Program-made: the position numbers and the translations under genes | Notes under the pieces: model-generated | Told to the model about the DNA's origin: nothing | The model's input: only the letters and a program-made list of their open reading frames with translations | Database searches by the model: none | Part shown: piece after piece, positions 1 through 64,000 of the stretch | Position numbering within the stretch: the first letter of the stretch is position 1 | Layout: every line of letters begins with the position of its first letter | Virus record (IMG/VR): IMGVR_UViG_3300020438_004435 | Strand: one strand, 5' to 3' | Source: a virus | DNA: 64,000 nucleotides

Positions 1-1546
1 CAGCTCTTGTATGAATACCATAATTATTAGGTCCTTGCCAATTTGTATCATTATCACTATCCACTCTAGCAGATACTTCCCAATGTTCTTCATTAGCTGA
101 ATAAATATATCCACTTGAACTTATATCACCCGAGGCTGTTACTGCAGAAGTCATTTCAATACCTACTGTACTTCTTAATTTTGTAAATTTAGCAGTGCTA
201 CCAAATAAGTGAGTATCTGATGCATAATCTATTGCGTTTACACCATCTATTGTATATAATGTAGAGTCAATAGAAGTAACACCTGTTATATTATTTACTG
301 TTAAATCTCCACTTGCACTTATATTACCTGATGCTGATATTGATGTTAGAACTACATCACCATAATTAGATGGTGCTGAACCGCTACCAATTGTTAAGGT
401 ATTAAATGATCCACTTGTCATTGATAAATAACTTCCACTTATATTTCCTGATGCTGTAACATGTCCTGTTTTAATAAGTCCGGTTGCTTCTATATTTCCT
501 GTAACATAAATCGCTTCACCTACATTACTCGCGTAGGATGATCCAAATCCAATATTTCTGTTGAAATAAGATGCTCCAAGTCCCATAAGACTAATTGCAG
601 TTGCTCCGTTAGACATAATTGTTAAATAACCAAATTGACTTCCACCACCCAATATAAATGATTTATTACTAACCGAATCAGTTTCGTATCCAGTAATTCC
701 ATAAGTAGGATCCATTGTGAAATGCCCAGATCCTGGTGTCCCAAATATAGCATAACTTGCAGATATATTTGTTGCATTAAGATTACTTGCGCTTACTATA
801 CTTGCTGAAAGATAATGACTCGTAGAACCGCTTAACCATAAATGACCATTCACTTCCAATCCTACAGTATCTCCTACACCCCTAATCTCTGGAGTTTGAA
901 TATGGTTACTTGCACTTATTCTTGGAGCCGTTAATAAAGATGCAGATACTGAACCTTCAGTGCTTATTGCAGATGCTGATAATTCTCCATCTACAGTAAG
1001 TATAGCTGCTGTTGTTGCATCGGTTCCTACTGCTACCTTTGAAGAAGCTATATATAATGTATTATCAGTATTTGTATTTACAACAAAGTTTTTAGATGAC
1101 CATCCATCTGGATTAAATGTAAATCCTGTATATAGTGATATTAAATTTACTCCATAACTATAGATATTAAGAGCAGAACCATTATTATATATCCCTCTAG
1201 ATCCGTTCCCAAATTTTATACTACTATTATTATTCGCTAGATGAATAAAACTGGATGTCATTCTAGAAGCACTAATGACTCCGGATGCTGTTATATTTCC
1301 TATAAATGTCTGTGTGTCTGAAGCTTCATCACCAAATATACTTGATCCACTTGTATAAACGACTGATGAGGTCACCCTTGAAGATGATATAGATAAAGCA
1401 TTCAAATTACCAGTTATGGTAACATCATTTCCTGAAATTGTTATTGGTAATGCACTTCCTGTTCCATCAGAAAGTATCCCGTCTTCATATTGGACTACCC
1501 TTTGATATGTATCCGATATATTTTGCCCTTCTAAATTATTTGGCAT
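1..1546 (-). CDS. Tail-fibre-like/virion structural protein, partial (runs off the left edge; absent from the ORF track)
   Basis: ATG at 1546 (MPNNLEGQNISDTYQRVVQYEDG...). Hand translation reads open to the edge (...SDNDTNWQGPNNYGIHTRA). Ser/Gly/Thr-rich with recurring (I/V)TASGxISxS segments. Product is inferred. Confidence 0.6.
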   Translation of the reverse strand, partial: MPNNLEGQNISDTYQRVVQYEDGILSDGTGSALPITISGNDVTITGNLNALSISSSRVTSSVVYTSGSSIFGDEASDTQTFIGNITASGVISASRMTSSFIHLANNNSSIKFGNGSRGIYNNGSALNIYSYGVNLISLYTGFTFNPDGWSSKNFVVNTNTDNTLYIASSKVAVGTDATTAAILTVDGELSASAISTEGSVSASLLTAPRISASNHIQTPEIRGVGDTVGLEVNGHLWLSGSTSHYLSASIVSASNLNATNISASYAIFGTPGSGHFTMDPTYGITGYETDSVSNKSFILGGGSQFGYLTIMSNGATAISLMGLGASYFNRNIGFGSSYASNVGEAIYVTGNIEATGLIKTGHVTASGNISGSYLSMTSGSFNTLTIGSGSAPSNYGDVVLTSISASGNISASGDLTVNNITGVTSIDSTLYTIDGVNAIDYASDTHLFGSTAKFTKLRSTVGIEMTSAVTASGDISSSGYIYSANEEHWEVSARVDSDNDTNWQGPNNYGIHTRA

Positions 1547-1558
1547 ATTTTATAACCT

Positions 1559-2134
1559 TTATTTACGTTTAGATAAAACCTTGATTATTCCATTAATAAT
1601 CTTTTTTTGTTTTGATTCCTTTATTGGATTTTTAGAAATGTAATTAGAAATAATTTTATTTACTAATGATTTCTTTTTAGGTAAATTTCTAACATTTATG
1701 TTTTCCTTTACCATTATTTTCATAATGTTTAGGATATGAACATTTTCCGAAATAGATTTCGCCGAACCTTTGATTCCTGATACTTTCATTATAGGTTTCC
1801 TAGATTCTACTATTTTATTTTTATTTTGTGATTTAACCTCTACTCTAACCTGTTTTGAAGCTTCTACAACAAATTCACTTTCCCAAGGAGTAAAATATGT
1901 ATCATCTGCAATTACTTCTAATTTAAGAGTTCCAGTTACATTTTCACCTAATAATCCACCTAATTTCTTTATAGGAACCTTGCAATCTCCTTGTGATCCA
2001 ATTGTTCCTTTATATAAAAGATTTACATTATCAGATTCGATTATCAATCTAACTATAGAAGAATCTAATGATGCGCCTGATATACCTATATTGCATTCAA
2101 ATATTTCGGTTTTGTCTGTATATAATTTATACAT
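1559..2134 (-). CDS. Hypothetical protein (beta-rich N-terminus, basic C-terminus), probably virion-associated
   Basis: 191-aa ORF coupled to its neighbours; no motif recognised. Confidence 0.6.
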   Translation of the reverse strand: MYKLYTDKTEIFECNIGISGASLDSSIVRLIIESDNVNLLYKGTIGSQGDCKVPIKKLGGLLGENVTGTLKLEVIADDTYFTPWESEFVVEASKQVRVEVKSQNKNKIVESRKPIMKVSGIKGSAKSISENVHILNIMKIMVKENINVRNLPKKKSLVNKIISNYISKNPIKESKQKKIINGIIKVLSKRK

Positions 2135-2486
2135 GATTCATCTCCATGGTTACCTTAACTTCCTTGACAATCAATTTAATATCATCAATCTTTGTTTGTA
2201 TTTCCTTTACCTCTTTAGATTCATCATACAACTTAATACCTCTGCGTCGCATAATCAATCTTATTAATCTTTTCTTCTTTTCAGAAGGTAATTCATCAAT
2301 GATTGCAGATATATCTGCTCCTGCTCCACTAATAAATTCTATTAAAACATAATCATCCCAAGATAATCCTAAATCAGCATTTGCTTCAGCTTCTTGTACT
2401 GCTGCTGTAAATGACCAAGGTCTTGTAGCGGTATCCCATTTTAATCTAGTCCGAGTAGCTGTTCCTTTCTCTGCTGGTGTTGGCAT
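2127..2486 (-). CDS. Hypothetical protein
   Basis: 119-aa ORF with a GGAG Shine-Dalgarno-like motif upstream. Confidence 0.6.
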   Translation of the reverse strand: MPTPAEKGTATRTRLKWDTATRPWSFTAAVQEAEANADLGLSWDDYVLIEFISGAGADISAIIDELPSEKKKRLIRLIMRRRGIKLYDESKEVKEIQTKIDDIKLIVKEVKVTMEMNHV

Positions 2487-2495
2487 ATAAATCTC

Positions 2496-2705
2496 CTAGA
2501 TAAATTCCTGAAGGATTTCTATAATTTCTTGTCGAACCTTTTTTGGTAAACCTTTATGTTTTGTACTAGCAAAATCATCTACATCTTTTTTATTCATACT
2601 ATTAGCAAGTTTTTTAACAGCGGGAGAAGCATTTTTCATCTTCCCCTGCTGATAATTTTTTACTATAGCAAAAAACTTTTGTTGTGCTTGACTTTTTGCT
2701 GGCAT
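2496..2705 (-). CDS. Small basic phage protein (MPAKSQAQQ...DFASTKHKGLP type)
   Basis: 69 aa, Lys-rich; resembles small proteins recurrent in large phages. Confidence 0.55.
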   Translation of the reverse strand: MPAKSQAQQKFFAIVKNYQQGKMKNASPAVKKLANSMNKKDVDDFASTKHKGLPKKVRQEIIEILQEFI

Positions 2706-2708
2706 ATA

Positions 2709-2891
2709 TTACTTTTTGCTTTCTTCAACAGAAGCTTTTCTATATTCAGTAACCAATTTCTTGATCTCACCTAAAGATTTTCTAGCTCTCTGTGCAGCTG
2801 CTTTATTACCTTTTTCATTAAATTTTCTATGGTTTTCTTGAAATACTTCCCAAAGATTATCTAAATTTGTGTATAAATCTACTGTACTCAT
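2709..2891 (-). CDS. Histone H1-like nucleoid protein, Hc1 family
   Basis: GNKAAAQRARKSLGEIKKLVTEYRKAS matches the Hc1-family core (GNKAAxxRARK...EFRKAS); AGGAG upstream. Confidence 0.7.
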   Translation of the reverse strand: MSTVDLYTNLDNLWEVFQENHRKFNEKGNKAAAQRARKSLGEIKKLVTEYRKASVEESKK

Positions 2892-2937
2892 TTTATTTCT
2901 CCTTTATTTAATTAATACTATAACCGATTTTCGGTCC

Positions 2938-3621
2938 TTATTTTTCCATCTGTTTATAATCGCGCAGATAATGTTTTACCATTCCTATATAATCTGCTGC
3001 TTTAGTTAATTTTGATTGAACCCATGCTTCTAATTGTGCTTCATCCTCAACCATATTATAGATATCCTTAGAATATCTATTAATTTTTCTCATCTGAGCT
3101 CTTACCATTCTTCCTTCATAATCCATTTCAGAATCCTTCATCATTGATCCATCTGGCATTTTATGATATCCATCTGTTGGGTCTTCATCCTGTGCTTTAA
3201 TAACTCCAACCTCTGGACCTTTTTGAAATTTATTCATATATTTCATACCAGTTGATATCGCTCCGGATTCCTTTATATATTTTCCTGATGCACCTTTTTT
3301 CTTTACCTGACCACCTCTTCTCATTGCATCCCTATAATTATTCTTTAACTTTTCAGAAAAATTACTAGCTGCTAATTTAGATAATTTAGTAGATGTAGAC
3401 AATCCTTTTAATGAATTTCTAAATATTTGCCATGTTTTACCACCATAATTTTGGTTTTTTGCCTTATGTTTTGGTATCCCTTCATATTCCTTGAGTTCAT
3501 CCTCACTAGTGCCGCCAGGTGATTTTAATTTTTTACCTTTAGTAGTATGAGTATAGCCACAACTTTCTAAAAATTGTATTAATTCCTCATTAACGATTCT
3601 ATGTATGTCTTTCTTTTTCAT
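2938..3621 (-). CDS. Putative head-associated protein
   Basis: N-terminal RIVNEE..FLE leader; C-terminal EGRMVRAQ...LEAWVQSKLTKAADYI motif seen in large-phage hypotheticals. Confidence 0.5.
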   Translation of the reverse strand: MKKKDIHRIVNEELIQFLESCGYTHTTKGKKLKSPGGTSEDELKEYEGIPKHKAKNQNYGGKTWQIFRNSLKGLSTSTKLSKLAASNFSEKLKNNYRDAMRRGGQVKKKGASGKYIKESGAISTGMKYMNKFQKGPEVGVIKAQDEDPTDGYHKMPDGSMMKDSEMDYEGRMVRAQMRKINRYSKDIYNMVEDEAQLEAWVQSKLTKAADYIGMVKHYLRDYKQMEK

Positions 3622-3625
3622 TTAA

Positions 3626-3633
3626 TATAAATA
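3626..3633 (-). promoter_or_regulatory. TATTTATA candidate late-promoter motif
   Basis: Lies in the short gap just upstream of the ATG at 3621; same 8-mer at 21956-21963, 24185-24192, 47189-47196 and 54437-54444. An all-AT motif is weak evidence in this genome. Confidence 0.3.
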
Positions 3634-3647
3634 GTAGTAATCACCTT

Positions 3648-4940
3648 TTAACGCTCATTATTATCGATTTTTGTGTTTTTAACATGTTCAACCCTTATTT
3701 TAATCTGTGGCTTGTAATGATCCGGTGTTCTATCATCAATACCAAAGAATTCAGATTTATCCTGATCCATTCTTATAATAAATTCTAAATCATTAAGGTT
3801 CATCATAATTTGGCCTGTAGTAGATAATATATCCGTTTTATTAGGATTCTTTACCATATCTGCATTTCTAAATGGATTGTTTCTCATATTATCAACTGGC
3901 CAGTAACCACTAAGACCATCTAGTATATCATTAGGTTTCTTTGCCTTATTTAATACCTTTTGAGCTATTGCCCACCTTATTTCAGATGATGATTTACTAG
4001 GTCCAGATGTATATCCAGAATCTTTATATGCATATCCATGATTAGTTCTAGCATGATTAAATTTTCTATTTAATTTTTTTAGGATTGGTTGATGTTCTGA
4101 TGTCAATTCTATAGCAAATGAAGCTTTTGGTGTAGCTATAAATGTATGACCTTTTACTCCTACATCTATTTTATCTTCTCCTGTATAATTAACTATTGAT
4201 TCCATTGCAGCAGCAGGACTCTTATAACTTAAAGCCTTACGTATTTTTAATCCATCCTCAGATGGTTTACCTTTTTTCTTTGCAATCTTCTTTTCTTTTT
4301 CATCTGCGTTTACCATAAGAGCTGAATTAACTATTCCTATACCAAAATTATTCATTCCTTCAGACCAATCAGTATCTTTATCTAGAATATAAACTAATTC
4401 CACATCTCCTAGAAGCTCTCTGACTATAGATACTTTAGCCGTATAAGCTCTATCTCTATTTTTAGCTAGTAATACCTTACCATCTAATACGCTATGTGTT
4501 ATAATGCATTCATTTAAGTCTTTTGATTCATTAGTCTTTATATATTTTGTATACCTTTTCCAATTCCTTTCCGCTCTATGTGCAGCTTTTTCATATGGAT
4601 TATTTGCATATCCTTTTTCTCTATATAATTCAAACTTTTTTCGGTCTTGTGTAGCATGAGTATATTCATGAAGTAAGGCTTTAATTATTTCCTCTACATT
4701 AGTCATCCTAGGTGTATACAAATATATTTTATTTTTATCCCAATCATATTCAGCATGTGGATTTGCTTCTCCAGTAGCCTGTTGATCTCCACTAAGTCTA
4801 GCATAGATATTCGTATGAAATTCTACCTTTGGTATGCCTCTTTTGGCACTACCTAAATTTCTTACAATAAAAGGATACACCTTATCTACTGTATCCTGTT
4901 TATTAAATCCTTCATTTAATATGTCTTTTAGTTTTATCAT
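3648..4940 (-). CDS. Two-domain protein: zincin-like (HExxH) metallopeptidase domain plus Ntn-hydrolase-like domain, with MIKLKDILNE leader
   Basis: LLHEYTH at 4656-4670; CIITHSVLDGKVLLAKNRDR...SEGMNNFGIGIVNSAL resembles Cys-nucleophile Ntn hydrolases. Start set at 4940 (ATGA overlap) rather than 4949. Confidence 0.6.
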   Translation of the reverse strand: MIKLKDILNEGFNKQDTVDKVYPFIVRNLGSAKRGIPKVEFHTNIYARLSGDQQATGEANPHAEYDWDKNKIYLYTPRMTNVEEIIKALLHEYTHATQDRKKFELYREKGYANNPYEKAAHRAERNWKRYTKYIKTNESKDLNECIITHSVLDGKVLLAKNRDRAYTAKVSIVRELLGDVELVYILDKDTDWSEGMNNFGIGIVNSALMVNADEKEKKIAKKKGKPSEDGLKIRKALSYKSPAAAMESIVNYTGEDKIDVGVKGHTFIATPKASFAIELTSEHQPILKKLNRKFNHARTNHGYAYKDSGYTSGPSKSSSEIRWAIAQKVLNKAKKPNDILDGLSGYWPVDNMRNNPFRNADMVKNPNKTDILSTTGQIMMNLNDLEFIIRMDQDKSEFFGIDDRTPDHYKPQIKIRVEHVKNTKIDNNER

Positions 4941-5293
4941 TTTTTCCATCTGGTTGTGCTAAACCAATAAGCTAATATAATTCTATTTAGTTTCTTACCA
5001 TTAGCTCCAAACTGGTGTTTATCTAAATAATTGTCTTTGTGCGCAGGCCAGATATCATCCTCTGTTTTAATAAAGTTATTAAGTAATTTCATCTCTCTCC
5101 TCCAATAACTAGTTGATGGATCCTTGATGTCTGCATTATCTTTATGGATATAAGGATTATGGGGAGGATGGGTTGCTGCCCACTTCAAAATCTTTTTACC
5201 TGTCGCAGGATCATATTTAGCTGTTTTGATTATCTTATCTAAGGTACCCCACTTTATATCGCTTTCATTTAATATGTCTATTAGTTTTATCAT
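4937..5293 (-). CDS. Hypothetical protein with MIKLIDILNE leader (putative internal head protein)
   Basis: Leader motif shared with neighbouring genes. Confidence 0.55.
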   Translation of the reverse strand: MIKLIDILNESDIKWGTLDKIIKTAKYDPATGKKILKWAATHPPHNPYIHKDNADIKDPSTSYWRREMKLLNNFIKTEDDIWPAHKDNYLDKHQFGANGKKLNRIILAYWFSTTRWKK

Positions 5294-5814
5294 TATTTTA
5301 CCAAGCTAGTTACAATTTTTACTTTTGGATATTTTTTCTTTAATTTATCTACTGCTTTTATATTTTTAGGACTATCATCCATAAAGTATATCGGATCATA
5401 CCCTTTTAATATTTCAGCTTCAATATAATCTGCTTTGTCTTGAGGATTTGCACTTCCTAATGGTACTACATAAGGATTGATGCCTATTGTTCTAAAAAAA
5501 TGATTGATAGGTGCACCTAATCGTCTAGCTGTAAGTATCGTTACTTTCCTACCACCTTTCTTTAATTGTTTACGTAATAAGTCTACATTCTTTTTAATTA
5601 GTCTAGGATTACGTAATTTTCTATCGAAATCTCTGAAATCATATTCTTCACCATCTTTTAATGTATGGACGGCAAATTCTGCAGGATCTAATTTATCTAC
5701 TTCCTTTCCATTGAGTGTTACATATACCCATGAATCTGATTTAGCTAATGTATCATCAAAATCAAAGATACTTAACATTCGTGCTTCGAATAATATATCT
5801 TTTAACTTAATCAT
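5293..5814 (-). CDS. HAD-superfamily phosphatase with MIKLKDILFE leader
   Basis: Motif I FDFDDTL, motif II ILTAR, motif IV FMDDS. Confidence 0.75.
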   Translation of the reverse strand: MIKLKDILFEARMLSIFDFDDTLAKSDSWVYVTLNGKEVDKLDPAEFAVHTLKDGEEYDFRDFDRKLRNPRLIKKNVDLLRKQLKKGGRKVTILTARRLGAPINHFFRTIGINPYVVPLGSANPQDKADYIEAEILKGYDPIYFMDDSPKNIKAVDKLKKKYPKVKIVTSLVK

Positions 5815-6293
5815 TACTTACCTTTTCTCCACGTTCCACCATTTTTCTTATATATTTTTGCTGCGAATGCATTTGCATAAGCTGATGGATAAACCTTATA
5901 TTTTTTCTTAGCTTGGGATTTTGCATACGACCATTTGGCCGCATCAGATGGTATATTCTTTTCTATTAATCTATTGATTTCTTTAAGAAATGTTTCGTTT
6001 TTAGGATCCGTGTTAATCATTTTAGGACTTTTAGAAGGTTTACCTTTACCAGAATAGGCTTTTCTTTTTCTTCTTGTAGCAGATTCCTTATCCTTTTTAC
6101 TCATTGAAGCTGCCTTAGATTTTTTAACACATTTAGGATAAGCTCTTTTACCACCAGATCTTGACTTCTTACCTGCCGATGCTCCACATTCAGGATGCTT
6201 ACCACTTTTAGTTTTTCTAGATACATCAACCCATTTTTCCTTAAACCATTTACCTAATCCACCCTGAACCTCTATTAAATCCATAAGTTTCAT
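5814..6293 (-). CDS. Basic protein (GLGKWFKEKWVD...RAYPKC; YPSAYANA), putative DNA-binding head protein
   Basis: Very Lys-rich; MKLMDLIE leader. Confidence 0.5.
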   Translation of the reverse strand: MKLMDLIEVQGGLGKWFKEKWVDVSRKTKSGKHPECGASAGKKSRSGGKRAYPKCVKKSKAASMSKKDKESATRRKRKAYSGKGKPSKSPKMINTDPKNETFLKEINRLIEKNIPSDAAKWSYAKSQAKKKYKVYPSAYANAFAAKIYKKNGGTWRKGK

Positions 6294-6295
6294 AA

Positions 6296-6697
6296 TTAGC
6301 TCACATCCATTGATTCATCATAGGTTAATTTAATACCTTGTTTTTTTAGGTCTTTAGCAGCCTTATCTAATTTATCGTGGTCTATATTTCTTAAATATAT
6401 CTTCCAACCTAATAATTTTGATAATGACTCTTCAGCATCTCTCCAACTATCCCAGCCTCTAACCCTTTTCTTTCCATCAATAACAGTTCTATAGAATCTA
6501 CCTCTATCTGTAAACCATATATCTATTGTCTTTATATTAGCTTCATTAACGGGTTTAGCATCTAAAAAAGCTTGATCTACTAAATCTTCATTTTTTACAC
6601 AATTAGGCACTCTTTTACCAAACATTGTTTTTGTGCCCTTTTTGGTATAGCCCTTCCAGCATCTAGTACCTTCTAATATGTCTTTTAATTTAATCAT
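6296..6697 (-). CDS. Hypothetical protein with MIKLKDILE leader and CWKGY...VPNCVK module
   Basis: Leader motif; small Cys module recurrent in large phages. Confidence 0.5.
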   Translation of the reverse strand: MIKLKDILEGTRCWKGYTKKGTKTMFGKRVPNCVKNEDLVDQAFLDAKPVNEANIKTIDIWFTDRGRFYRTVIDGKKRVRGWDSWRDAEESLSKLLGWKIYLRNIDHDKLDKAAKDLKKQGIKLTYDESMDVS

Positions 6698-7185
6698 TAT
6701 TTTCCAAATTTTACGTAAGCATTTACCATGTCAGCACCAGCTGCACCTCTATGAGTTTTTATATATGGTCTTGCTGGACCTTTTTGGATTGCTTGTACTA
6801 CCTCTTCCAAACCAAATACTTTACCAGTTTTCGTAATTTGAAAATTTCCATCAACCATCTTTGAAAAGATCATTTTTCCAATTCCTACTGTTTCATTTTT
6901 TTTCATAGCTTTAAGTCTTGTTCTGAGATTGACTCTAAAATTTCTTGCTCTTTGTGAATAGTCTTCATTTAATTTACCTTCAATAACAAAATCACTAAAT
7001 TCACCTATTCTATCATATAAGCCTGCATTATGAGCTAGCCTACCTGTTTTTTTATTCTTCCATGAATTATTACCAATTTTAGTCCAAGGCGAATAACCTC
7101 CACCAGAAGCCTTAGCTCCTTTTTTAGCATTGATAATAGCTTTCATTGCTGATTCTTCATTTAACAATTCCTTTAATTTTATCAT
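6697..7185 (-). CDS. Hypothetical protein with MIKLKELLNEE leader
   Basis: Leader motif plus an internal KLNE. Confidence 0.55.
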   Translation of the reverse strand: MIKLKELLNEESAMKAIINAKKGAKASGGGYSPWTKIGNNSWKNKKTGRLAHNAGLYDRIGEFSDFVIEGKLNEDYSQRARNFRVNLRTRLKAMKKNETVGIGKMIFSKMVDGNFQITKTGKVFGLEEVVQAIQKGPARPYIKTHRGAAGADMVNAYVKFGK

Positions 7186-9071
7186 TAGTATTGCTCCATT
7201 CTATCTAATTTAGCCATAAGTTTTTTGAATTCAGCTTTTTTCTTTTTATATTCTTTTTCTTTCTTTTCGATCTCTCTACCATATCTAGTAGCTTTAGGAC
7301 CACCTTCTGGTTCAGCTTCCTGTTCCATATCTTTATGAAGTTGACTTAAGTCTTTTGTAATCATCTTCATATCATATTCTAAATCCATAACAGTATCTTG
7401 CAATTTCCATTTTGCATCTAAATGTTTCCAAACAGATGTAGCTTCGGTCTTTGGTGCTCCACCAGCTCCTGTATAATCCATAATTTCTGAATATAAATCT
7501 TTACCTTTATGTTTACCTTTGTATGTAATTCTATCAGCTTCAATTGGATGAAAACTTCCAGGCATTGATGGTAATTTTATATAAGCTACCTTACCTTTAA
7601 CCTTGTTAACTACACCATATTCTCCGTCATCCATTTTGATAGCATCACCTTTCCGTATCTTAGCTTCTTTTAATTTACCACCTTTAACAATTTTATAGAA
7701 TTGGATAATATCTTTCTTTTCATCTCCAGAGGTTGTAAAATCTTCAACCGATTTTCCTTTTTTAGATATTATTAGTCTAGAGGAATTAGATTTTTTAACT
7801 AATTGATATCCATCCTGATTCGCTATAACACTAAATCTTAATCTTTCTGTTAAATTATTTTCCTTAGCCATTTGAATTTTAGCTGTAGGTATTGAATCAA
7901 TAATCTTTTTAGCCTTTTCAAAATCTTTCTTATCCAATTTCAATGCAGTCATTGTCACAGATAGTCTATTCATCTGAAAACCTTTGATTCCAGCTCTTTC
8001 TAATTCACCTTTCAATTGATTAGGTTTGAAATTTGCTTTGGTTTGTATACCAATCATACTTTCGGTTAATTTGCCTTCTTCTAATTTAGTTATATTTCTA
8101 GCATCTACACCTAACATTTCACCTTTATCCATATTGAGATAGATACCTCCACCTGCTCTCTTCTTCTTTAGAGCATAATCACCAGGACTATATATTGTTC
8201 CATCGATGGTTTGTTTAGTCTTTACTGTAAATCGTTTAGGTAATTTAGCTTCATTAACACCTTCGAAAACTGATTTAATTGATTTACCTCTTAATACATC
8301 TTTACATGCTTTATTAAATGCTTTAAGTGCTTTTGTAGCCAGGCCTTGTTTTCCATCTTGTTTATTTTCAATAGCTATATTTAAGTAACTAGCTACATCT
8401 TCAGCTACTTCATCATCTATTCTATCAAACCTATCTGATAAATCTAGTAATGCGTCTTCAGACATAGTCTTCCAACTAACCTTTGAACCTAGCGTTAATA
8501 ATGGTTTTAGACCTCTTGCCAATTTTTCATTTAATTTGTATATTCTTTCATTTAATTTGTATATTGATAATAAATGTTTGTTTTCTAAGGTAGTAAGTTT
8601 ATTACCTGAACGTTTAATGATTAAATTATCTTTCTTCATCATTACAGCTAATGCTCTACCAAAATCTTTTCCTTGAGGTCCTTTATTAGGAATACTACTC
8701 CATTGTTTTGCTTTTTTATTTGCCCATGCTAACCATACCTGTCTTAATGCGAGAAATAAATATGTGCCATCTCCACGATTATCTTTTAGAGCTTTTAATA
8801 AGATATTCTTTACTGCTGATCTATTTTTATATGCCCATTTCTTAAAGTCTAAATATGCAAACTCGTTAGGAGTATCTTGAAACATTGGTCTTTGTTCATT
8901 TAATTCAGTAATTGATCCATCTGTTGATAATATATCAGATGCTTTAGTCCTACCTGTACCTTTGTTATATGATACACTGTAGTATGTTTTACCATTATAA
9001 TCCTTAACATTTGTTATAACGCCTGGACTACCTAGATATTTTACCTTATCACCTTTCTTAAATTGTTTCAT
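7185..9071 (-). CDS. 628-aa modular protein with many internal (L/V)-x-E sites; putative processed head polyprotein
   Basis: ELNE, KLNE (x2), GVNE, KLTE, NLTE, KLKE separate compositionally distinct segments. Confidence 0.5.
   Translation of the reverse strand: MKQFKKGDKVKYLGSPGVITNVKDYNGKTYYSVSYNKGTGRTKASDILSTDGSITELNEQRPMFQDTPNEFAYLDFKKWAYKNRSAVKNILLKALKDNRGDGTYLFLALRQVWLAWANKKAKQWSSIPNKGPQGKDFGRALAVMMKKDNLIIKRSGNKLTTLENKHLLSIYKLNERIYKLNEKLARGLKPLLTLGSKVSWKTMSEDALLDLSDRFDRIDDEVAEDVASYLNIAIENKQDGKQGLATKALKAFNKACKDVLRGKSIKSVFEGVNEAKLPKRFTVKTKQTIDGTIYSPGDYALKKKRAGGGIYLNMDKGEMLGVDARNITKLEEGKLTESMIGIQTKANFKPNQLKGELERAGIKGFQMNRLSVTMTALKLDKKDFEKAKKIIDSIPTAKIQMAKENNLTERLRFSVIANQDGYQLVKKSNSSRLIISKKGKSVEDFTTSGDEKKDIIQFYKIVKGGKLKEAKIRKGDAIKMDDGEYGVVNKVKGKVAYIKLPSMPGSFHPIEADRITYKGKHKGKDLYSEIMDYTGAGGAPKTEATSVWKHLDAKWKLQDTVMDLEYDMKMITKDLSQLHKDMEQEAEPEGGPKATRYGREIEKKEKEYKKKKAEFKKLMAKLDRMEQY
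8526..8565. repeat. 21-bp-period tandem duplication encoding IYKLNE twice
   Basis: ttcatttaatttgtatatt at 8526 and 8547. Confidence 0.85.
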
Positions 9072-9685
9072 CTTGGAGTTCTCCTTACTGGTCTGGTCGA
9101 TCTTTTATTAGTATTGACCTTTATATTATTTCTATTTGTATTGACCTTTATATTATTTCTATTTGTATTTACTTTAACATTATTTCTATTTGTATTTACT
9201 TTAACATTATTTCTATTTGTATTGATTTTTACATTATTTCTATTTGTATTAATCTTTACATTATTTCTATTTGTAGATTTTACTTTATTAATTGAAGGTC
9301 TTGGAGTATATGTTCTACCCTTGCCATTATTAAATTTGGATCCTCTAGGATTTCTTACTATTCTTGAATTATTTAATTGAATAGAAACATGTGTGTGAGA
9401 ACTATAAGTGTAAGGGGGTAGTATGGTATACCAATACCACCACGGATATAAATGTGGTACACCATAATAATAATAAAAATTGTTATGGAATCCCCAATAT
9501 GGTAAATCATCATGATAATAAACCTGTGTCGAGTGATCTCTGGAATCACAACATGAATGATCAGATAGACAATGTTGCCCTCTTTCCATTAATTCACAAT
9601 TATGAGCCTGTGAACTGTATGTGCCTTCATAGATTGTGCATCCTGACATCATTGCTAGACTTATTATTATAATTAAATTTTTCAT
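9068..9685 (-). CDS. Lipoprotein with a Tyr/Trp-rich segment and Asn/Arg-rich repeat tail
   Basis: MKNLIIIISLAMMSG-C lipobox; start more likely 9685 than 9700. Confidence 0.6.
   Translation of the reverse strand: MKNLIIIISLAMMSGCTIYEGTYSSQAHNCELMERGQHCLSDHSCCDSRDHSTQVYYHDDLPYWGFHNNFYYYYGVPHLYPWWYWYTILPPYTYSSHTHVSIQLNNSRIVRNPRGSKFNNGKGRTYTPRPSINKVKSTNRNNVKINTNRNNVKINTNRNNVKVNTNRNNVKVNTNRNNIKVNTNRNNIKVNTNKRSTRPVRRTPR
9111..9272. repeat. Six tandem 27-bp repeats (N-[IV]-K-[IV]-N-T-N-R-N), plus a partial seventh
   Basis: Units start at 9111, 9138, 9165, 9192, 9219 and 9246; consensus near gtattgacctttatattatttctattt. Confidence 0.9.
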
Positions 9686-9686
9686 A

Positions 9687-10316
9687 TTATTTTCCTTCAT
9701 GCATTTTATGATGTTCCCATGCTAAATCCGAAACCACCTTCATAAATTGTTTTCTAGCTTTTTTGTATATTGATTTATGTTTCGATTCCTTTAACCCTCT
9801 TTCAAATTTATCTAGGTCCACAGTTAGAAAGTTTTGTAGTGCTGTAATTTTACTAAATTCAGATCCACCATATTCGCTTACTAATTCAGCATCTCTATCT
9901 AGCATAGTAATTACTCTTTCCATTTCAGCTTCTGCCTTTTTTCTTTTTGCGGTAAGCTGTCGAGCTATATCCATATATTTTTTAGTATCCTTTCCTGCTG
10001 CCTTAGCTGCTTTGTATTTGTCTATATTAGCCAACATTACTAAATTTATTTTAGATACTGCATCATATGCTTTGGATATATCCTTTGCACCTACTTTTGC
10101 TTCTGTCTTCATGCCTAATTTACCTTTATATAATTTAACAAGTCTTGCATTGCCAGCTGATTGATGTTTTCTTAAAAGTCTTTTATGATCTTTATCAGGG
10201 TTAGCTGTAGTATGTTCGTATGGTCCATCCTTATATGTTACAGGCTTACCATCCTTCTTTGCCTTTTTCTTTTTAGCTATAGCAATAGCCGCATTTTGAG
10301 CTATTGATTTCCCCAT
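9687..10316 (-). CDS. Basic helical hypothetical protein
   Basis: 209 aa, coupled to both neighbours. Confidence 0.55.
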   Translation of the reverse strand: MGKSIAQNAAIAIAKKKKAKKDGKPVTYKDGPYEHTTANPDKDHKRLLRKHQSAGNARLVKLYKGKLGMKTEAKVGAKDISKAYDAVSKINLVMLANIDKYKAAKAAGKDTKKYMDIARQLTAKRKKAEAEMERVITMLDRDAELVSEYGGSEFSKITALQNFLTVDLDKFERGLKESKHKSIYKKARKQFMKVVSDLAWEHHKMHEGK

Positions 10317-11335
10317 TAGTATGCTCGTCCTAAAGTTTTAACATCAACATATGCTTTAGCTTTATCAAGTTTAGATAGTTCCATTTTCAATTTATTGAAT
10401 TCATCTTTAACTTCTTTAGCTTTGTTAGCCATTGATGATTTTTCATAGTCGACGCTATATTTAGCTTGATCTGGTTTATCTTTATACTTGGCTTTAACCG
10501 CTTCTATATTAGCTCCTGCTCGCATATATTCTTCGAATGCTCTAATCATATAATTATATCTATGTCCAATAGTTTTTACTGTATCAGCGTAATATGAATC
10601 TCTTGGAATAAATCCTTGTTTCATTTTAGTAAGCTTTTCTTGTAGAGCTGCTTCATACATTTTAGTAGCTGTTTCTAATAATTTTATTATTGGACCTTTA
10701 CCAGCTTCTCCTGCTTTTATAGTCAATGCTTTTCTATATCTAGCTATATTATCTTGTTTCATTTTTTTAGCGTCCATCATTGCCGTTGCACCTGCTTTTG
10801 CAGCTGCTCGATCTGCGATTTTCTGTTTTGCACCTCTAGCTGCTTCATCTGGATCTAAATGGTATACCTGTGCACCATCAATTTTCATTATATCTTTAAT
10901 AGAAGCAAATCCACGTTTATCTAATCCGATAAATGCTCTGCCTGATCCTGCTCCTGTTCTGATGCCTCTACCTATCCATACTCTTTTACCTTTAATTGTA
11001 ACCGCTAATAGTTGACCTGCTCCTATACGAGTTCTCCAGTCATATCTAGAGGAAGCTGGTATTTCTGTATCTTTTGAAGCTATTACTATATCAATACCTT
11101 TGTTATCTATTCGCGTGTCAGGACCCTTTACCATATCATCAGTAAGTTGATCCCATTGAACTCCATATTGTCTAGCCATATCATCTAAAAATGATTTGTC
11201 TTTACCCCATTTACCTACCTTTCCAAATAATGATGCTATTTTTCTAGATGCAAATTTTTCATTAAGAATTAATTTAGATTCCTTAATAATTGATGTTAAT
11301 TCTTCCTTGATAATTTTTCTAATAATTTTTTTCAT
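10316..11335 (-). CDS. Hypothetical protein with IIKEE...IIKE...ILNE leader (putative internal head protein)
   Basis: N-terminus MKKIIRKIIKEELTSIIKESKLILNE. Confidence 0.55.
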   Translation of the reverse strand: MKKIIRKIIKEELTSIIKESKLILNEKFASRKIASLFGKVGKWGKDKSFLDDMARQYGVQWDQLTDDMVKGPDTRIDNKGIDIVIASKDTEIPASSRYDWRTRIGAGQLLAVTIKGKRVWIGRGIRTGAGSGRAFIGLDKRGFASIKDIMKIDGAQVYHLDPDEAARGAKQKIADRAAAKAGATAMMDAKKMKQDNIARYRKALTIKAGEAGKGPIIKLLETATKMYEAALQEKLTKMKQGFIPRDSYYADTVKTIGHRYNYMIRAFEEYMRAGANIEAVKAKYKDKPDQAKYSVDYEKSSMANKAKEVKDEFNKLKMELSKLDKAKAYVDVKTLGRAY

Positions 11336-11341
11336 AATTTC

Positions 11342-11731
11342 CTAACCCTTAAATATTTGTTTTTTACCGCCATTATATACGTATGCATGGCCTTCAGTTA
11401 TAAGTGCATCATTAATACATATTTGTTTACCATCCTTATCCATAATAAATAGTTCTCCAAGGACTCTACCATATTTACCTAGACCATAAGATTTTAATCT
11501 AAAGTATCCTGGTTTATCACTTACTTCCTCTATTAATTGTTTATTTCTTGCTTTAGCAGCTAGACCTAATTTTTTTTCTTCAAGGTCTCTTGTTCGGCTT
11601 TCCCATGCATCAAGACCTTTATATCTGATTCTTTTTTTGACCCAAATATCAAACCCTACGTCAATCATTGCATCAACCGTATCACCATCAACTACTCTAT
11701 CTAACTTTGCTCTGTAAATATACTTTTCCAT
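11342..11731 (-). CDS. Thermonuclease (staphylococcal nuclease-like)
   Basis: RVVDGDTVD...RIRYKGLDAWE...GKYGRVLG...LITEGHAYVY motifs. Confidence 0.85.
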   Translation of the reverse strand: MEKYIYRAKLDRVVDGDTVDAMIDVGFDIWVKKRIRYKGLDAWESRTRDLEEKKLGLAAKARNKQLIEEVSDKPGYFRLKSYGLGKYGRVLGELFIMDKDGKQICINDALITEGHAYVYNGGKKQIFKG

Positions 11732-14700
11732 TATTTCCCTAAAACTATTCTTCTATTATATATTACGTTATTATATTCAATGTATAAATTATATACTCCT
11801 GGTTTATAATTTGCAATATCAATTGGCTCTTTAACATCCTTAATAAACATTATATTATTACCTAACATATCAGTAATACCAACATCAAATGAGCCTTTTG
11901 CCTCTATTATAAATAGGCCTTTTGTAGGATTAGGATATATTTTTATGCTATTTCTATCAATTAGATCTGTAGTAGATAAGGGATCTCCAAATGCACAATT
12001 ATTATATTGTGATTGACAAAAGTTATCCCATTGATTGTTTAAGCAATAAGGATCTACCTCATATACTACCCATGCATAACAGGTATCATTTAACCAATAC
12101 GGATTTCCAGCTCCTGTTACTGTATTTAGGTCATAGTATAAACAGCTACCATCATCAGTATTGGCTAGTGGATCATAATTGTTAACTATTACAGTATTAA
12201 ATCCTGGAATATAGTTTGGATAAGTATTATATAAATAACCTTGAAAGTCATAATCATCTGTACATCCGTAAACTGTTGCAATACAAGTTCCATTATCTAC
12301 ATTTGCTAAAGGATCATAATTAAATGCTGTTGAATCAGTACAACCAAATATCTGAGCTATACAAGGATCTGATACATCTGTTGATGATACCTGATTTGTA
12401 TTACAGGGTGCGCAATAATTAAGAGCTGGTAATCCATCTCCATTAAAATCATTACCTTGACCATCATCCATACATCCATATATAAATGGTACACAAACAT
12501 TAGCTGGTTGTGTATTTGCTAATGGATTATAATTAAACATTGTAGTATCCATGCATCCATAAACAAAAGGTATGCAAGATCCATTGTCTACATTTGCTAG
12601 TGGATTGTAATTAAACATTGTAATATCCATACATCCAAACACTTTTGTTATACATGTTCCATTTTCTGTATTTGCTAATGGATTATAATTAAGTGCTGGC
12701 AATCCATCTCCATCATAATCAATAACAATTCCATCATCCATACATCCTAATACTACTCCTATACAACTACCATCATCAATATTTGCTAGAGAATTATAAT
12801 TGAATGATATTGGATTCATACATCCATATACCGCTAGATCTGTACAGCTTCCATTATCGTAGTCTGCAGTAAATCCTTGAGTCCAGAATTGAAGATACAA
12901 TGGATCAGTACAACCTGGATTATAATAACATGAGCCATCTAATGTATTTGCTAGAGGGTTATAATTAGCTGCAGTTGCATCTGTACATCCATATATAAAT
13001 GGAATACATGTCCCATTATCAGTATTAGCTGCTGGATTATAATTCCACATTGTAGAATCCATACAACCATATATAAATGGTATACAACTACCATCGGCTA
13101 AATTAGCTTGTGGGTTATAGTTAAATTGTGTAGCATCCATACATCCATATATAACGGAATCAATACACGAGCCATCATCATAATCAGCTGTAAATCCTTG
13201 ATTCCAAAATTGTATAAAATTAGGATCAGTGCATCCAGGAGCATAATAACAAGAACCATCTGTTGTATTTGCAAGTGGATTAAAATTAGCAGCTGTCATA
13301 TCCATACACCCATATACAAAAGGAATGCAGGTTCCATTATCCGTATTGGCTAGTGGATTATAGTTAAACATAGTAGTATCCATACAACCATAAATATATG
13401 GAACACAGGACCCATTATCAATATTCGCATTAGCATTATAGTTGAACATTGTATTATCCATACAACCATATAATACAGAATCAACACAACTACCATCATC
13501 AAAATCCGCTACAAAACCTTGCGTATAAAATTGTAGGAAATTTGCATCAGTACAACCTGGATTATAGTAACAACTATTATCATTCGTATTTGCTAATTGA
13601 TCCCAATTTGCCGCAAGAGGATCAGTACAGCCGTATATAAATGGAACACATGTTCCGTTATCAGTATTGGCTAATGGATTATAATTCCACATTGTAGAAT
13701 CTGTACATCCATAGATATATGATACACAGCTGTTATCATTAGTATTAGCGTTAGGGTCATAATTTAACGCAGTAGGATCGGTACAACCATATATAAATGG
13801 TATACAGGTACCATTATCTGTATTGGCTAGAGGGTCATAATTAAATGCTGTTGTATCTGTGCAACCATAAATAAAAGGTTCACAACTTCCATTATCTGTA
13901 TTGGCTAATATATCATAATTCCACATAGTAGGATCAGTACAACCATATATAAATGGTATACATGAACTATCACTAGTATTTGCAAATACATCATAATTCC
14001 ACATCAATGGATCTATACATCCATAAATAAATGGAATACAACTTCCGTCATTAGTGTTTGCTAATGAATCATAATTATACATTGTAGAATCGGTACAGCC
14101 GTAAATATAAGGTATGCATGAACCATCATCTGTATTTGCTAATATATTATAATTTAATGCCGTTGAGTCTGTACATCCTAATTGTTCTGCTATACAACTT
14201 CCATCGTCTGTATTTGCTAAGGCATTATAATTTATAGCAGTTGAATCTGTACATCCATATAGGAAAGGTATGCATGTTCCATCATTTGTATTTGCTAATG
14301 GATCATAATTTAACATTGTAGAATCTGTACATCCATAAACATAAGGTAGGCATGAACCATTATCAGTATTGGCGGTTATATCGTAGTTCCACATTGTAGA
14401 GTCCATACAACCATATATTACTGGAATACATGAATAATCTTCTGTATTACAAAAAGAACAATAATTAAATGCTGCTGGATCCAAACATCCAAATACTTTT
14501 GTTATACATGGATCTGTTGTATCAACTACAGAGGTCCATTGAACTGTAGCATATTGATCGAAATTAAACATAGTTGAATCAGTACAACCAAATATTGCAT
14601 ATGTACTACAAGATCCATCATTAAAGTCTGCAACGTATCCTTGTGTATGATATTCTAGATAAGCTGGATCAGTACATCCAGGATTAAAATAACAAGATGT

Positions 14701-16851
14701 ATCTGATGTATTTGCTAATGGGTTATAATTTACTGCTAATGGATTAGTACATCCGAATACTCTCGGTATGCAAACATTACCACAAAGAGCGGTTCCAGTA
14801 TAATAATGTTGATATAGGTTATATTCTAAAATTGGATCAGTATAAGGATTAGTTCCACCTGTTGCAATAACAGTTCCTATAGGATTTATTATTGCAAACA
14901 TACATTGTTCCGATGTGGTTTGGGAGTTACCAAATGAGTAGAAAAATACTTTTACTTCGTGTGCTGTATTCAAAGGTATAGCAGTAGTAAATGTTGAACC
15001 GGTATCAACAGTGAAAGGACCCCAATGATTATTACCTTGAGTTACTACTAAAAATGATCCTGCCCATCCATTACCTGCCCAATCAGTTAAAACCAAAGTA
15101 TTAAGACAACCAGGATTTAACTGCATGCTAGTTACAGTTGGATCATAATTAAATGCTGCTGGATCTGTACAACCATAAGTGTGAGGTGTTATACAGAATG
15201 TGGTGTCCATCTGATTAGCAAGAGGATTATATTCTACAAAATTAGGATTAGTACATCCTACAATTAAATTTGTTATACAGCTATTTACGGTTCCGGTATC
15301 AGAATAATTATATCCAAAATCTCCTCCTCCCATCGAAATAGTATCACAGTCAGTATATACTATCCATTCTCCATCTATACCACCAAATTGAGCTCCACCC
15401 AATCCATCACCGTATGAATCATTTATTTGAAACTCAATAGGCATTCCATTATCTATACAGATTTCTTGTGTTACTATTGCTCCTGTAGGAAATCCTGAAT
15501 ATGTTCCTTGTGTAACTTGAGTATGTATTCCAACGGAGTCAAATAATATCCATCCTGTTTCATTAGCATATTGATCTAACATTATTTCGATTGTTAGTTT
15601 TGTTTTTCCTGGAGAACATACAATGCCTCCTCCACCTACACATGTTCCATCATCTTGAGTTGCTGCTGGATTATAGTTAGTTGATGTTGAATCCATACAA
15701 CCTGTAATAAATAAACAGCTACCATCATCTAATCCTGCTGTATCAACATAATTTATTGCTAGTGAATCGGTACAACCTTCGATGTATTCACAAGGTGAAA
15801 TATACCAATAATCCCCTACTGTAACAGGAGCATATAATCCACCACTAGGATCAAAAGTCCAGATATTTCCATCAGCTTGTGATTGATTTCTTACTACATA
15901 AACTAGAATAGCGGGACTATTGCAATTTTGTGGCCAGTCAATACCATCAACAAAATACTCGTTACCATCTAACCATATTTTATTTCCTACATCCCATGCT
16001 GTTATATTACCAATCCAATCCATAAAGGATATACCAAAGTAGTTTGCAGTCCATTGTTGAGTGTTACAAGTTCCACCTGCAGCTACATATCCACTTACAA
16101 AACCTTGAGTAGCAGTTGAATCATAATTGTAAGCTATAGGATCTTGACAACCGAATATATAAATACAAAGTCCATTGTCTTGAGTAGCAAGTGAGTCATA
16201 ATTTTCTGCAATAGTGTCCATACAACCATAGAGGTATGTACAGCTTCCATCATTACCAGTAGCCAAAGAATCATAATTTTCTGCAATACTATCCGTACAA
16301 CCCCAGATTGGAGGGTTACCTATTTCTACATCATCTATAGCAATATCACTAGTCCAACTAATTCCTGTTTCTGCTTCGAATGATACTAAAAAATTACCCA
16401 CTAAACCTAAACTGTCGAGTGGGTATGCTTTGAAAAGCCAAAAATCTCCTTGATCACCCACGATTGAATCTAAATGAAACCATCCATTATCATCGTGAAT
16501 AAAAATATCTAGACGACCCATGTCGTCTCCATACATATGATACCAGAATTTTAATGCTTGACCTGGTGTTCCTGATATATCGAATGAATCGGTTTGGCAT
16601 ACAAATAATTTTTCTGGATGATTAGGAACAGATGATTCTACATACCAGTAATTACCACCACCTGTCATATCATCCGAAGGGCCTGTATTTACCGACCAAG
16701 TAGGACCTGAATTTAATATCCAATCACCATCATCGTCTTGTATGTTTTCTAAATCTCCACCGGTATCAAAATTTTCTATCCATGGAAATGAGGTTATTTG
16801 TGTATGACCTAATAAAGGTATCAGTAGTAGTAGTAGTATTAATTTTTTCAT
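11731..16851 (-). CDS. Type IX secretion system cargo-like protein: signal peptide, MAM-like domain, about 38 GC(T/M)D Cys repeats, C-terminal T9SS type A sorting domain
   Basis: MKKLILLLLLIPLLGHTQ signal; WILNSGPTWSVNTGPSDDMTGGGNYWYVESS (MAM-like); C-terminal IKIYPNPTKG...IANYKPGVYNLYIEYNNVIYNRRIVLGK. Confidence 0.85.
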   Translation of the reverse strand: MKKLILLLLLIPLLGHTQITSFPWIENFDTGGDLENIQDDDGDWILNSGPTWSVNTGPSDDMTGGGNYWYVESSVPNHPEKLFVCQTDSFDISGTPGQALKFWYHMYGDDMGRLDIFIHDDNGWFHLDSIVGDQGDFWLFKAYPLDSLGLVGNFLVSFEAETGISWTSDIAIDDVEIGNPPIWGCTDSIAENYDSLATGNDGSCTYLYGCMDTIAENYDSLATQDNGLCIYIFGCQDPIAYNYDSTATQGFVSGYVAAGGTCNTQQWTANYFGISFMDWIGNITAWDVGNKIWLDGNEYFVDGIDWPQNCNSPAILVYVVRNQSQADGNIWTFDPSGGLYAPVTVGDYWYISPCEYIEGCTDSLAINYVDTAGLDDGSCLFITGCMDSTSTNYNPAATQDDGTCVGGGGIVCSPGKTKLTIEIMLDQYANETGWILFDSVGIHTQVTQGTYSGFPTGAIVTQEICIDNGMPIEFQINDSYGDGLGGAQFGGIDGEWIVYTDCDTISMGGGDFGYNYSDTGTVNSCITNLIVGCTNPNFVEYNPLANQMDTTFCITPHTYGCTDPAAFNYDPTVTSMQLNPGCLNTLVLTDWAGNGWAGSFLVVTQGNNHWGPFTVDTGSTFTTAIPLNTAHEVKVFFYSFGNSQTTSEQCMFAIINPIGTVIATGGTNPYTDPILEYNLYQHYYTGTALCGNVCIPRVFGCTNPLAVNYNPLANTSDTSCYFNPGCTDPAYLEYHTQGYVADFNDGSCSTYAIFGCTDSTMFNFDQYATVQWTSVVDTTDPCITKVFGCLDPAAFNYCSFCNTEDYSCIPVIYGCMDSTMWNYDITANTDNGSCLPYVYGCTDSTMLNYDPLANTNDGTCIPFLYGCTDSTAINYNALANTDDGSCIAEQLGCTDSTALNYNILANTDDGSCIPYIYGCTDSTMYNYDSLANTNDGSCIPFIYGCIDPLMWNYDVFANTSDSSCIPFIYGCTDPTMWNYDILANTDNGSCEPFIYGCTDTTAFNYDPLANTDNGTCIPFIYGCTDPTALNYDPNANTNDNSCVSYIYGCTDSTMWNYNPLANTDNGTCVPFIYGCTDPLAANWDQLANTNDNSCYYNPGCTDANFLQFYTQGFVADFDDGSCVDSVLYGCMDNTMFNYNANANIDNGSCVPYIYGCMDTTMFNYNPLANTDNGTCIPFVYGCMDMTAANFNPLANTTDGSCYYAPGCTDPNFIQFWNQGFTADYDDGSCIDSVIYGCMDATQFNYNPQANLADGSCIPFIYGCMDSTMWNYNPAANTDNGTCIPFIYGCTDATAANYNPLANTLDGSCYYNPGCTDPLYLQFWTQGFTADYDNGSCTDLAVYGCMNPISFNYNSLANIDDGSCIGVVLGCMDDGIVIDYDGDGLPALNYNPLANTENGTCITKVFGCMDITMFNYNPLANVDNGSCIPFVYGCMDTTMFNYNPLANTQPANVCVPFIYGCMDDGQGNDFNGDGLPALNYCAPCNTNQVSSTDVSDPCIAQIFGCTDSTAFNYDPLANVDNGTCIATVYGCTDDYDFQGYLYNTYPNYIPGFNTVIVNNYDPLANTDDGSCLYYDLNTVTGAGNPYWLNDTCYAWVVYEVDPYCLNNQWDNFCQSQYNNCAFGDPLSTTDLIDRNSIKIYPNPTKGLFIIEAKGSFDVGITDMLGNNIMFIKDVKEPIDIANYKPGVYNLYIEYNNVIYNRRIVLGK
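12140..16310 (-). repeat. Array of about 38 roughly 26-aa repeats GC(T/M)DxxAxNYxPxANxDDGSC, with a 321-bp higher-order repeat
   Basis: Counted by hand in the translation; the distinctive YYxPGCTD..QF..QGF.ADYDDGSC unit has its Pro codon at 13560, 13239 and 12918 (321 bp apart). Confidence 0.85.
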
Positions 16852-16853
16852 TT

Positions 16854-19265
16854 TTATAAATTCCCTTTAAGTGATATTATGAAATTTCTTCCTGGTGCAG
16901 AAATACCAGATGCGAAAGTTCTGTAGTGTTGATCTAGAATATTTTCAATTCCAAATTGTATTTTAAGGTTATCATTAACCTTGTATTGAGCCGAAGTATT
17001 TAGCGTCCACCAAGAAGGGTAACCTTCATCGGTTCCTAAATCGTCATTATCGACACCGCTAGAATTCATTTCTTCTATATACTTCCATGCAGTGTATATT
17101 CCCCAAATTTTATATTCTAGCTTGCCTGTCTTAATCTTAAATAATGATTTTCCAAATGCAGGAGGTATGTGACCTAGTGGTTCATTATTAGATACATCCC
17201 ATCCTTTTTGCCAAGTAAATGATTCCTCATAGAATAACAAATCTTTGTATAATCTTGATTTTACACCAAATGACCATCCATAAATATATGCCTCAGGTGA
17301 GTTCATTAATGTCTGAACATTTACATCTTCATACTCATGTATTTGAGAATATCCTAAATCTTGTTTTACAATTGCATCCTTCAGGTGTGTATAAAATACG
17401 TTACCTGTACTTTGCATTCTTGGCTTTTTCCAGGTAATACTCATTTCACCATTATATGCATACTCTGGAGTTAGATCCGGATTAGGTATAACCATATTAC
17501 CTTTCTTAACAAATACCTTCCCATAATCATCTATATTTGGATTTCTAAATCCTGATGAAGCTACCCAATCAAATTTCCATTTTTCCGATGGTTTATAAAT
17601 TAAATTAAGATTACCTGTAAGAGCCCCATTATTAAATTCAATCTCATCCGTTACAAATACAGGATCAGTATCTCTAAACACCATATCACCTATAACTCTT
17701 GAATACCTTAATCCAGCATTCCAAACAAAAAATCTATTTACCTCTTTTTTATATGAACTATATAATGCTGCAGTTGATAAATTACTACCACCAGATGGAT
17801 ATCTTGCTTGAGTGCCTTCAGTTGCTGTTGATAATACATTATTATGGGTTAATTCTATTCCATAAACTAATTTATCTAATGAGAAGTCCCAATTAAAACT
17901 AAATACATCTACATCTATATATGTGTTATTATATTCCTCTGATTGATATTTTCTAGTAATCCTATCCTCTTCTATAAATTGATATGCTAATGTAATATTA
18001 TGACTATTAAAGAATTTATTTGTGGTATATGTGTTTATATCTAAAGAAGACATAAATCTTGTTTGAGGTCCATAAGACCATTCACTCCATTTTAATGTTC
18101 CATCCTTATATTCCTGAAGGTTATCATATCTTGGTATATTTGTTGTAGTAGAGAATTGATTGTTAAATCTTACAAAAACATTTTCTGATGTTCTCCATGC
18201 CATGTTGTTTAATATATCTATTTGTCTATATCCTGTGCCGATTTGTATATAAGGATTTTCATTTGATACCATCTGATCATTTTCATCCATATAATAGTTT
18301 ACTAATCCCCAATCACTATATCCATGAGGTCTCCATTGACCCATTTTAAGATCTCCAAATTCCTTAGCTGTTATAGAAAGAAAATTAGCAAAATTATCAC
18401 CACCAATATTATTACTTACATGAAAGGAGTATTCATTGGCTGCAGATCCATATCTAACTTCCGCATTTGTTTTATAGTATGTTTTATCATTTTTACTAAA
18501 TACTGGCTTTTTAGTATAAAAATGAACTACTCCTCCTAATGCATCACTACCATAAATTGTTGATGATGGACCAAAAACCACTTCAACTATTTCTAATGCA
18601 TTTGGATCTACTGTTAAAGCATTTTGTAAATGACCTGAACGATAAATTGCATTATTCATTCGGACTCCATCTACTACCAACAATACTCTATTAGCTTCAA
18701 ATCCTCTAATGATAGGTGAACCTCCGCCTAATTGAGATTTTTGTATAACTACACCTTGATTTGCAGTAAGAAGATCAGCTGTTGTAGATGCATTTGCATT
18801 TTGAATTTGTTTTACATCCAGGGATTGTATTTGGTAGGCTACATTTTCTCGAAGCTCTCTTGCCTTACTAGCTGATATAACGACATCTTCTAAATATTTT
18901 GATGATTGAGCTAATAAGATTACATAATCCTTCTTAGCCATTTCCTCTTTACTAATGTGCCGGGATTCATAACCAATAAAAGATATTGTAATTAATATAA
19001 CATCCGACTTAAATATAGAAAGATCTGCTTGACCATTTATATCTGTAGTAGTTCCTTTGCGTATAGAGTCTTTGAATGTCGTATTATTTCCAGGACTTAT
19101 AAGTAATTGTTTAGATACAATATTAGCAAAAGGAATAGGTTCTAATGTTTGCTGATCCTTTAGCGTTAAGGTTTGTGCGTTAATTGTTTGAGTCATTAGG
19201 AGTAATATTAAAAATACTATATAACCTAATAACAATTTGGAAGATGACCATTTTGTTGTTTTCAT
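16854..19265 (-). CDS. TonB-dependent outer-membrane receptor, Bacteroidota type
   Basis: Signal peptide; N-terminal CarboxypepD_reg-like domain (EPIPFANIV..GTTTDING..ISFIGYE); plug GSPIIRGFEANRVLLVVDGVRMNN...IEVVFGPSSTIYGSDALGGVV; C-terminal NILDQHY...APGRNF. Confidence 0.92.
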   Translation of the reverse strand: MKTTKWSSSKLLLGYIVFLILLLMTQTINAQTLTLKDQQTLEPIPFANIVSKQLLISPGNNTTFKDSIRKGTTTDINGQADLSIFKSDVILITISFIGYESRHISKEEMAKKDYVILLAQSSKYLEDVVISASKARELRENVAYQIQSLDVKQIQNANASTTADLLTANQGVVIQKSQLGGGSPIIRGFEANRVLLVVDGVRMNNAIYRSGHLQNALTVDPNALEIVEVVFGPSSTIYGSDALGGVVHFYTKKPVFSKNDKTYYKTNAEVRYGSAANEYSFHVSNNIGGDNFANFLSITAKEFGDLKMGQWRPHGYSDWGLVNYYMDENDQMVSNENPYIQIGTGYRQIDILNNMAWRTSENVFVRFNNQFSTTTNIPRYDNLQEYKDGTLKWSEWSYGPQTRFMSSLDINTYTTNKFFNSHNITLAYQFIEEDRITRKYQSEEYNNTYIDVDVFSFNWDFSLDKLVYGIELTHNNVLSTATEGTQARYPSGGSNLSTAALYSSYKKEVNRFFVWNAGLRYSRVIGDMVFRDTDPVFVTDEIEFNNGALTGNLNLIYKPSEKWKFDWVASSGFRNPNIDDYGKVFVKKGNMVIPNPDLTPEYAYNGEMSITWKKPRMQSTGNVFYTHLKDAIVKQDLGYSQIHEYEDVNVQTLMNSPEAYIYGWSFGVKSRLYKDLLFYEESFTWQKGWDVSNNEPLGHIPPAFGKSLFKIKTGKLEYKIWGIYTAWKYIEEMNSSGVDNDDLGTDEGYPSWWTLNTSAQYKVNDNLKIQFGIENILDQHYRTFASGISAPGRNFIISLKGNL

Positions 19266-19269
19266 TTCA

Positions 19270-19470
19270 CTACTCCTTATGGTTTTTGCTAAACCAATAA
19301 TCTATAACCTTACCGAATGCTGTAAGAAATGCTCCAATAATAATAAAAAGAAGATCTCTTGTTGTTCCAGTAATGTTTTCAAATACTATCAATTTCAATA
19401 TGTACCAAAAGATAGCAAAAATTGCGGCTGATAATATAAGCCTTGTTAATATATCCCAAATAGCATTCAT
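19270..19470 (-). CDS. Small two-TM membrane protein (holin-like topology)
   Basis: 66 aa with two hydrophobic helices and a short charged C-terminus. Confidence 0.45.
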   Translation of the reverse strand: MNAIWDILTRLILSAAIFAIFWYILKLIVFENITGTTRDLLFIIIGAFLTAFGKVIDYWFSKNHKE

Positions 19471-20807
19471 TACAGCTTATATTTAATACCAAATGTTGTT
19501 TTATAATCCTGCACACCATAATAATTTGATATTTCTCCTGATATTGCAAAACTAAATTTCTTACCTAATTTTATTCCAGCCTCTAAACCGCCATCATATT
19601 CAAAAACATTATCTGTTGGTGCCCAATCGGCTTCCATACCAAATGCTTTTATTTCCTCACCATTACCAGAGGTTATCGTTTTAATTGATGGAACCTTTAG
19701 GTCTGTTTGTTGTGGATAAAAATTTACCCAAACATTAAAGAAATAATATTCAGATTCATTAAATACATCTAATCCTATAACTGGTGAGCCTGTGTATGCC
19801 CATAATCTTCTTTTAGCATTATATTCATTTGTAATATATGGTTCGGCTAATACAGGGTTTAATATTTCCGTATAAGTTCCTACTAATTCATCATTAGCCC
19901 ATTCTCCATTATTATCAAAATCATAAAATACATTTTGTGCGGCTGATGTAGTATCCCAATATGTATTTTCAAAGAATCCTATAAATTCATCAGTATAAGC
20001 CGCCCAAGGTGTTGCTCTAACATTATATCCTACTGTAAGATTGACATTATTATTAACCCTATACATTAATCTAATACCACTCTTTGCAAATTCCTGATTG
20101 GATCCATAATCTTCAATTAAAGCATTTACTCTATTTTTATGATCCGCTTCTATCCAAAATCCATAACGAGTAAAGATTTTAGTATATCTTATATATTGCC
20201 TTGATTCCGAGTATTCCCTTCCATCATTTCGAATCCAATCCCATGTAATTTTATATTCCATGCCTTGTTTATTGAAAGCATATGAATCCTTTGATTCATC
20301 CTTTTTCAATTCTTCATCATCTCTACCAAATAAATTCTGAGGACATGTAACACATTGATCGGATGCTTTTTTCTTTATACCAAATGAATATACATAATCA
20401 TCTGGAATAGATAGGTCGGCAAAATCCTTAGGCCTAGACATAAACCCACCGAATTGTAATTCAATTGATTCAAATAAATTTGTCTTCCCCCACTTTATAA
20501 TATCCTCAGTACTAATATCCCTTAAATTTATACTATCCCATCTAACCTCTTTACGAATATCTGCAAAAGAAAAGGTTAATTTTGTTTGCAATCCAAGTGT
20601 GTCGGTTTTTTTTCTTTCTCTTTCACAAGCCATATAATTTTTCCAATCAGTAATAAAGGAAGATATTTCTGGAGACATAATATAGTCCCCAGAATACTTA
20701 TATACCTTTTTATCCCAATTAGGAAAGATTGGTTTTTCACATACTACCTGTGAAGATACAACCTGCGCCAATAGAATGAATAATAATATTAATACCGTTT
20801 TTTTCAT
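19470..20807 (-). CDS. Secreted protein, probable outer-membrane beta-barrel
   Basis: MKKTVLILLFILLAQVVSSQ signal; alternating-pattern strands; C-terminal YKTTFGIKYKL resembles a beta-signal. Confidence 0.55.
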   Translation of the reverse strand: MKKTVLILLFILLAQVVSSQVVCEKPIFPNWDKKVYKYSGDYIMSPEISSFITDWKNYMACERERKKTDTLGLQTKLTFSFADIRKEVRWDSINLRDISTEDIIKWGKTNLFESIELQFGGFMSRPKDFADLSIPDDYVYSFGIKKKASDQCVTCPQNLFGRDDEELKKDESKDSYAFNKQGMEYKITWDWIRNDGREYSESRQYIRYTKIFTRYGFWIEADHKNRVNALIEDYGSNQEFAKSGIRLMYRVNNNVNLTVGYNVRATPWAAYTDEFIGFFENTYWDTTSAAQNVFYDFDNNGEWANDELVGTYTEILNPVLAEPYITNEYNAKRRLWAYTGSPVIGLDVFNESEYYFFNVWVNFYPQQTDLKVPSIKTITSGNGEEIKAFGMEADWAPTDNVFEYDGGLEAGIKLGKKFSFAISGEISNYYGVQDYKTTFGIKYKL

Positions 20808-20812
20808 TTATC

Positions 20813-20977
20813 TTACAATTTGCAATCGCGTCTGCAATATGCTAAATATGCTGCAGCTGCTAGTGCTGGCAATGCAACTATCCAATCACCTTTAGCTAAT
20901 TCCCAACCTGCAAATAATGCTACAGCGTATCCACCATAACAATTTGCATAACATTTTACTTTGTCTAAAATTTCCAT
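20813..20977 (-). CDS. 54-aa hydrophobic membrane protein (below the ORF-track cutoff)
   Basis: MEILDKVKCYANCYGGYAVALFAGWELAKGDWIVALPALAAAAYLAYCRRDCKL; GGAG upstream; fills the gap. Confidence 0.7.
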   Translation of the reverse strand: MEILDKVKCYANCYGGYAVALFAGWELAKGDWIVALPALAAAAYLAYCRRDCKL

Positions 20978-20989
20978 TTGATTCTCCGT

Positions 20990-21367
20990 TTATTTAATTA
21001 TGTCGTGACCACCGAGCGTTTTTAATTTAAGGTCTATTGCTTTGAACTCTACGTCAATTTCTTTTGTAATATCAAATACTTTTTTTTCTAGAGTGTTAAT
21101 TGTTTTAATTTTTTTATCTAATCTTTGTTCTACCGTCTCAATCTCCAGTTGTAATTTATCTTCTAGAGTTACGAATTTATCTAAAACCATTGCTGTTTCT
21201 TCTTCAAAAGCTTCATCAAATATTTTTTGTTTTTCCTCGAATATATGGATTTGATTTTTCATTGCATTAAATTCTCCATATATAATACCTAAGGTAAATA
21301 CAAATCCAATAAGGGTAATCCACATTTGTGGATCTATTTTTTCTAAATAGCTTTTTGTTACAGGCAT
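20990..21367 (-). CDS. Single-TM coiled-coil protein
   Basis: WITLIGFVFTLGIIY helix followed by a heptad-rich charged region. Confidence 0.55.
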   Translation of the reverse strand: MPVTKSYLEKIDPQMWITLIGFVFTLGIIYGEFNAMKNQIHIFEEKQKIFDEAFEEETAMVLDKFVTLEDKLQLEIETVEQRLDKKIKTINTLEKKVFDITKEIDVEFKAIDLKLKTLGGHDIIK

Positions 21368-21368
21368 T

Positions 21369-21956
21369 TTATCTCTCCAACGTTATTTCTCTGTACTGGT
21401 AATGAGCTCCAGTTAGTTCTAATTCATCGTCATAACGTCTTATATTTTCAAGTACCCACTTGTTATAAGTTTTATATGTAGTTGTCCACTCTTCTGTATC
21501 TAACCCTAAATAATATGTAGCTGGAACATATACATAATCATAAGGTGTTGTATTGCAAAGTGGTTTTTCTGCTTTCCAATTCCATCCTAGAATGGATGAA
21601 TCTTGTAGTGTTGAGTTGTGATTATTACCCCATCTCATATTGGATGGATATCCTTCTGCACGTGTTCCGTATATTAAATCAAATTCTGCTGCACCATTAA
21701 ATATTACGGTTCCAATATCAAATGTAGAATCATTAACATATTCCACCCAGGCAGATACATCTAATCTGAATCCTTCCTCTAATAAATAAAATTTAGTGAT
21801 ATTCCATTCACCTGCAATCTCAGTAGGATCTACTGCCTCTGGTAAAGTAAATGGCTCTACAGGTTCTTTTTCACATGATACTACTAATAGTGTCCAAAAT
21901 ATAACCAGTATAGCCAGATAAATTTTATTAAGATTTGATTTGACAAACATTTGCAT
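21369..21956 (-). CDS. Lipoprotein, Bacteroidota style (lipocalin-like start)
   Basis: LAILVIFWTLLVVS-C-EKE lipobox followed by IAGEWNITK. Confidence 0.65.
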   Translation of the reverse strand: MQMFVKSNLNKIYLAILVIFWTLLVVSCEKEPVEPFTLPEAVDPTEIAGEWNITKFYLLEEGFRLDVSAWVEYVNDSTFDIGTVIFNGAAEFDLIYGTRAEGYPSNMRWGNNHNSTLQDSSILGWNWKAEKPLCNTTPYDYVYVPATYYLGLDTEEWTTTYKTYNKWVLENIRRYDDELELTGAHYQYREITLER

Positions 21957-21968
21957 ATAAATAACTTT

Positions 21969-22487
21969 TTATCTTTTACGGTTGATGATTTCCATCATAT
22001 GCATCTTTACAAATGCTATATCTCTTGTCATATCCGTCATTGGTGTCATATTTGCTCCCGTACAACCTAATTCATATGCAAATAAAGCTACATTATCAAT
22101 TGATGTTTCTATTTGTTCTGGAGCTGCTGAATCTTCTTCTACTACATCCTTCTCTATACCAAAAACTATATCAAGAAATTTTGCTGCTTTAGCTGCATAT
22201 ACCTGAGCTAATTTATTTGAATTTTCTGGTGTTATTTTTTTGAATAATAATACAGCCGATTTGCATATATCAAAATGTTTTGTTTGATAACCAAATACTT
22301 CAATATTTTCTCCGCTTCCAAAATGACCTGGCTTATCACCTTCTTCTTGTTCATTCATTCTTTTGCCATATGTATCAGTTACTGCGAATGGAGGATTATC
22401 CTTCATTGTATTAACGGCTCCTATTCTTCCACCGTTTACACGCATCATTTTTTCACTTAATAAGTCTTTTAATTTTAATCTTTTCAT
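21969..22487 (-). CDS. Hypothetical protein with LKLKDLLSE leader
   Basis: Leader motif; GYQTKHFDICKSA module. Confidence 0.5.
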   Translation of the reverse strand: MKRLKLKDLLSEKMMRVNGGRIGAVNTMKDNPPFAVTDTYGKRMNEQEEGDKPGHFGSGENIEVFGYQTKHFDICKSAVLLFKKITPENSNKLAQVYAAKAAKFLDIVFGIEKDVVEEDSAAPEQIETSIDNVALFAYELGCTGANMTPMTDMTRDIAFVKMHMMEIINRKR

Positions 22488-22506
22488 TTTATTTCCCTTT
22501 TAATAA

Positions 22507-22917
22507 TTAGGATGCCTTTCCAATAACGTTTACTCTTTTAAGAGCTGCTAGAAATTTATCTGTATCTACATAAGCCTCACCAATGTCTTTTGTTTTCATA
22601 GAAACTCCCTTACCTGCATAAGGTTCTGTTAATTTATCAACATATAAATGTGTAACATTAACTTCCTTATCTCTTAAATAAAGTTGTCTTTGGTGTAGCT
22701 TAAATTGTCCTTCCTTTGTTTCAATAACGTGATATTGCACATGAACAAACATTTTACCACCTTCAAAAGATTTAATTCTAGCTAATGCTTTTCTATCTGG
22801 AGCTACTCCTCTGAATCCTATTTTATTTAATATACTACCTACAGCACTTGGATTAACTTCACGATCTACCTGGAAATTCATTGATGTAAATTCTTTTAAC
22901 AATTGTTTTAATTTCAT
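22507..22917 (-). CDS. Hypothetical protein with MKLKQLLKE leader
   Basis: Leader motif; GAGG upstream. Confidence 0.55.
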   Translation of the reverse strand: MKLKQLLKEFTSMNFQVDREVNPSAVGSILNKIGFRGVAPDRKALARIKSFEGGKMFVHVQYHVIETKEGQFKLHQRQLYLRDKEVNVTHLYVDKLTEPYAGKGVSMKTKDIGEAYVDTDKFLAALKRVNVIGKAS

Positions 22918-22930
22918 AATTATCTACCTC

Positions 22931-23290
22931 TTATGGTTTAGTTGCCGCTGTTTGGCTCATTAATACGGTTGCCGAGCAACCATTGGTAGTAACTTCCTGT
23001 ATCGAAAATTCGTACAGTGATCCTGATGTAGCATTAAATCCTTCTGATGGATCTAAATTTATTGAACCACTGCCGGTTAATGTTACTATCGTTCCTGGTC
23101 CTGTTGTTCCTGAATCACCAACCATATTATGAAATATGATTCCACCTGCTCCAGCCATTGAGCCTGTAAACGCTACTGTATGGCCTGCTTGTATGTGATG
23201 TGCTTTTATCCATTTTCCAGGATGGTACATTATATTGCTAAATAGGCTAGCCGTTGGGTTTACTGGTGCGCTATATCCTTCATATGACAT
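22931..23290 (-). CDS. Gly/Thr/Ser-rich small protein, possibly structural
   Basis: Composition; AGGAG upstream. Confidence 0.45.
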   Translation of the reverse strand: MSYEGYSAPVNPTASLFSNIMYHPGKWIKAHHIQAGHTVAFTGSMAGAGGIIFHNMVGDSGTTGPGTIVTLTGSGSINLDPSEGFNATSGSLYEFSIQEVTTNGCSATVLMSQTAATKP

Positions 23291-23293
23291 AAT

Positions 23294-24145
23294 TTATTCT
23301 CCTAATTCTTTTATCATTTCTATTACTGCAGGTTGTGGAGATACATCAAATTTATCCGGTCTGACATTTGTATGAGTCCATACGCCTTCAGCTCCTGCTA
23401 ATGCTTGTTTATTTAATTCAAATGCTTTACCTTTTAATGCTTCCTTATAGGAATCTATAGCATAATTTGTATTACTCGTTGATCCTCCTGCTAATCCATC
23501 CTCTGTTAATGCTTTACCATTACCACCAATGTATCCTTGAACATTAAGCCATTTTTGTTGACCAAGTGTATCCAATCCTTCTGGCATAATAGATGGTCCA
23601 TCTAATAACATTTTCATGCCTTTGGATAAATCTATATTAAAATCCTTACCTAATTTGGTAACCAGATCTTTGGTTGCTTGTATTTGTGCTGGAGTATATG
23701 CATGATAGTATCTGAATCCTCTAAATTCGTATCCAAGATCTACTACATCTGCTGCTGGTACCTTGCTATTTACATAAGTAAAATATTCGTCATCCTTCTT
23801 AGTAAGAGGCCCATAATTACAAATTTCTATACCAATACTTTCCTGATTTAGTTTTTTATTATTTCTAGCCTTTATTCCTAAATGGTGTGCCCACTTTTCT
23901 GGTGGATGGCATTCAACAACTACTCCATCAAAATCAGTGTTTGCGTTTCGAGTGGATTTACCACCTATTACATAAGCGGTTGCGATGTGACGAACTCCAC
24001 CTGAACCTGTTTTGTCTCTTTCCCATGAAGCTACTACCCAATCAGGTCTATGAGAACCTGCTGTATGATGTATGTAAATTGTCTTTTTAGTTACAACGTC
24101 GTGGTAATATTCTTCGTTTTCAAGATATTGTTTCTTTATATCCAT
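23294..24145 (-). CDS. N-acetylmuramoyl-L-alanine amidase (Amidase_2), probable endolysin with a peptidoglycan-binding insert
   Basis: IYIHHTAG...AYVIGG...WAHHLG...SIGIEICNYG...GVWTHTNVRPDKFDVSP; insert QKWLNVQGY...LTEDGLAG. Confidence 0.85.
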   Translation of the reverse strand: MDIKKQYLENEEYYHDVVTKKTIYIHHTAGSHRPDWVVASWERDKTGSGGVRHIATAYVIGGKSTRNANTDFDGVVVECHPPEKWAHHLGIKARNNKKLNQESIGIEICNYGPLTKKDDEYFTYVNSKVPAADVVDLGYEFRGFRYYHAYTPAQIQATKDLVTKLGKDFNIDLSKGMKMLLDGPSIMPEGLDTLGQQKWLNVQGYIGGNGKALTEDGLAGGSTSNTNYAIDSYKEALKGKAFELNKQALAGAEGVWTHTNVRPDKFDVSPQPAVIEMIKELGE

Positions 24146-24184
24146 AAGTCTTCCTTATCTGTTTAGTATATAATGTATTTTCGC

Positions 24185-24196
24185 TATAAATAAATA
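24185..24196 (-). promoter_or_regulatory. Candidate late promoter (minus strand TATTTATTTATA) ahead of the endolysin/late region
   Basis: Intergenic, about 40 nt upstream of the endolysin ATG, at the border between glycosylation and late genes. Confidence 0.35.
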
Positions 24197-24199
24197 TCA

Positions 24200-24234
24200 A
24201 AAACCAATGAAAAACAGTCTTTTTTTATGGTTTT
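24200..24234 (-). terminator. Weak imperfect hairpin (AAAACCA...TGGTTTT) at the module boundary
   Basis: 7-bp outer arms plus an A5/T5 inner stem around the stop at 24225; AT-rich and unstable. Confidence 0.2.
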
Positions 24235-24404
24235 ATAATGGTTATATCATCTAATGATACCCAAAATAACCTACCCATTTCATCAATTACTCGCGCTTTA
24301 TTATCACTTTCATTAATTTCATCTATTATAACGGATGATTGTTTATATAATGCTCCATTAACTGATATAATGGTTTTATTTATAATTGCTTTAGTTCTAT
24401 CCAT
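24225..24404 (-). CDS. 59-aa hypothetical protein (below the ORF-track cutoff)
   Basis: MDRTKAIINKTIISVNGALYKQSSVIIDEINESDNKARVIDEMGRLFWVSLDDITIIKP; overlaps the upstream stop. Confidence 0.65.
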   Translation of the reverse strand: MDRTKAIINKTIISVNGALYKQSSVIIDEINESDNKARVIDEMGRLFWVSLDDITIIKP

Positions 24405-24636
24405 TTGACCTCACTTTCAAATTTTTAATACGATCTAAAAATTCCGATATGGAAATGGTTTCATTTTTATCTGTACGTATCTCTATGTCGGGTAATTTAT
24501 CTGGTTCTCTATCTACTATCCTCATTAAAGCGGTTAATCCTTGATCACCCCAAAATACACCAAATCCATTATCAGATCCTATTGATAGATATTCATCCGG
24601 TCTATCTGGTTTAAGTAAAAAATATTCTATATTCAT
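24397..24636 (-). CDS. Hypothetical protein
   Basis: 79 aa, ATGA-coupled to the upstream gene. Confidence 0.6.
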   Translation of the reverse strand: MNIEYFLLKPDRPDEYLSIGSDNGFGVFWGDQGLTALMRIVDREPDKLPDIEIRTDKNETISISEFLDRIKNLKVRSNG

Positions 24637-25904
24637 TTTATTAAATCTACCATTTCTAAATCTTTTGCAGCTTCTAAAATTGAATGAAAATCAGTATCAC
24701 ATTTATTTGATATATCAATCAATGAATGTTCACCATCGGAATAATTTAATATCCATTTGTATAGTGATATCTTTCCATCTCTTTTACCTGCTCCCATTAA
24801 ATCATACAATCCTCTATTACCTAAATTAGGTTCGCATTTAGGATTTGTATTATAATACTTTTTATTATATTCCAAGTAAAATATAATTTCCTTTAATACA
24901 TCAAATGATTCATCCATTGATTCAATATCAATAAAATCTAAATTATCAGCTGATGTATGATATTCTTCAAACTCACCATAAGGTGTTCGTGTTAAACATC
25001 CTATAGGTAAATTAATACCTGGTGAACAATATTGCCTTTCATCACTTCCTAAGGGCGCAAATTCTCTTAATTTATGTGGAACATTAGCATCATCAAATAC
25101 CTTCTTCACTACACTATCTATCATGGTATTAGATTGGCGACTAGGTTTATATTGTAAAATGCCTTTATCACCAATGCATGTAGCTACTAAGCCACCTTTA
25201 ATATTATCAAATTTATTTTCATTCATTGATAACCACGTTATTGCTCCAATTGTTTCTGGTATGAATAAAAATCTATATGAATAATAGGTATCCTCGGTTG
25301 ATAATTCTTTTGCTATTGCTGATAGTAAAGCTGGTCCTGATAAATTATCATTAGCCATTGATGGATGACAAATATATGAACTTAATAATATTTCATCCTT
25401 TACCTTACCTGGCTTGTATAATTCACCATATGTCAAATGCCCATCAGTTAATGATGAATCAATAACTATATGATATACTCCATTATTTGTTATACCATTA
25501 AGAATTTCTATTTCCTCCAGATTATTATGTGATATACAAAACCCCCAATCTTCATTATAATATGATGTTCTATAAGGAATTAAATCAGGTTTATCAGGAA
25601 TGGTATGAATAGACTTTTTCAATTCATTCCAATCCATTGTACAATTTACTGGTATACTATAATTTACTAAATGCAAATTATTTATTTTGAAATCAATTAT
25701 TCTATTTCCCTGATTATCTTTTACGTATGCATCCTTTATATTCCATTCTTTAGGAATCTTCCAATCATATACTTGGGTTCCTGATGGTATTTCAATAATA
25801 TCAAGATCAGGAATATATTCCTTTATAATATTTAAGGATTCTCTAACTCCATTACCTGTAATACTTCTACATATTGGAAATAATTTTTTAATTAATTCTA
25901 TCAT
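24633..25904 (-). CDS. DUF4910-family aminopeptidase-like protein associated with polysaccharide loci
   Basis: LFPICRSITGNGVR..VYDWKIPKEW..YICHPSMANDNLSGP..PETIG..GSDERQYCSPG..EYHTSADN; C-terminal winged-helix-like region. Confidence 0.85.
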   Translation of the reverse strand: MIELIKKLFPICRSITGNGVRESLNIIKEYIPDLDIIEIPSGTQVYDWKIPKEWNIKDAYVKDNQGNRIIDFKINNLHLVNYSIPVNCTMDWNELKKSIHTIPDKPDLIPYRTSYYNEDWGFCISHNNLEEIEILNGITNNGVYHIVIDSSLTDGHLTYGELYKPGKVKDEILLSSYICHPSMANDNLSGPALLSAIAKELSTEDTYYSYRFLFIPETIGAITWLSMNENKFDNIKGGLVATCIGDKGILQYKPSRQSNTMIDSVVKKVFDDANVPHKLREFAPLGSDERQYCSPGINLPIGCLTRTPYGEFEEYHTSADNLDFIDIESMDESFDVLKEIIFYLEYNKKYYNTNPKCEPNLGNRGLYDLMGAGKRDGKISLYKWILNYSDGEHSLIDISNKCDTDFHSILEAAKDLEMVDLIK

Positions 25905-26560
25905 TGTTTTTCAAATATCAAATCCATACTGTTTTTCCAAAAGGGAAATTTAGTATTCATTCCTAATATTTTAAGTAAAAATTTAATATGATCCAATAAC
26001 GGATTACTATATGGCGATTTAATATATGGATATCTTTTTTCAACCAATTTGAAACCTATATTCTCCATTGCATTAATAAGCCACTTATCACTAGGAATAT
26101 AATAATTTGTTGAAGGAAAGTCTAAAAATGGTAGTGTATTCCATAATTTGAAATAAATACTACTAGAATTAGGAGTTGCTAAAAATGCTACCTTGCCTCC
26201 TTTTTTTAATGATGTATATGTTTTTTTAAGATATAAAAAAGGAGTATCTATATGTTGTATAGTACCTCTATATGTTATAATATCAAAATAATTTCTTGAA
26301 TTAAAAATATCTTTTGTAAATTTAATTCCAATCTTCTTTGCCTTGGTCTTTGCATATCTGGATATTTCCATTCCATAACAAGGACCATCCCAATCAAAAG
26401 CTTCAATCATTTCACCAGTAGAACATCCTATATCTAATAATCTTCCTGATGAAACATGATTTTTAATAAATTTAGATTCGGAGTTAAATGCTTTTACTCT
26501 TTTACTATCATTCAAAAATCTATTATTAAAATAACCTCTATCAAATACTTTCTTATTCAT
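25901..26560 (-). CDS. Class I SAM-dependent methyltransferase
   Basis: LLDIGCSTG motif I, GMEIS, FDIITYRGTIQH. Confidence 0.85.
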   Translation of the reverse strand: MNKKVFDRGYFNNRFLNDSKRVKAFNSESKFIKNHVSSGRLLDIGCSTGEMIEAFDWDGPCYGMEISRYAKTKAKKIGIKFTKDIFNSRNYFDIITYRGTIQHIDTPFLYLKKTYTSLKKGGKVAFLATPNSSSIYFKLWNTLPFLDFPSTNYYIPSDKWLINAMENIGFKLVEKRYPYIKSPYSNPLLDHIKFLLKILGMNTKFPFWKNSMDLIFEKQ

Positions 26561-27416
26561 CGATTATTGCTCTACCTTTTAATTGTTCCCAATCCTTTTC
26601 AGGTCTAACATTAAGATTTGTATTCCATGCGCCTTTAAGTGTATTTAATTCTACACCCAATTCATCTCCAAATTGTAATAATGCCTGAACATCTTTAGGA
26701 AAACAGCTGCCACCAAATCCTCTCCTACCATCTGGACCAGGCACTGCTAAATGCGAATGACCTATTCTACCATCACCTACAAATCCATCTATAGCAGTAT
26801 CCCATTCTACTCCACATTTGCCTGCTATATCATACATTTCATTCATAAAAGATACTTTTGTTGCAAAGAAGCAATTATTCATATACTTAATCATTTCTGC
26901 AGTTTGGGTATTTGTTTCTATAATTGATAATGCTTCACCAAATCTTGCTCTATATAAATTAGCTACTTTCTCGGTTGCATCCATATGACCACCTAATATA
27001 ACCCTTGCTTGATTTATAAAATCAAATTTAGCTGATCTTTCTGTTAAAAATTCAGGATTAAATACCAATGATAAATTAGGAAATTTAGCTTGAAGGCCTT
27101 TAGTTGTTCCTGGAGTTACCGTTGAACGAATTAGTATTACATTATCTCTTCCATTATGTACTGAATCAATATCCGATAATACTGATTCCAATATCCCTAT
27201 ATGTATACTACCATCTAAATTAGAAGGAGTTGGAACAGATAAAAATATAATATCGGATTTATTAATTGTTTCATCCAATGTATTTAATGATTTACTTTCA
27301 TCTTTATCATAAACCCTAACCGTAGCATCACAACCTGTCTGTGATCCAAAACCAAATCTTACTGCTGCTCCTACGAAGCCATTGCCTATTACACCTATAC
27401 TTGTATCTAATTTCAT
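26553..27416 (-). CDS. ugd: UDP-glucose/GDP-mannose dehydrogenase family, short form lacking the C-terminal domain
   Basis: IGNGFVG; FLSVPTP; RSTVTPG; FNPEFL; AEMIKY..N; GFGGSCFPKD. Confidence 0.85.
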   Translation of the reverse strand: MKLDTSIGVIGNGFVGAAVRFGFGSQTGCDATVRVYDKDESKSLNTLDETINKSDIIFLSVPTPSNLDGSIHIGILESVLSDIDSVHNGRDNVILIRSTVTPGTTKGLQAKFPNLSLVFNPEFLTERSAKFDFINQARVILGGHMDATEKVANLYRARFGEALSIIETNTQTAEMIKYMNNCFFATKVSFMNEMYDIAGKCGVEWDTAIDGFVGDGRIGHSHLAVPGPDGRRGFGGSCFPKDVQALLQFGDELGVELNTLKGAWNTNLNVRPEKDWEQLKGRAIIDE

Positions 27417-28321
27417 ATTCCTAATTCCCTTTTATATTCTGGCATCCAATCTTCTATCTTTTGCGTTGGTTCCCAATTTAATAACTCTTTTCCTTTTTTA
27501 ATATCAGCCAATGTTTCTTTTGGCTCTACTCTTGATTGTATATTAATCCTTCTACCACCTATCATTTCCGCAATTTGATTAACCGATCTATTATCTCCAT
27601 TGCCAACATTAATTACTTCACCTGATCCTACCTTATCACTAGTGGCTGCAGCTATATTTGCGTTGACTACATCTCCTACATATGTAAAGTCTCTTCTCTG
27701 TTCGCCATCACCAACTATTGTTAAATGTTCACCTGCTAATCTCTGTTTTGCAAATATACCCATCACTAAACAATATCCTCCATCTATATTTTGCCTTTCT
27801 CCATATACATTAAAATATCTTAAATTTACCGTTTCCAATCCATATTGAGTAGTAAATAATTTACAATACTCTTCACCCATTAATTTTGATAAACCATAAG
27901 GACTCATTGGATTTGTTGGCATTGATTCTACTAATGGCATGATATCTGATTCACCATAAGCTGAACTACTAGCACTGTATACAAAGCGTTTTACGCCTAC
28001 TTTAACGCTCGCTACGAGCATATTTAATGTTCCTGTTACATTTACTCGATGGTATAAACTTGGATTTTTTATTGATGGTTGAACACGAGTTCTTGATGCA
28101 ACATGAAATACTGTATCCACTCCAACCATAAATTTAGCTAATGTTCTAGGTCCCATGGTACTAATATCTATTTTATGGAAATGTGCTTGTGGATTAATAT
28201 TATCCTTTGAACCCATCGACATATCATCAAATATATGAACCTCCTTACCTTGTTCTATTAATTTATCAACCAAATGTGATCCTATAAATCCTGCTCCTCC
28301 CGTAACTACTACTTTTTCCAT
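27413..28321 (-). CDS. NAD-dependent epimerase/dehydratase
   Basis: VTGGAGFIGSHL; YSASSSAYG; YGLSK; LRYFNVYG. Confidence 0.9.
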   Translation of the reverse strand: MEKVVVTGGAGFIGSHLVDKLIEQGKEVHIFDDMSMGSKDNINPQAHFHKIDISTMGPRTLAKFMVGVDTVFHVASRTRVQPSIKNPSLYHRVNVTGTLNMLVASVKVGVKRFVYSASSSAYGESDIMPLVESMPTNPMSPYGLSKLMGEEYCKLFTTQYGLETVNLRYFNVYGERQNIDGGYCLVMGIFAKQRLAGEHLTIVGDGEQRRDFTYVGDVVNANIAAATSDKVGSGEVINVGNGDNRSVNQIAEMIGGRRINIQSRVEPKETLADIKKGKELLNWEPTQKIEDWMPEYKRELGI

Positions 28322-28322
28322 A

Positions 28323-29003
28323 TTAACCCTTTATTAATTTTTTATCGTATTTTTCTACTTCTATTGCATTATGTGTTCTATTAGTATCATGTATCCTATA
28401 TTTGTATAATGGTACTGGTAGATTATATAATGTATAACCTTCATCCTTATATCTTTGTAATAAATTATGACCTTCCCTCATTTTGAAATTTTCATCATAA
28501 AATCCTACATTGCATAATGATTCATATGTAAACATTATTCCACATGCAACAGGATCGCGTTCCCAATTATGTCTACTAATTACTGATCCTGTTTTGCTTA
28601 CCTTAAAATAATCACAAGCAACTGCTTGATAATCGGTATCGATATTATCCGCCTTTGGACTTGCTGCAAGATTTTGATCTAGGAATGTAGAAAGCATATA
28701 TAAAAAATCACTAGAAACATAATCATCACAATCTACCCTTACAAAATATTTACCTAATGCTGATTTTAATATCTTATTTAATGAGCCTGGTAATCCTATA
28801 TTAGATGCATTATTAATAATTCTAATATTGAGATGTTCCTTAAATGTATCACATATACAATCCAATCTTTCTGTAGGATCATCATTTACTATTACTACCT
28901 CAAATGTTGATTTATCAATTGTTTGATCACATAAGCTTCTTAGACATCTATGTAACCACTCTCCTTGCTTATAGCAACATATTCCTACTGTTATCTTAAA
29001 CAT
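28323..29003 (-). CDS. Glycosyltransferase family 2
   Basis: VGICCYKQ..EVVIVNDD..NIGLPGSLN..FVRVDCDD. Confidence 0.85.
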   Translation of the reverse strand: MFKITVGICCYKQGEWLHRCLRSLCDQTIDKSTFEVVIVNDDPTERLDCICDTFKEHLNIRIINNASNIGLPGSLNKILKSALGKYFVRVDCDDYVSSDFLYMLSTFLDQNLAASPKADNIDTDYQAVACDYFKVSKTGSVISRHNWERDPVACGIMFTYESLCNVGFYDENFKMREGHNLLQRYKDEGYTLYNLPVPLYKYRIHDTNRTHNAIEVEKYDKKLIKG

Positions 29004-29920
29004 TCTAATATTCCCTTTAAGGCTTTGGTTTGGCTTTCTAATGTTGCTCCTGCTACATGAGGTGTAATAATTAAATTTTCATACTTTCTATAGATATCCA
29101 TAAGACTAGAGGTTTGCAAATCGTTTTGCTTTTGTTCTCCTTGTAATACATCTGTTGCAAATATAATTTTTCTTCTTTTAACTAAATCTATAATATCATG
29201 CTCATTAACAACCTCACCTCTAGACGTATTTACTACAATTAAATTATCCTTTAATCCTTCTAAAAATTTTCCATCTATCATATTAGTGGTTTCTTCAGTA
29301 AGATAACAATTTATAGAAATAGCATCTGGATTGATTTCCTTTAATTCATCTATTGAATGTATTCTTTCATTTTGCAATTTAACATCAAAGAATTCCGAAT
29401 CAATATATGGATCATACCATTTAATATTCATACCAAATGCTTCTGCATAATTATATATCTTTTTTCCTATTCTACCATAACCAATTATTACTAATGTCTT
29501 ACCATATAATTCATTAGATCTTAAATATTGTTCATTGGATGATTCTCTCCATGATTGAATATGTAGTGGATCAATTGCTGTACTAAATTTTCTAAATGCA
29601 TTCATTATATGTAACCAAGTATATTCTGCTGATGCATGTATTGTATCCAATACTTTTCTATTATCTAATAAGCATCTATATGATATTGAATTATCATCTA
29701 ACCACTTTGTATTAAAATGATTGATACCTGTAGAAGGAGATAATACCCATTTCAAATTAGGAAAATTTACAAAATATTCTGCATCATAATATTTATCCGT
29801 TCCAGGATTTAATATTATACATTCTGTCTCTATAGAATTTTTACTATAAGATAAATTATACTCCTTTAATATTGGATCCATATCAATAAAATCAATTGGA
29901 CATTCAAAACGACATTTCAT
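28991..29920 (-). CDS. D-isomer-specific 2-hydroxyacid dehydrogenase family
   Basis: IIGYGRIG; VNTSRGEVV; ATDVL; ITPHVAG. Confidence 0.85.
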   Translation of the reverse strand: MKCRFECPIDFIDMDPILKEYNLSYSKNSIETECIILNPGTDKYYDAEYFVNFPNLKWVLSPSTGINHFNTKWLDDNSISYRCLLDNRKVLDTIHASAEYTWLHIMNAFRKFSTAIDPLHIQSWRESSNEQYLRSNELYGKTLVIIGYGRIGKKIYNYAEAFGMNIKWYDPYIDSEFFDVKLQNERIHSIDELKEINPDAISINCYLTEETTNMIDGKFLEGLKDNLIVVNTSRGEVVNEHDIIDLVKRRKIIFATDVLQGEQKQNDLQTSSLMDIYRKYENLIITPHVAGATLESQTKALKGILECLR

Positions 29921-29921
29921 A

Positions 29922-30641
29922 TTATTTCCCTTTTATTATTATTTCTGCTAACCTTAAATCATTCATGGTATCAATATTAATCGATGCATCATCCTCCATG
30001 ATATATGCTATGCAATTTTTACCATGTCTTGAAAAATCCTCTACTATACAATCCCTGGTCATTCCATATATCGCACCATTTCTAATATAACATGGTTCCA
30101 GATCTTGTCTTCTACTACCTTCTCCTTCTGGAAATTCTTTACAGAAGTCTTGTAAGCAACCATCCACAATCCTTTTCATTCTTACAGGATGCTTATCTTG
30201 CATCATTGCTACTGAGGTTACACTATCTGATTGGCCCTTTATCATATTATCAAATGCTTCTAATATATGATCAGACGATCTAAGGGGTGATACACAAGGC
30301 AATTCAATAACATAATCATATTTTATATTATTTATTTTTTCCATCTCCTTGACAGCATGTTGCAGTGCATCTCTAGACCATACTGTATCTCCTGATAATT
30401 CATCAGGTCTCATAAATGGAACATTTGCTCCATATGTTTTTGATACTTCTGCTATCTCCTCGCAATCAGTACTTACAATATAATCTGTAAATAATTTAGC
30501 TCCTAATGCTGCTTTGATTGTATATGCGATAAGTGGAGTACCATTTACGTCATAAATATTTTTCTTTGGTATTCCTTTAGAACCTCCTCTTGCAAGAGTA
30601 ACTCCTAATACCTTATAATTAAATGCATTTGATGTATTCAT
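29922..30641 (-). CDS. neuA: Acylneuraminate (nonulosonate) cytidylyltransferase
   Basis: LARGGSKGIPKKN; IVSTD; PFMRP; NGAIY; SINIDTMND. Start more likely 30641 than 30674. Confidence 0.88.
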   Translation of the reverse strand: MNTSNAFNYKVLGVTLARGGSKGIPKKNIYDVNGTPLIAYTIKAALGAKLFTDYIVSTDCEEIAEVSKTYGANVPFMRPDELSGDTVWSRDALQHAVKEMEKINNIKYDYVIELPCVSPLRSSDHILEAFDNMIKGQSDSVTSVAMMQDKHPVRMKRIVDGCLQDFCKEFPEGEGSRRQDLEPCYIRNGAIYGMTRDCIVEDFSRHGKNCIAYIMEDDASINIDTMNDLRLAEIIIKGK

Positions 30642-30642
30642 A

Positions 30643-31377
30643 TTATATCTCATTAGCTTTAATAAGTGTATCAACCATTTTTAATTGATCACCATATTCT
30701 CTTAATATTTTCAGCTCCTCCAAATTCATTGAACCTATATGATCATTACCATCCATACCTTTATTTAATGTAAAATGTTTTTCTATGATTCTTGCTCCTT
30801 TTGATATATTATATAAAGCATATCCTATTCCACATGCATGATCGCTATACCCTGTAACCTTATTATCATACTTAAAATTCTTATAATCAGAATACATTGT
30901 AGGATACTTTGATATGCAATTTAACAATGTAACATTATCCTCATCCTGAAATGGCAATACCATATCTGGATGGGTCATCATACCTAATGATGCTATAACA
31001 GGTTTACCAGTTGCAATTATTTCATCTATTAAATGAGTATCGGCTTTATTTAGACCATATCGAGCTACCGTGCGACTTGCTATCTTATAAGTCTTCATAT
31101 TTAATTGTTCGCACCACCTAAATCTTTCAATATCAAATACTGATGTCATAAATTCAATGCCGTATACATCACACATCTCTGCTACCATTGATAATTCCTT
31201 TTGGCTAAATTCGTTATGTGCTCTTGAATCATCTCCAAAAACGGTTTTAGAATTATACACTTGAAATTTTGCATAATCAGCTCCACCAGCTTTTGATTGT
31301 CTTATTAATTCCTCTATCCTTCTAAAATCTCCATTATGATTAATTCCAATTTCTGATATAATATTTAATTTGTCCAT
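30643..31377 (-). CDS. neuB: N-acetylneuraminate-synthase family protein, lacking the C-terminal AFP/SAF domain
   Basis: ISEIGINHNGD; AKFQ; KIAS; CISKYP; GYSDH; IEKHFTL; DHIGS; only 244 aa. Confidence 0.85.
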   Translation of the reverse strand: MDKLNIISEIGINHNGDFRRIEELIRQSKAGGADYAKFQVYNSKTVFGDDSRAHNEFSQKELSMVAEMCDVYGIEFMTSVFDIERFRWCEQLNMKTYKIASRTVARYGLNKADTHLIDEIIATGKPVIASLGMMTHPDMVLPFQDEDNVTLLNCISKYPTMYSDYKNFKYDNKVTGYSDHACGIGYALYNISKGARIIEKHFTLNKGMDGNDHIGSMNLEELKILREYGDQLKMVDTLIKANEI

Positions 31378-31402
31378 TGTATTCCTCTTTTTATTATAAT
31401 AT

Positions 31403-31413
31403 AATATACAAAA
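31403..31413 (-). promoter_or_regulatory. TTT(T/C)GTATATT motif, candidate host-RNAP promoter element
   Basis: One of six copies upstream of genes (31403, 49224, 51525, 54441, 61671, 63489); resembles the Bacteroidota -7 element TAnnTTTG. Confidence 0.5.
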
Positions 31414-31419
31414 ATTTTA

Positions 31420-32352
31420 TCATATATCAAAACTTTTTAATGGTCCATTTTCACAATTATGATAATATGTATCATATATTAAGGTATCTTTATATCTGTC
31501 TGCTACAGTTTCAAATGTAGAACGATCTTCTCTATCCCAGCCCCATGTTTCTTTCCAATATATTAAATGAGGTCCATAATCACCAAAATGTTTACTGTCT
31601 CCTTGTTTTGCTGCTCTGGCTGATTTAACTGGGACATTAGCTTGTTCTTTAAGGTGTTGATCATGCCATACTACGAAATCTGGTAATACTATATTATGTA
31701 TATTCTTATTTAGGTACTGCATTGCTATATCATCATGTGCACAAAATAAATGATATTTATTAGATACTTTAATATGTTCCTTAAATAATTTTACATTCAT
31801 CATCAATAACATATCTACAGGAGCGTCTATTGAACAAGGTTTACCCCATACATTCCAATCCATTTTCATATCCGTAGATCTAAACCATCCACCTCTACCT
31901 GGTAAATCCATTAGTGGTGCTCTACCTATTATACCACATACTCCTCCAACAACTTGAGAAGGATTTGTAATACCATTTTGTGGACCCATTATATTAAATC
32001 CTACCATACCAAAATCATTTAATTTACCAGTAGATACCTTCTCACTTAAATCCTTAAAAAAATCCTGATTCATTGGCACAGTATCATGAGTACACCATAC
32101 TATAAATTCTACATCATCATCAATATTATCTATCATTGTTTTTGCAGCCCACTGCAATCCTCTATCCTGATTAGGAATAAATTTTATATTATGTCTTGCA
32201 CATATTTCTTTACCCTTAGCTATCTCCTCTGGTTCTGATGCATCATCTATATTATATAATTGAAATCCTCCTAAATCTACATGTTTAAGAAATACCGATT
32301 CCAGCATATCATAATTGTTTCTTGATGATAAATAAATTGCTATATTACTCAT
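31420..32352 (-). CDS. Putative glycosyltransferase (GT-A-like)
   Basis: Locus context; YNIDDAS, WCTHD and CAHDDIA motifs. Confidence 0.55.
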   Translation of the reverse strand: MSNIAIYLSSRNNYDMLESVFLKHVDLGGFQLYNIDDASEPEEIAKGKEICARHNIKFIPNQDRGLQWAAKTMIDNIDDDVEFIVWCTHDTVPMNQDFFKDLSEKVSTGKLNDFGMVGFNIMGPQNGITNPSQVVGGVCGIIGRAPLMDLPGRGGWFRSTDMKMDWNVWGKPCSIDAPVDMLLMMNVKLFKEHIKVSNKYHLFCAHDDIAMQYLNKNIHNIVLPDFVVWHDQHLKEQANVPVKSARAAKQGDSKHFGDYGPHLIYWKETWGWDREDRSTFETVADRYKDTLIYDTYYHNCENGPLKSFDI

Positions 32353-33151
32353 TGTTATTCTCCATTGTTATATCTTGCATATCTACACCATATAAACATG
32401 CAAATATTTTGGTTGTATGATCTACCCAAACCTTATCCTTCATTTGATATTGTGCAATTCTACATTGCACTGTATCATTAATTTTTTCATCAGGTCCTAT
32501 TGATGCGGCCAATTCTAACAATTCTTTTAATGTTTCGGTTTCTCCTATCAATCCACCTGAATTCAAATACTTAAATGTTGTGCCATGATCTTTACCTTTT
32601 TCTTCATCAAATGCTTGTGTCTCATGCCAAGGATTTAATATTACATCAGATACTCCTTCCATACGTTGTGGCGTTGGATAATTATTTCGTTCTGCATTGA
32701 ATAGTAATTTACAATCAGTATCACCATATAGTTCTTTATACCTATCCAATAATTCTTTTGGATGTCTTAATGTTAATACATCACTTGCATCTGCCCAATA
32801 AACATATTTTGTATTTATTGTCCCATCATTGATTGCCTGCAAAGTATTTGTTACCTTTGCCTTCGAACCTTCCCAAAAATTCATTCCTTCTGGCCAATCT
32901 AATACTACAATAGGATAATCATAATATCTCATAAATAATTCTAATACTGTTTCTTCATTACGATATTTTCCACCTTTCCATGTTACCACGGTAATATCAT
33001 GATCATCTCCAATAGACATTGGTGTTTGTGTTTTTATAAATTCCTTATAGACTGTATCATACGATCCACCTATTGTTCTTGATGCTTTGCCATTACCATG
33101 TAACATTAATGGCTTGTTTCCTGTTTCTTTTATTGTTACGTTAATTGCCAT
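32345..33151 (-). CDS. Glycosyltransferase resembling the PLOD/procollagen GT domain
   Basis: YWADASDV; LLFNAERNNYP; FKYLNSGGLIG; VWVDHTTKIF. Confidence 0.6.
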   Translation of the reverse strand: MAINVTIKETGNKPLMLHGNGKASRTIGGSYDTVYKEFIKTQTPMSIGDDHDITVVTWKGGKYRNEETVLELFMRYYDYPIVVLDWPEGMNFWEGSKAKVTNTLQAINDGTINTKYVYWADASDVLTLRHPKELLDRYKELYGDTDCKLLFNAERNNYPTPQRMEGVSDVILNPWHETQAFDEEKGKDHGTTFKYLNSGGLIGETETLKELLELAASIGPDEKINDTVQCRIAQYQMKDKVWVDHTTKIFACLYGVDMQDITMENNNE

Positions 33152-34025
33152 AATTACTTTCTCCTTTTATAAAATTGTGTATATATTCTTCTAAATTTTC
33201 TTTTGCTTTCCACCCTAATCTACTGAATGTTTTATTATAATCTGCAAGAGTTACTTCGCCCTCTCCTCTTCTTAATGATATATATTTTTTAGGGTGATCT
33301 GTAAACATATCCGCTAATTCATTGATTGAATAATTTATTCCGCTACCTAGGTGATGTAATTCTGCAGGTTTGGAAAATTGTAATTCACTGACCTTAATTA
33401 AGCCATCAACTATATCATTAACATTAGTAAAATCTCTTCGTTGATTACCATCTCCAACTATTGTTAATGGTTCCCCATTTATATATTGTCTTTGAAATTT
33501 TCTAATTACTGTTGCATAATTGCCTGTCATAGGTTCTCTATTACCATATACATTATAAAATCTGCATATTGCACTTTTTAATCCATAACATTGTGAAAAG
33601 GTTTTAGCTACCTCTTCACCAGCCCATTTGGAAAATGTATACGGTGTTTTATATTCTCCATTATTAATTGAACTGGAACTTGAGTATATTAATTTTGCAT
33701 CTAATACTCTAGCTAATTCCATAACTTTTGCCGTACCTCCGCAATTGACATCTACATACTCTACTGGATCCTCGAAGCTTGGCTGTATTCTTGCTAATCC
33801 AGCTAAATGAAATATAACATTATAACCTCTTACAGCCCATTTATTATTTATATCCCTTATATCTTCTATAAAATATTTGACTCCATCATGCATATAATCC
33901 TTGCTACTAGATTCGCTGCTTAAATTATCTATAACATGTATCATTTCTGGATCATATATAGAAGCTAATTTATCAACCAAATTTGATCCAACGAATCCTA
34001 ATCCTCCAGTAACTAAAATTTTCAT
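33141..34025 (-). CDS. NAD-dependent epimerase/dehydratase (second paralog)
   Basis: VTGGLGFVGSNL; YTFSK; RFYNVYG; GDGNQRRDF. Confidence 0.9.
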   Translation of the reverse strand: MKILVTGGLGFVGSNLVDKLASIYDPEMIHVIDNLSSESSSKDYMHDGVKYFIEDIRDINNKWAVRGYNVIFHLAGLARIQPSFEDPVEYVDVNCGGTAKVMELARVLDAKLIYSSSSSINNGEYKTPYTFSKWAGEEVAKTFSQCYGLKSAICRFYNVYGNREPMTGNYATVIRKFQRQYINGEPLTIVGDGNQRRDFTNVNDIVDGLIKVSELQFSKPAELHHLGSGINYSINELADMFTDHPKKYISLRRGEGEVTLADYNKTFSRLGWKAKENLEEYIHNFIKGESNYGN

Positions 34026-35053
34026 ATAATTCCCTTTATATTATTTATATATTGTTCCGTTGATTTATAATTTATACCACCTTCTATAGTGTTTAATATA
34101 AATTCCTCATCTCTCCCTTCATTATATTGTCTTTCAAATTCATCATAAATTGATTGAGTATCCAATTCCACCATACCTTTGTAATTATAAAAGCAACCAT
34201 CAAGGCCTGAATTCTTTATGCATATTGTTGGTATTCCTTTTTGAATTGATTTTAGAGCTAGGGTTGAAGGTGCAGATATAACCACAAATGAATTGCATAT
34301 CAATTCATTATCATCCTCACAATCAATTACTATATCATATTTTAATCCAGATGCAATTTTATTAATATAATTTATATCCAAATCAATATCTGGTTGATCT
34401 TTTCTACTTTTTAATTTGAATATAATATTTTTATCATATGCTTCCTGTAATCTTTTTATTCCACTTAAATTGATAAAATTTTCATCTACCTGGATATTAA
34501 ATGGGCAATGTCTATTACCAAGAAAATTTACTATGACCAATATATTATCCTCACTTAAATCATAATCCTTTAATTTATCATTTGCAGGTATACCTCCAGT
34601 AAGAAATTTTTTAGAATTTCCGTGTGGATGGTTAGAATGTAAATAAAAATCCTTAGATCCGAATAGTGATAGATAGTCCCAGTGTTTAATATCTCTTTCT
34701 ACATTATCAAGATCAAAATATCCATTACCTTCATAATTCGCTATGGTTGGTATGCCAGCTTCGCGAGCTATAGCAGATATTTCTTTCAGACCATTACGAG
34801 GTCTACAATCATCAAATATAATTAAATCATATAATTTAATATCGGGTAATTCGGTATATATCTTATCCGCATATGATTCATATAATTTATCGAATAATAG
34901 TCGATAATCATTATCTCCATACCAGGTAATATTATCCGACATTTGAGCTGTTCGATACAAATCAATCTGAGCATATTTTGATAACTCTGGAATGATTGGA
35001 TATATACGTTCACCTATTCTATATACGGTTGCAACTAATAAGATCTTTTTCAT
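34022..35053 (-). CDS. Putative GT-B-fold sugar transferase
   Basis: C-terminal VVISAPSTLALKSIQKGIPTI resembles GT-B/capsule transferases; locus context. Confidence 0.4.
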   Translation of the reverse strand: MKKILLVATVYRIGERIYPIIPELSKYAQIDLYRTAQMSDNITWYGDNDYRLLFDKLYESYADKIYTELPDIKLYDLIIFDDCRPRNGLKEISAIAREAGIPTIANYEGNGYFDLDNVERDIKHWDYLSLFGSKDFYLHSNHPHGNSKKFLTGGIPANDKLKDYDLSEDNILVIVNFLGNRHCPFNIQVDENFINLSGIKRLQEAYDKNIIFKLKSRKDQPDIDLDINYINKIASGLKYDIVIDCEDDNELICNSFVVISAPSTLALKSIQKGIPTICIKNSGLDGCFYNYKGMVELDTQSIYDEFERQYNEGRDEEFILNTIEGGINYKSTEQYINNIKGII

Positions 35054-36221
35054 ATGTATTCATCTGTATTATATCAATTACTAAATTACCAATTTCGCCA
35101 TGAAATGTTTCTTCACCACTATCCTGTATTATTTCCGGCATCTGTTGTATAAATCCAAAATCCTCTTGTGTAAATCTACTACCATCAATTTGGATTAAAA
35201 TTTCATTTTGCTTTTCATTATCTAATGGATTAAACTTCTCAGATAAATTAAATGAAGTATTTTCATTTTCAATGTAATTTGCTGTTGCAAAATCACAATA
35301 TATTGAACTGCACCATGGTTCTAATAAATGTATAAGTTGTTTACTAGCATTAGTAATTACAAACCCTATATCATATTTTGGTGGAACTATTGGTTTAAGG
35401 AATGCATCATGTTTAACAAAATGTCCCCATTTTCTTATAAACTCTCTAGATGCCTTTTCATTTTGTTTTAACCATTCATCGGTTTCTCTATTCTTCATAA
35501 AGACTTTACCATCAGGATTCCTTTTTGCTCCATCAGCAAATCTTGAACCTCTGCATGTCATATGATATACACAGCCTTCCCATGTTTGAATAAATTTAAT
35601 TCCATTTAATTGGAATCTATTAAAGATGTCTGAATCTTCTTTTGATTGTGGAGCATATAGTGGATCGTGTCCTCCTATTTCCTGAAAGTCTTTTTTATAA
35701 AATGCCCAAGGTGCAAATATACCTTCCGTTGTTTTATGCATTCTTTCACTATCGGTTGCTTGTAGATATGAAAATAATTCATCTTCATTAAACTCCTCAG
35801 GTTCAATTCCACAATCCATCAATATCTTTTCAGGTCCTGGTGGATGTAATGGTGGTTCAATTCTTGTGAGGGAAACTATAGTTTTTGGTTTAAGATTCCA
35901 TTCGATTGAATCTAATGCTTTTGGACATAGATACATATCCGCATGGTATATCATACAAATATCATGACTAGCTACTTCATTAACTAATCTGTCATATAAT
36001 ATTGTATGACCCTTTCTTGTTGGACCATCATTTCTAATAGCCTTGAAATTAGGATCGGATTCCATCATTTGCTGACACCAATCCCATGTTCCATCATTTG
36101 AAAAATCATCGGCTACACAAATTTCTACAGTATGATTACCTTGATTTTTTCTTATTGAATTATAAGACCATTTAAGATACTTAAGATTATTTCTACCTGG
36201 TTGTATTAAACTTATTTTCAT
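35019..36221 (-). CDS. Glycosyltransferase family 2
   Basis: VADDFSNDGT; IYHADMY; GGHDPLY..SKEDSD. Confidence 0.85.
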   Translation of the reverse strand: MKISLIQPGRNNLKYLKWSYNSIRKNQGNHTVEICVADDFSNDGTWDWCQQMMESDPNFKAIRNDGPTRKGHTILYDRLVNEVASHDICMIYHADMYLCPKALDSIEWNLKPKTIVSLTRIEPPLHPPGPEKILMDCGIEPEEFNEDELFSYLQATDSERMHKTTEGIFAPWAFYKKDFQEIGGHDPLYAPQSKEDSDIFNRFQLNGIKFIQTWEGCVYHMTCRGSRFADGAKRNPDGKVFMKNRETDEWLKQNEKASREFIRKWGHFVKHDAFLKPIVPPKYDIGFVITNASKQLIHLLEPWCSSIYCDFATANYIENENTSFNLSEKFNPLDNEKQNEILIQIDGSRFTQEDFGFIQQMPEIIQDSGEETFHGEIGNLVIDIIQMNTYEKDLISCNRI

Positions 36222-37978
36222 TTTAATCCCTTAATTATTTTATTTGCTGCATTAACACAATTCCCTATTTTACCACTAAATAAAATAAAATTATTATCCT
36301 CCTTAGATACGATAGTAGGTCTTTCATCGGTTTTATCCTTATTAGGTAATACTGTTCTAATAGTATACATGGATCCAATATGTTCCGCTGAATCTATATC
36401 AGGAAAGAATGTTCTAGCTGATTCTATAAATCTATCCACATTTGTATATTTAGGATTTTTAATTACACCATTATTAAGGTATTCTTTATACACAGAAGGT
36501 ATTTCAGGTTTTAATCCTATATTTCTTACATGGATTGCATGTACAACATTTCCTGCTACATGATAATCAGTATTCGCATATGGATCAAAACACATAAATG
36601 GTCCATCCATTATTACTATACTTTTATTTTTATATTGTGTAGGTAATTTGAATATAGGTTTTTCACATAATTCAAATTGATAATTTGTATTTGTTTTTGT
36701 AACATTATTTAGATTAGCATACGTTGCATATATTATATGTTTATATTTTGTAGCATCTAATTTTTTAACTTCAGTATTAAGATTAGGCTGTATGCCACAA
36801 CCTTTTAATCTTTCGTAGCATATGCTTTTAAGAACGCCTGGATCATATAATTTTTCATTACACCTAATTGTTAAATCGCATCCTGGTAAAGGTTCAGTGA
36901 TCTCCCATTCTAATCCTGAATCATCTAATACCTTAAGATATTTCTCTGGCGTTACCATGCTTTCATTTGAAGCTATTCCATAATAATGTTCTGTGTCTTC
37001 AAGTGCACATTGTCCAAAATATCTAATAAATGAATCATGGCCTCGTTTGCAAGAGTCAATTGTATCTTTACTTCTAGGATAATGATAACCTCGATGCAAT
37101 CTATATTGATTTATACCAGATGCTGATTTCATTATATCATCTTCTTTATCATACAAATCAACAACATATCCAGCGTCACTTAATTTTATAGCTGATGTGA
37201 TTCCATAAATTCCGGCTCCAACTACAGCACATTTACCATACAGATTTTCTTTTACAAATTCGCTTAATTCCGTTGCAAATATACTTCTCTCATGATTATA
37301 ATCAAAATCTATTGTCTCATTTAATACATTCCTTAGCATTTGAAATAGTGCATCATTATCTTCATACTTTACTGAATCTACTCTTTCTCCATACCATTGC
37401 AAATTATATTCAAAATCGTATGTGATTATTTCATCCTCACTAAAGTCATAATCAGCATTCTTAACCCTTAAATCATATATAAGCTGAAATTGCTTATGTA
37501 GTGGTGTATTATAATCACCAATTTTTATTTTACAAGATTGATGACCAATTTGATCGTATATTAAATAAAAATGGTGATAAGCTATTCTATCAATTAGGTT
37601 TGAACCACCACTTCCCCATTTTTTATAGGTAAAATTTCTTAAATTAGGATCAGTATTTTGATGAGATAAAACATCATCTACATAAAATTTTGCTTTATGT
37701 ATTTTTGCAGTGGCAATTAAATCGTGTAAGGATATTCCTGATAATGTTCCAGGTTTTTCACAGAAGACATTTATGCCCCTTTTTAGAAAATGTTTTGCTT
37801 GCTCATAATGTAATTCGTTTGGAGTCGCAATTATTACCCAATCAAGATCTATAGTCTTAGTCCACCATTTATCTGTAGAATTGCATATCCATATAACCTC
37901 TACATCATCCATCATATTTAATTTGGATAATATTTTTTCACCGAATTTGCCGTTTCCTATTTGTCCTACTTTAATCAT
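36218..37978 (-). CDS. Fusion of a Gfo/Idh/MocA oxidoreductase domain and an FAD-dependent oxidoreductase domain
   Basis: IGNGKFG..IATPNELH..VFCEKP; second Rossmann motif VVGAGIYG..SGINQYRLHRGYHYPRS..SGKI. Confidence 0.8.
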   Translation of the reverse strand: MIKVGQIGNGKFGEKILSKLNMMDDVEVIWICNSTDKWWTKTIDLDWVIIATPNELHYEQAKHFLKRGINVFCEKPGTLSGISLHDLIATAKIHKAKFYVDDVLSHQNTDPNLRNFTYKKWGSGGSNLIDRIAYHHFYLIYDQIGHQSCKIKIGDYNTPLHKQFQLIYDLRVKNADYDFSEDEIITYDFEYNLQWYGERVDSVKYEDNDALFQMLRNVLNETIDFDYNHERSIFATELSEFVKENLYGKCAVVGAGIYGITSAIKLSDAGYVVDLYDKEDDIMKSASGINQYRLHRGYHYPRSKDTIDSCKRGHDSFIRYFGQCALEDTEHYYGIASNESMVTPEKYLKVLDDSGLEWEITEPLPGCDLTIRCNEKLYDPGVLKSICYERLKGCGIQPNLNTEVKKLDATKYKHIIYATYANLNNVTKTNTNYQFELCEKPIFKLPTQYKNKSIVIMDGPFMCFDPYANTDYHVAGNVVHAIHVRNIGLKPEIPSVYKEYLNNGVIKNPKYTNVDRFIESARTFFPDIDSAEHIGSMYTIRTVLPNKDKTDERPTIVSKEDNNFILFSGKIGNCVNAANKIIKGLK

Positions 37979-39272
37979 ATAATTCTTTATATGTTCTTTC
38001 CATCCAATAACCTACATCCCTATCATTCGGCGGTATTGCATTAAAGTGATATATCCATCCTGCTTGTAAGAAATGGAGATCATCACTATACCAAGAATGA
38101 CCTGGTATATGTATTAAACTTTTCTTAAATAAATCTTGTAAATTATATGCTTCGGATAATATTGTTGTTTTTATATCATGCTTTTGTAACATAAAATTAA
38201 CAATTGTTTGACCTGTACTGGCTTTTATCTTATCTCTTAATACCTTTATCTCTTCACCGCTTTCAATATATAATTTTTTTAGTGTATCAAAAAATGGCTT
38301 GTGTTTTTCATTTGCGATAATAAATCCTGTATTGATATAGTTATAGGTTTTTATCAATGGCTCATTAGGAAATAATGATGAACCCCAATCTCTTACACTC
38401 CTCGTAACCCATTCATAACATCCATTATTTAATATGGCTGAATATTCATGGTTTGTTTCTTCAAAGAAATTAGGACAATCAGGATGTATTATTGTATCAG
38501 CATCCACAATTAATACCTGGTCATAATTAATTTGATTATGTTCCAATATATCAAATACCCATTCACGTTGCATAATTATAGGAAATACATCTGGATCCAT
38601 TATAGGTTCGGTCCATTCCAATAATAATACACCATTTTTATCACACCAATGTTTCCAACTCTTTACTGAATAGTGATATGGAGTTGCTCTTTTATTTCCT
38701 AAATCAATATTAGGAATAAATACTACATTTTTTTTCATATTGTTATTTAATTCTTTTACAAAATTATCCAATTCATCAGGTTTTACTTTTGCATTATGTT
38801 TTGATATAGAATTATAATCCTTAATATCATAAACACTTTCTAAATCTATAAGACTAGGCTTGCCGTCGATCATTACTATATTATGTGGCACAAGATCATA
38901 AAAGAACATACCACTTTCCTTAATCCTATTCTTTAATATACTAAAAAAATCCTTAGGAATCAAGTGATAATCGAATTCATTTGCGGATAATAATGGTCCT
39001 TCTTTAGTAACATATCCAACTAATAAATCCTTATCATAAATTAAACCGGTTAACGCTGGTACTAATCCTTCAAAGAAATTAGCTTCAATAGCCATTCTAA
39101 AATTATCTATACGACAGTATTCAGGGTGAAAAATCTTGTAGTATAATTTATTATCTGAATCGTGATATACAGCCCTACCTTGATTTACACCATTTGCTAT
39201 TCTATTATACTTATCCTTTACACAATCAAATGTATCTAGGATTATATCTGTGAGTTGAATCTTTGTAACCAT
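37971..39272 (-). CDS. Kinase-like domain fused to a GT-A (GT8/GT34-like) glycosyltransferase
   Basis: YYKIF..YDLVPHNIV..SLIDLESVY (protein-kinase-like); VLIVDADTII..YINTGFI..IYHFN. Confidence 0.65.
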   Translation of the reverse strand: MVTKIQLTDIILDTFDCVKDKYNRIANGVNQGRAVYHDSDNKLYYKIFHPEYCRIDNFRMAIEANFFEGLVPALTGLIYDKDLLVGYVTKEGPLLSANEFDYHLIPKDFFSILKNRIKESGMFFYDLVPHNIVMIDGKPSLIDLESVYDIKDYNSISKHNAKVKPDELDNFVKELNNNMKKNVVFIPNIDLGNKRATPYHYSVKSWKHWCDKNGVLLLEWTEPIMDPDVFPIIMQREWVFDILEHNQINYDQVLIVDADTIIHPDCPNFFEETNHEYSAILNNGCYEWVTRSVRDWGSSLFPNEPLIKTYNYINTGFIIANEKHKPFFDTLKKLYIESGEEIKVLRDKIKASTGQTIVNFMLQKHDIKTTILSEAYNLQDLFKKSLIHIPGHSWYSDDLHFLQAGWIYHFNAIPPNDRDVGYWMERTYKELYD

Positions 39273-40162
39273 GCTTCTTCTTTATAGTGTTGTTCATAAT
39301 TAAATTTAGTTATTTTAGAACATTGTCTATAATATTCCTTATCTTTTAAGTCATGTGCTATCTGTTTCGCGCGCTCTAAATCTCCTACATCAACTGTAGT
39401 TGAAGGATGGCATAACTCCTGAGTATCCAGCCCTTTATACCCTATACAAGGTATACCTAGATATGCACAATTAAGAGCAAATGTGCCTGCTGCATGAGTT
39501 CTCATTAAATGTACACCATACTTTCTTTTACTCAATTCTGCTATCCAATACATCCAATTCATGTAAGGTAAGTGATTAAGATTTTCCATTTGCTCTTCAC
39601 CATCTATCTTTCTACCCATACTTGGAACACAAATCTCCTCATCAAATTCCTGTGCTACAATATAAGAATCGAATCCACCATACCAATAACAAAAATTGCC
39701 TCCCATCATAACACCATTACCTGTATTAATAGGTAAATCTTTAACAGTATCTTCTATCATTAAGCTACGCATTACTTTACAATCCTTGCCAGTAAGTCCT
39801 CTAAAATATATTGCATCGAGTTCATTATGTACAAAGAGGAAATCCATTTCTTGTAATGTATTATAAAACCATATTTGTTGGTCTAAGGGATAATCCTGAA
39901 AATACCAGTGAGGTCCTTCCTGCATTGATGCAACCTGTTTACAGTGATTCCTAATTCTTTCTACATTAAATTGAGGATTCTTCTTAGGTATAATACAAAC
40001 TGCTAGATCATACTCACCATCAATTTTACCTCCATGTATATTATAATGATCAGCTTGTAGTGCACACATCCAAGCCATTTCCGTTCTCATGTTAGGGTTA
40101 TCTCTAGATACCTTTCCTGACCAATTTCCTTCTGTAAAAAATGCTATTTTCATAATCCCCAT
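39242..40162 (-). CDS. Putative GT-B glycosyltransferase
   Basis: HAAGTFALNCAYLGIPCIG; locus context. Confidence 0.55.
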   Translation of the reverse strand: MGIMKIAFFTEGNWSGKVSRDNPNMRTEMAWMCALQADHYNIHGGKIDGEYDLAVCIIPKKNPQFNVERIRNHCKQVASMQEGPHWYFQDYPLDQQIWFYNTLQEMDFLFVHNELDAIYFRGLTGKDCKVMRSLMIEDTVKDLPINTGNGVMMGGNFCYWYGGFDSYIVAQEFDEEICVPSMGRKIDGEEQMENLNHLPYMNWMYWIAELSKRKYGVHLMRTHAAGTFALNCAYLGIPCIGYKGLDTQELCHPSTTVDVGDLERAKQIAHDLKDKEYYRQCSKITKFNYEQHYKEEAWLQRFNSQI

Positions 40163-41787
40163 TGCTCCTTAGATAATTGATTCCATGGATAACCTAATTC
40201 ACTATTCATGTCCATAAATTCGGTAATTCCTTTCCAATCCTTCTTATCCGAATCTCTATCCTTTCTTTTTTTCCTAAAATAAAATCTAGGTTCCAAGAAA
40301 TTAATTCCATCTATATTAATTGAAAAATCATTTATTAATTCCTCTTCATTTGTTGCACCGAAATGCATAAATTTACCTTTACCTTTTTCAAAAATTTCTA
40401 TATTATTATCCAATCTCATAAATGATTCATTGCCATTAAATAATTCATTTCTAATCTTTGAACTTATAATAATATCAATATCATCATTTTTTCTAATGCC
40501 CATTAATGCTAATATACCACTTTGAGTGATAGTAAATTCTGAAGCTGGTATGCCAAGGTTTAATACCTCTCTAATACCATATACATTATGAGATAATGGT
40601 TTTATGCGATGCTTACCATCCTTAATTCGAGGCTTATCATATATTTTATCCTTTTCCATATAGAAAGGAATATATTTTTTACCTTGTATTAATCTACCAA
40701 TCATAGCATAAGCTCTATGCATACTATGTCTAATATAACCATTATCAAATTCAGATGGTGTGTTAATTAAAAATTCTTCTAATTCCTTATCGGTCATATC
40801 CGTTAAACCATTATAATAATCAGCTGTTAATTTATCCCATCCTAATTTATGATGATCTGCTACATCCTTCTTAAATCCAGCCATCATGCAATTAAAATAT
40901 TGCCAATTATTAGGATTCAATTTTGATTGAATATCTTCTACATTCTTATCATCCTTCCAATATTCTATAACATCCTTTGTTGTTTTTAGTTCACCATTTT
41001 TATGACAAATTTCTTTACCACCTCCACCTGGTTGAACCTCCATCTGTAAAAAATAATCCAAATTTATTGGCTCGTATATTTTTATATCCTTTTTCTTTTT
41101 ACCTGTATGAGCTCCCATATTAAGAAAATATTTATTATCTCTAGAATCTCCTGGTAGATAATTGTATTTGAATTCTTCCTTCCACATCGCATAATTAAAT
41201 CCTAATTGATCCCTCTTACTACCATATGATAATTCCTTCCACCATCTTTCCATTGCTGATATACAATCAGATTCATTATGTCTTCTTAATACTTGCATGC
41301 TTACCGCTAATCCTGTTGGTCCTTCAAAATCATCCTGAATATATCTATTCATTTGATCTATCATGGTTTGAGGATCATCCTTAAAATTACCATTCCTTTT
41401 ACCTAATTCTAGAATAACCTGGGCTTCCTTATAAACACAATCCCTAGGATCCAAAATGTTTTGTGCATGGTCTGGTATAGCTAAATTTGCATCATCGAGC
41501 CATTCGGCTATCAATTCATTGATATCATCTCTTACAGTAATATTGCCATCAATCCATATACTATATTCATAATCAGGAAACCATCTATGAGGTAATATTT
41601 TATACTTTCTCGCATTCCGCGTTGAATCTTCATATATTGCTGGAACCTTTTTTATATCCCATATATCGGATTTAATATCCGAATCGGTAAAGCATACAAA
41701 GTCTGCATTGTCAGGAACAAATGTAGGATCTGTTACACTATCATAGCCACCGAATATTGCAGTGTATATTATTACATTCTTTTTCAT
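40150..41787 (-). CDS. DUF616-type glycosyltransferase plus additional C-terminal domains (nucleotidyltransferase-like)
   Basis: IYTAIFGGYD..FVCFTD..KILPH..SIWIDGN..RDCVYKE..RDQLGFNY; later QSGILALMGIRKNDDIDIII. Confidence 0.65.
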   Translation of the reverse strand: MKKNVIIYTAIFGGYDSVTDPTFVPDNADFVCFTDSDIKSDIWDIKKVPAIYEDSTRNARKYKILPHRWFPDYEYSIWIDGNITVRDDINELIAEWLDDANLAIPDHAQNILDPRDCVYKEAQVILELGKRNGNFKDDPQTMIDQMNRYIQDDFEGPTGLAVSMQVLRRHNESDCISAMERWWKELSYGSKRDQLGFNYAMWKEEFKYNYLPGDSRDNKYFLNMGAHTGKKKKDIKIYEPINLDYFLQMEVQPGGGGKEICHKNGELKTTKDVIEYWKDDKNVEDIQSKLNPNNWQYFNCMMAGFKKDVADHHKLGWDKLTADYYNGLTDMTDKELEEFLINTPSEFDNGYIRHSMHRAYAMIGRLIQGKKYIPFYMEKDKIYDKPRIKDGKHRIKPLSHNVYGIREVLNLGIPASEFTITQSGILALMGIRKNDDIDIIISSKIRNELFNGNESFMRLDNNIEIFEKGKGKFMHFGATNEEELINDFSINIDGINFLEPRFYFRKKRKDRDSDKKDWKGITEFMDMNSELGYPWNQLSKEQWGL

Positions 41788-42653
41788 ATTAATTTCTCAC
41801 CCTTAATAAAATTATGTCCTATTGGAAATTGGCGCTGTATATCTATAACATCAGAATATCTAACAACCATATGATTTGTACCGCACTGATTACCTATATT
41901 AACCTTTGCCTTGGATTTAATATAAAGTTGTATACGAAAATTAATATGGCGTAAATTAAGAAGTTTTTGAATATTATCAAATGGAGAATTGTCTAGCGGT
42001 TTAATTGAATAATAAAAATAAGGTAAATTATATGATGCAATAGATTCCACCATTTTATCTGTATCATTTCTAAATGCTGCCTCATCATATTTACCATACT
42101 TTGTGCCAAATCTATCTGATATTAGTAATGTGGCAAAGGGTTTATTATGAGCATATTTTTTAATAATATAATCACCCATTTCCTTTTCCTCATCAGTCCA
42201 ATACATTTCAGGTTGGGAATCAATCATTTCAACATCATCGAATTGCCAGAATTTTAACATCTGTTCAACTAATGGTATATTAGGATTATCTATATCATAT
42301 ATCCTATATTGATCATGGAATATATCTCCATCCACTGAATGAATAAATTTATCTACATATGGATTATTTTTGAATATATGATATGGAGTTTTAATTTTCC
42401 TACCATAAATTATTTCCATCATATGTTCCGATGGAATATAAACCCTGCAATTTGGATATTTTTGTTTTAATAATCTTGGCATTGCGGAAAGAATCCCCCA
42501 ATCACCAAATCCATGTGCGGTTCTAAAAACAACAAATTCCTGATCGTGTAAATATTGATCAGGTATATATGCTGCATCATTGCTTGGAAATCCTAACTTA
42601 TCTGTTTCATTGACATCATATAATTTGTTGCCAACCAATCTTTGAAATATCAT
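41784..42653 (-). CDS. Putative GT9-like glycosyltransferase
   Basis: HGFGDWGILSAMPRLLK..NNPYVD..NIGNQCG..H. Confidence 0.55.
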   Translation of the reverse strand: MIFQRLVGNKLYDVNETDKLGFPSNDAAYIPDQYLHDQEFVVFRTAHGFGDWGILSAMPRLLKQKYPNCRVYIPSEHMMEIIYGRKIKTPYHIFKNNPYVDKFIHSVDGDIFHDQYRIYDIDNPNIPLVEQMLKFWQFDDVEMIDSQPEMYWTDEEKEMGDYIIKKYAHNKPFATLLISDRFGTKYGKYDEAAFRNDTDKMVESIASYNLPYFYYSIKPLDNSPFDNIQKLLNLRHINFRIQLYIKSKAKVNIGNQCGTNHMVVRYSDVIDIQRQFPIGHNFIKGEKLI

Positions 42654-42667
42654 AACCTTTGCCCGTT

Positions 42668-43297
42668 TTATATTGTTTCATAAAAGGCATTCTGCGCTTC
42701 TTGTCTTCCTATATCTTTTGGATGATACAAGCAGAATTTTTCTTCTGCAGGTAGATTTGCGAATTTAGTATAACCTTTTAATTGCTCATGTACTGGTTTA
42801 ATCCAATATATGTTTTCATTATTTCTATAGAGCCTCATTTGCCAATCAGGAAAATTAACCCATCCATCTTCATTTAATTTCCAACCCCATTTTTGAACAT
42901 GACCATCTGTCATTCCTGCTACCGTATTTACTCTTGGTAACCAATATGCTTCCACATCTGGATTTGATTCTAATATAAATGGTAATGCATTAATAAGATA
43001 TTCGTTAGGTATCTCATCTGCGTCGATTTGGAATATCCAATTTCCATCACAATTTTTATTCAAATTATTTTTATATTGTGCGAAGTTTTTATCCAACGAT
43101 GATTGAATAAGATTATATTCACTAGATGATTTTGATTCCCATCTCTCACATGCTTTAACCACCTCAGTGGTAGAATTATCAAAATCCATTTGAACTACAA
43201 CCTGATCTTCTTTTCTTTTATGTTCAAATAGAAATGTTAATAATTTCTCTATTTCCTTATGTTCATTACATACTGTAATTGCGTAACTAATTTTCAT
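42668..43297 (-). CDS. Glycosyltransferase family 2
   Basis: ISYAITVCNE..WIFQIDADE..FPDWQMRLY..VHE. Confidence 0.85.
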   Translation of the reverse strand: MKISYAITVCNEHKEIEKLLTFLFEHKRKEDQVVVQMDFDNSTTEVVKACERWESKSSSEYNLIQSSLDKNFAQYKNNLNKNCDGNWIFQIDADEIPNEYLINALPFILESNPDVEAYWLPRVNTVAGMTDGHVQKWGWKLNEDGWVNFPDWQMRLYRNNENIYWIKPVHEQLKGYTKFANLPAEEKFCLYHPKDIGRQEAQNAFYETI

Positions 43298-43298
43298 T

Positions 43299-43853
43299 TT
43301 ACTTATCTCCTAATTTAGGTATATCTGGTTCACTCTCTTGCTTAATTGCTGATGTATTACTATCCTCTAAGAGCATTTCTTTTGGCCATTTATATTCACA
43401 AATTTTAATAGCATTTAATCTATCTTCCCTAAAAGTTCTATAGGATCCTTTAAGCCCTCCTGTTAATTGTCCTTTAATAATAGAATTATAATATGCTCTT
43501 GGATCTGGTGTAATTACCTTTTCAACCTTTAACTTTCTAGCTTTCAATCTTGAATTGGCCCATTCTAATCCTGTCCTAGCAGCTAATTGTTCTATTGCAA
43601 TTTTTGCTACACCATCTAGACTAATTGCATGTAACATTTTAACCTCATCCTGAGCTCTTTTTATCGTAGGAGATAATGCTAATGCCATATAGCGTTTGGT
43701 AGTTTGCTTACCTTTCCTATCAATCTTTGTATATACAAATTCCAATACCATACCCGCATCTATAGTTCCTTTATTGATTGGATATGTTTTTTCTATTAAT
43801 GCCTGGTGTGTACTAAGATTTCCCATCCATATGCTCCTTAAAGCCTTTACCAT
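43299..43853 (-). CDS. Hypothetical protein, weakly reminiscent of T4 gp2 DNA end protector
   Basis: LHAISL..SYRTF pattern only. Confidence 0.3.
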   Translation of the reverse strand: MVKALRSIWMGNLSTHQALIEKTYPINKGTIDAGMVLEFVYTKIDRKGKQTTKRYMALALSPTIKRAQDEVKMLHAISLDGVAKIAIEQLAARTGLEWANSRLKARKLKVEKVITPDPRAYYNSIIKGQLTGGLKGSYRTFREDRLNAIKICEYKWPKEMLLEDSNTSAIKQESEPDIPKLGDK

Positions 43854-44319
43854 CTAAATCCACTACGCCACCTATAGATGCCAATGCTTCCATAAATCTA
43901 TCTTTTTGATATGTTGATTTTTGCTTGATATCCAAAATTGTTTTGAAAAATTTACCTTCCTGATCTGGAATTGGATATTCCTTTTGCTCTTCTTCTTCAA
44001 GATCCCTAACAGGAATACTTTCCCAAGTCCAATCATCTCTATTACCGATAGGGTATACCATACCTTTACCTGGAACATTTATTACTGAAGGATACCAATT
44101 GATTCCTCTTAATTCATCCTCTACCTTTAATTCCGTAATAATTTCAGGTTGTGTTTTTTCTATATCCGTAACATATTCTGAATCGGTTATTAATAATGAA
44201 TTTGATGTAAATCCTGTTTTATAATCCAAATAAGATGAAACTCCATTCTTTTCATTATCTTCCTGAAAACAATATTCTAAATTTCCATCTATTGGACTTA
44301 GTATTCTTTTTTCTGACAT
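43813..44319 (-). CDS. Hypothetical protein
   Basis: 168 aa, acidic. Confidence 0.6.
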   Translation of the reverse strand: MSEKRILSPIDGNLEYCFQEDNEKNGVSSYLDYKTGFTSNSLLITDSEYVTDIEKTQPEIITELKVEDELRGINWYPSVINVPGKGMVYPIGNRDDWTWESIPVRDLEEEEQKEYPIPDQEGKFFKTILDIKQKSTYQKDRFMEALASIGGVVDLDGKGFKEHMDGKS

Positions 44320-44321
44320 TC

Positions 44322-45692
44322 TTAAACCCTCTTTAATTGTGGCATAGTTACCTTTGCGCCGTTATTAATTTTTTCATTTTTCTTTGTTTTTAATTTAGGT
44401 AATTTAGGCATAGATTTTTCATCCGGTAATTGCAATCCTACCTGCTGCGGAACTTGCTTAACCACATCATCTATTATATTAACAAAAATTTCATTCATTT
44501 TATTAAGACTAAATTCCGTTTTAGATAAATGAGCTTGTTTACGAGCTCCTGGAATATATTCCTTATAACTTTTATATACATCCCTCATTATTCTTGATGC
44601 ATTATTATAATCCGCATAGAACCATTTCGATCCTTCATTAATTACACCTTTCCATCTTGCAGATTTATGAACCTCTTTTAATTCACCTGGTAATAAAATT
44701 GAATAATCTGGATGCAGGAAATCCTTTTGACCTGACCAATTAGATGCTATTACAGGTTTTGCTGATGTGCTAAATTCCAATAATGGTCTACCAAATCCTT
44801 CTCCTTTGGTAAAGGATACCATTGCTTTTACCTTATTATGATTATATAATCCATTTAATTCTCCTGGTTCAAGATCGCCGTGTAGGAAATAAACATTAGG
44901 TACTCTGCCGCCAATAGAATTACGTATACCCTCTACTCTTTGAATAAATTCATCCCTTTCACTTATACCAAATCCTGCTCCTGATGTTTTTAATATAAGA
45001 GCTGGTTGTTTATGCTTATGCTTGAAAGCATTGCAAAATGTTTGAATAAGCATTCCTGTATCCTTTCTATCATGACCCATCTTACCTTTAAGCCAATGTC
45101 CAACATATAGAAAACAAAATTCTTCTTCAATATTATCTAATTGTTCCTTTATTGTTTTAGGAACTTCAGCTTCCTTATTAAATACATCCGTATCAACTCC
45201 TTCAAATAATACTACAATTGATTTAGCTAATTTTAATTCACTAATTTTCTTTTTAGTCTTTTCATCTATCTTATCAAAAGTAGTATTATGGAATACCTGT
45301 GCAGAATGCTGAGAAGGAACTATAATAAGATCCATTCTATTGCAACCTTCAATCCATGATGCATCACAAATATCTGTTTCAATACCAGCTGTAATTCCTA
45401 TATTTGCTTTACCGATTGGTGAAAATTCATTTGGAACAGTAATTTGAATAAATACATCTGGTTGTTTAGGTAATTGAGGTGAATTCATAATACATCCTTT
45501 CATTGCCACTTCCGTTTCCGTAAGATTTTTATTATCAGATAATGCATCCATAGGACAATCACCCCATCTTGTAGATATAATATCTATATCATACTTATTG
45601 CTCTTAATTAGAGCTTTTATTAAGTCTCTTGCGTGGTCGCCGTATCCACTCCTATTTTCTATCGGCCCTTGAAATACTATATATGGTTTCAT
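44322..45692 (-). CDS. Glycosyltransferase family 4-like
   Basis: SGYGDHARD..DRKD..LYNHNKVKAMVSFTKGEGFGRPLLE. Confidence 0.85.
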   Translation of the reverse strand: MKPYIVFQGPIENRSGYGDHARDLIKALIKSNKYDIDIISTRWGDCPMDALSDNKNLTETEVAMKGCIMNSPQLPKQPDVFIQITVPNEFSPIGKANIGITAGIETDICDASWIEGCNRMDLIIVPSQHSAQVFHNTTFDKIDEKTKKKISELKLAKSIVVLFEGVDTDVFNKEAEVPKTIKEQLDNIEEEFCFLYVGHWLKGKMGHDRKDTGMLIQTFCNAFKHKHKQPALILKTSGAGFGISERDEFIQRVEGIRNSIGGRVPNVYFLHGDLEPGELNGLYNHNKVKAMVSFTKGEGFGRPLLEFSTSAKPVIASNWSGQKDFLHPDYSILLPGELKEVHKSARWKGVINEGSKWFYADYNNASRIMRDVYKSYKEYIPGARKQAHLSKTEFSLNKMNEIFVNIIDDVVKQVPQQVGLQLPDEKSMPKLPKLKTKKNEKINNGAKVTMPQLKRV

Positions 45693-45694
45693 AA

Positions 45695-47161
45695 CTAATC
45701 CTGTCTATTTTTTATTTTATATAAATTAAATCGCTTTCTTGGTGTCCAATTTTCTAAAGCTGATCCCATCTGTTCTATAAGACTTAATCCCATTTGTCTT
45801 GATGAAAATCCTGCTTCGGACATAGCCCATTCATGGCCGATCATACCTCTACGCTTTCTTTCGTCTCTACCCATATCATAATTTTCCTTAATTGCTTTTG
45901 CAATTTCTTTATAATCTGCTCTATCATCAAATATATAAGGAGTTTGAGGAGAACCTTGAAGACTTCTATTAGATGGCCATATAGGTAATGCCCATTCACC
46001 CCATGTTATTTCAGGATTATCTTTCCATAAATCACGATCATGCATACTCTGAATTTCTAAATAATCATCTGCTGATAAATATTTTCCATTGCGTTTGAAG
46101 CCTACCTGATCCTGAAGTCCACCTGTAATATTATTAATAATCATCGTTCCACACATAATAGATTCTGCAGATGATAATCCAAATCCTTCATTTGATGCGC
46201 AATTAATAGTAGCATCGGCTCTATTATACATAAATCCTAATTCCTCAGTAGATTTATTACCCTCATCAAACATGATTAAATGATCCGGGCACACTGCATC
46301 TTTAACAGCTTGTAAATTTGTACCATTAGGATCAACCCTCGGAGTATGCATCATCAACAAACATTTACTAGCTTGTTCTTTCGTAAGTGTATTACAAAAT
46401 TCATTCCATGCTAATATAATATCACTGGTTTGTTTCCTTCTGATATTTCTATTATTATAAAATAATACGTATTCATAATCTTCATCATGTTTTAATAATC
46501 TTGATAAGAATTTCTCATATCTATCATATGATTTAGAACCTGCTTTGATAGGCTTAAACCATTTTTCAGGTACTCCATGTGGTAGATATGTTACCTGCCA
46601 ATCTTTCGTTTTCTCAACCTCAGATGGCCTATTCCAGTCTCTTACTTTACTTACTATATTATAGGTTTGTTTTGATATACAACCTAGCCAATCACATGAT
46701 TCATAGAAAGGAGCATTCCAATGAGGAATAGGCAAATCATCCCAAATTGTATAATAAAAAATTGGCATATCTTGCCTAATTTCATGTTCCATATTATATA
46801 ACCAATCCCAAAATCTTGGATCAGTAAAGTGTAATATAGCATCAGGCTTATCCGATTTTATAATATGTCTAATTAGGTCTGGATTACCATATCCACTAAA
46901 AGGGTATATAACAACCGATGCATCCGATACACCTGTTTCTTTTACTACATCTTGGCTAATATTTATTTTTTGCCCATTATCTGGATGTTTAATTGCTCCG
47001 CCAACTTGGACCCAATCATACTCATGGACCGAATTGAGAACTAATTCCCTTGACATTGTTCCTACACCAGAGTGCATCCTCATGTCATCCGATAATAATA
47101 AAATCTTTTTCTTTTTTTTCTTGTTTACGTCAACCTTTTTTAGTGTTGGTAATTTTGCCAT
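45695..47161 (-). CDS. Glycosyltransferase family 4-like
   Basis: HSGVGT..NRNIRRK..ASNEGFGLSSAES..TGGLQDQ. Confidence 0.85.
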   Translation of the reverse strand: MAKLPTLKKVDVNKKKKKKILLLSDDMRMHSGVGTMSRELVLNSVHEYDWVQVGGAIKHPDNGQKINISQDVVKETGVSDASVVIYPFSGYGNPDLIRHIIKSDKPDAILHFTDPRFWDWLYNMEHEIRQDMPIFYYTIWDDLPIPHWNAPFYESCDWLGCISKQTYNIVSKVRDWNRPSEVEKTKDWQVTYLPHGVPEKWFKPIKAGSKSYDRYEKFLSRLLKHDEDYEYVLFYNNRNIRRKQTSDIILAWNEFCNTLTKEQASKCLLMMHTPRVDPNGTNLQAVKDAVCPDHLIMFDEGNKSTEELGFMYNRADATINCASNEGFGLSSAESIMCGTMIINNITGGLQDQVGFKRNGKYLSADDYLEIQSMHDRDLWKDNPEITWGEWALPIWPSNRSLQGSPQTPYIFDDRADYKEIAKAIKENYDMGRDERKRRGMIGHEWAMSEAGFSSRQMGLSLIEQMGSALENWTPRKRFNLYKIKNRQD

Positions 47162-47188
47162 AACTGTTTCTCCTTTATTGTAATATAA

Positions 47189-47196
47189 TATAAATA
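47189..47196 (-). promoter_or_regulatory. TATTTATA motif upstream of the GT4 gene pair
   Basis: In a 62-bp intergenic gap, preceded by GA on the minus strand as at 24196. Confidence 0.3.
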
Positions 47197-47223
47197 TCTA
47201 AAACTTTTGTTAAAACCTTGTTT

Positions 47224-47625
47224 TTACGCGATAATAATCGCTTTTTTATCTAATTTCTTCATAGCCGACAATAGATTTTCTATGCCTCTATCCTCACTTC
47301 TTGCATCTTGGAACACCACCAAATAGTCACAATATTTAGTATACATTTTTGTTTGAACAAAATAATTACTAATACTAAATGGCTTATTAAAATATGAATC
47401 AGGTAATTGAGTGTGTAATGTTCTTACACTATGAGCTGCTGGAAATTCGGTATAGGTGTATCCAAATTCTAATGCATATTTTTTAACATAAATATCTGCA
47501 CCATTCTTATTAGCTCTGGATACTATCTCAATACTATCCTTTATATTATTTTTAAGATTAAAAATAAAATCTTTGATCTTACGTTTGTTATGATATTCAG
47601 GATTACCCGTTATTCCTATTCTCAT
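47224..47625 (-). CDS. SLOG/DUF2493-like protein
   Basis: MRIGITG...IVSRANKNGAD..KKYALE..YCDYLVVF. Confidence 0.65.
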   Translation of the reverse strand: MRIGITGNPEYHNKRKIKDFIFNLKNNIKDSIEIVSRANKNGADIYVKKYALEFGYTYTEFPAAHSVRTLHTQLPDSYFNKPFSISNYFVQTKMYTKYCDYLVVFQDARSEDRGIENLLSAMKKLDKKAIIIA

Positions 47626-47628
47626 TTA

Positions 47629-47907
47629 TTAATTAAATGATATCTTTAATTGATCTGATGATAGTGCTTCTTCGGTTGAGGTTTGAACCCATCCTAGATA
47701 AGCAGCAACATCACCTTGAATAACCTCATTGTTATCCAATATTTTTCTATACTCGTCCATATTAATGGTAACCTGGATAAGATCCATTTTTTCCACAGGT
47801 TTATCATGAAAAAAGGTTATCATTTTAGTATGCTTATCCCAACTGGTTTTTAACCAGCTTCCTAATTCCCATACATCTTCTCGCTGTATCCATATATTAA
47901 TTTTCAT
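47629..47907 (-). CDS. Hypothetical protein
   Basis: 92 aa; AGGAG upstream. Confidence 0.6.
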   Translation of the reverse strand: MKINIWIQREDVWELGSWLKTSWDKHTKMITFFHDKPVEKMDLIQVTINMDEYRKILDNNEVIQGDVAAYLGWVQTSTEEALSSDQLKISFN

Positions 47908-47925
47908 AGCTATTCTCCTTTTAAT

Positions 47926-48285
47926 TTATTTCCATTCGGGTTGAACCCTTTCTATATTCGCAATACAATTAAACCTATTATAATCACAGGTAATTTCATC
48001 TTCCGTAGTTAAATCCTTCAATGCATAAAAACTAACCACCTTATTTTCAAATTTAGGTTCGGCTGTAGGTTCATATGAATGATTATGCATATTACCTAAT
48101 AGCGTTTCTTGGCCAATTATATATTCAGTATCTTCATTTAATTTACCTATCTCTCCAATGATTTGATATGCATATCCTATAAATTCATCCTTCTTTATAT
48201 TCTTTACAGGAAATATTCCCTGGCCCTGAATATTAGAATCATTTATTGTAAATTTTAATTTTTGATCCTCGTCTTCTTTGAACAT
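47926..48285 (-). CDS. SET-domain protein (putative lysine methyltransferase)
   Basis: SNIQGQGIFPVKNIKKDEFI; MHNHSYEP (NHS motif); ALKDLTTEDEITCDY (ELxxDY motif). Confidence 0.75.
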   Translation of the reverse strand: MFKEDEDQKLKFTINDSNIQGQGIFPVKNIKKDEFIGYAYQIIGEIGKLNEDTEYIIGQETLLGNMHNHSYEPTAEPKFENKVVSFYALKDLTTEDEITCDYNRFNCIANIERVQPEWK

Positions 48286-49214
48286 AAATCTTCCTGTGTC
48301 TTAAATTCGCAATATTTACAATGCTTATTATTTTTACCTGCGATAGCTAGATGTTTGGCCATGGTATTATAATTACCATCTACCGTAAATGCATTATTTA
48401 TAAATTCATTAACTGATCTATCTATCTTATTTCTTGTTGGTGTTCCAGATGCTGGCACAAATGTTTGAATACGTTTTATAGGCCATTGTGAATTTTCATC
48501 AATCTTTCTACGAACTATAAAATATTCTATATCTATCATTTCAGGATCTATATTAAATTGTTCCGCAAAGTATGTTTTATATAAAACCATTTGAGATGTT
48601 TTTATCTTATCAGCTTTTTGATATTTATTCCATCCTCTTGTGCTTGTTTTAATATCAAAGATTTTATATCTTCCTGTAACAGTATCTTGCATTACTATAT
48701 CGATAAACCCTGTAAACAATATATTTGTATTAACCTTTAATGGTATACTTAAATGTGTTTCTACGCCTACTAATTTAGTATTCTTTTTACTAAAATATCC
48801 ACCTCTTTTTTTAATAAAATATTCTAATATCTCTACGCCATCATAGAAAAATTCTCTCATCTCAGTCTTATTAGTAAATCCTGGCTCCTGTCCCATTGCC
48901 ATAGCTTTTCTATATTCTTTAGCCATAGCACCCCTTAATATATCTCCTAAAGGTAGTTCATCAGCTTCCTTAATAGAACCTTCATACATTATTGTTAAAT
49001 AACCCTGTAATGTTTCATGAAATGCCGAACCAAAAAGAGTATGTATTGATTGAGTAAATGTTCTTAAATTATCAACATAATTTAATTTCCATCTATGTGG
49101 ACATTGAGCATACATAGAGTATTGAGAATAAGAAATGGACTTTTGTCCTTTCTTCTTTTTTGTAACCGCAAGATCTAATATTGAATTTAGACCCTCTTTT
49201 TTATTATCTTTCAT
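48255..49214 (-). CDS. PD-(D/E)XK RecB/Cas4-like exonuclease
   Basis: ISYSQY..CPHRW..FGSAFH..GFIDIV..IFDIKTS..QMVLY..CKYCEF; start 49214 preferred to 49244. Confidence 0.85.
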   Translation of the reverse strand: MKDNKKEGLNSILDLAVTKKKKGQKSISYSQYSMYAQCPHRWKLNYVDNLRTFTQSIHTLFGSAFHETLQGYLTIMYEGSIKEADELPLGDILRGAMAKEYRKAMAMGQEPGFTNKTEMREFFYDGVEILEYFIKKRGGYFSKKNTKLVGVETHLSIPLKVNTNILFTGFIDIVMQDTVTGRYKIFDIKTSTRGWNKYQKADKIKTSQMVLYKTYFAEQFNIDPEMIDIEYFIVRRKIDENSQWPIKRIQTFVPASGTPTRNKIDRSVNEFINNAFTVDGNYNTMAKHLAIAGKNNKHCKYCEFKTQEDLCSKKTRIKN

Positions 49215-49223
49215 ATTATTATT

Positions 49224-49234
49224 AATATACGAAA
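49224..49234 (-). promoter_or_regulatory. TTTCGTATATT motif
   Basis: 10 nt upstream of the exonuclease ATG. Confidence 0.5.
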
Positions 49235-49253
49235 ATAATTGCAAATAACCAAA

Positions 49254-49631
49254 TTATTTCCACTTTTTATTTTTAACAATTTGTGCAATAATACCATATA
49301 TTGAAAGGTCTTGAAATGTATCTTTTACTGATTCAGTCTTAACCTTTGCTTCCTTACTTAATAATACTAATTGCTTTAATCGTTGAATCTTATCATTCAT
49401 TCTGAACCATAAACCTGTTAATGCTACCTTTTCTTCTTCCGGAGTATCAAGATTGGATCCTACCGATATATTTCCTTTACCATAATCTAACATCTTACGA
49501 GCAAATAAATGAAATTGTTCTCTCGATATTTGTTCATATGCTTTATGAATATCAGGATACCTGTCCTGTAATTCCTGTATATCATTACAATAAGTTTTTT
49601 CTGCTGTAAAATCGCGTTCGTCTATTTTCAT
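49254..49631 (-). CDS. DUF1599 / nucleotide-modification-associated domain protein
   Basis: KMLDYG..RMNDKIQRL..ESVKDTFQDLSIYGII. Confidence 0.7.
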   Translation of the reverse strand: MKIDERDFTAEKTYCNDIQELQDRYPDIHKAYEQISREQFHLFARKMLDYGKGNISVGSNLDTPEEEKVALTGLWFRMNDKIQRLKQLVLLSKEAKVKTESVKDTFQDLSIYGIIAQIVKNKKWK

Positions 49632-50092
49632 TTCAATAACTTTTTTATTTCCTTTTTTGTTTTACCATATGCTTGTAAAATTTCCTCAAGTCTTTTTAAT
49701 CCTTCTGAAAAATGCATATGCATCTCTATTCGCTGGATTGCTTCCTGACGTCCTATTTCATGATGTTTGGTTAGTATATCAATCAATTCCGGATTAAATT
49801 TATCCACCTTTTTCCCTTTGATGTATTTAGCAAAAAGTTTTTGTTTTGGTAAAATATCACTCATCAATACGTAGTGTGTTTTTTTATCTAACGTATAGTA
49901 TTTTTGAATAAGATTCATTATACCAATTAATTCCTCTTTCATACTAAGGAAACGATGAATCATATATGGGTTATATACCTTCCAATCATTTTCAGTATAT
50001 GTATTTATATCCGTTTTCTTAAAGGATATATCTGCTATACAATCAAATATGCCTTTACTCTTCATTACCCGCTGGTGGTAAAAATTGTTCAT
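49628..50092 (-). CDS. Clamp-loader small subunit (T4 gp62-like)
   Basis: YNPYMIHRFLS..ILPKQKLFAKYIK; near the gp44-like gene. Confidence 0.7.
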   Translation of the reverse strand: MNNFYHQRVMKSKGIFDCIADISFKKTDINTYTENDWKVYNPYMIHRFLSMKEELIGIMNLIQKYYTLDKKTHYVLMSDILPKQKLFAKYIKGKKVDKFNPELIDILTKHHEIGRQEAIQRIEMHMHFSEGLKRLEEILQAYGKTKKEIKKLLK

Positions 50093-50330
50093 TTACATGG
50101 CCACATGCATTACATGCAAATACCTGAACTGGAATCATTGATTCCTGGCCATTTGGTGACATTACTGCTGATAATTTTTTGAACATCATCAATTGTGTAA
50201 AATAGTGGTGACCACATTTATCACATGATACATCCGTTGTATCCTTCAATGCTATTTTTACCTGCATATCATTTGTATTAAGTCCTTGATTATCTCTTGT
50301 AGGTCCTGAATTACCTTTAACTACTCTCAT
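50055..50330 (-). CDS. Zinc-ribbon protein
   Basis: CDKCG and CNACG. Confidence 0.65.
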   Translation of the reverse strand: MRVVKGNSGPTRDNQGLNTNDMQVKIALKDTTDVSCDKCGHHYFTQLMMFKKLSAVMSPNGQESMIPVQVFACNACGHVNEQFLPPAGNEE

Positions 50331-50339
50331 TATATTCTC

Positions 50340-50594
50340 CTATTTTGATTTATATTTAATACCTTCCGATATCATTTTGTTAGCCTCTGCTTCGGCTGCC
50401 ATAACACTTTTGAAACTTCCTGTCATAACATGCTTACCATGATAAACAAATACCTCGGTACTTCCAGCTATCTTTGTCATCTCACCACGCATATTCTTTT
50501 GCCACCTGCCTAGTACAACCTTTTGTCTTATATCAAGATAACCTACACCTTTAATATAATTTCCATATTTACTTCTATTTTTATTCTTTGACAT
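50340..50594 (-). CDS. Hypothetical protein
   Basis: 84 aa, basic. Confidence 0.55.
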   Translation of the reverse strand: MSKNKNRSKYGNYIKGVGYLDIRQKVVLGRWQKNMRGEMTKIAGSTEVFVYHGKHVMTGSFKSVMAAEAEANKMISEGIKYKSK

Positions 50595-50595
50595 T

Positions 50596-51519
50596 TTAAT
50601 TCTCCAATGCTGTAATTATTTTACTAAACATAGCCATTATGTTTATTTCTTTGTCTACCACAAAAGTATCTTGGTATTGTGCTTCAGCTATAATAACTAT
50701 ACAATTTGATACCTTCGCACCTGCATATTCATCAATATTATCAAATAAAAATTTATATAAATCCTCAAAGGTTTTTACTTGACTGTCTGCAATTATTTGT
50801 CTTATTGTATTAAATTTCCTGGATCCTTTCAATTCATCCAAAACCTTATTCATATAATCTACTTCTAATAAGGATGCTTTATCAATGACCAATCTACCAT
50901 CTACTATTTGTCTTTGCAGACCATTTATAGCTCTACGTATATCTGGATATGTAGATTGTACAATTTGAACTAATGCTGGTGCATATCCAGGCCCATTTCC
51001 AACTAACTCTTCATCACATATATACTTTAATCGCATTGCAACATCCTTTTGTGAAGGAGGTGTAACGCCAAATACTTGACATCTACTTTGTATAGGATCG
51101 ATGATCTTCTCTACATAATTACATGTTAATATAAATCTTGTTGTTTTCGAAAACGTCTCCATTAAATTTCGTAATGCTGCTTGAGCATTAGGAGTTAGAT
51201 AATCAGCTTCATCTAATATAATAACCTTATATTTTCTAAATCCTATAGAGCTTGCAAAATCCCTAATCTTGGTTCTAACGGTTTCCACATTATTCTCATC
51301 AGATGCGTTAATATACATATGATCACAATCTATGTTATTTATAACTATCTTAGCAAGGGTTGTCTTACCAGTCCCTGCTCTCCCATAAAGTAGAAGATGG
51401 GGAATATCCCCTCCTTCTATATATGTTTTCATCTTACCAACTATTACATCGTTACCGATATAACCTTCTAATGTATCAGGTCTATACTTCTCAACCCATA
51501 ATGTGTTTTCTTGCTTCAT
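50596..51519 (-). CDS. Clamp-loader AAA+ subunit (T4 gp44/RFC-like)
   Basis: LWVEKYRP; GRAGTGKTT; NASDE; ILDEAD; SRC. Confidence 0.93.
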   Translation of the reverse strand: MKQENTLWVEKYRPDTLEGYIGNDVIVGKMKTYIEGGDIPHLLLYGRAGTGKTTLAKIVINNIDCDHMYINASDENNVETVRTKIRDFASSIGFRKYKVIILDEADYLTPNAQAALRNLMETFSKTTRFILTCNYVEKIIDPIQSRCQVFGVTPPSQKDVAMRLKYICDEELVGNGPGYAPALVQIVQSTYPDIRRAINGLQRQIVDGRLVIDKASLLEVDYMNKVLDELKGSRKFNTIRQIIADSQVKTFEDLYKFLFDNIDEYAGAKVSNCIVIIAEAQYQDTFVVDKEINIMAMFSKIITALEN

Positions 51520-51524
51520 ATATT

Positions 51525-51535
51525 AATATACAAAA
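51525..51535 (-). promoter_or_regulatory. TTTTGTATATT motif
   Basis: 6 nt upstream of the clamp-loader ATG. Confidence 0.5.
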
Positions 51536-51536
51536 A

Positions 51537-51758
51537 TTATTTTGTTTCTTCAACTTTTTTAGGTAAAAGTTCTGATAAGGTTTGAAGCTTTCCATCTGCA
51601 TCAGCAATTGCTGCTACTAATTTTTCTGCTTCAGCTACTATATCAGGGTGTTCTCCTACTCCAGCTGAATTATTCATATAATTTGTTAAATTTGCAAATG
51701 CTGTTAATTTGTCAGCATTGAATTTTGCATTTAATGCATTTATTATTTCTGTTGTCAT
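51537..51758 (-). CDS. Small conserved phage protein (AGVGEHPDI motif)
   Basis: 73 aa, helical. Confidence 0.55.
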   Translation of the reverse strand: MTTEIINALNAKFNADKLTAFANLTNYMNNSAGVGEHPDIVAEAEKLVAAIADADGKLQTLSELLPKKVEETK

Positions 51759-51769
51759 ATTATTCTCTT

Positions 51770-53687
<1,918 letters not shown>

Positions 53688-53696
53688 AATTTTCTC

Positions 53697-54410
53697 CTAA
53701 TTTACGTTTGTTTGCACCATGTAATATTTTGATGCATATTCCTTATTCTTAAATGTTAATACAGCTAATCCATCTGCACTAACCTCCATTAGTCCTTCTT
53801 CATTATCTTTATTTGCCGCAAGAATTTCTCTAAGATATTCTGCACTAAATGAAATTGGTTGCATATCACCATCAGCTTCTGCTGATACATTAATATTAAT
53901 TCTATTACTATTATTATCTGAATGACCGAGAATAATTTGAGTAATACTATTTGATATTACAGTAAAATGCTCTGCATCACTCAAAGCATTCTTTGCCTTG
54001 ATAAATTTCATAATAAAGTCATTAGTAATTTTAATTCTTACAGTAGCTTCAGGAGTTGCTTTTAATTTAGGTGCTTTTGGTATTACATCTAAATCTGCAA
54101 GCATATAATTAAGTGCAACATCACTATCCGTAATTGTTATACCTATTGCTCTTTCATCTACCATTTTTAATTTGAGATCGATTGAATTGCCTACTACACC
54201 TAACATTTTCTGTAATTGGGATGTATTATAAATTCCTAATTCACAATCCTGCATTTGTAAATCATTTAATTTAACAACCCCTAATAATGTTTTACAACCA
54301 GATATAAATTCTGTTTGTAGACTATTATCAGAGATAGCCCATTTTACTGCTTCAATATTGTTGCCAAGTGAGTACTTTTCAACGAAACCCGTGAGTTTTT
54401 GTTTGTCCAT
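53697..54410 (-). CDS. Sliding clamp (T4 gp45-like)
   Basis: Size; GIYNTSQL; FIKAKNAL; position next to the polymerase and near the clamp loader. Confidence 0.75.
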   Translation of the reverse strand: MDKQKLTGFVEKYSLGNNIEAVKWAISDNSLQTEFISGCKTLLGVVKLNDLQMQDCELGIYNTSQLQKMLGVVGNSIDLKLKMVDERAIGITITDSDVALNYMLADLDVIPKAPKLKATPEATVRIKITNDFIMKFIKAKNALSDAEHFTVISNSITQIILGHSDNNSNRININVSAEADGDMQPISFSAEYLREILAANKDNEEGLMEVSADGLAVLTFKNKEYASKYYMVQTNVN

Positions 54411-54436
54411 TCGTAACCTTTTTAATTTTTGTTATA

Positions 54437-54451
54437 TATAAATATACAAAA
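54437..54451 (-). promoter_or_regulatory. Overlapping TTTTGTATATT and TATTTATA motifs upstream of the clamp
   Basis: Minus strand TTTTGTATATTTATA in a 47-bp gap. Confidence 0.45.
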
Positions 54452-54457
54452 AATATA

Positions 54458-57043
54458 TTAAAATTCAAAGAATTTCCGTATAATTTTTATATTTTTTTCA
54501 GGAAGATTTCCCCACTTCATTGCTATGTAAAAAGCTTCCAATTTGTTTTTCAATTCACCGTTAAAGATTTTATTATAATTTGTATACTTCCCAATAAAAT
54601 CTTTTATTTCTTCAGGATCATCATAACCCTTTAATGCACAACTTTCTATGCCTAATGGATTATCGGTGAGATATACCCATTTTATTTTATCACCATTATT
54701 AATTTTACCTGCATTCTCCTTATCATAATAGGTTAGCAAATCATTATAATTTATTGATGCCTTTACATGAGCAGGAACACCCTTAAACGATGTATTAAAT
54801 GGTTTATAGGTTCCTGATGCTGGTAAATATTTTCTAATATTTTTTACTCCTGTAGATTTGGCTATATCAACTATTGGATATGTAGGAATTGCTAATCTAA
54901 ATTCATAAATTTTATTATCTATCTCATCCTTAGGAACATTTTGTAAAATATCCATAAGAATTTCTCCAAGAAATTTCTTAAATGCTGCAGGATAATTTGA
55001 TCTTACTACGTCAATACCTTTAACATCTAATTTATTCACTACAACACCTTCGGAATTAATTATCCACTGTGCATATCTTTTTTTAGCTATCCATATACCT
55101 GACTTAGCTACAGTCTCCTGTTTAATATCAAATTTATGCGTATCAAGATTATGAAATTTTTTAGCATAAGGTGTATATGTATCATTAATATGATTTTGAA
55201 CCTCTTCAGCAATACCCAAAATCTTTTCCGTCATAATCTCATCATCAGATGTATCTATACCTGGAAATCTATGCTTAACAAGAGGTAAAGCTGAAAAGAA
55301 TACTGAGTCTGTATCTGTGTATATACAATGTTCTGTTGATGCATCCAATTCCCTATTATAATAATGATCAACTATCTTAGCCGTATTTTTAATTAATTGT
55401 TGACCTGACAATGTAATAGCTTCTGCATTATCTAAATCAAACCATCTAAATGTAGGAGATCCTAATACTCCATACATTGAATTTAGAAGAATTTTAGTAA
55501 CCCATTGTCTTTGGTGAAAGTATTCCCTTTTATCATCATCACCTGCTTGTGCATGCTTTTTCATTAAATTCTTAAAGGTCATTCTATCTTCAAACCACTT
55601 TTCCAAAATAGCTGGAATTAGGCCTTTCTTTCTTGTATTGTATATAGCCCCATTAGCTGCTATTGAATACCTATTTTCTTCCAACCAGGATCTAAGATGG
55701 CTTGTGGTTTCCCATTGAGTGTATTTGAATTTAGCATACTTATTTTTTACCTGACCCTCATATGGTCTATCTTCATTTTTAAGGAATGCCTGCAAATCAA
55801 AATCATGTATTGTAGATACCTTAGTATCTGGAGATATATTTAATGACATAATTAAAGATGGATAAAGTGATGTTAAATCTAAATCATATATCCATTCATA
55901 TCTACCAGGTTTTGGATCCATTACAAATGCACCACTATACTTAGCATCTTTTTTATTATCAAAATTCTTATTAGGCGCTACTACATTTATTGTTCTCAAA
56001 TATGTAAGGATAGCTCCTTCAAGAATCTGAGATTGTACATATATTTTTTCATATGGTACATGGCCTTTATGGCATATTGCTCTTGCTAAATCAATATATT
56101 TAAGCTTTTCATCCAACCTTTTTACTATCTCAACATCATTAAGGTTATATTCGATAAACTTATCTATATCGGTTCTAAATAAGTCATCTAATGTTCCGTC
56201 ATATTCTATCTTACCAAGATCAACCTCTATCTTACCAATAACATCCAATCTATATGATGATCTTTCATTGATTGTAAACTTTTTATATAGTGCTAAATAA
56301 TCTAATACATCAACACCCAAAAGATTATATTTTAATTCCTTATCTTGGCCACCCATCTTTGACCATTGATTTGCTTCTTTTACAATATTAATTCTACTTA
56401 ATGCATTTGCAACATCATGACCACATACTCTTGCCATCCTAGCATACAAATATGGTATATCAAAAAATTCAATATTCCAACCTGTTAAAATTGTAGGATC
56501 ATAATTCTTATAAGCTTCCATAAAGGTTTGTAATAATTCCTGTTCGGTTAAACAAGATATTATTTGAACATTATCTTTGATACTAGATTTAACCAATCTT
56601 TCAGGATCTAATATCAATACACCATATTCATTCTCACTTTTTAGCCAATAAGCTATTGATGTAATTTTATTCATAGGATTCCGAGAATTAGGAAATCCTT
56701 GTAAAATCTCTGTCTCAATATCAAAATAAAATTCCCTATGATTGGTTGATGGTTCATCTGAATGACCATATTCATCAATCAATACTCTGGTTTCTAATTG
56801 AACATCCGATTCATATATCTGACCCTTCTTTAACTCCTCGTCAGACCATCTACGAACCTGTTTAACGGCTTTACCATCTAAAGTGTATGATTTGCCTTTA
56901 GGATCTTTTTTATAGCCGTAGCGATAGTCTTTGAGCGGTCTTTTAATATAGCCATCTTCATCATCCCATATATGAGCCCAGCCCTTCGTCCAATATCCTT
57001 GCGGTGTTTGCTGAGGTCTTTCAATTGCTATATTTTGATACAT
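54458..57043 (-). CDS. Family B DNA polymerase (T4 gp43-like)
   Basis: Exo YFDIET, GWNIEFFD, YNLND; Pol DLTSLYPS, KILLNSMYG, YTDTDS; no intein evident. Confidence 0.96.
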   Translation of the reverse strand: MYQNIAIERPQQTPQGYWTKGWAHIWDDEDGYIKRPLKDYRYGYKKDPKGKSYTLDGKAVKQVRRWSDEELKKGQIYESDVQLETRVLIDEYGHSDEPSTNHREFYFDIETEILQGFPNSRNPMNKITSIAYWLKSENEYGVLILDPERLVKSSIKDNVQIISCLTEQELLQTFMEAYKNYDPTILTGWNIEFFDIPYLYARMARVCGHDVANALSRINIVKEANQWSKMGGQDKELKYNLLGVDVLDYLALYKKFTINERSSYRLDVIGKIEVDLGKIEYDGTLDDLFRTDIDKFIEYNLNDVEIVKRLDEKLKYIDLARAICHKGHVPYEKIYVQSQILEGAILTYLRTINVVAPNKNFDNKKDAKYSGAFVMDPKPGRYEWIYDLDLTSLYPSLIMSLNISPDTKVSTIHDFDLQAFLKNEDRPYEGQVKNKYAKFKYTQWETTSHLRSWLEENRYSIAANGAIYNTRKKGLIPAILEKWFEDRMTFKNLMKKHAQAGDDDKREYFHQRQWVTKILLNSMYGVLGSPTFRWFDLDNAEAITLSGQQLIKNTAKIVDHYYNRELDASTEHCIYTDTDSVFFSALPLVKHRFPGIDTSDDEIMTEKILGIAEEVQNHINDTYTPYAKKFHNLDTHKFDIKQETVAKSGIWIAKKRYAQWIINSEGVVVNKLDVKGIDVVRSNYPAAFKKFLGEILMDILQNVPKDEIDNKIYEFRLAIPTYPIVDIAKSTGVKNIRKYLPASGTYKPFNTSFKGVPAHVKASINYNDLLTYYDKENAGKINNGDKIKWVYLTDNPLGIESCALKGYDDPEEIKDFIGKYTNYNKIFNGELKNKLEAFYIAMKWGNLPEKNIKIIRKFFEF

Positions 57044-57044
57044 A

Positions 57045-57236
57045 TTATACTAATTCTTCAACTATTCCTACTGCTTCAGATACTATTAATAATGTTACTG
57101 CAACTCCAATATTCCATGGAATAAACATATAACCTATTATTCTTATTCCTGATTTAACAAAACTAATTTGCTGATGTTTTTTTGCATCTGGTAATTCCTG
57201 CTTGGTATCATTTTGTAATCCACCTGTTCTTGTCAT
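57045..57236 (-). CDS. Small membrane protein
   Basis: ISFVKSGIRIIGY plus a hydrophobic C-terminus. Confidence 0.55.
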   Translation of the reverse strand: MTRTGGLQNDTKQELPDAKKHQQISFVKSGIRIIGYMFIPWNIGVAVTLLIVSEAVGIVEELV

Positions 57237-57237
57237 A

Positions 57238-57738
57238 TTATATACTTTTTAATTCTTCGTCTGTAAAAAATTGTTTTAGATTTGGTCTGAAATAATTAAT
57301 TGATTTCATCACCTTATTATCACTACTTCTATATACCACCCATCTGTCACCAACCTTTTCATAATGACAAGGATGGCCTTTTTCTTCTGATCTTAAAGCA
57401 ACAGTTGCCTTTGCTTCACTTTCTGTAGCACATGATTTAGACATATTTGAAGCTTGTACCTCTTTATATGCTGGTTCTATTCTATCTTTAAGACCATGCA
57501 ACATAGCTCCATTTCCTAATGATACATAAGTAATATCCGCTAATGCATCTAATACTTCTACTATATCACCCTTTTCACATGCTTCTTTATATTCCGCTAA
57601 TTCTTCCATAATAAAATCATATACAAACATCCATTCCTTTTTATCTGGAATATTAGGTGTATAATTATTTGGTTTGCCGAATGTAGCATTAAATTCCTCT
57701 ACCTCACTTATAAATGGTACTTTTTTATTATCTTTCAT
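57238..57738 (-). CDS. MazG-like/all-alpha NTP pyrophosphohydrolase
   Basis: FIMEELAEY..EVLDALADITY..EVQASNMSK. Confidence 0.85.
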   Translation of the reverse strand: MKDNKKVPFISEVEEFNATFGKPNNYTPNIPDKKEWMFVYDFIMEELAEYKEACEKGDIVEVLDALADITYVSLGNGAMLHGLKDRIEPAYKEVQASNMSKSCATESEAKATVALRSEEKGHPCHYEKVGDRWVVYRSSDNKVMKSINYFRPNLKQFFTDEELKSI

Positions 57739-57739
57739 T

Positions 57740-58390
57740 TTATAATCCTCCTATAAATTCATAAAACTCTGAACGAGCTAAATTATTATTATCCATAAAT
57801 ACACCAGACATCTTTGCTGTCTTCATTGTTGAATCGTGCTTTACACCTCTTACACATGCACACATATGTCCAGCTTCTACCATAACAGCTACACCTATAT
57901 TTCCACCTGTAACCTTATTTATATGATCATGGATTTGCATTGTTAAATTTTCCTGCACTTGCGGTCTTCTTGCATAAAATTCCGCAATTCTATTTAATTT
58001 ACTCAATCCAATAATTTGACCATCCTTTGAAGGAATATAAGCTACATGAGCCTTGCCTATAAATGGTTGATGATGATGAGAACATAATGAATGTATTTTA
58101 ATATTACCTTGAAATACCATACCATCATACTTATCCACATTATCAAATGCTGTAATTTTAGGTTCATTATTATAACATCCTTCAGCTATATCATTTACCC
58201 AAGCTTTAGCTACTCTCATAGGAGTATCATTTGAATTAGGATCATTTCTCCAATCAAATCCTAAAGCATCCATATATTTGGAATATGCTTTAGCTGCTTT
58301 CTTAATTAACCTTTCTTGTTGTTTCGGTGTTAATGGTAAATTACCATTTGCATATTTTAATTTCTCAGTCATTTGTTTTCCCTTTTGCAT
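57740..58390 (-). CDS. folE: GTP cyclohydrolase I
   Basis: DTPMRVAK; [10 protein letters not shown]; GLSKLNRI; RPQVQENLT; HMCACVRGV. Confidence 0.95.
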
Positions 58391-58883
58391 AAATATTTTC
58401 TAAATTTCTACTTAACCCTAAATCATCTAATCCATATCCTACTACCCATTCATCATTTATCTCAAATCCATATAAATCAATTGGATGTGTATTATCTTTT
58501 CTTTTTAATAAAGATACTATACTAATTCTATTTGGTAATTGTTGATTAAAATGAATAACTAATTCCTTCATTGTATTTCCTGTATCTATTATATCATCTA
58601 TAATATACAAATTTTTTCCCAATAAATCAACTTCTACATCACTTTTTATTTGAACTCCTGAAGAATTATCTTTACCGATATATGATTTTGCTCTTATGAA
58701 ATCAATCTCACATAATCCATTATACTCTGATACTAAATCTGTAAAGAATTTATAAGCTCCATTTAATACACATATAAACACTGGTGGTAAACCATTATCA
58801 TATTTAGTAGTGTGTTGTTCTAATTGTTCAGCCATTATCTTGATACGATCGGCTAATTGAGGTTTATCTATTAATATGTCCAT
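58365..58883 (-). CDS. hpt: Hypoxanthine/guanine phosphoribosyltransferase
   Basis: [13 protein letters not shown]; [11 protein letters not shown]; [11 protein letters not shown]. Confidence 0.9.
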
Positions 58884-59323
58884 TTAATAATATCTTTGAA
58901 TCGTTCATCTTTTGCGTCTATCCTACATAATCCACCATTCAATGGACCAATACAACAATTTATGGATGCTATTACCTTTCTCATATCCGGCAAGCTATAC
59001 CAGCATGCTACATTATTTTTTATATCTACGTGGTATATTCTATCGGATTTTGATTTCCAAAACCACCCAGGACTGTAATCCTTTTCAAATTCAAGATAAA
59101 AATGTCCATCATTTAGATTACCCTTACTATCTAGATAATATGCATTATACCAGCTATCTTTTTTAATACCGAAATCTATTCCATCTGTCTGCGCTTTCCA
59201 ATCTTCTCTTAGATCAATAACTTCATCATAAACCGTATTTAATTTATTAAATAGCCATTCCTCTGCTTTACCACCTTTTAATCCTGATACACCAAATTTC
59301 TTGGTTAATTGTTCTGTACTCAT
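58871..59323 (-). CDS. PD-(D/E)XK restriction-endonuclease-like protein
   Basis: GGKAEE..GIDF..LDSK..FYLE..GWFWKSKSD pattern. Confidence 0.5.
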   Translation of the reverse strand: MSTEQLTKKFGVSGLKGGKAEEWLFNKLNTVYDEVIDLREDWKAQTDGIDFGIKKDSWYNAYYLDSKGNLNDGHFYLEFEKDYSPGWFWKSKSDRIYHVDIKNNVACWYSLPDMRKVIASINCCIGPLNGGLCRIDAKDERFKDIIKWTY

Positions 59324-59329
59324 ATTTTA

Positions 59330-59482
59330 TTATTTTTGTTGTTTATCATATTCATGTATTGCTATTCTTAATTTTGTAATCAGATCCTTTATATCCAACG
59401 GATCCATGGTTACCGCACAACAGGTATCTTCCACCTGATCTTCGATTTCCTTTAATATAGCATATATTTCCTTTATTGTCAT
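59330..59482 (-). CDS. 50-aa hypothetical protein (below the ORF-track cutoff)
   Basis: MTIKEIYAILKEIEDQVEDTCCAVTMDPLDIKDLITKLRIAIHEYDKQQK; TAATG-coupled to queE. Confidence 0.65.
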   Translation of the reverse strand: MTIKEIYAILKEIEDQVEDTCCAVTMDPLDIKDLITKLRIAIHEYDKQQK

Positions 59483-60255
59483 TATACACCACGATCTGTA
59501 TCATATGCTATAATATGATCCCTACCTGTCATATTATATCCATGTTCTGCAACCATTTCAAATACTAATGGATACATTTTAACTAATGTCTCTCTAGTAT
59601 CACCAGCTGGCATAACATAGGTCTTATCTTTTGGTATATCCAATTCAATTCTATAATCCTCAATTTCCTTAAGATTTTCCTCTGTGCCATCCCATACAGG
59701 CTTGAAATGATAATCCTTATGATATGACATCATTTGTTTTATTGCTTCCGTATTTTGTCTAAGTCTATTATGAGTCTTTATCATTTTTTCATCCACCACC
59801 TTACCTGCTGGAGTAATAGCTCCTATTACTGGAACACTATTACTAAATTTAGGACTGATAGATAATAGATCTAATGGATAATCTGTTTCTACAAATTTAC
59901 TTCCCTCTGTTTCTATAGTAACTATAATACCTCTTTCATTAGCAAAATGTGTTATTTCATTCACCAATGCTGGATGCATGGTAGGAGATCCTCCTGTTAA
60001 CATCATTTCCTTTACCTGAGGGTTCTCATCATAAATTTTAATAATATCATTAAAGCTGAATGTTCCCTTTTCTGGGTGTATTGATGTATACCATGAATCA
60101 CACCATCCTCCATCACCAAAATAACATCTATGAGTACAACCTGTTGTCCTTACGGCAATTGTTGGCCTTCCAAATCTACTTCCTTCTGATTGTACACATC
60201 TATATACTTCTAATATAGGTAATACTTTATTATAATCTTCTATTCTTTTACGCAT
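59482..60255 (-). CDS. queE: 7-carboxy-7-deazaguanine synthase (radical SAM)
   Basis: VQSEG; RTTGCTHRCYFGDGGWCD; LTGGSP; IETEG; SISPK. Confidence 0.9.
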   Translation of the reverse strand: MRKRIEDYNKVLPILEVYRCVQSEGSRFGRPTIAVRTTGCTHRCYFGDGGWCDSWYTSIHPEKGTFSFNDIIKIYDENPQVKEMMLTGGSPTMHPALVNEITHFANERGIIVTIETEGSKFVETDYPLDLLSISPKFSNSVPVIGAITPAGKVVDEKMIKTHNRLRQNTEAIKQMMSYHKDYHFKPVWDGTEENLKEIEDYRIELDIPKDKTYVMPAGDTRETLVKMYPLVFEMVAEHGYNMTGRDHIIAYDTDRGV

Positions 60256-61024
60256 GAGACTCTAATAATTTTTCTACATGATCCTTTGCTGTTTCCCAAC
60301 CATCAATATATTCCACAGGATCCTTTCTGTTTAATTTTAAGAATGCTTCAATTCTTTCTACCGATGATGCTGATTTATAATCTGATCTTCCCTCTGCATC
60401 AGGTTTATATGATGTATTTGTTCTTTTATAAACCTCATCAAAATCTAATCCTAATACAGCGCAAGCTGCTTCACCATCAACTAATATACCATATTTATCA
60501 TCCTCCAAATATGGTGTAATATATTTTACTTTATCAGCATCCCAATTACCCTGCTTGAATGCTTCATAATCTGCGTCTCTAAATTCCTGTCTACAATCAG
60601 GATAAATAGCATGATCGCCTGCATGTATACCCATTGCTATTTTTACTTCACAATCATTTTGTTGAGCTATAGATAATGCTACTGCTTGAATGATAGATGA
60701 GAATATTTTATTTCTGTTAGGAACAACGGTATCTTTCATATTGTCCTCTTCATAATGACCTTCAGGTACCTCTTCACCGCCTTTTACAAGATTTGAATCT
60801 AATAATCCAACCAATCCTTGTAATGTTATTCTTTGATATTTTACAGAATGACCATTTCTATCTAAATACTCTATTAATTCCGCTGCTCTTTCTAATTCTA
60901 CATTATGCTTTTGACCGTAATCAAAACTTAATGCTGTTACTTCATAGCCATGTGCCAATAAATGTAACAATACTGTACTACTGTCCATTCCACCTGATAA
61001 AGATAATACTGCTTGTTTTTTCAT
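60248..61024 (-). CDS. queC: 7-cyano-7-deazaguanine synthase
   Basis: LSGGMDSS; FDYGQKH; VVPNRN; GIHAGDH..YPDCR. Confidence 0.92.
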   Translation of the reverse strand: MKKQAVLSLSGGMDSSTVLLHLLAHGYEVTALSFDYGQKHNVELERAAELIEYLDRNGHSVKYQRITLQGLVGLLDSNLVKGGEEVPEGHYEEDNMKDTVVPNRNKIFSSIIQAVALSIAQQNDCEVKIAMGIHAGDHAIYPDCRQEFRDADYEAFKQGNWDADKVKYITPYLEDDKYGILVDGEAACAVLGLDFDEVYKRTNTSYKPDAEGRSDYKSASSVERIEAFLKLNRKDPVEYIDGWETAKDHVEKLLESHA

Positions 61025-61026
61025 AT

Positions 61027-61647
61027 TTATTCTCCTATTTTTTCTAGTGTAACGTCCTTTTCTTCCATTTCAATCTTACCTGTTTCTTCTAGATAATCCT
61101 TTATTTCCTGAACTCTTTCATCTATGCCTATTGTCTCTAATTCTACTACCTCTAAATCAGGATGTCCATTCTTTATTACATGAATAGTATTTTTCATATG
61201 TATAGCTATCTTTTCCTGATACTCTGCATCAGTATCCCTTACACCATCCTCTTTAAGAAATTCTTTATAAGGTGGAATATATATAATTAAATCGAATGGA
61301 AAAGTATGCATAATAGCATTCATAATCCTACTTGAATAATTAACCGATTGTGAACTAACAAATCCATCTTGCATACATTGCATTGCATAAGCATGAGAAT
61401 CAATTATACATCTATCAAATAATGAATATTTGTGTGCATATTGAGCTTCTTGTGCATTTCTTAAATGAGTAAGAGTAATTAAATCTTGCGAATAATCATC
61501 CCCTTCTTTATTTATTTTTACATTAGAATTCTTAGCTAATGATCTAACCACTTCATCATATACATGCATCCATGGCATAGCTACTTTTAATTTATTTACT
61601 AATGTTGTCTTACCTGTTCCCTGTGCTCCTACAAAAGCTATTTTCAT
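61027..61647 (-). CDS. P-loop nucleotide kinase (AAA_28/dNMP-kinase-like)
   Basis: GAQGTGKTT; FDRCIID..AY; EDGVR. Confidence 0.75.
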   Translation of the reverse strand: MKIAFVGAQGTGKTTLVNKLKVAMPWMHVYDEVVRSLAKNSNVKINKEGDDYSQDLITLTHLRNAQEAQYAHKYSLFDRCIIDSHAYAMQCMQDGFVSSQSVNYSSRIMNAIMHTFPFDLIIYIPPYKEFLKEDGVRDTDAEYQEKIAIHMKNTIHVIKNGHPDLEVVELETIGIDERVQEIKDYLEETGKIEMEEKDVTLEKIGE

Positions 61648-61670
61648 ATTTTTCTCCTTTATTATAATAT

Positions 61671-61681
61671 AATATACAAAA
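61671..61681 (-). promoter_or_regulatory. TTTTGTATATT motif with an exact TAATTTTG (TAnnTTTG) match
   Basis: Minus strand TAATTTTGTATATT, 24 nt upstream of the kinase ATG. Confidence 0.5.
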
Positions 61682-62434
61682 TTATTTTAATATATCCAAC
61701 ACATATCGCTGATTTTTTAGCATTAATTCCTCATTTACTGAATATGGTTCCTCTAAATCAATTGTCCAATCGGGCTTCATATAATCATATTTATCCTCAA
61801 ATTTTATTCCATCTATGGCACAATGATATACTATACTAGTATCCACTCCTCTTATTAAGGATTTTTCTTCTGATGTATATTCCTTGAATTCATCTACTGT
61901 ACTCCAACATCCTAATAAATGAATATCTTTATTTTGAGGATTATTTGCTAATGCATATCTTACCGCCTCTGGCCTTCCTCCAGCAAATTGTGTCTCAGTA
62001 ACCTTTGGTACTGCTAATACATCTACATCATCATATTTGCTTAATGTATCCCATGTACTTTTCCATTCTTCAGGATTCTTTCCATGACAAACTACCTGCA
62101 ACTTTGTTTCTTCCATCATTAACCATAATTCAACCTTTGATAATGCTATATCGGTTGATTTGATTGTAGCTTTACCATCTCTATATACATCTGGTAATAC
62201 TATTTCTGATGGTCTTAATTCCTCTGCTGCTTTCATTACAACATCTGATTGTAATGCTTTATTACCTAATTCAATTAAAGAATTATCTAAAATGACATAT
62301 TCTCCATTAGCTAATTTTTGTTTATAAAATTCCGTATATTTAGGATATTTTAATATTAAATGTGTTAATGCCATATGATAATCAGTATTATCATATTTTA
62401 GGTCGTGTGTTGGACAAATAAATGCTACTTTCAT
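61682..62434 (-). CDS. TGT/DpdA-like TIM-barrel protein (candidate 7-deazaguanine DNA transglycosylase)
   Basis: ILDNSLIELG, VLPDV, VVCHG, HLLGC and GVDTS parallel the TGT-fold DSG/HxLG/SxDS motifs; lies between queD and queC. Confidence 0.6.
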   Translation of the reverse strand: MKVAFICPTHDLKYDNTDYHMALTHLILKYPKYTEFYKQKLANGEYVILDNSLIELGNKALQSDVVMKAAEELRPSEIVLPDVYRDGKATIKSTDIALSKVELWLMMEETKLQVVCHGKNPEEWKSTWDTLSKYDDVDVLAVPKVTETQFAGGRPEAVRYALANNPQNKDIHLLGCWSTVDEFKEYTSEEKSLIRGVDTSIVYHCAIDGIKFEDKYDYMKPDWTIDLEEPYSVNEELMLKNQRYVLDILK

Positions 62435-62443
62435 ATTATATTC

Positions 62444-62998
62444 TTAAATAAATGTTTTTGGATTATTATTTTGCTTTACATCATCATCTGTATCAGACAT
62501 AGTATTGCCATTAGGTATACCTGTTATTTCTCTAGGTTGATGAGTATCTACATTTGGATAGTATATTGCTGAATTATTTGTTCCGCCTTCAAATGATTCT
62601 ACCTTCAATACCCTTACTCTTCCGTTTGTTTCTTCTAACATCTTATCATTAATAAGATTATATACCCATTCTGCATATCTTTCACAACCAACATGATCCA
62701 TAACCCTTAATTGAACAAGTCCTACTTTATCCATCTTTCTAAATATTTCTAAATGTGGATCATCTGCAGCTACGACTGTTGTATGATCGAATTGATTTGC
62801 TAATTCCTCTTTGATGCCATTTCTTTTGAAACACCCAAAATCACAAACATAGTTCATGTGATCCAATTCACCCTCGAACCATACCTTAAATTTTAATGCA
62901 TACCCATGCACGAATTGGCAATGTGAATGTGTTGCTCTGTGTTGTCTAAATGCTGTACTAAATCCATCAAATATTTTTGTACTCTTAAATTGTGTCAT
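62444..62998 (-). CDS. queD: 6-carboxy-5,6,7,8-tetrahydropterin synthase
   Basis: SHCQFVHGY; VCDFG; FDHTT; GCERYAE. Confidence 0.9.
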   Translation of the reverse strand: MTQFKSTKIFDGFSTAFRQHRATHSHCQFVHGYALKFKVWFEGELDHMNYVCDFGCFKRNGIKEELANQFDHTTVVAADDPHLEIFRKMDKVGLVQLRVMDHVGCERYAEWVYNLINDKMLEETNGRVRVLKVESFEGGTNNSAIYYPNVDTHQPREITGIPNGNTMSDTDDDVKQNNNPKTFI

Positions 62999-63476
62999 TT
63001 TTTTCTCCGTTTAGGTTATATAATTCTGATTGATGTAGATCATCGCAGAACTTTTCGTAATTATTTATTAATGAGCTTTTATATCTATGATATTCATGCC
63101 CGGGTTTTCCATTAAGTGGTTTTCTTAATCTTTCAACAATCCTATTTCTGAGTATCATTGAAGCACTCATATCAGGTTGCCAATCATTATGGTATTTTTT
63201 AGGAAATTCATTAAGGTCTAATTTGGTTCCAGGTTTGAAATTACGTCTTCGCATTTCATTATTGACTGCACCTAATCTCTTTTTAAGATATACTAATTTA
63301 TTCTTAAAAAAATTTATATGACCCGTTCCCATCTTAAATATTGCAGGAACTGGAGATTTAATCTCAAAACCATGTTTTCTTAAACCACCTGTGATCATAG
63401 TGATTTCTACACTTTCAGCTATCAAATGCTGATCTGATAAATGTTTAGGATCTACTCCTATATTAACTCTTGCCAT
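62985..63476 (-). CDS. denV: Pyrimidine-dimer DNA glycosylase / endonuclease V
   Basis: MARVN..LSDQHLIAESVE..MGTGHINFF; start 63476 preferred. Confidence 0.8.
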   Translation of the reverse strand: MARVNIGVDPKHLSDQHLIAESVEITMITGGLRKHGFEIKSPVPAIFKMGTGHINFFKNKLVYLKKRLGAVNNEMRRRNFKPGTKLDLNEFPKKYHNDWQPDMSASMILRNRIVERLRKPLNGKPGHEYHRYKSSLINNYEKFCDDLHQSELYNLNGEKNDTI

Positions 63477-63488
63477 AACTATTTTATT

Positions 63489-63499
63489 AATATACAAAA
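63489..63499 (-). promoter_or_regulatory. TTTTGTATATT motif
   Basis: 13 nt upstream of the denV ATG. Confidence 0.5.
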
Positions 63500-63554
63500 A
63501 ATTATTTTAACTACCAAATTTATTATAAATTATTATTTTTATACATTTCAATGT

Positions 63555-63743
63555 TTATTCCCATTTTCTATTGTATTTTTCCCTTTGATCAATTAATACA
63601 TATTCTACTGTATCGTGATGACCACAATGAGGACATCTTAATTTTTCCAATTTATCTGCCTCATTGATTTTCCATTCACCTTCGCATTTTTTATTGCTAC
63701 ATTTGTAAATGTATGTATGTCTTATAAATACTTTGTGTCCCAT
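63555..63743 (-). CDS. Small zinc-ribbon protein
   Basis: CSNKKC and CPHCG. Confidence 0.65.
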   Translation of the reverse strand: MGHKVFIRHTYIYKCSNKKCEGEWKINEADKLEKLRCPHCGHHDTVEYVLIDQREKYNRKWE

Positions 63744-63780
63744 TTGAATACCCCAATTGTTTATTAGTACACATAACCAT

Positions 63781-63951
63781 TTATATATTATTTTTATATG
63801 GACAATGTCTGCAGTTAGAGTTGCAGCAAGAGCCTCTTCTTTTATGATACATTTCGGTCATAACCATTTTTCCCTCTTCCCAATAAAATTCATCTGGTTT
63901 TAATTTAGGTTTAAGGAATTCCTTATAATATAAATCCTGTATCCAATCCAC
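63781..63951 (-). CDS. DUF5522-like small Cys-rich protein
   Basis: YHKRRGSCCNSNCRHCPY; GTG start at 63951 proposed because the longer ORF overlaps the upstream gene. Confidence 0.6.
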   Translation of the reverse strand: MDWIQDLYYKEFLKPKLKPDEFYWEEGKMVMTEMYHKRRGSCCNSNCRHCPYKNNI

Positions 63952-63952
63952 T

Positions 63953-64000
63953 TTATTTGACCTCACAACTTCCTCCTGCACAAGCTAATTCGCCTGCAAG
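63953..64000 (-). CDS. C-terminal tip of a probable class II (B12-dependent) ribonucleotide reductase, partial
   Basis: Minus strand reads LAGELACAGGSCEVK-stop, matching the ELACAGGxCE C-terminal redox-Cys motif of monomeric NrdJ-type enzymes; only 15 codons visible. Confidence 0.6.
   Translation of the reverse strand, partial: LAGELACAGGSCEVK

What the first reader, a model, noticed from the sequence alone, without database searches (positions are those of the whole stretch)
11342..21956. Phage-encoded Bacteroidota cell-envelope operon: T9SS cargo, TonB-dependent receptor, beta-barrel and lipoprotein inside the late region
Seen: eight same-strand genes with gaps of 0-13 bp (lipoprotein, TM coiled-coil, small TM protein, signal-peptide beta-barrel candidate, 2-TM protein, TonB receptor, 1706-aa T9SS-CTD protein, thermonuclease), flanked on both sides by phage genes with the KLKDLLxE leader, with a TATTTATA motif at the first start. 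Known: CTD type A signals route proteins through type IX secretion, which is essentially limited to Bacteroidota and close relatives. Inferred: the phage uses host T9SS, BAM and Lol to install a multi-protein surface apparatus on infected cells (nutrient capture, adhesion, or superinfection exclusion). I know of no characterised phage module like this, but cannot search.
Basis: partly seen in the sequence, partly recalled or inferred. Interest (0 to 1): 0.88.

Follow-up and report, generated by a model that had tools for sequence, protein, structure and literature searches.

The report
Jumbo-phage cell-envelope module with TonB receptor
A giant ocean phage carries a real, conserved block of genes for proteins that its host's export machines would place in the cell envelope (a long type IX-secreted surface protein, an outer-membrane barrel, a lipoprotein and a TonB-dependent importer swapped with host bacteria), so it probably refits the surface of the cell it infects, though nobody has tested this.

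Summary
Eight tightly packed minus-strand genes encode a lipocalin-like lipoprotein, a TM coiled coil, two small TM proteins, an outer-membrane beta-barrel, a TonB-dependent receptor (TBDR), a 1706-aa Cys-rich protein with MAM and T9SS type A domains, and a cytoplasmic nuclease. It is not a chimera: an independent contig aligns across the block and both flanks, and all genes are under purifying selection (dN/dS 0.05-0.17). The seven envelope genes recur, rearranged, in a second jumbo-phage lineage whose polymerase is only about 25% similar, so the block moved between phages. The TBDR clade includes native porZ-recO-linked alleles of marine Bacteroidota, implying at least two phage-host exchanges. 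The block is a TBDR-bearing offshoot of a very common marine-phage module (T9SS cargo, barrel, TM coil, thioredoxin-like protein), often near lysis genes. The TATTTATA at the first start is not conserved. Best reading: late surface remodelling of the infected cell with an importer added (0.45); rival: spanin-like lysis core (0.25). Phage T9SS cargo is published (Cryophage); I found no paper on the module. This scan noted the same cassette (e1-5403351) and the core module before on other DNA.

The parts
21369..21956 (-). 195-aa outer-membrane lipoprotein (signal plus invariant Cys28), lipocalin/YceI-like beta-barrel predicted at low confidence
   Evidence: Bacteroidota DUF5004/Lipocalin_4-like clusters, 0.92-0.94; pLDDT 51; best Z 6.3, not decisive; 82 sequence clusters
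20990..21367 (-). 125-aa type II inner-membrane protein: N-terminal TM (15-31) then coiled coil; positional analogue of the 94-aa TM-coil gene of the wider module; i-spanin-like topology
   Evidence: homology to the 94-aa family not detected (HHalign prob 6)
20813..20977 (-). 54-aa small TM protein with Cys residues
   Evidence: conserved in all cassette copies; relatives near the cargo in 12 of 45 other phage loci
19470..20807 (-). 445-aa outer-membrane beta-barrel with signal peptide and N-terminal helices; divergent member of a large marine-phage barrel family
   Evidence: AF2 pLDDT 70; OmpG Z 15.2, rmsd 3.7 over 212 residues; autotransporter/FapF Foldseek E 1e-5; HHalign to the P0182 family prob 98.3, E 2e-14; no bacterial full-length homologue found
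19270..19470 (-). 66-aa protein with two TM helices (holin-like topology, function unknown)
   Evidence: (phrog_1544, E 4e-4)
16854..19265 (-). 803-aa TonB-dependent receptor, orthologue of the porZ-recO-linked Bacteroidota TBDR; TonB box intact; substrate unknown
11731..16851 (-). 1706-aa T9SS type A cargo: signal peptide, MAM, about 32 Cys-rich repeats (94 Cys), swappable internal domains, conserved Cys-rich pre-CTD domain, CTD
   Evidence: 29 D-(S/T)-hydrophobic O-glycosylation-type motifs vs 8.5 in shuffles (inflated by the repeats)
11342..11731 (-). 129-aa cytoplasmic SNase-family nuclease (phrog_452), loosely linked, not an envelope protein
24190..24198 (-). Candidate late-promoter motif (G)ATATTTAT upstream of the amidase; no intergenic gap above 26 bp follows down to 2938
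   Evidence: kept in 7 of 7 relatives, and the same motif lies 15-16 nt before the cargo start in 5 of 5 copies of the second lineage; not enriched window-wide (5 vs 4.8 expected); inferred only
23294..24145 (-). Amidase_2 endolysin candidate, first gene of the putative transcript, 1.3 kb upstream of the block
   Evidence: E 4e-12

Best explanation
A lytic jumbo phage of marine Flavobacteriales carries a mobile, late-expressed module that refits the envelope of the infected cell. SHOWN: gene content, folds or domains, conservation, purifying selection, movement between phage lineages, TBDR exchange with hosts. INFERRED from known Bacteroidota export rules: host Sec and BAM insert the barrel and TBDR, Lol places the lipoprotein, T9SS exports the cargo by its CTD, and host TonB-ExbBD energises the receptor. 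INFERRED from co-occurrence: the barrel, the inner-membrane coiled coil and a periplasmic or outer-membrane partner form a trans-envelope scaffold; the long disulphide-rich, probably O-glycosylated cargo is shown on the surface as a fibre with exchangeable heads, possibly docked on the barrel through its conserved pre-CTD domain; it shields the cell (rival phages, grazers) or sticks it to particles or new hosts before lysis. In this lineage a host-derived TBDR and a lipocalin-like lipoprotein were added, most likely to import a micronutrient (iron, haem or B12 class, unknown) during the long build of a large virion.
For: Continuous 18-kb alignment (84.5%) to an independent contig over 11270-29247. 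Seven genes kept together, in a different order, in L001, L002/L012, L004, L011, L100, L185. G001 and G002 carry gp23 and bS21, while their polymerases are 72% alike but only 23-29% to this window's over short stretches. dN/dS 0.05-0.17. All 45 cargo loci with enough flank have barrel, TM coil and Trx-like genes within 3 kb. The pre-CTD domain is 67-80% conserved while the CTD is 37-40% and the heads are swapped. A slot between barrel and TBDR holds varying exported proteins. A single origin of the phage TBDRs is rejected (AU p 1.4e-5), with each phage subclade sister to a host allele, as expected if the receptor must match the host's TonB. A ~22-kb sugar-modification block lies next door, and Chen et al. 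(PMC9723584) propose surface remodelling for bS21 phages.
Against: No expression, localisation or binding data. The barrel family often occurs without cargo (3 of 37 records with a CTD match, many of them fragments) and almost never with a TBDR (1 of 37; 0 of 78), so the parts need not be one machine. Late timing fits nutrient import poorly. The core sits near endolysins or holin-like genes in many phages, which fits lysis. Close relatives lack the block at this site, so it is dispensable there or sits elsewhere in their genomes.
Confidence: 0.45

Rival explanations
1. The core (TM coiled coil plus barrel, with the lipoprotein or Trx-like partner) is an unconventional spanin that breaches the outer membrane at lysis; the 66-aa 2-TM protein is a holin and the amidase the endolysin. 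The cargo and TBDR are separate passengers in the same late transcript.
For: The 125-aa protein has i-spanin topology. In the wider family the barrel is followed by a TM-coil gene in 78 of 78 loci, with endolysin genes near in many (23 and 16 loci for two families). The amidase is 1.3 kb upstream here. Kongari et al. (PMC6139136) note that an OMP could act as an o-spanin and list spanin-less Bacteroidota phages.
Against: In the second lineage no homologue of this window's amidase lies within 10 kb of the TBDR. Relatives with the same amidase lack the block at this site. The lipoprotein is a 167-residue beta-rich fold and its gene precedes the coil gene, unlike typical o-spanins. The strict cargo-to-barrel link (45 of 45) is unexplained.
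Confidence: 0.25
2. The block is chiefly a nutrient-capture complex, like SusCD, BtuBG or HmuYR: the lipocalin-like lipoprotein is the lid or carrier for the TBDR and the cargo captures substrate.
For: TBDR and lipoprotein are both specific to this variant (1 of 78 other cargo loci has a lipoprotein homologue, none a TBDR). Best NCBIfam and PDB matches are haem-type receptors. The lipoprotein model resembles lipocalins and TbpB (Z about 6). A ferredoxin precedes the TBDR in L100.
Against: Haem-receptor scores are below cut-off (210 vs 317 bits) and the His between the FRAP- and NPNL-like motifs is absent in 31 of 31 sequences. The host orthologue has no lipoprotein partner at its native locus. 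The core occurs widely without any receptor.
Confidence: 0.17
3. The TBDR allele and lipoprotein act on phage receptors: they displace or block the host's own receptor to exclude superinfection or to stop progeny binding to debris (as T5 Llp does with FhuA; from my own knowledge).
For: The phage gene is a divergent allele of a host chromosomal TBDR (70% to the closest host copy) and alleles were exchanged at least twice. Late timing fits progeny protection.
Against: Plug, TonB box and barrel are all under strong purifying selection (dN/dS about 0.07), as for a working transporter. No evidence that this TBDR is a phage receptor.
Confidence: 0.1
4. The block is host DNA misassembled into a phage contig, or a decaying passenger.
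For: All domains are of Bacteroidota type.
Against: Independent contigs span both junctions; barrel and lipoprotein have no close bacterial homologue in the searches run; codon use is phage-like; purifying selection.
Confidence: 0.01

Closest known systems
Phage-encoded T9SS type A cargo of 'Cryophage' (Bellas et al. 2020, PMC7468147)
   Same: Phage genes with a T9SS type A CTD, presumed to use the host system; cargo varies between phage variants.
   Different: Cryophage cargo are an endoglucanase, a GH39 and a PA14 protein, and the passages found mention no TonB receptor. Here a Cys-rich repeat fibre is tied to a phage barrel, TM coil, lipoprotein and TBDR.
Two-component spanins (lambda Rz/Rz1; Kongari et al. 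2018, PMC6139136)
   Same: Type II inner-membrane coiled coil next to an outer-membrane lipoprotein, in a late region near an endolysin.
   Different: The lipoprotein is large and beta-rich, the gene order is reversed, and a barrel, a T9SS cargo and a TBDR are added; no sequence match to spanin families appeared in Pfam, NCBIfam or PHROGs.
porZ-recO-linked TonB-dependent receptor of Bacteroidota (uncharacterised; annotated as haemoglobin/transferrin/lactoferrin receptor)
   Same: Same protein family; two marine host lineages lie inside the phage clade at the native locus.
   Different: In the phage it has left porZ and recO and sits with phage-specific envelope genes.
TBDR-surface lipoprotein pairs of Bacteroidota (SusCD, BtuBG, HmuYR; from own knowledge)
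   Same: A TBDR and an outer-membrane lipoprotein in one operon.
   Different: Not SusC, SusD or HmuY by profile; the genes are not adjacent; haem His motif absent; binding untested.
bS21-encoding large phages of Bacteroidetes (Chen et al. 2022, PMC9723584)
   Same: G001 and G002 carry bS21 and a gp23-type capsid; the paper proposes surface (LPS) remodelling against superinfection.
   Different: Its main text does not mention TonB receptors or T9SS; its phages are from freshwater.

Membership tests
T9SS type A cargo | N-terminal Sec signal peptide | tested here: met
   basic start plus hydrophobic stretch at residues 1-17 (hydropathy only, no SignalP)
T9SS type A cargo | C-terminal type A CTD above curated cut-off | tested here: met
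   PF18962 28.5 vs 27; TIGR04183 26.4 vs 23; homologues 44-46 bits
T9SS type A cargo | Export through T9SS, CTD cleavage by PorU, surface attachment | not testable with these tools
   needs expression in T9SS-positive and T9SS-null strains
TonB-dependent receptor | Plug plus C-terminal barrel, TonB box, intact frame | tested here: met
   PF07715 E 1e-21, PF00593 E 2e-28; TonB-box-like motif at about 126-132; ends in Leu here, Phe in 25 of 31
Haem/haemoglobin TBDR (ShuA/HmuR type) | Score above TIGR01785/TIGR01786 cut-off and His between FRAP and NPNL motifs | tested here: not met
   210 vs 317 and 200 vs 324 bits; no His in that loop in 31 of 31
Outer-membrane beta-barrel | Signal peptide, amphipathic barrel fold, C-terminal beta-signal | tested here: met
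   C-terminus Y-K-L
PorV/PorQ/PorP-type T9SS shuttle barrels | Sequence or specific fold match to PorV/FadL-like or PorP families | tested here: inconclusive
   no profile hit; the T9SS translocon chain 6h3i_F scores Z 10.3, among many generic barrels and below OmpG at 15.2
Two-component spanin | Type II IM protein with periplasmic coiled coil | tested here: met
   20990-21367: TM 15-31; coiled-coil-type weak Pfam hits
Two-component spanin | Short o-spanin lipoprotein embedded in, overlapping or just after the i-spanin gene | tested here: not met
   the lipoprotein gene is upstream, longer than the coil gene, and predicted as a beta-barrel
Two-component spanin | Needed for outer-membrane disruption at lysis | not testable with these tools
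   needs complementation or knockout
SusCD/HmuYR utilisation pair | SusD- or HmuY-family lipoprotein adjacent to the TBDR | tested here: not met
   no Pfam or NCBIfam hit for the lipoprotein; four genes separate it from the TBDR start
Widespread marine-phage cargo-barrel-coil-Trx module (unpublished as far as found) | Homologous barrel and homologous cargo C-terminal region | tested here: met
   HHalign prob 98.3; 411 IMG/VR stretches related to the cargo C-terminus
Widespread marine-phage cargo-barrel-coil-Trx module (unpublished as far as found) | 94-aa TM-coil family and secreted thioredoxin-like gene | tested here: not met
   the 125-aa coil shows no detectable homology (prob 6) and no Trx gene lies in the block; a Trx-like CTD-like protein fills the slot in L011 and L185

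The most novel reading that the evidence does not exclude
Lytic marine jumbo phages build a multi-protein machine in the host envelope that joins a T9SS-delivered surface fibre, its own anchor barrel, an inner-membrane link and a working host-matched TonB importer, and they shuttle alleles of this chromosomal TBDR between distant Flavobacteriales lineages. This would be a new class of phage system: a virus-built surface and uptake apparatus.
Probability: 0.3. Interest if true: 0.88.

Novelty: new variant of a known kind. Interest (0 to 1): 0.68.

Why it matters
Flavobacteria drive the turnover of algal organic matter in the ocean, and their phages usually have no recognised way to handle the outer membrane. 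A module found in hundreds of marine phage contigs, which uses the host's type IX secretion and in jumbo phages gains a full TonB importer, suggests that infected cells are given a new surface and perhaps a new uptake route. It gives testable handles on three open questions: how Bacteroidota phages without spanins cross the outer membrane, whether phages supply micronutrient importers as cyanophages do for phosphate, and what the conserved recO-linked TBDR transports.

Tried and rejected
No own genome held. The Atlas fold library was absent. Single-sequence scans of IMG/VR with the TBDR and the 119-aa gene found nothing; alignments were needed. GenBank phages hold no barrel or cargo match and only plug-level TBDR matches. 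PADLOC gave nothing of note. The lipoprotein model is low-confidence, so its fold matches are leads only. The direction of TBDR transfer is unresolved: recO and porZ of the two host loci are no closer to each other than to an outgroup, which leaves phage-to-host replacement open, but sampling is thin. The mixture-model tree timed out; FastTree and LG+G4 were used, and P0066-68 have a deviant composition. The phage group in the AU test was named after a first tree had been seen, and several of its rows were taken as phage without a context check. Rejected: TATTTATA at 21963 as the operon promoter; the nuclease as an envelope part; chimera. Literature searches found no description of the module; the library lacks most subscription papers.
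Full report
Observation. The window is a stretch of an AT-rich large phage, all genes on the minus strand, with PolB, clamp, clamp loader, GroEL, 7-deazaguanine genes, a long sugar-modification block and many small proteins with a KLK..LxE leader. The 1706-aa protein has a MAM domain and a T9SS type A CTD above both curated cut-offs, the 803-aa protein is a complete TonB-dependent receptor (TBDR), and the 129-aa protein is an SNase-family nuclease without a signal peptide. The 445-aa protein is predicted as an outer-membrane barrel with N-terminal helices (pLDDT 70; OmpG Z 15.2). The 195-aa lipoprotein has an invariant Cys28 and a low-confidence lipocalin-like fold. The TATTTATA at the first start overlaps the ATG and survives in only 1 of 7 relatives.

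It is phage DNA. GC3 and codon use match the flanking phage genes. An independent contig (L008) aligns continuously at 84.5% over window 11270-29247 and continues into the downstream leader gene; L188, L189, L194 and L224 span the upstream junction. Against L008 every gene of the block has dN/dS 0.05-0.17, like the flanking genes. The searches returned 68 clusters for the TBDR at 47% identity or more, 49 for the barrel and 82 for the lipoprotein.

It is mobile. The seven envelope genes recur in the order cargo, lipoprotein, coil, barrel, variable slot, TBDR, two small TM genes on contigs of 232-298 kb (L001, L004, L011, L012) and on L100 and L185; L186 holds the barrel-to-TM part. The two IMG/VR records carry a gp23-type capsid gene and bS21. 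Their polymerases are 72% alike but match this window's only at 23-29% over short stretches, whereas cassette proteins are mostly 55-84% identical (the small TM proteins 40-74%). In this window's own lineage, relatives with an 81-90% identical amidase and the same flanks have no cassette at this site (L211 shows 10 kb without it). So the block is an accessory insertion that has crossed between distant phage lineages. The variable slot holds a Trx-like protein with a short CTD-like tail, an Omp28 protein, small OMP-like proteins or a ferredoxin. In the cargo, head domains and CTD differ between copies (37-45%) while the Cys-rich pre-CTD domain is 67-80% conserved.

The receptor comes from, or goes to, the host. 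The phage TBDRs form a fully supported clade on a long stem, and two bacterial lineages lie inside it, each at the native porZ-recO-TBDR locus among housekeeping genes. One cluster contains a Flavobacteriales MAG protein. One origin of the phage copies is rejected (AU p 1.4e-5), so there were at least two exchanges. Direction is unresolved. The TonB box is intact, and no TonB_C match was found in the two phage records, so host TonB would be used. The substrate is unknown: haem-type profiles score best but below cut-off, and the usual loop His is missing in 31 of 31 sequences.

It is an offshoot of a much commoner module. The barrel is a remote member (HHalign 98.3%, E 2e-14) of a phage barrel family with 221 IMG/VR hits. 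That barrel is accompanied by a 94-aa TM-coil gene in 78 of 78 loci and a secreted thioredoxin-like gene in 75, with endolysin and nuclease genes often near. The cargo C-terminus has at least 411 viral relatives; all 45 loci with enough flank have barrel, coil and Trx-like genes within 3 kb, 14 have the nuclease, 12 the 54-aa TM gene, and none of 78 has the TBDR. Conversely only 3 of 37 barrel-bearing records had a CTD match and 1 a plug match (many are fragments). Cargo therefore seems to depend on the barrel core, but not the reverse, and the TBDR with the lipocalin-like lipoprotein is a jumbo-phage addition.

Timing. An ATATTTAT motif precedes the amidase in 7 of 7 relatives, and no gap above 26 bp follows through the block into the leader-gene region. 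The same motif lies 15-16 nt before the cargo start in 5 of 5 copies of the other lineage and before several leader-bearing genes. It is not enriched window-wide. Late expression is thus inferred, not shown.

Mechanism. The best-supported reading (0.45) is late remodelling of the infected cell's envelope: a barrel, coil and lipoprotein scaffold, a T9SS-exported disulphide-rich fibre with exchangeable heads, and an added host-matched importer. Routing through Sec, BAM, Lol and T9SS follows from established Bacteroidota biology (PMC4804311, PMC9143113, abstracts); complex formation and purpose are inference. Rivals are a spanin-like lysis core with passengers (0.25; PMC6139136 allows that an OMP could act as an o-spanin), a pure nutrient-capture complex (0.17) and receptor blocking (0.10).

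Known versus new. Phage-encoded T9SS cargo was reported for Cryophage (PMC7468147). bS21 jumbo phages of Bacteroidetes are described, with proposed LPS remodelling but no mention of TonB receptors or T9SS in the main text (PMC9723584). Phage TBDRs exist unstudied in databases (phrog_5687; a BFVD entry). I found no paper on this cassette or its core module. Earlier notes of this scan describe the same cassette in another genome (e1-5403351) and the core module several times; these are not independent support. Verdict: real, conserved, mobile, functionally untested; a new variant of phage-encoded host-envelope cargo, with a 0.3 chance of being a new class of virus-built surface and uptake machine.

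Noticed in passing
window 9068-9700 (-): A second lipoprotein-like gene (likely start at the second Met, Cys after a hydrophobic stretch) with a W/Y/H-rich region and tandem NRNNVK-type repeats, 1.6 kb downstream of the block; conserved in L008; similar proteins lie next to the barrel in L135, L160 and L262.
   Followed up: partly
window 24633-47161 (-): About 20 sugar-nucleotide, glycosyltransferase and methyltransferase genes directly upstream of the amidase; could glycosylate the cargo, the virion or the host surface.
   Followed up: no
L101-L180 and L256-L333 (IMG/VR loci): Very common marine-phage module of barrel, 94-aa TM coil and secreted thioredoxin-like gene, with or without a Cys-rich T9SS cargo; the barrel has no Pfam or PHROG family.
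   Followed up: partly
L007:9300-12322 and L099:9328-12346: Chromosomal recO-linked TBDR alleles of two marine Bacteroidota nest inside the phage clade although their recO (24%) and porZ (36%) are not especially close; possible phage-to-host allele replacement.
   Followed up: partly
L192:7167-7753 and L193:11237-12219: Close relatives of this phage have a different cargo-like gene directly at the insertion site, ahead of any lipoprotein gene; the contigs end before the rest can be seen. L188 has a cargo with different head domains while its neighbours are about 90% identical.
   Followed up: partly
L100:9669-9986 and L209:12511-12819: A phage 4Fe-4S ferredoxin sits directly before the TBDR in L100 and among leader genes in L209; Fe/Mn SOD lies within 10 kb of the cassette in L001, L004 and L185.
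   Followed up: no
L093:1456-3294 and L094:427-2259: The gp23-type capsid genes of G001 and G002 are about 610 aa, with the Pfam match split by a long insertion.
   Followed up: no
window 57238-63497 (-): folE, queE, queC, queD and related genes (7-deazaguanine pathway), already noted by other readers.
   Followed up: no
L257:6520-12224: Intermediate arrangement: a homologue of this window's lipoprotein (E 2e-33), then nuclease, cargo, common-type barrel, 94-aa coil and Trx-like gene, with no TBDR.
   Followed up: partly

Follow-up and report, generated by a model that had tools for sequence, protein, structure and literature searches.

The 64,000-nt stretch of viral DNA analyzed here (the window) contains a string of genes, all on the (−) strand, that extends from position 54458 to its end at 64000. 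Neighboring genes overlap or have no more than 57 nt between them. The 10 kb scanned for terminators (54000–64000) contained no site resembling one, and a sigma-70 promoter scan, a method unsuited to Bacteroidota, returned sites at chance level. An identical gene order was found in three IMG/VR contigs, with DpdA3 proteins (see below) that are 92–94% identical. A megablast search with the region found no match among 50,697 phage records. The order of genes between 57238 and 64000 described in an earlier note on this DNA is real, and its gene identifications hold, a "nuclease" aside.

At the window's edge, the string opens with the C-terminal 15 codons and stop codon of a class II (B12-type) ribonucleotide reductase (RNR; 63953–64000), the remainder of which lies beyond the window. 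The translation of this tail, ending in ACAGGSCEVK, matches the end of a 634-aa ORF in a relative (L004, 6138–8042) that matches Ribonuc_red_lgC and RNR-II_ins_dom. The RNR stop is overlapped by the start of a Cys-rich 66-aa DUF5522 ORF (63781–63981; the L004 homolog matches Pfam DUF5522 with an E-value of 1e-16), followed by a 62-aa zinc-ribbon-like ORF with a CxxC...CxxC pattern (63555–63743; weak phrog_5631 match) and a DenV-like pyrimidine-dimer DNA glycosylase (62985–63497; Pfam Pyr_excise, E = 1.4e-11; phrog_1183, E = 4.5e-26), which was missing from the earlier gene list. Next come QueD (6-carboxytetrahydropterin synthase, PTPS family; 62444–62998; Pfam PTPS, E = 1.5e-13; NCBIfam QueD below cutoff), a 250-aa DpdA3-subfamily TGT-like transglycosylase (61682–62434), a small P-loop kinase of the AAA_28/dNK type (61027–61647; Pfam AAA_28, E = 3e-16, and dNK, E = 1e-8), QueC (7-cyano-7-deazaguanine synthase; 60248–61024; Pfam QueC, E = 1.5e-38; TIGR00364, E = 3e-36, below cutoff), and QueE (radical SAM 7-carboxy-7-deazaguanine synthase; 59482–60255; Pfam Radical_SAM, E = 4.6e-7), for which the top NCBIfam matches were five QueE models, all below cutoff. 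A 50-aa ORF lies between QueE and a 150-aa protein (58871–59323), after which the string continues with Hpt (hypoxanthine-guanine phosphoribosyltransferase; 58365–58883; PDB 4qri, E = 2e-29; TIGR01203, E = 1e-38), FolE (GTP cyclohydrolase I; 57740–58390; Pfam GTP_cyclohydroI, E = 2e-48), and a MazG-like all-alpha NTP pyrophosphohydrolase of the PRA-PH type (57238–57738; Pfam PRA-PH, E = 1.2e-11; phrog_671, annotated "nucleotide pyrophosphohydrolase," E = 2e-29). Finally, a 63-aa ORF precedes the family B DNA polymerase PolB (54458–57043; NCBIfam DNA polymerase II models, E = 4e-47).

The 150-aa protein is the gene that the note had called a nuclease. It is PD-(D/E)xK-like by motif (D50...D65-x-K67) and has no Pfam, PHROG, or NCBIfam match, while the Atlas leads NOV_C and PDDEXK_14 appear in a minority of cluster members; on the motif and the Atlas lead, the protein is a putative nuclease. 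Homologs of this protein adjoin que genes in three relatives (L011, L013, and L014) and are kept across the clusters of the clade.

The gene at 61682–62434 belongs to the published DpdA3 subfamily. Its product matched phiST CGPG_00065 (E = 9e-10), immuto gp206, annotated "DpdA" (E = 6e-7), and CP220 gp056 (E = 2e-6) in tblastn searches and falls inside the DpdA3 family tree (86 rows). The AF2 model (pLDDT 93.6, pTM 0.91) resembles ArcTGT (Z 17.8, rmsd 3.2 over 224 residues) and TGT (Z 17.4), with DpdA 7ui4 also among its structural matches (Foldseek E = 7e-6), and depicts a bare TIM barrel that lacks the Zn subdomain and the extra domains of the tRNA and DNA enzymes. Seven residues (D50, E55, E77, D82, H172, G175, and D198) are invariant among 58 sequences; judging from motif order, D50/D82/D198 probably correspond to D102/D156/D280 of TGT. 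The median isoelectric points of DpdA3 (5.7) and DpdA1/2 (5.8) proteins are equivalent and therefore uninformative on DNA binding. A 428-aa "DpdA3" in one locus (L184) resolved into two genes, DpdA3 and one that is DpdN-like. The earlier note had named a TGT/DpdA-like gene here without placing it in the DpdA3 subfamily or spotting the toolkit of phage immuto.

The kinase is supported as a partner that is specific to DpdA3 and recurs with it. It scores above the Pfam cutoff of 27 bits for both AAA_28 (60.4) and dNK (35.5) and has an N-terminal Walker A, a DR motif, and the LID Arg; in its family, G7, G12, K13, T15, R79, and R137 are invariant and Q54, D78, and Y87 nearly so. Profile searches against the PDB retrieved NadR ribosylnicotinamide kinase (E = 2e-10), deoxyguanosine kinase (6.5e-7), and thymidylate kinase (2e-6); these nearest solved relatives (NadR RNK, dGK/dNK, and TMPK) are all enzymes that phosphorylate free nucleosides or nucleotides. 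The family is present in 23 of 89 DpdA3 loci compared with 0 of 86 DpdA1/2 loci. By lineage, 20 of 58 DpdA3 lineages encode a small N-terminal Walker-A protein no more than 3 kb away, versus 1 of 14 control lineages, a contrast that is borderline (Fisher p = 0.053) with controls of only 14 lineages, and approximately two thirds of the DpdA3 lineages have no recognizable kinase within 3 kb. Where a kinase is present, it overlaps dpdA3 or lies within 60 nt of it, on either side, in 17 of the 20 loci. Among 12 kinase homologs sampled from a library of 1.8 billion proteins, seven directly adjoin a DpdA3-like gene and two more adjoin QueC or QueF. One kinase homolog, located between QueC and DpdA3, carries a fused ArcS-type DUF5591 domain, one locus (L077) carries two kinases in tandem, and no ORF matching both the DpdA3 and kinase models was found in the 89 loci. 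A candidate substrate of the kinase is a 7-deaza-(d)G nucleoside or nucleotide, the evidence at hand being genomic linkage.

Hpt and the MazG-like hydrolase show a different pattern. Hpt matches PDB 4qri and 57 other HGPRT entries, and comparison with 4qri and 3o7m revealed that the PRPP loop, the N7-contacting Asp, the O6-contacting Lys, and the VVGYGLD hood are all kept, as is a motif of 10 residues. Its score of 132.8 bits is below the TIGR01203 equivalog cutoff (150); by Pfam and PDB matches, it is nevertheless a canonical, though divergent, 6-oxopurine PRTase. PRTases occur in 7 of 58 DpdA3 lineages, far more rarely than the kinase. The MazG-like protein clears the PRA-PH gathering cutoff (45.3 versus 21.3 bits), and no solved close relative of it was found. 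Hydrolases of the MazG/dUTPase/DCD type are not enriched near DpdA3 (21 of 58 lineages versus 4 of 14 control lineages, no significant difference) and were therefore dropped as DpdA3-specific evidence.

The type of system is known: this large Bacteroidota-type phage has the DpdA3 set of genes that serves to substitute a 7-deazaguanine for guanine in phage DNA, and the accessory trio of purine PRTase, MazG/PRA-PH hydrolase, and small kinase is already present in the published cluster of immuto. As here, immuto is a large Bacteroidota phage in which FolE, QueD, QueE, DpdA3 (gp206), an AAA_28 kinase (gp203), a PRA-PH/MazG-like hydrolase (gp208), and a purine PRTase form one string ahead of a DNA polymerase and then GroES/GroEL. 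The two differ in that the DpdA3 proteins are 28% identical and belong to different clades, the polymerase is PolA in immuto and PolB here, the PRTase is Gpt-like there and Hpt-like here, QueC lies inside the cluster here, and neither QueF nor a DpdN formyltransferase is seen in it; the base is therefore predicted to stop at preQ0, ADG, or CDG. In the Campylobacter phage CP220 (Firehammervirus, dADG), the DpdA3 homolog is likewise flanked by P-loop kinases and a phosphohydrolase (the AAA_28 kinase gp057 adjoins dpdA3, and gp055 is an HD domain fused to AAA_33), but the HD-AAA_33 fusion takes the place of MazG, and QueC is not next to dpdA3, the que genes being scattered. The Cellulophaga phage phiST (dDG) shares a QueD-QueE-FolE-MazG-...-P-loop protein-DpdA3-polymerase string (MazG, CGPG_00068; P-loop protein, CGPG_00066, next to dpdA3); unlike our cluster, it has a DpdL decarboxylase and an AAA_18-like P-loop protein and lacks QueC and a PRTase. 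All chemically analyzed DpdA3 phages have fully modified DNA, with 100% G replacement measured in CP220, phiST, and immuto (PMC10516641). The DpdA1/DpdA2 phages (CAjan, 9g, Rosebush, and Dp-1/MS1) also carry FolE/QueD/QueE/QueC and a TGT-like transglycosylase near replication genes, but their DpdA is larger (~300 aa or more), replacement is partial (0.1–30%), and the kinase family is missing from their 86 loci.

We consider it quite possible, if slightly short of an even chance, that the module carries out DpdA3-type 7-deazaguanine genome substitution in a large Bacteroidota-type phage, with the base swapped on a free nucleoside or nucleotide that is then polymerized. The gene identities, the fold and family of DpdA3, and its linkage to the kinase are observations, whereas we infer the substrates, the order of steps, and the final base. 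Starting from GTP, FolE, QueD, QueE, and QueC, which share the string with DpdA3, would make preQ0 (or the carboxy or amide compound that precedes it) as a free base, and DpdA3 would exchange guanine for this base on deoxyguanosine in free form, whether nucleoside or nucleotide. The product would be phosphorylated by the kinase-like enzyme encoded next to DpdA3 and host kinases would complete the triphosphate, while the MazG-like hydrolase would lower the dGTP level, yielding dGMP. PolB, encoded downstream, would write the modified nucleotide into DNA, and Hpt would turn the guanine freed by each swap into GMP and thence GTP for FolE. By analogy, this model follows the logic of the T4 hydroxymethyl-dCTP pathway, in which gp56 dCTPase, gp42 dCMP hydroxymethylase, and gp1 dNMP kinase act together. 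The Z-genome pathway similarly comprises DatZ, MazZ, and PurZ (PMC8342488). Both place a hydrolase of dNTPs, an enzyme that modifies at the nucleotide level, and a kinase by the polymerase and achieve 100% replacement; the proteins are not homologous to those here save for the MazG superfamily, and the nucleotide substrate of DpdA3 is hypothetical, so the likeness is one of analogy only. Put generally, and just as tentatively, DpdA3 may be a deoxyguanosine or dGMP:7-deazaguanine base-exchange enzyme rather than a DNA transglycosylase, which with its dedicated kinase provides the phage polymerase with a modified dNTP; every deazaguanine phage genome with full G substitution would then arise pre-replicatively, with PRTases refueling FolE through a guanine loop.

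Several observations favor exchange on free nucleotides. All three phages with 100% replacement pair a dpdA3-adjacent P-loop kinase with a (d)NTP hydrolase, and the linkage of the kinase to DpdA3, its relatives, and the stripped-down DpdA3 barrel point the same way; the partnership hints at, without proving, a modified G built as a free nucleotide before DNA is copied. ADG nucleoside has been reported in the cytoplasm of CP220-infected cells, DpdA3 by itself failed to modify DNA in E. coli (PMC10516641), and for Campylobacter phages a modified dGTP had been proposed before (PMC6884629). The lack of a nearby kinase in most lineages, the borderline lineage contrast, and the nonenrichment of MazG argue against the model, as does the finding of no DpdA3 fusion longer than 438 aa from this query (weak evidence); no enzyme for the dNMP-to-dNDP step was identified in the window. 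To our knowledge, moreover, a polynucleotide is the substrate of all characterized TGT/DpdA relatives. The study that established the DpdA3 subfamily reached the conclusion of post-replicative insertion (PMC10516641).

In that alternative, a substantial possibility although well under even, DpdA3 flips out every G in new phage DNA and inserts the deazaguanine base, an exchange that, as far as we know, has never been reconstituted. It is the published conclusion (PMC10516641), and it fits a TGT/DpdA homolog with conserved acidic residues. The kinase-like protein would then be an ATP-using helper, functionally analogous to DpdB, or would salvage guanine to GTP with Hpt, and MazG, not being DpdA3-specific, would serve ordinary pool sanitation. 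Bacterial DpdA requires the DpdB ATPase to modify DNA (PMC10164549), so an ATP-binding partner of DpdA3 has precedent. Polymerase genes adjoin DpdA1 genes too, approximately two thirds of the DpdA3 lineages have no kinase nearby, and Hpt recycling of released guanine also fits. However, the kinase family looks like small-molecule kinases of nucleosides and nucleotides and not like ParB-like or motor ATPases or guanylate kinase, and it is absent from DpdA1/2 loci even though PRT-FolE fusions indicate guanine salvage there. Context-independent replacement of every G would seem unprecedented for a base-flipping enzyme, and the failure of DpdA3 alone in E. coli (PMC10516641) also weighs against this explanation.

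The earlier note had proposed a pre-replicative route of another kind, in which Hpt, kinase, and RNR make a dNTP from the deazaguanine base while MazG eliminates dGTP. Spelled out, Hpt would ribosylate the base with PRPP, the kinase and the RNR would take the product on to a deoxynucleotide, and DpdA3 would be dispensable or confined to proofreading. Every enzyme class needed does sit in one gene string and PRTases recur among DpdA3 lineages, yet we regard this route as improbable. In the HGPRT mechanism, the Asp of the IIDTG motif (human D137) acts on purine N7, an atom that 7-deazaguanine lacks, and this Asp is kept in Hpt. Furthermore, Hpt-like and Gpt-like families (both 6-oxopurine PRTases) swap for each other across clusters, and in DpdA1 phages, where DpdA has been proven to be a DNA transglycosylase, FolE carries a fused Gpt-like domain, a sign of GTP supply; PRTases are far less common than the kinase, and the universally conserved DpdA3 would be left without a role. 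Because of the retained Asp and the FolE fusion, Hpt most likely recycles released guanine and makes no deaza-nucleotides, as the note had alternatively suggested; what endures of its pre-replicative idea is the part now carried by the kinase. Least credible is that the que genes supply a queuosine precursor for host or phage tRNA beside unrelated nucleotide housekeeping genes, as proposed once for que-bearing phages without a recognized DpdA (PMC6884629), since a DpdA3 homolog is present, analyzed DpdA3 phages are all fully modified (PMC10516641), and the kinase tracks DpdA3 and not general nucleotide metabolism.

The window contributes one more case, in which the FolE-to-QueC set is complete, the PRTase is of the Hpt type, and the polymerase is PolB. 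The comparative data name the kinase as the candidate missing partner for 7-deazaguanine genome substitution, part it from bystanders such as MazG, and give Hpt a separate job in guanine recycling. Should DpdA3 indeed work on free nucleotides, its mononucleotide substrate would be a first for the TGT family, the enzyme could be used for enzymatic synthesis of 7-deaza-dGTP analogs, and the published conclusion on how deazaguanine phages come to have fully G-substituted genomes would give way to a pre-replicative route.

The genes in the final 10 kb of the window form a single co-directional string on the (−) strand, overlapping or spaced by ≤57 nt. No terminator-like sites were found in 54000–64000, and sigma-70-like sites in the region occur at the level of chance (74 found versus 68 expected). 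Scans against Pfam, PHROG, and NCBIfam gave the gene identities. Specifically, the string runs from the RNR C-terminus (63953–64000) through two small Cys-rich ORFs, namely a DUF5522 ORF (63781–63981) whose start overlaps the RNR stop and a Zn-ribbon ORF (63555–63743), to a DenV-like pyrimidine-dimer DNA glycosylase (62985–63497), QueD, a 250-aa TGT-like protein without a Pfam match (61682–62434), an AAA_28/dNK kinase (61027–61647), QueC, QueE, a 50-aa ORF, a 150-aa protein of unknown family, Hpt, FolE, a PRA-PH/MazG-like hydrolase, a 63-aa ORF, and PolB, all on the (−) strand. The gene order given in the earlier note is thereby confirmed, although that note overlooked the DenV-like gene within the string. 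The RNR tail it described proved genuine, if only 15 codons long, and corresponds to the C-terminus of a class II RNR of 634 aa encoded on a 93%-related contig from IMG/VR. Farther upstream, that contig encodes a gp32-like SSB, RecA/UvsX, a 5′-3′ exonuclease, and DnaB helicase. The gene it called a nuclease is present (the 150-aa protein), but a nuclease identity is suggested only by its D...DxK motif and by Atlas leads in a minority of cluster members. The DUF5522 and Zn-ribbon ORFs are both kept in L002 and L004, two close relatives. PolB is followed downstream by GroES, GroEL, and a clamp loader; GroES/GroEL (51770–53687) are one 237-aa ORF away from PolB, the same layout as in Flavobacterium phage immuto. 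A 125-aa ORF at 49254–49631 gave a sub-threshold match to DUF1599 ("nucleotide modification associated domain 1"; 23.8 bits versus a cutoff of 25).

A tblastn search placed the TGT-like protein in the DpdA3 subfamily, with matches only in Campylobacter Firehammerviruses (CP220 gp056), Cellulophaga phiST (CGPG_00065), immuto (annotated DpdA), Bacillus BSP7-like phages, and Weizmannia phage Youna2. Its AlphaFold model, built with 58 homologues, was confident (pLDDT 93.6) and superposed on the ArcTGT and bacterial TGT cores over ~230 residues (Z 17–18), with bacterial DpdA 7ui4 also among the structural matches. The protein is a bare barrel that lacks the zinc subdomain and any extra domain; D50, E55, E77, D82, H172, G175, and D198 are invariant in the DpdA3 alignment.

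We found that a small P-loop protein adjoins dpdA3 in every named DpdA3 phage: gp057 (AAA_28) and gp055 (HD fused to AAA_33) in CP220, gp203 (AAA_28) in immuto, CGPG_00066 (AAA_18) in phiST, and, with weak matches only, BSP7_056 and a 183-aa protein of Youna2. The annotated neighbourhoods of these five phages and 80 IMG/VR loci from a DpdA3 alignment search were compared with 86 DpdA1/2 control loci (79 from IMG/VR and seven named phages, with CAjan itself as the query). With HMMs built in this analysis, a member of the kinase family was detected at 23/89 DpdA3 loci and at 0/86 control loci. When loci were collapsed into lineages at 60% identity, a small N-terminal Walker-A protein on the same strand within 3 kb was present in 20/58 DpdA3 lineages versus 1/14 control lineages (Fisher p = 0.053). 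In 17 of the 20 kinase-bearing loci, the kinase overlaps dpdA3 or lies ≤60 nt from it, upstream or downstream depending on the lineage, and kinase-positive rows are scattered across the deepest branches of the DpdA3 tree. The reverse search carries more weight than these forward counts: among 1.84 billion representatives, the kinase gave 149 matches at E ≤ 1e-10, and of 12 looked up (on contigs of mostly 1–4 kb), seven directly adjoin a DpdA3-like gene, two lie beside QueC or QueF, and three were uninformative.

A 523-aa protein (P0260; 955–2526 of contig L181) joins an AAA_28 kinase to an ArcS-type DUF5591 domain, and its gene is flanked by QueC on one side and by a DpdA3-like gene on the other (hhalign probability 99.6%); the contig begins with a 5′-3′ deoxyribonucleotidase fragment. 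At another locus, two tandem kinase paralogues follow dpdA3 (L077, 1039–2168), which may provide two successive phosphorylation steps. Compared with solved structures, the kinase profile is closest to the ribosylnicotinamide kinase domain of NadR (E 2e-10), followed by deoxyguanosine/deoxynucleoside kinases (~1e-7) and thymidylate kinase (2e-6), all of them 5′-phosphotransferases acting on free nucleosides or nucleotides. Kinase homologues also occur in about 86 Streptomyces phages, where Paradiddles (L097, 6231–7618) and most of the listed records pair them with a "methyltransferase" (256 aa in Paradiddles), possibly another nucleotide-level modification pair; in Paradiddles, MazG adjoins DnaE.

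Because the kinase linkage is specific, reciprocal, and partly fused, the kinase is of a small-molecule type, the DpdA3 architecture is minimal, and G replacement is 100% in each of the three DpdA3 phages with chemically analysed DNA (CP220, phiST, and immuto), we tentatively prefer a reading, which we place just short of an even chance, in which DpdA3 would exchange the base on a nucleotide and phosphorylation would follow. Literature reports also favour it, namely ADG nucleoside in the infected cytoplasm, the inactivity of DpdA3 by itself in E. coli, and a prior modified-dGTP proposal (PMC10516641, PMC6884629); PMC10516641 makes no mention of a kinase, ATPase, salvage, or PRTase. Against it, about two-thirds of DpdA3 lineages show no kinase nearby, and the control set is small. 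The main rival, the published model of insertion after replication, in which the kinase would be a helper that uses ATP, has a precedent in bacterial DpdA, which requires the DpdB ATPase (PMC10164549), and we consider it possible but somewhat doubtful.

The earlier note had proposed a route from a deazaguanine base to a dNTP through Hpt, with guanine recycling as the alternative. The window Hpt has 58 matches among HGPRT-family sequences of solved structure, the best at E 2e-29. It retains the Lys, the VVGYGLD hood, and the DDIIDTGNT loop with the Asp that corresponds to human D137. In the HGPRT mechanism this Asp acts on the purine N7, which 7-deazaguanines lack. PRTases occur in 7/58 DpdA3 lineages and belong to two 6-oxopurine families (Hpt-like in the window, Gpt-like in immuto), true Hpt genes being otherwise rare among phage records. 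In 14 DpdA1-type control loci from IMG/VR (L136, 6438–7346; also L157, L167, L130, L117, and others), FolE carries a Gpt-like domain fused at its N-terminus (hhalign 97.4% to a PRT alignment; Pfam Pribosyltran match at or below cutoff), a Rosetta-stone fusion that connects the salvage of guanine with GTP cyclohydrolase I. For DpdA1 enzymes, DNA transglycosylase activity has been proven. Together, the PRTase families, the FolE fusions, and their occurrence with DpdA1 point to released guanine being recycled into GTP for FolE, as predicted from sequence, and not to a deazapurine PRTase step; of the two proposals, the recycling alternative is thus the one favoured. As for MazG, the dNTP hydrolases near dpdA3, which are non-homologous between lineages (MazG/PRA-PH, dUTPase_2, trimeric DCD/dUTPase-like, and HD in CP220), show no enrichment beside DpdA3 over DpdA1/2 at the lineage level (21/58 versus 4/14), so that MazG is compatible with dGTP exclusion without being evidence for it.

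The base pathway from GTP to preQ0, ADG, or CDG is textbook. We saw no QueF, DpdL, DpdM, or DpdN homologues in the window cluster, in agreement with the earlier note as to QueF, and the default predicted product is therefore dPreQ0 or a precursor. In several DpdA3 lineages with few visible que genes, a gene for a Vut_1 (YhhQ-type) transporter adjoins dpdA3 and MazG or DCD (L022, 6709–7356; L026, 786–1436; L018, 6478–7248), which suggests import of the deazaguanine base in place of synthesis. Within the most distant clade of DpdA3, a second DenV-like glycosylase directly follows dpdA3 (L082, 8729–9214), and a role tied to modified DNA is possible for these putative enzymes; the window-clade DenV model matched 1/86 control loci and also missed L082, and its range is hence too limited for use as a control. 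Among the DpdA3 neighbours in the 58 lineages, one encodes an adenylosuccinate synthetase (Pfam E 3e-100) that may be PurZ-like; modification of G as well as A in one phage would, if true, be notable.

The closest known system is the fdPreQ1 cluster of immuto, which already has a PRTase, a PRA-PH hydrolase, and a kinase, then a polymerase and GroES/GroEL, as in the window. What sets the window apart is PolB, a PRTase of the Hpt type, and QueC within the cluster, with neither QueF nor DpdN seen there. Its toolkit is therefore not new in kind, and the window is a further example of it; the mechanistic question that the cluster poses is testable.
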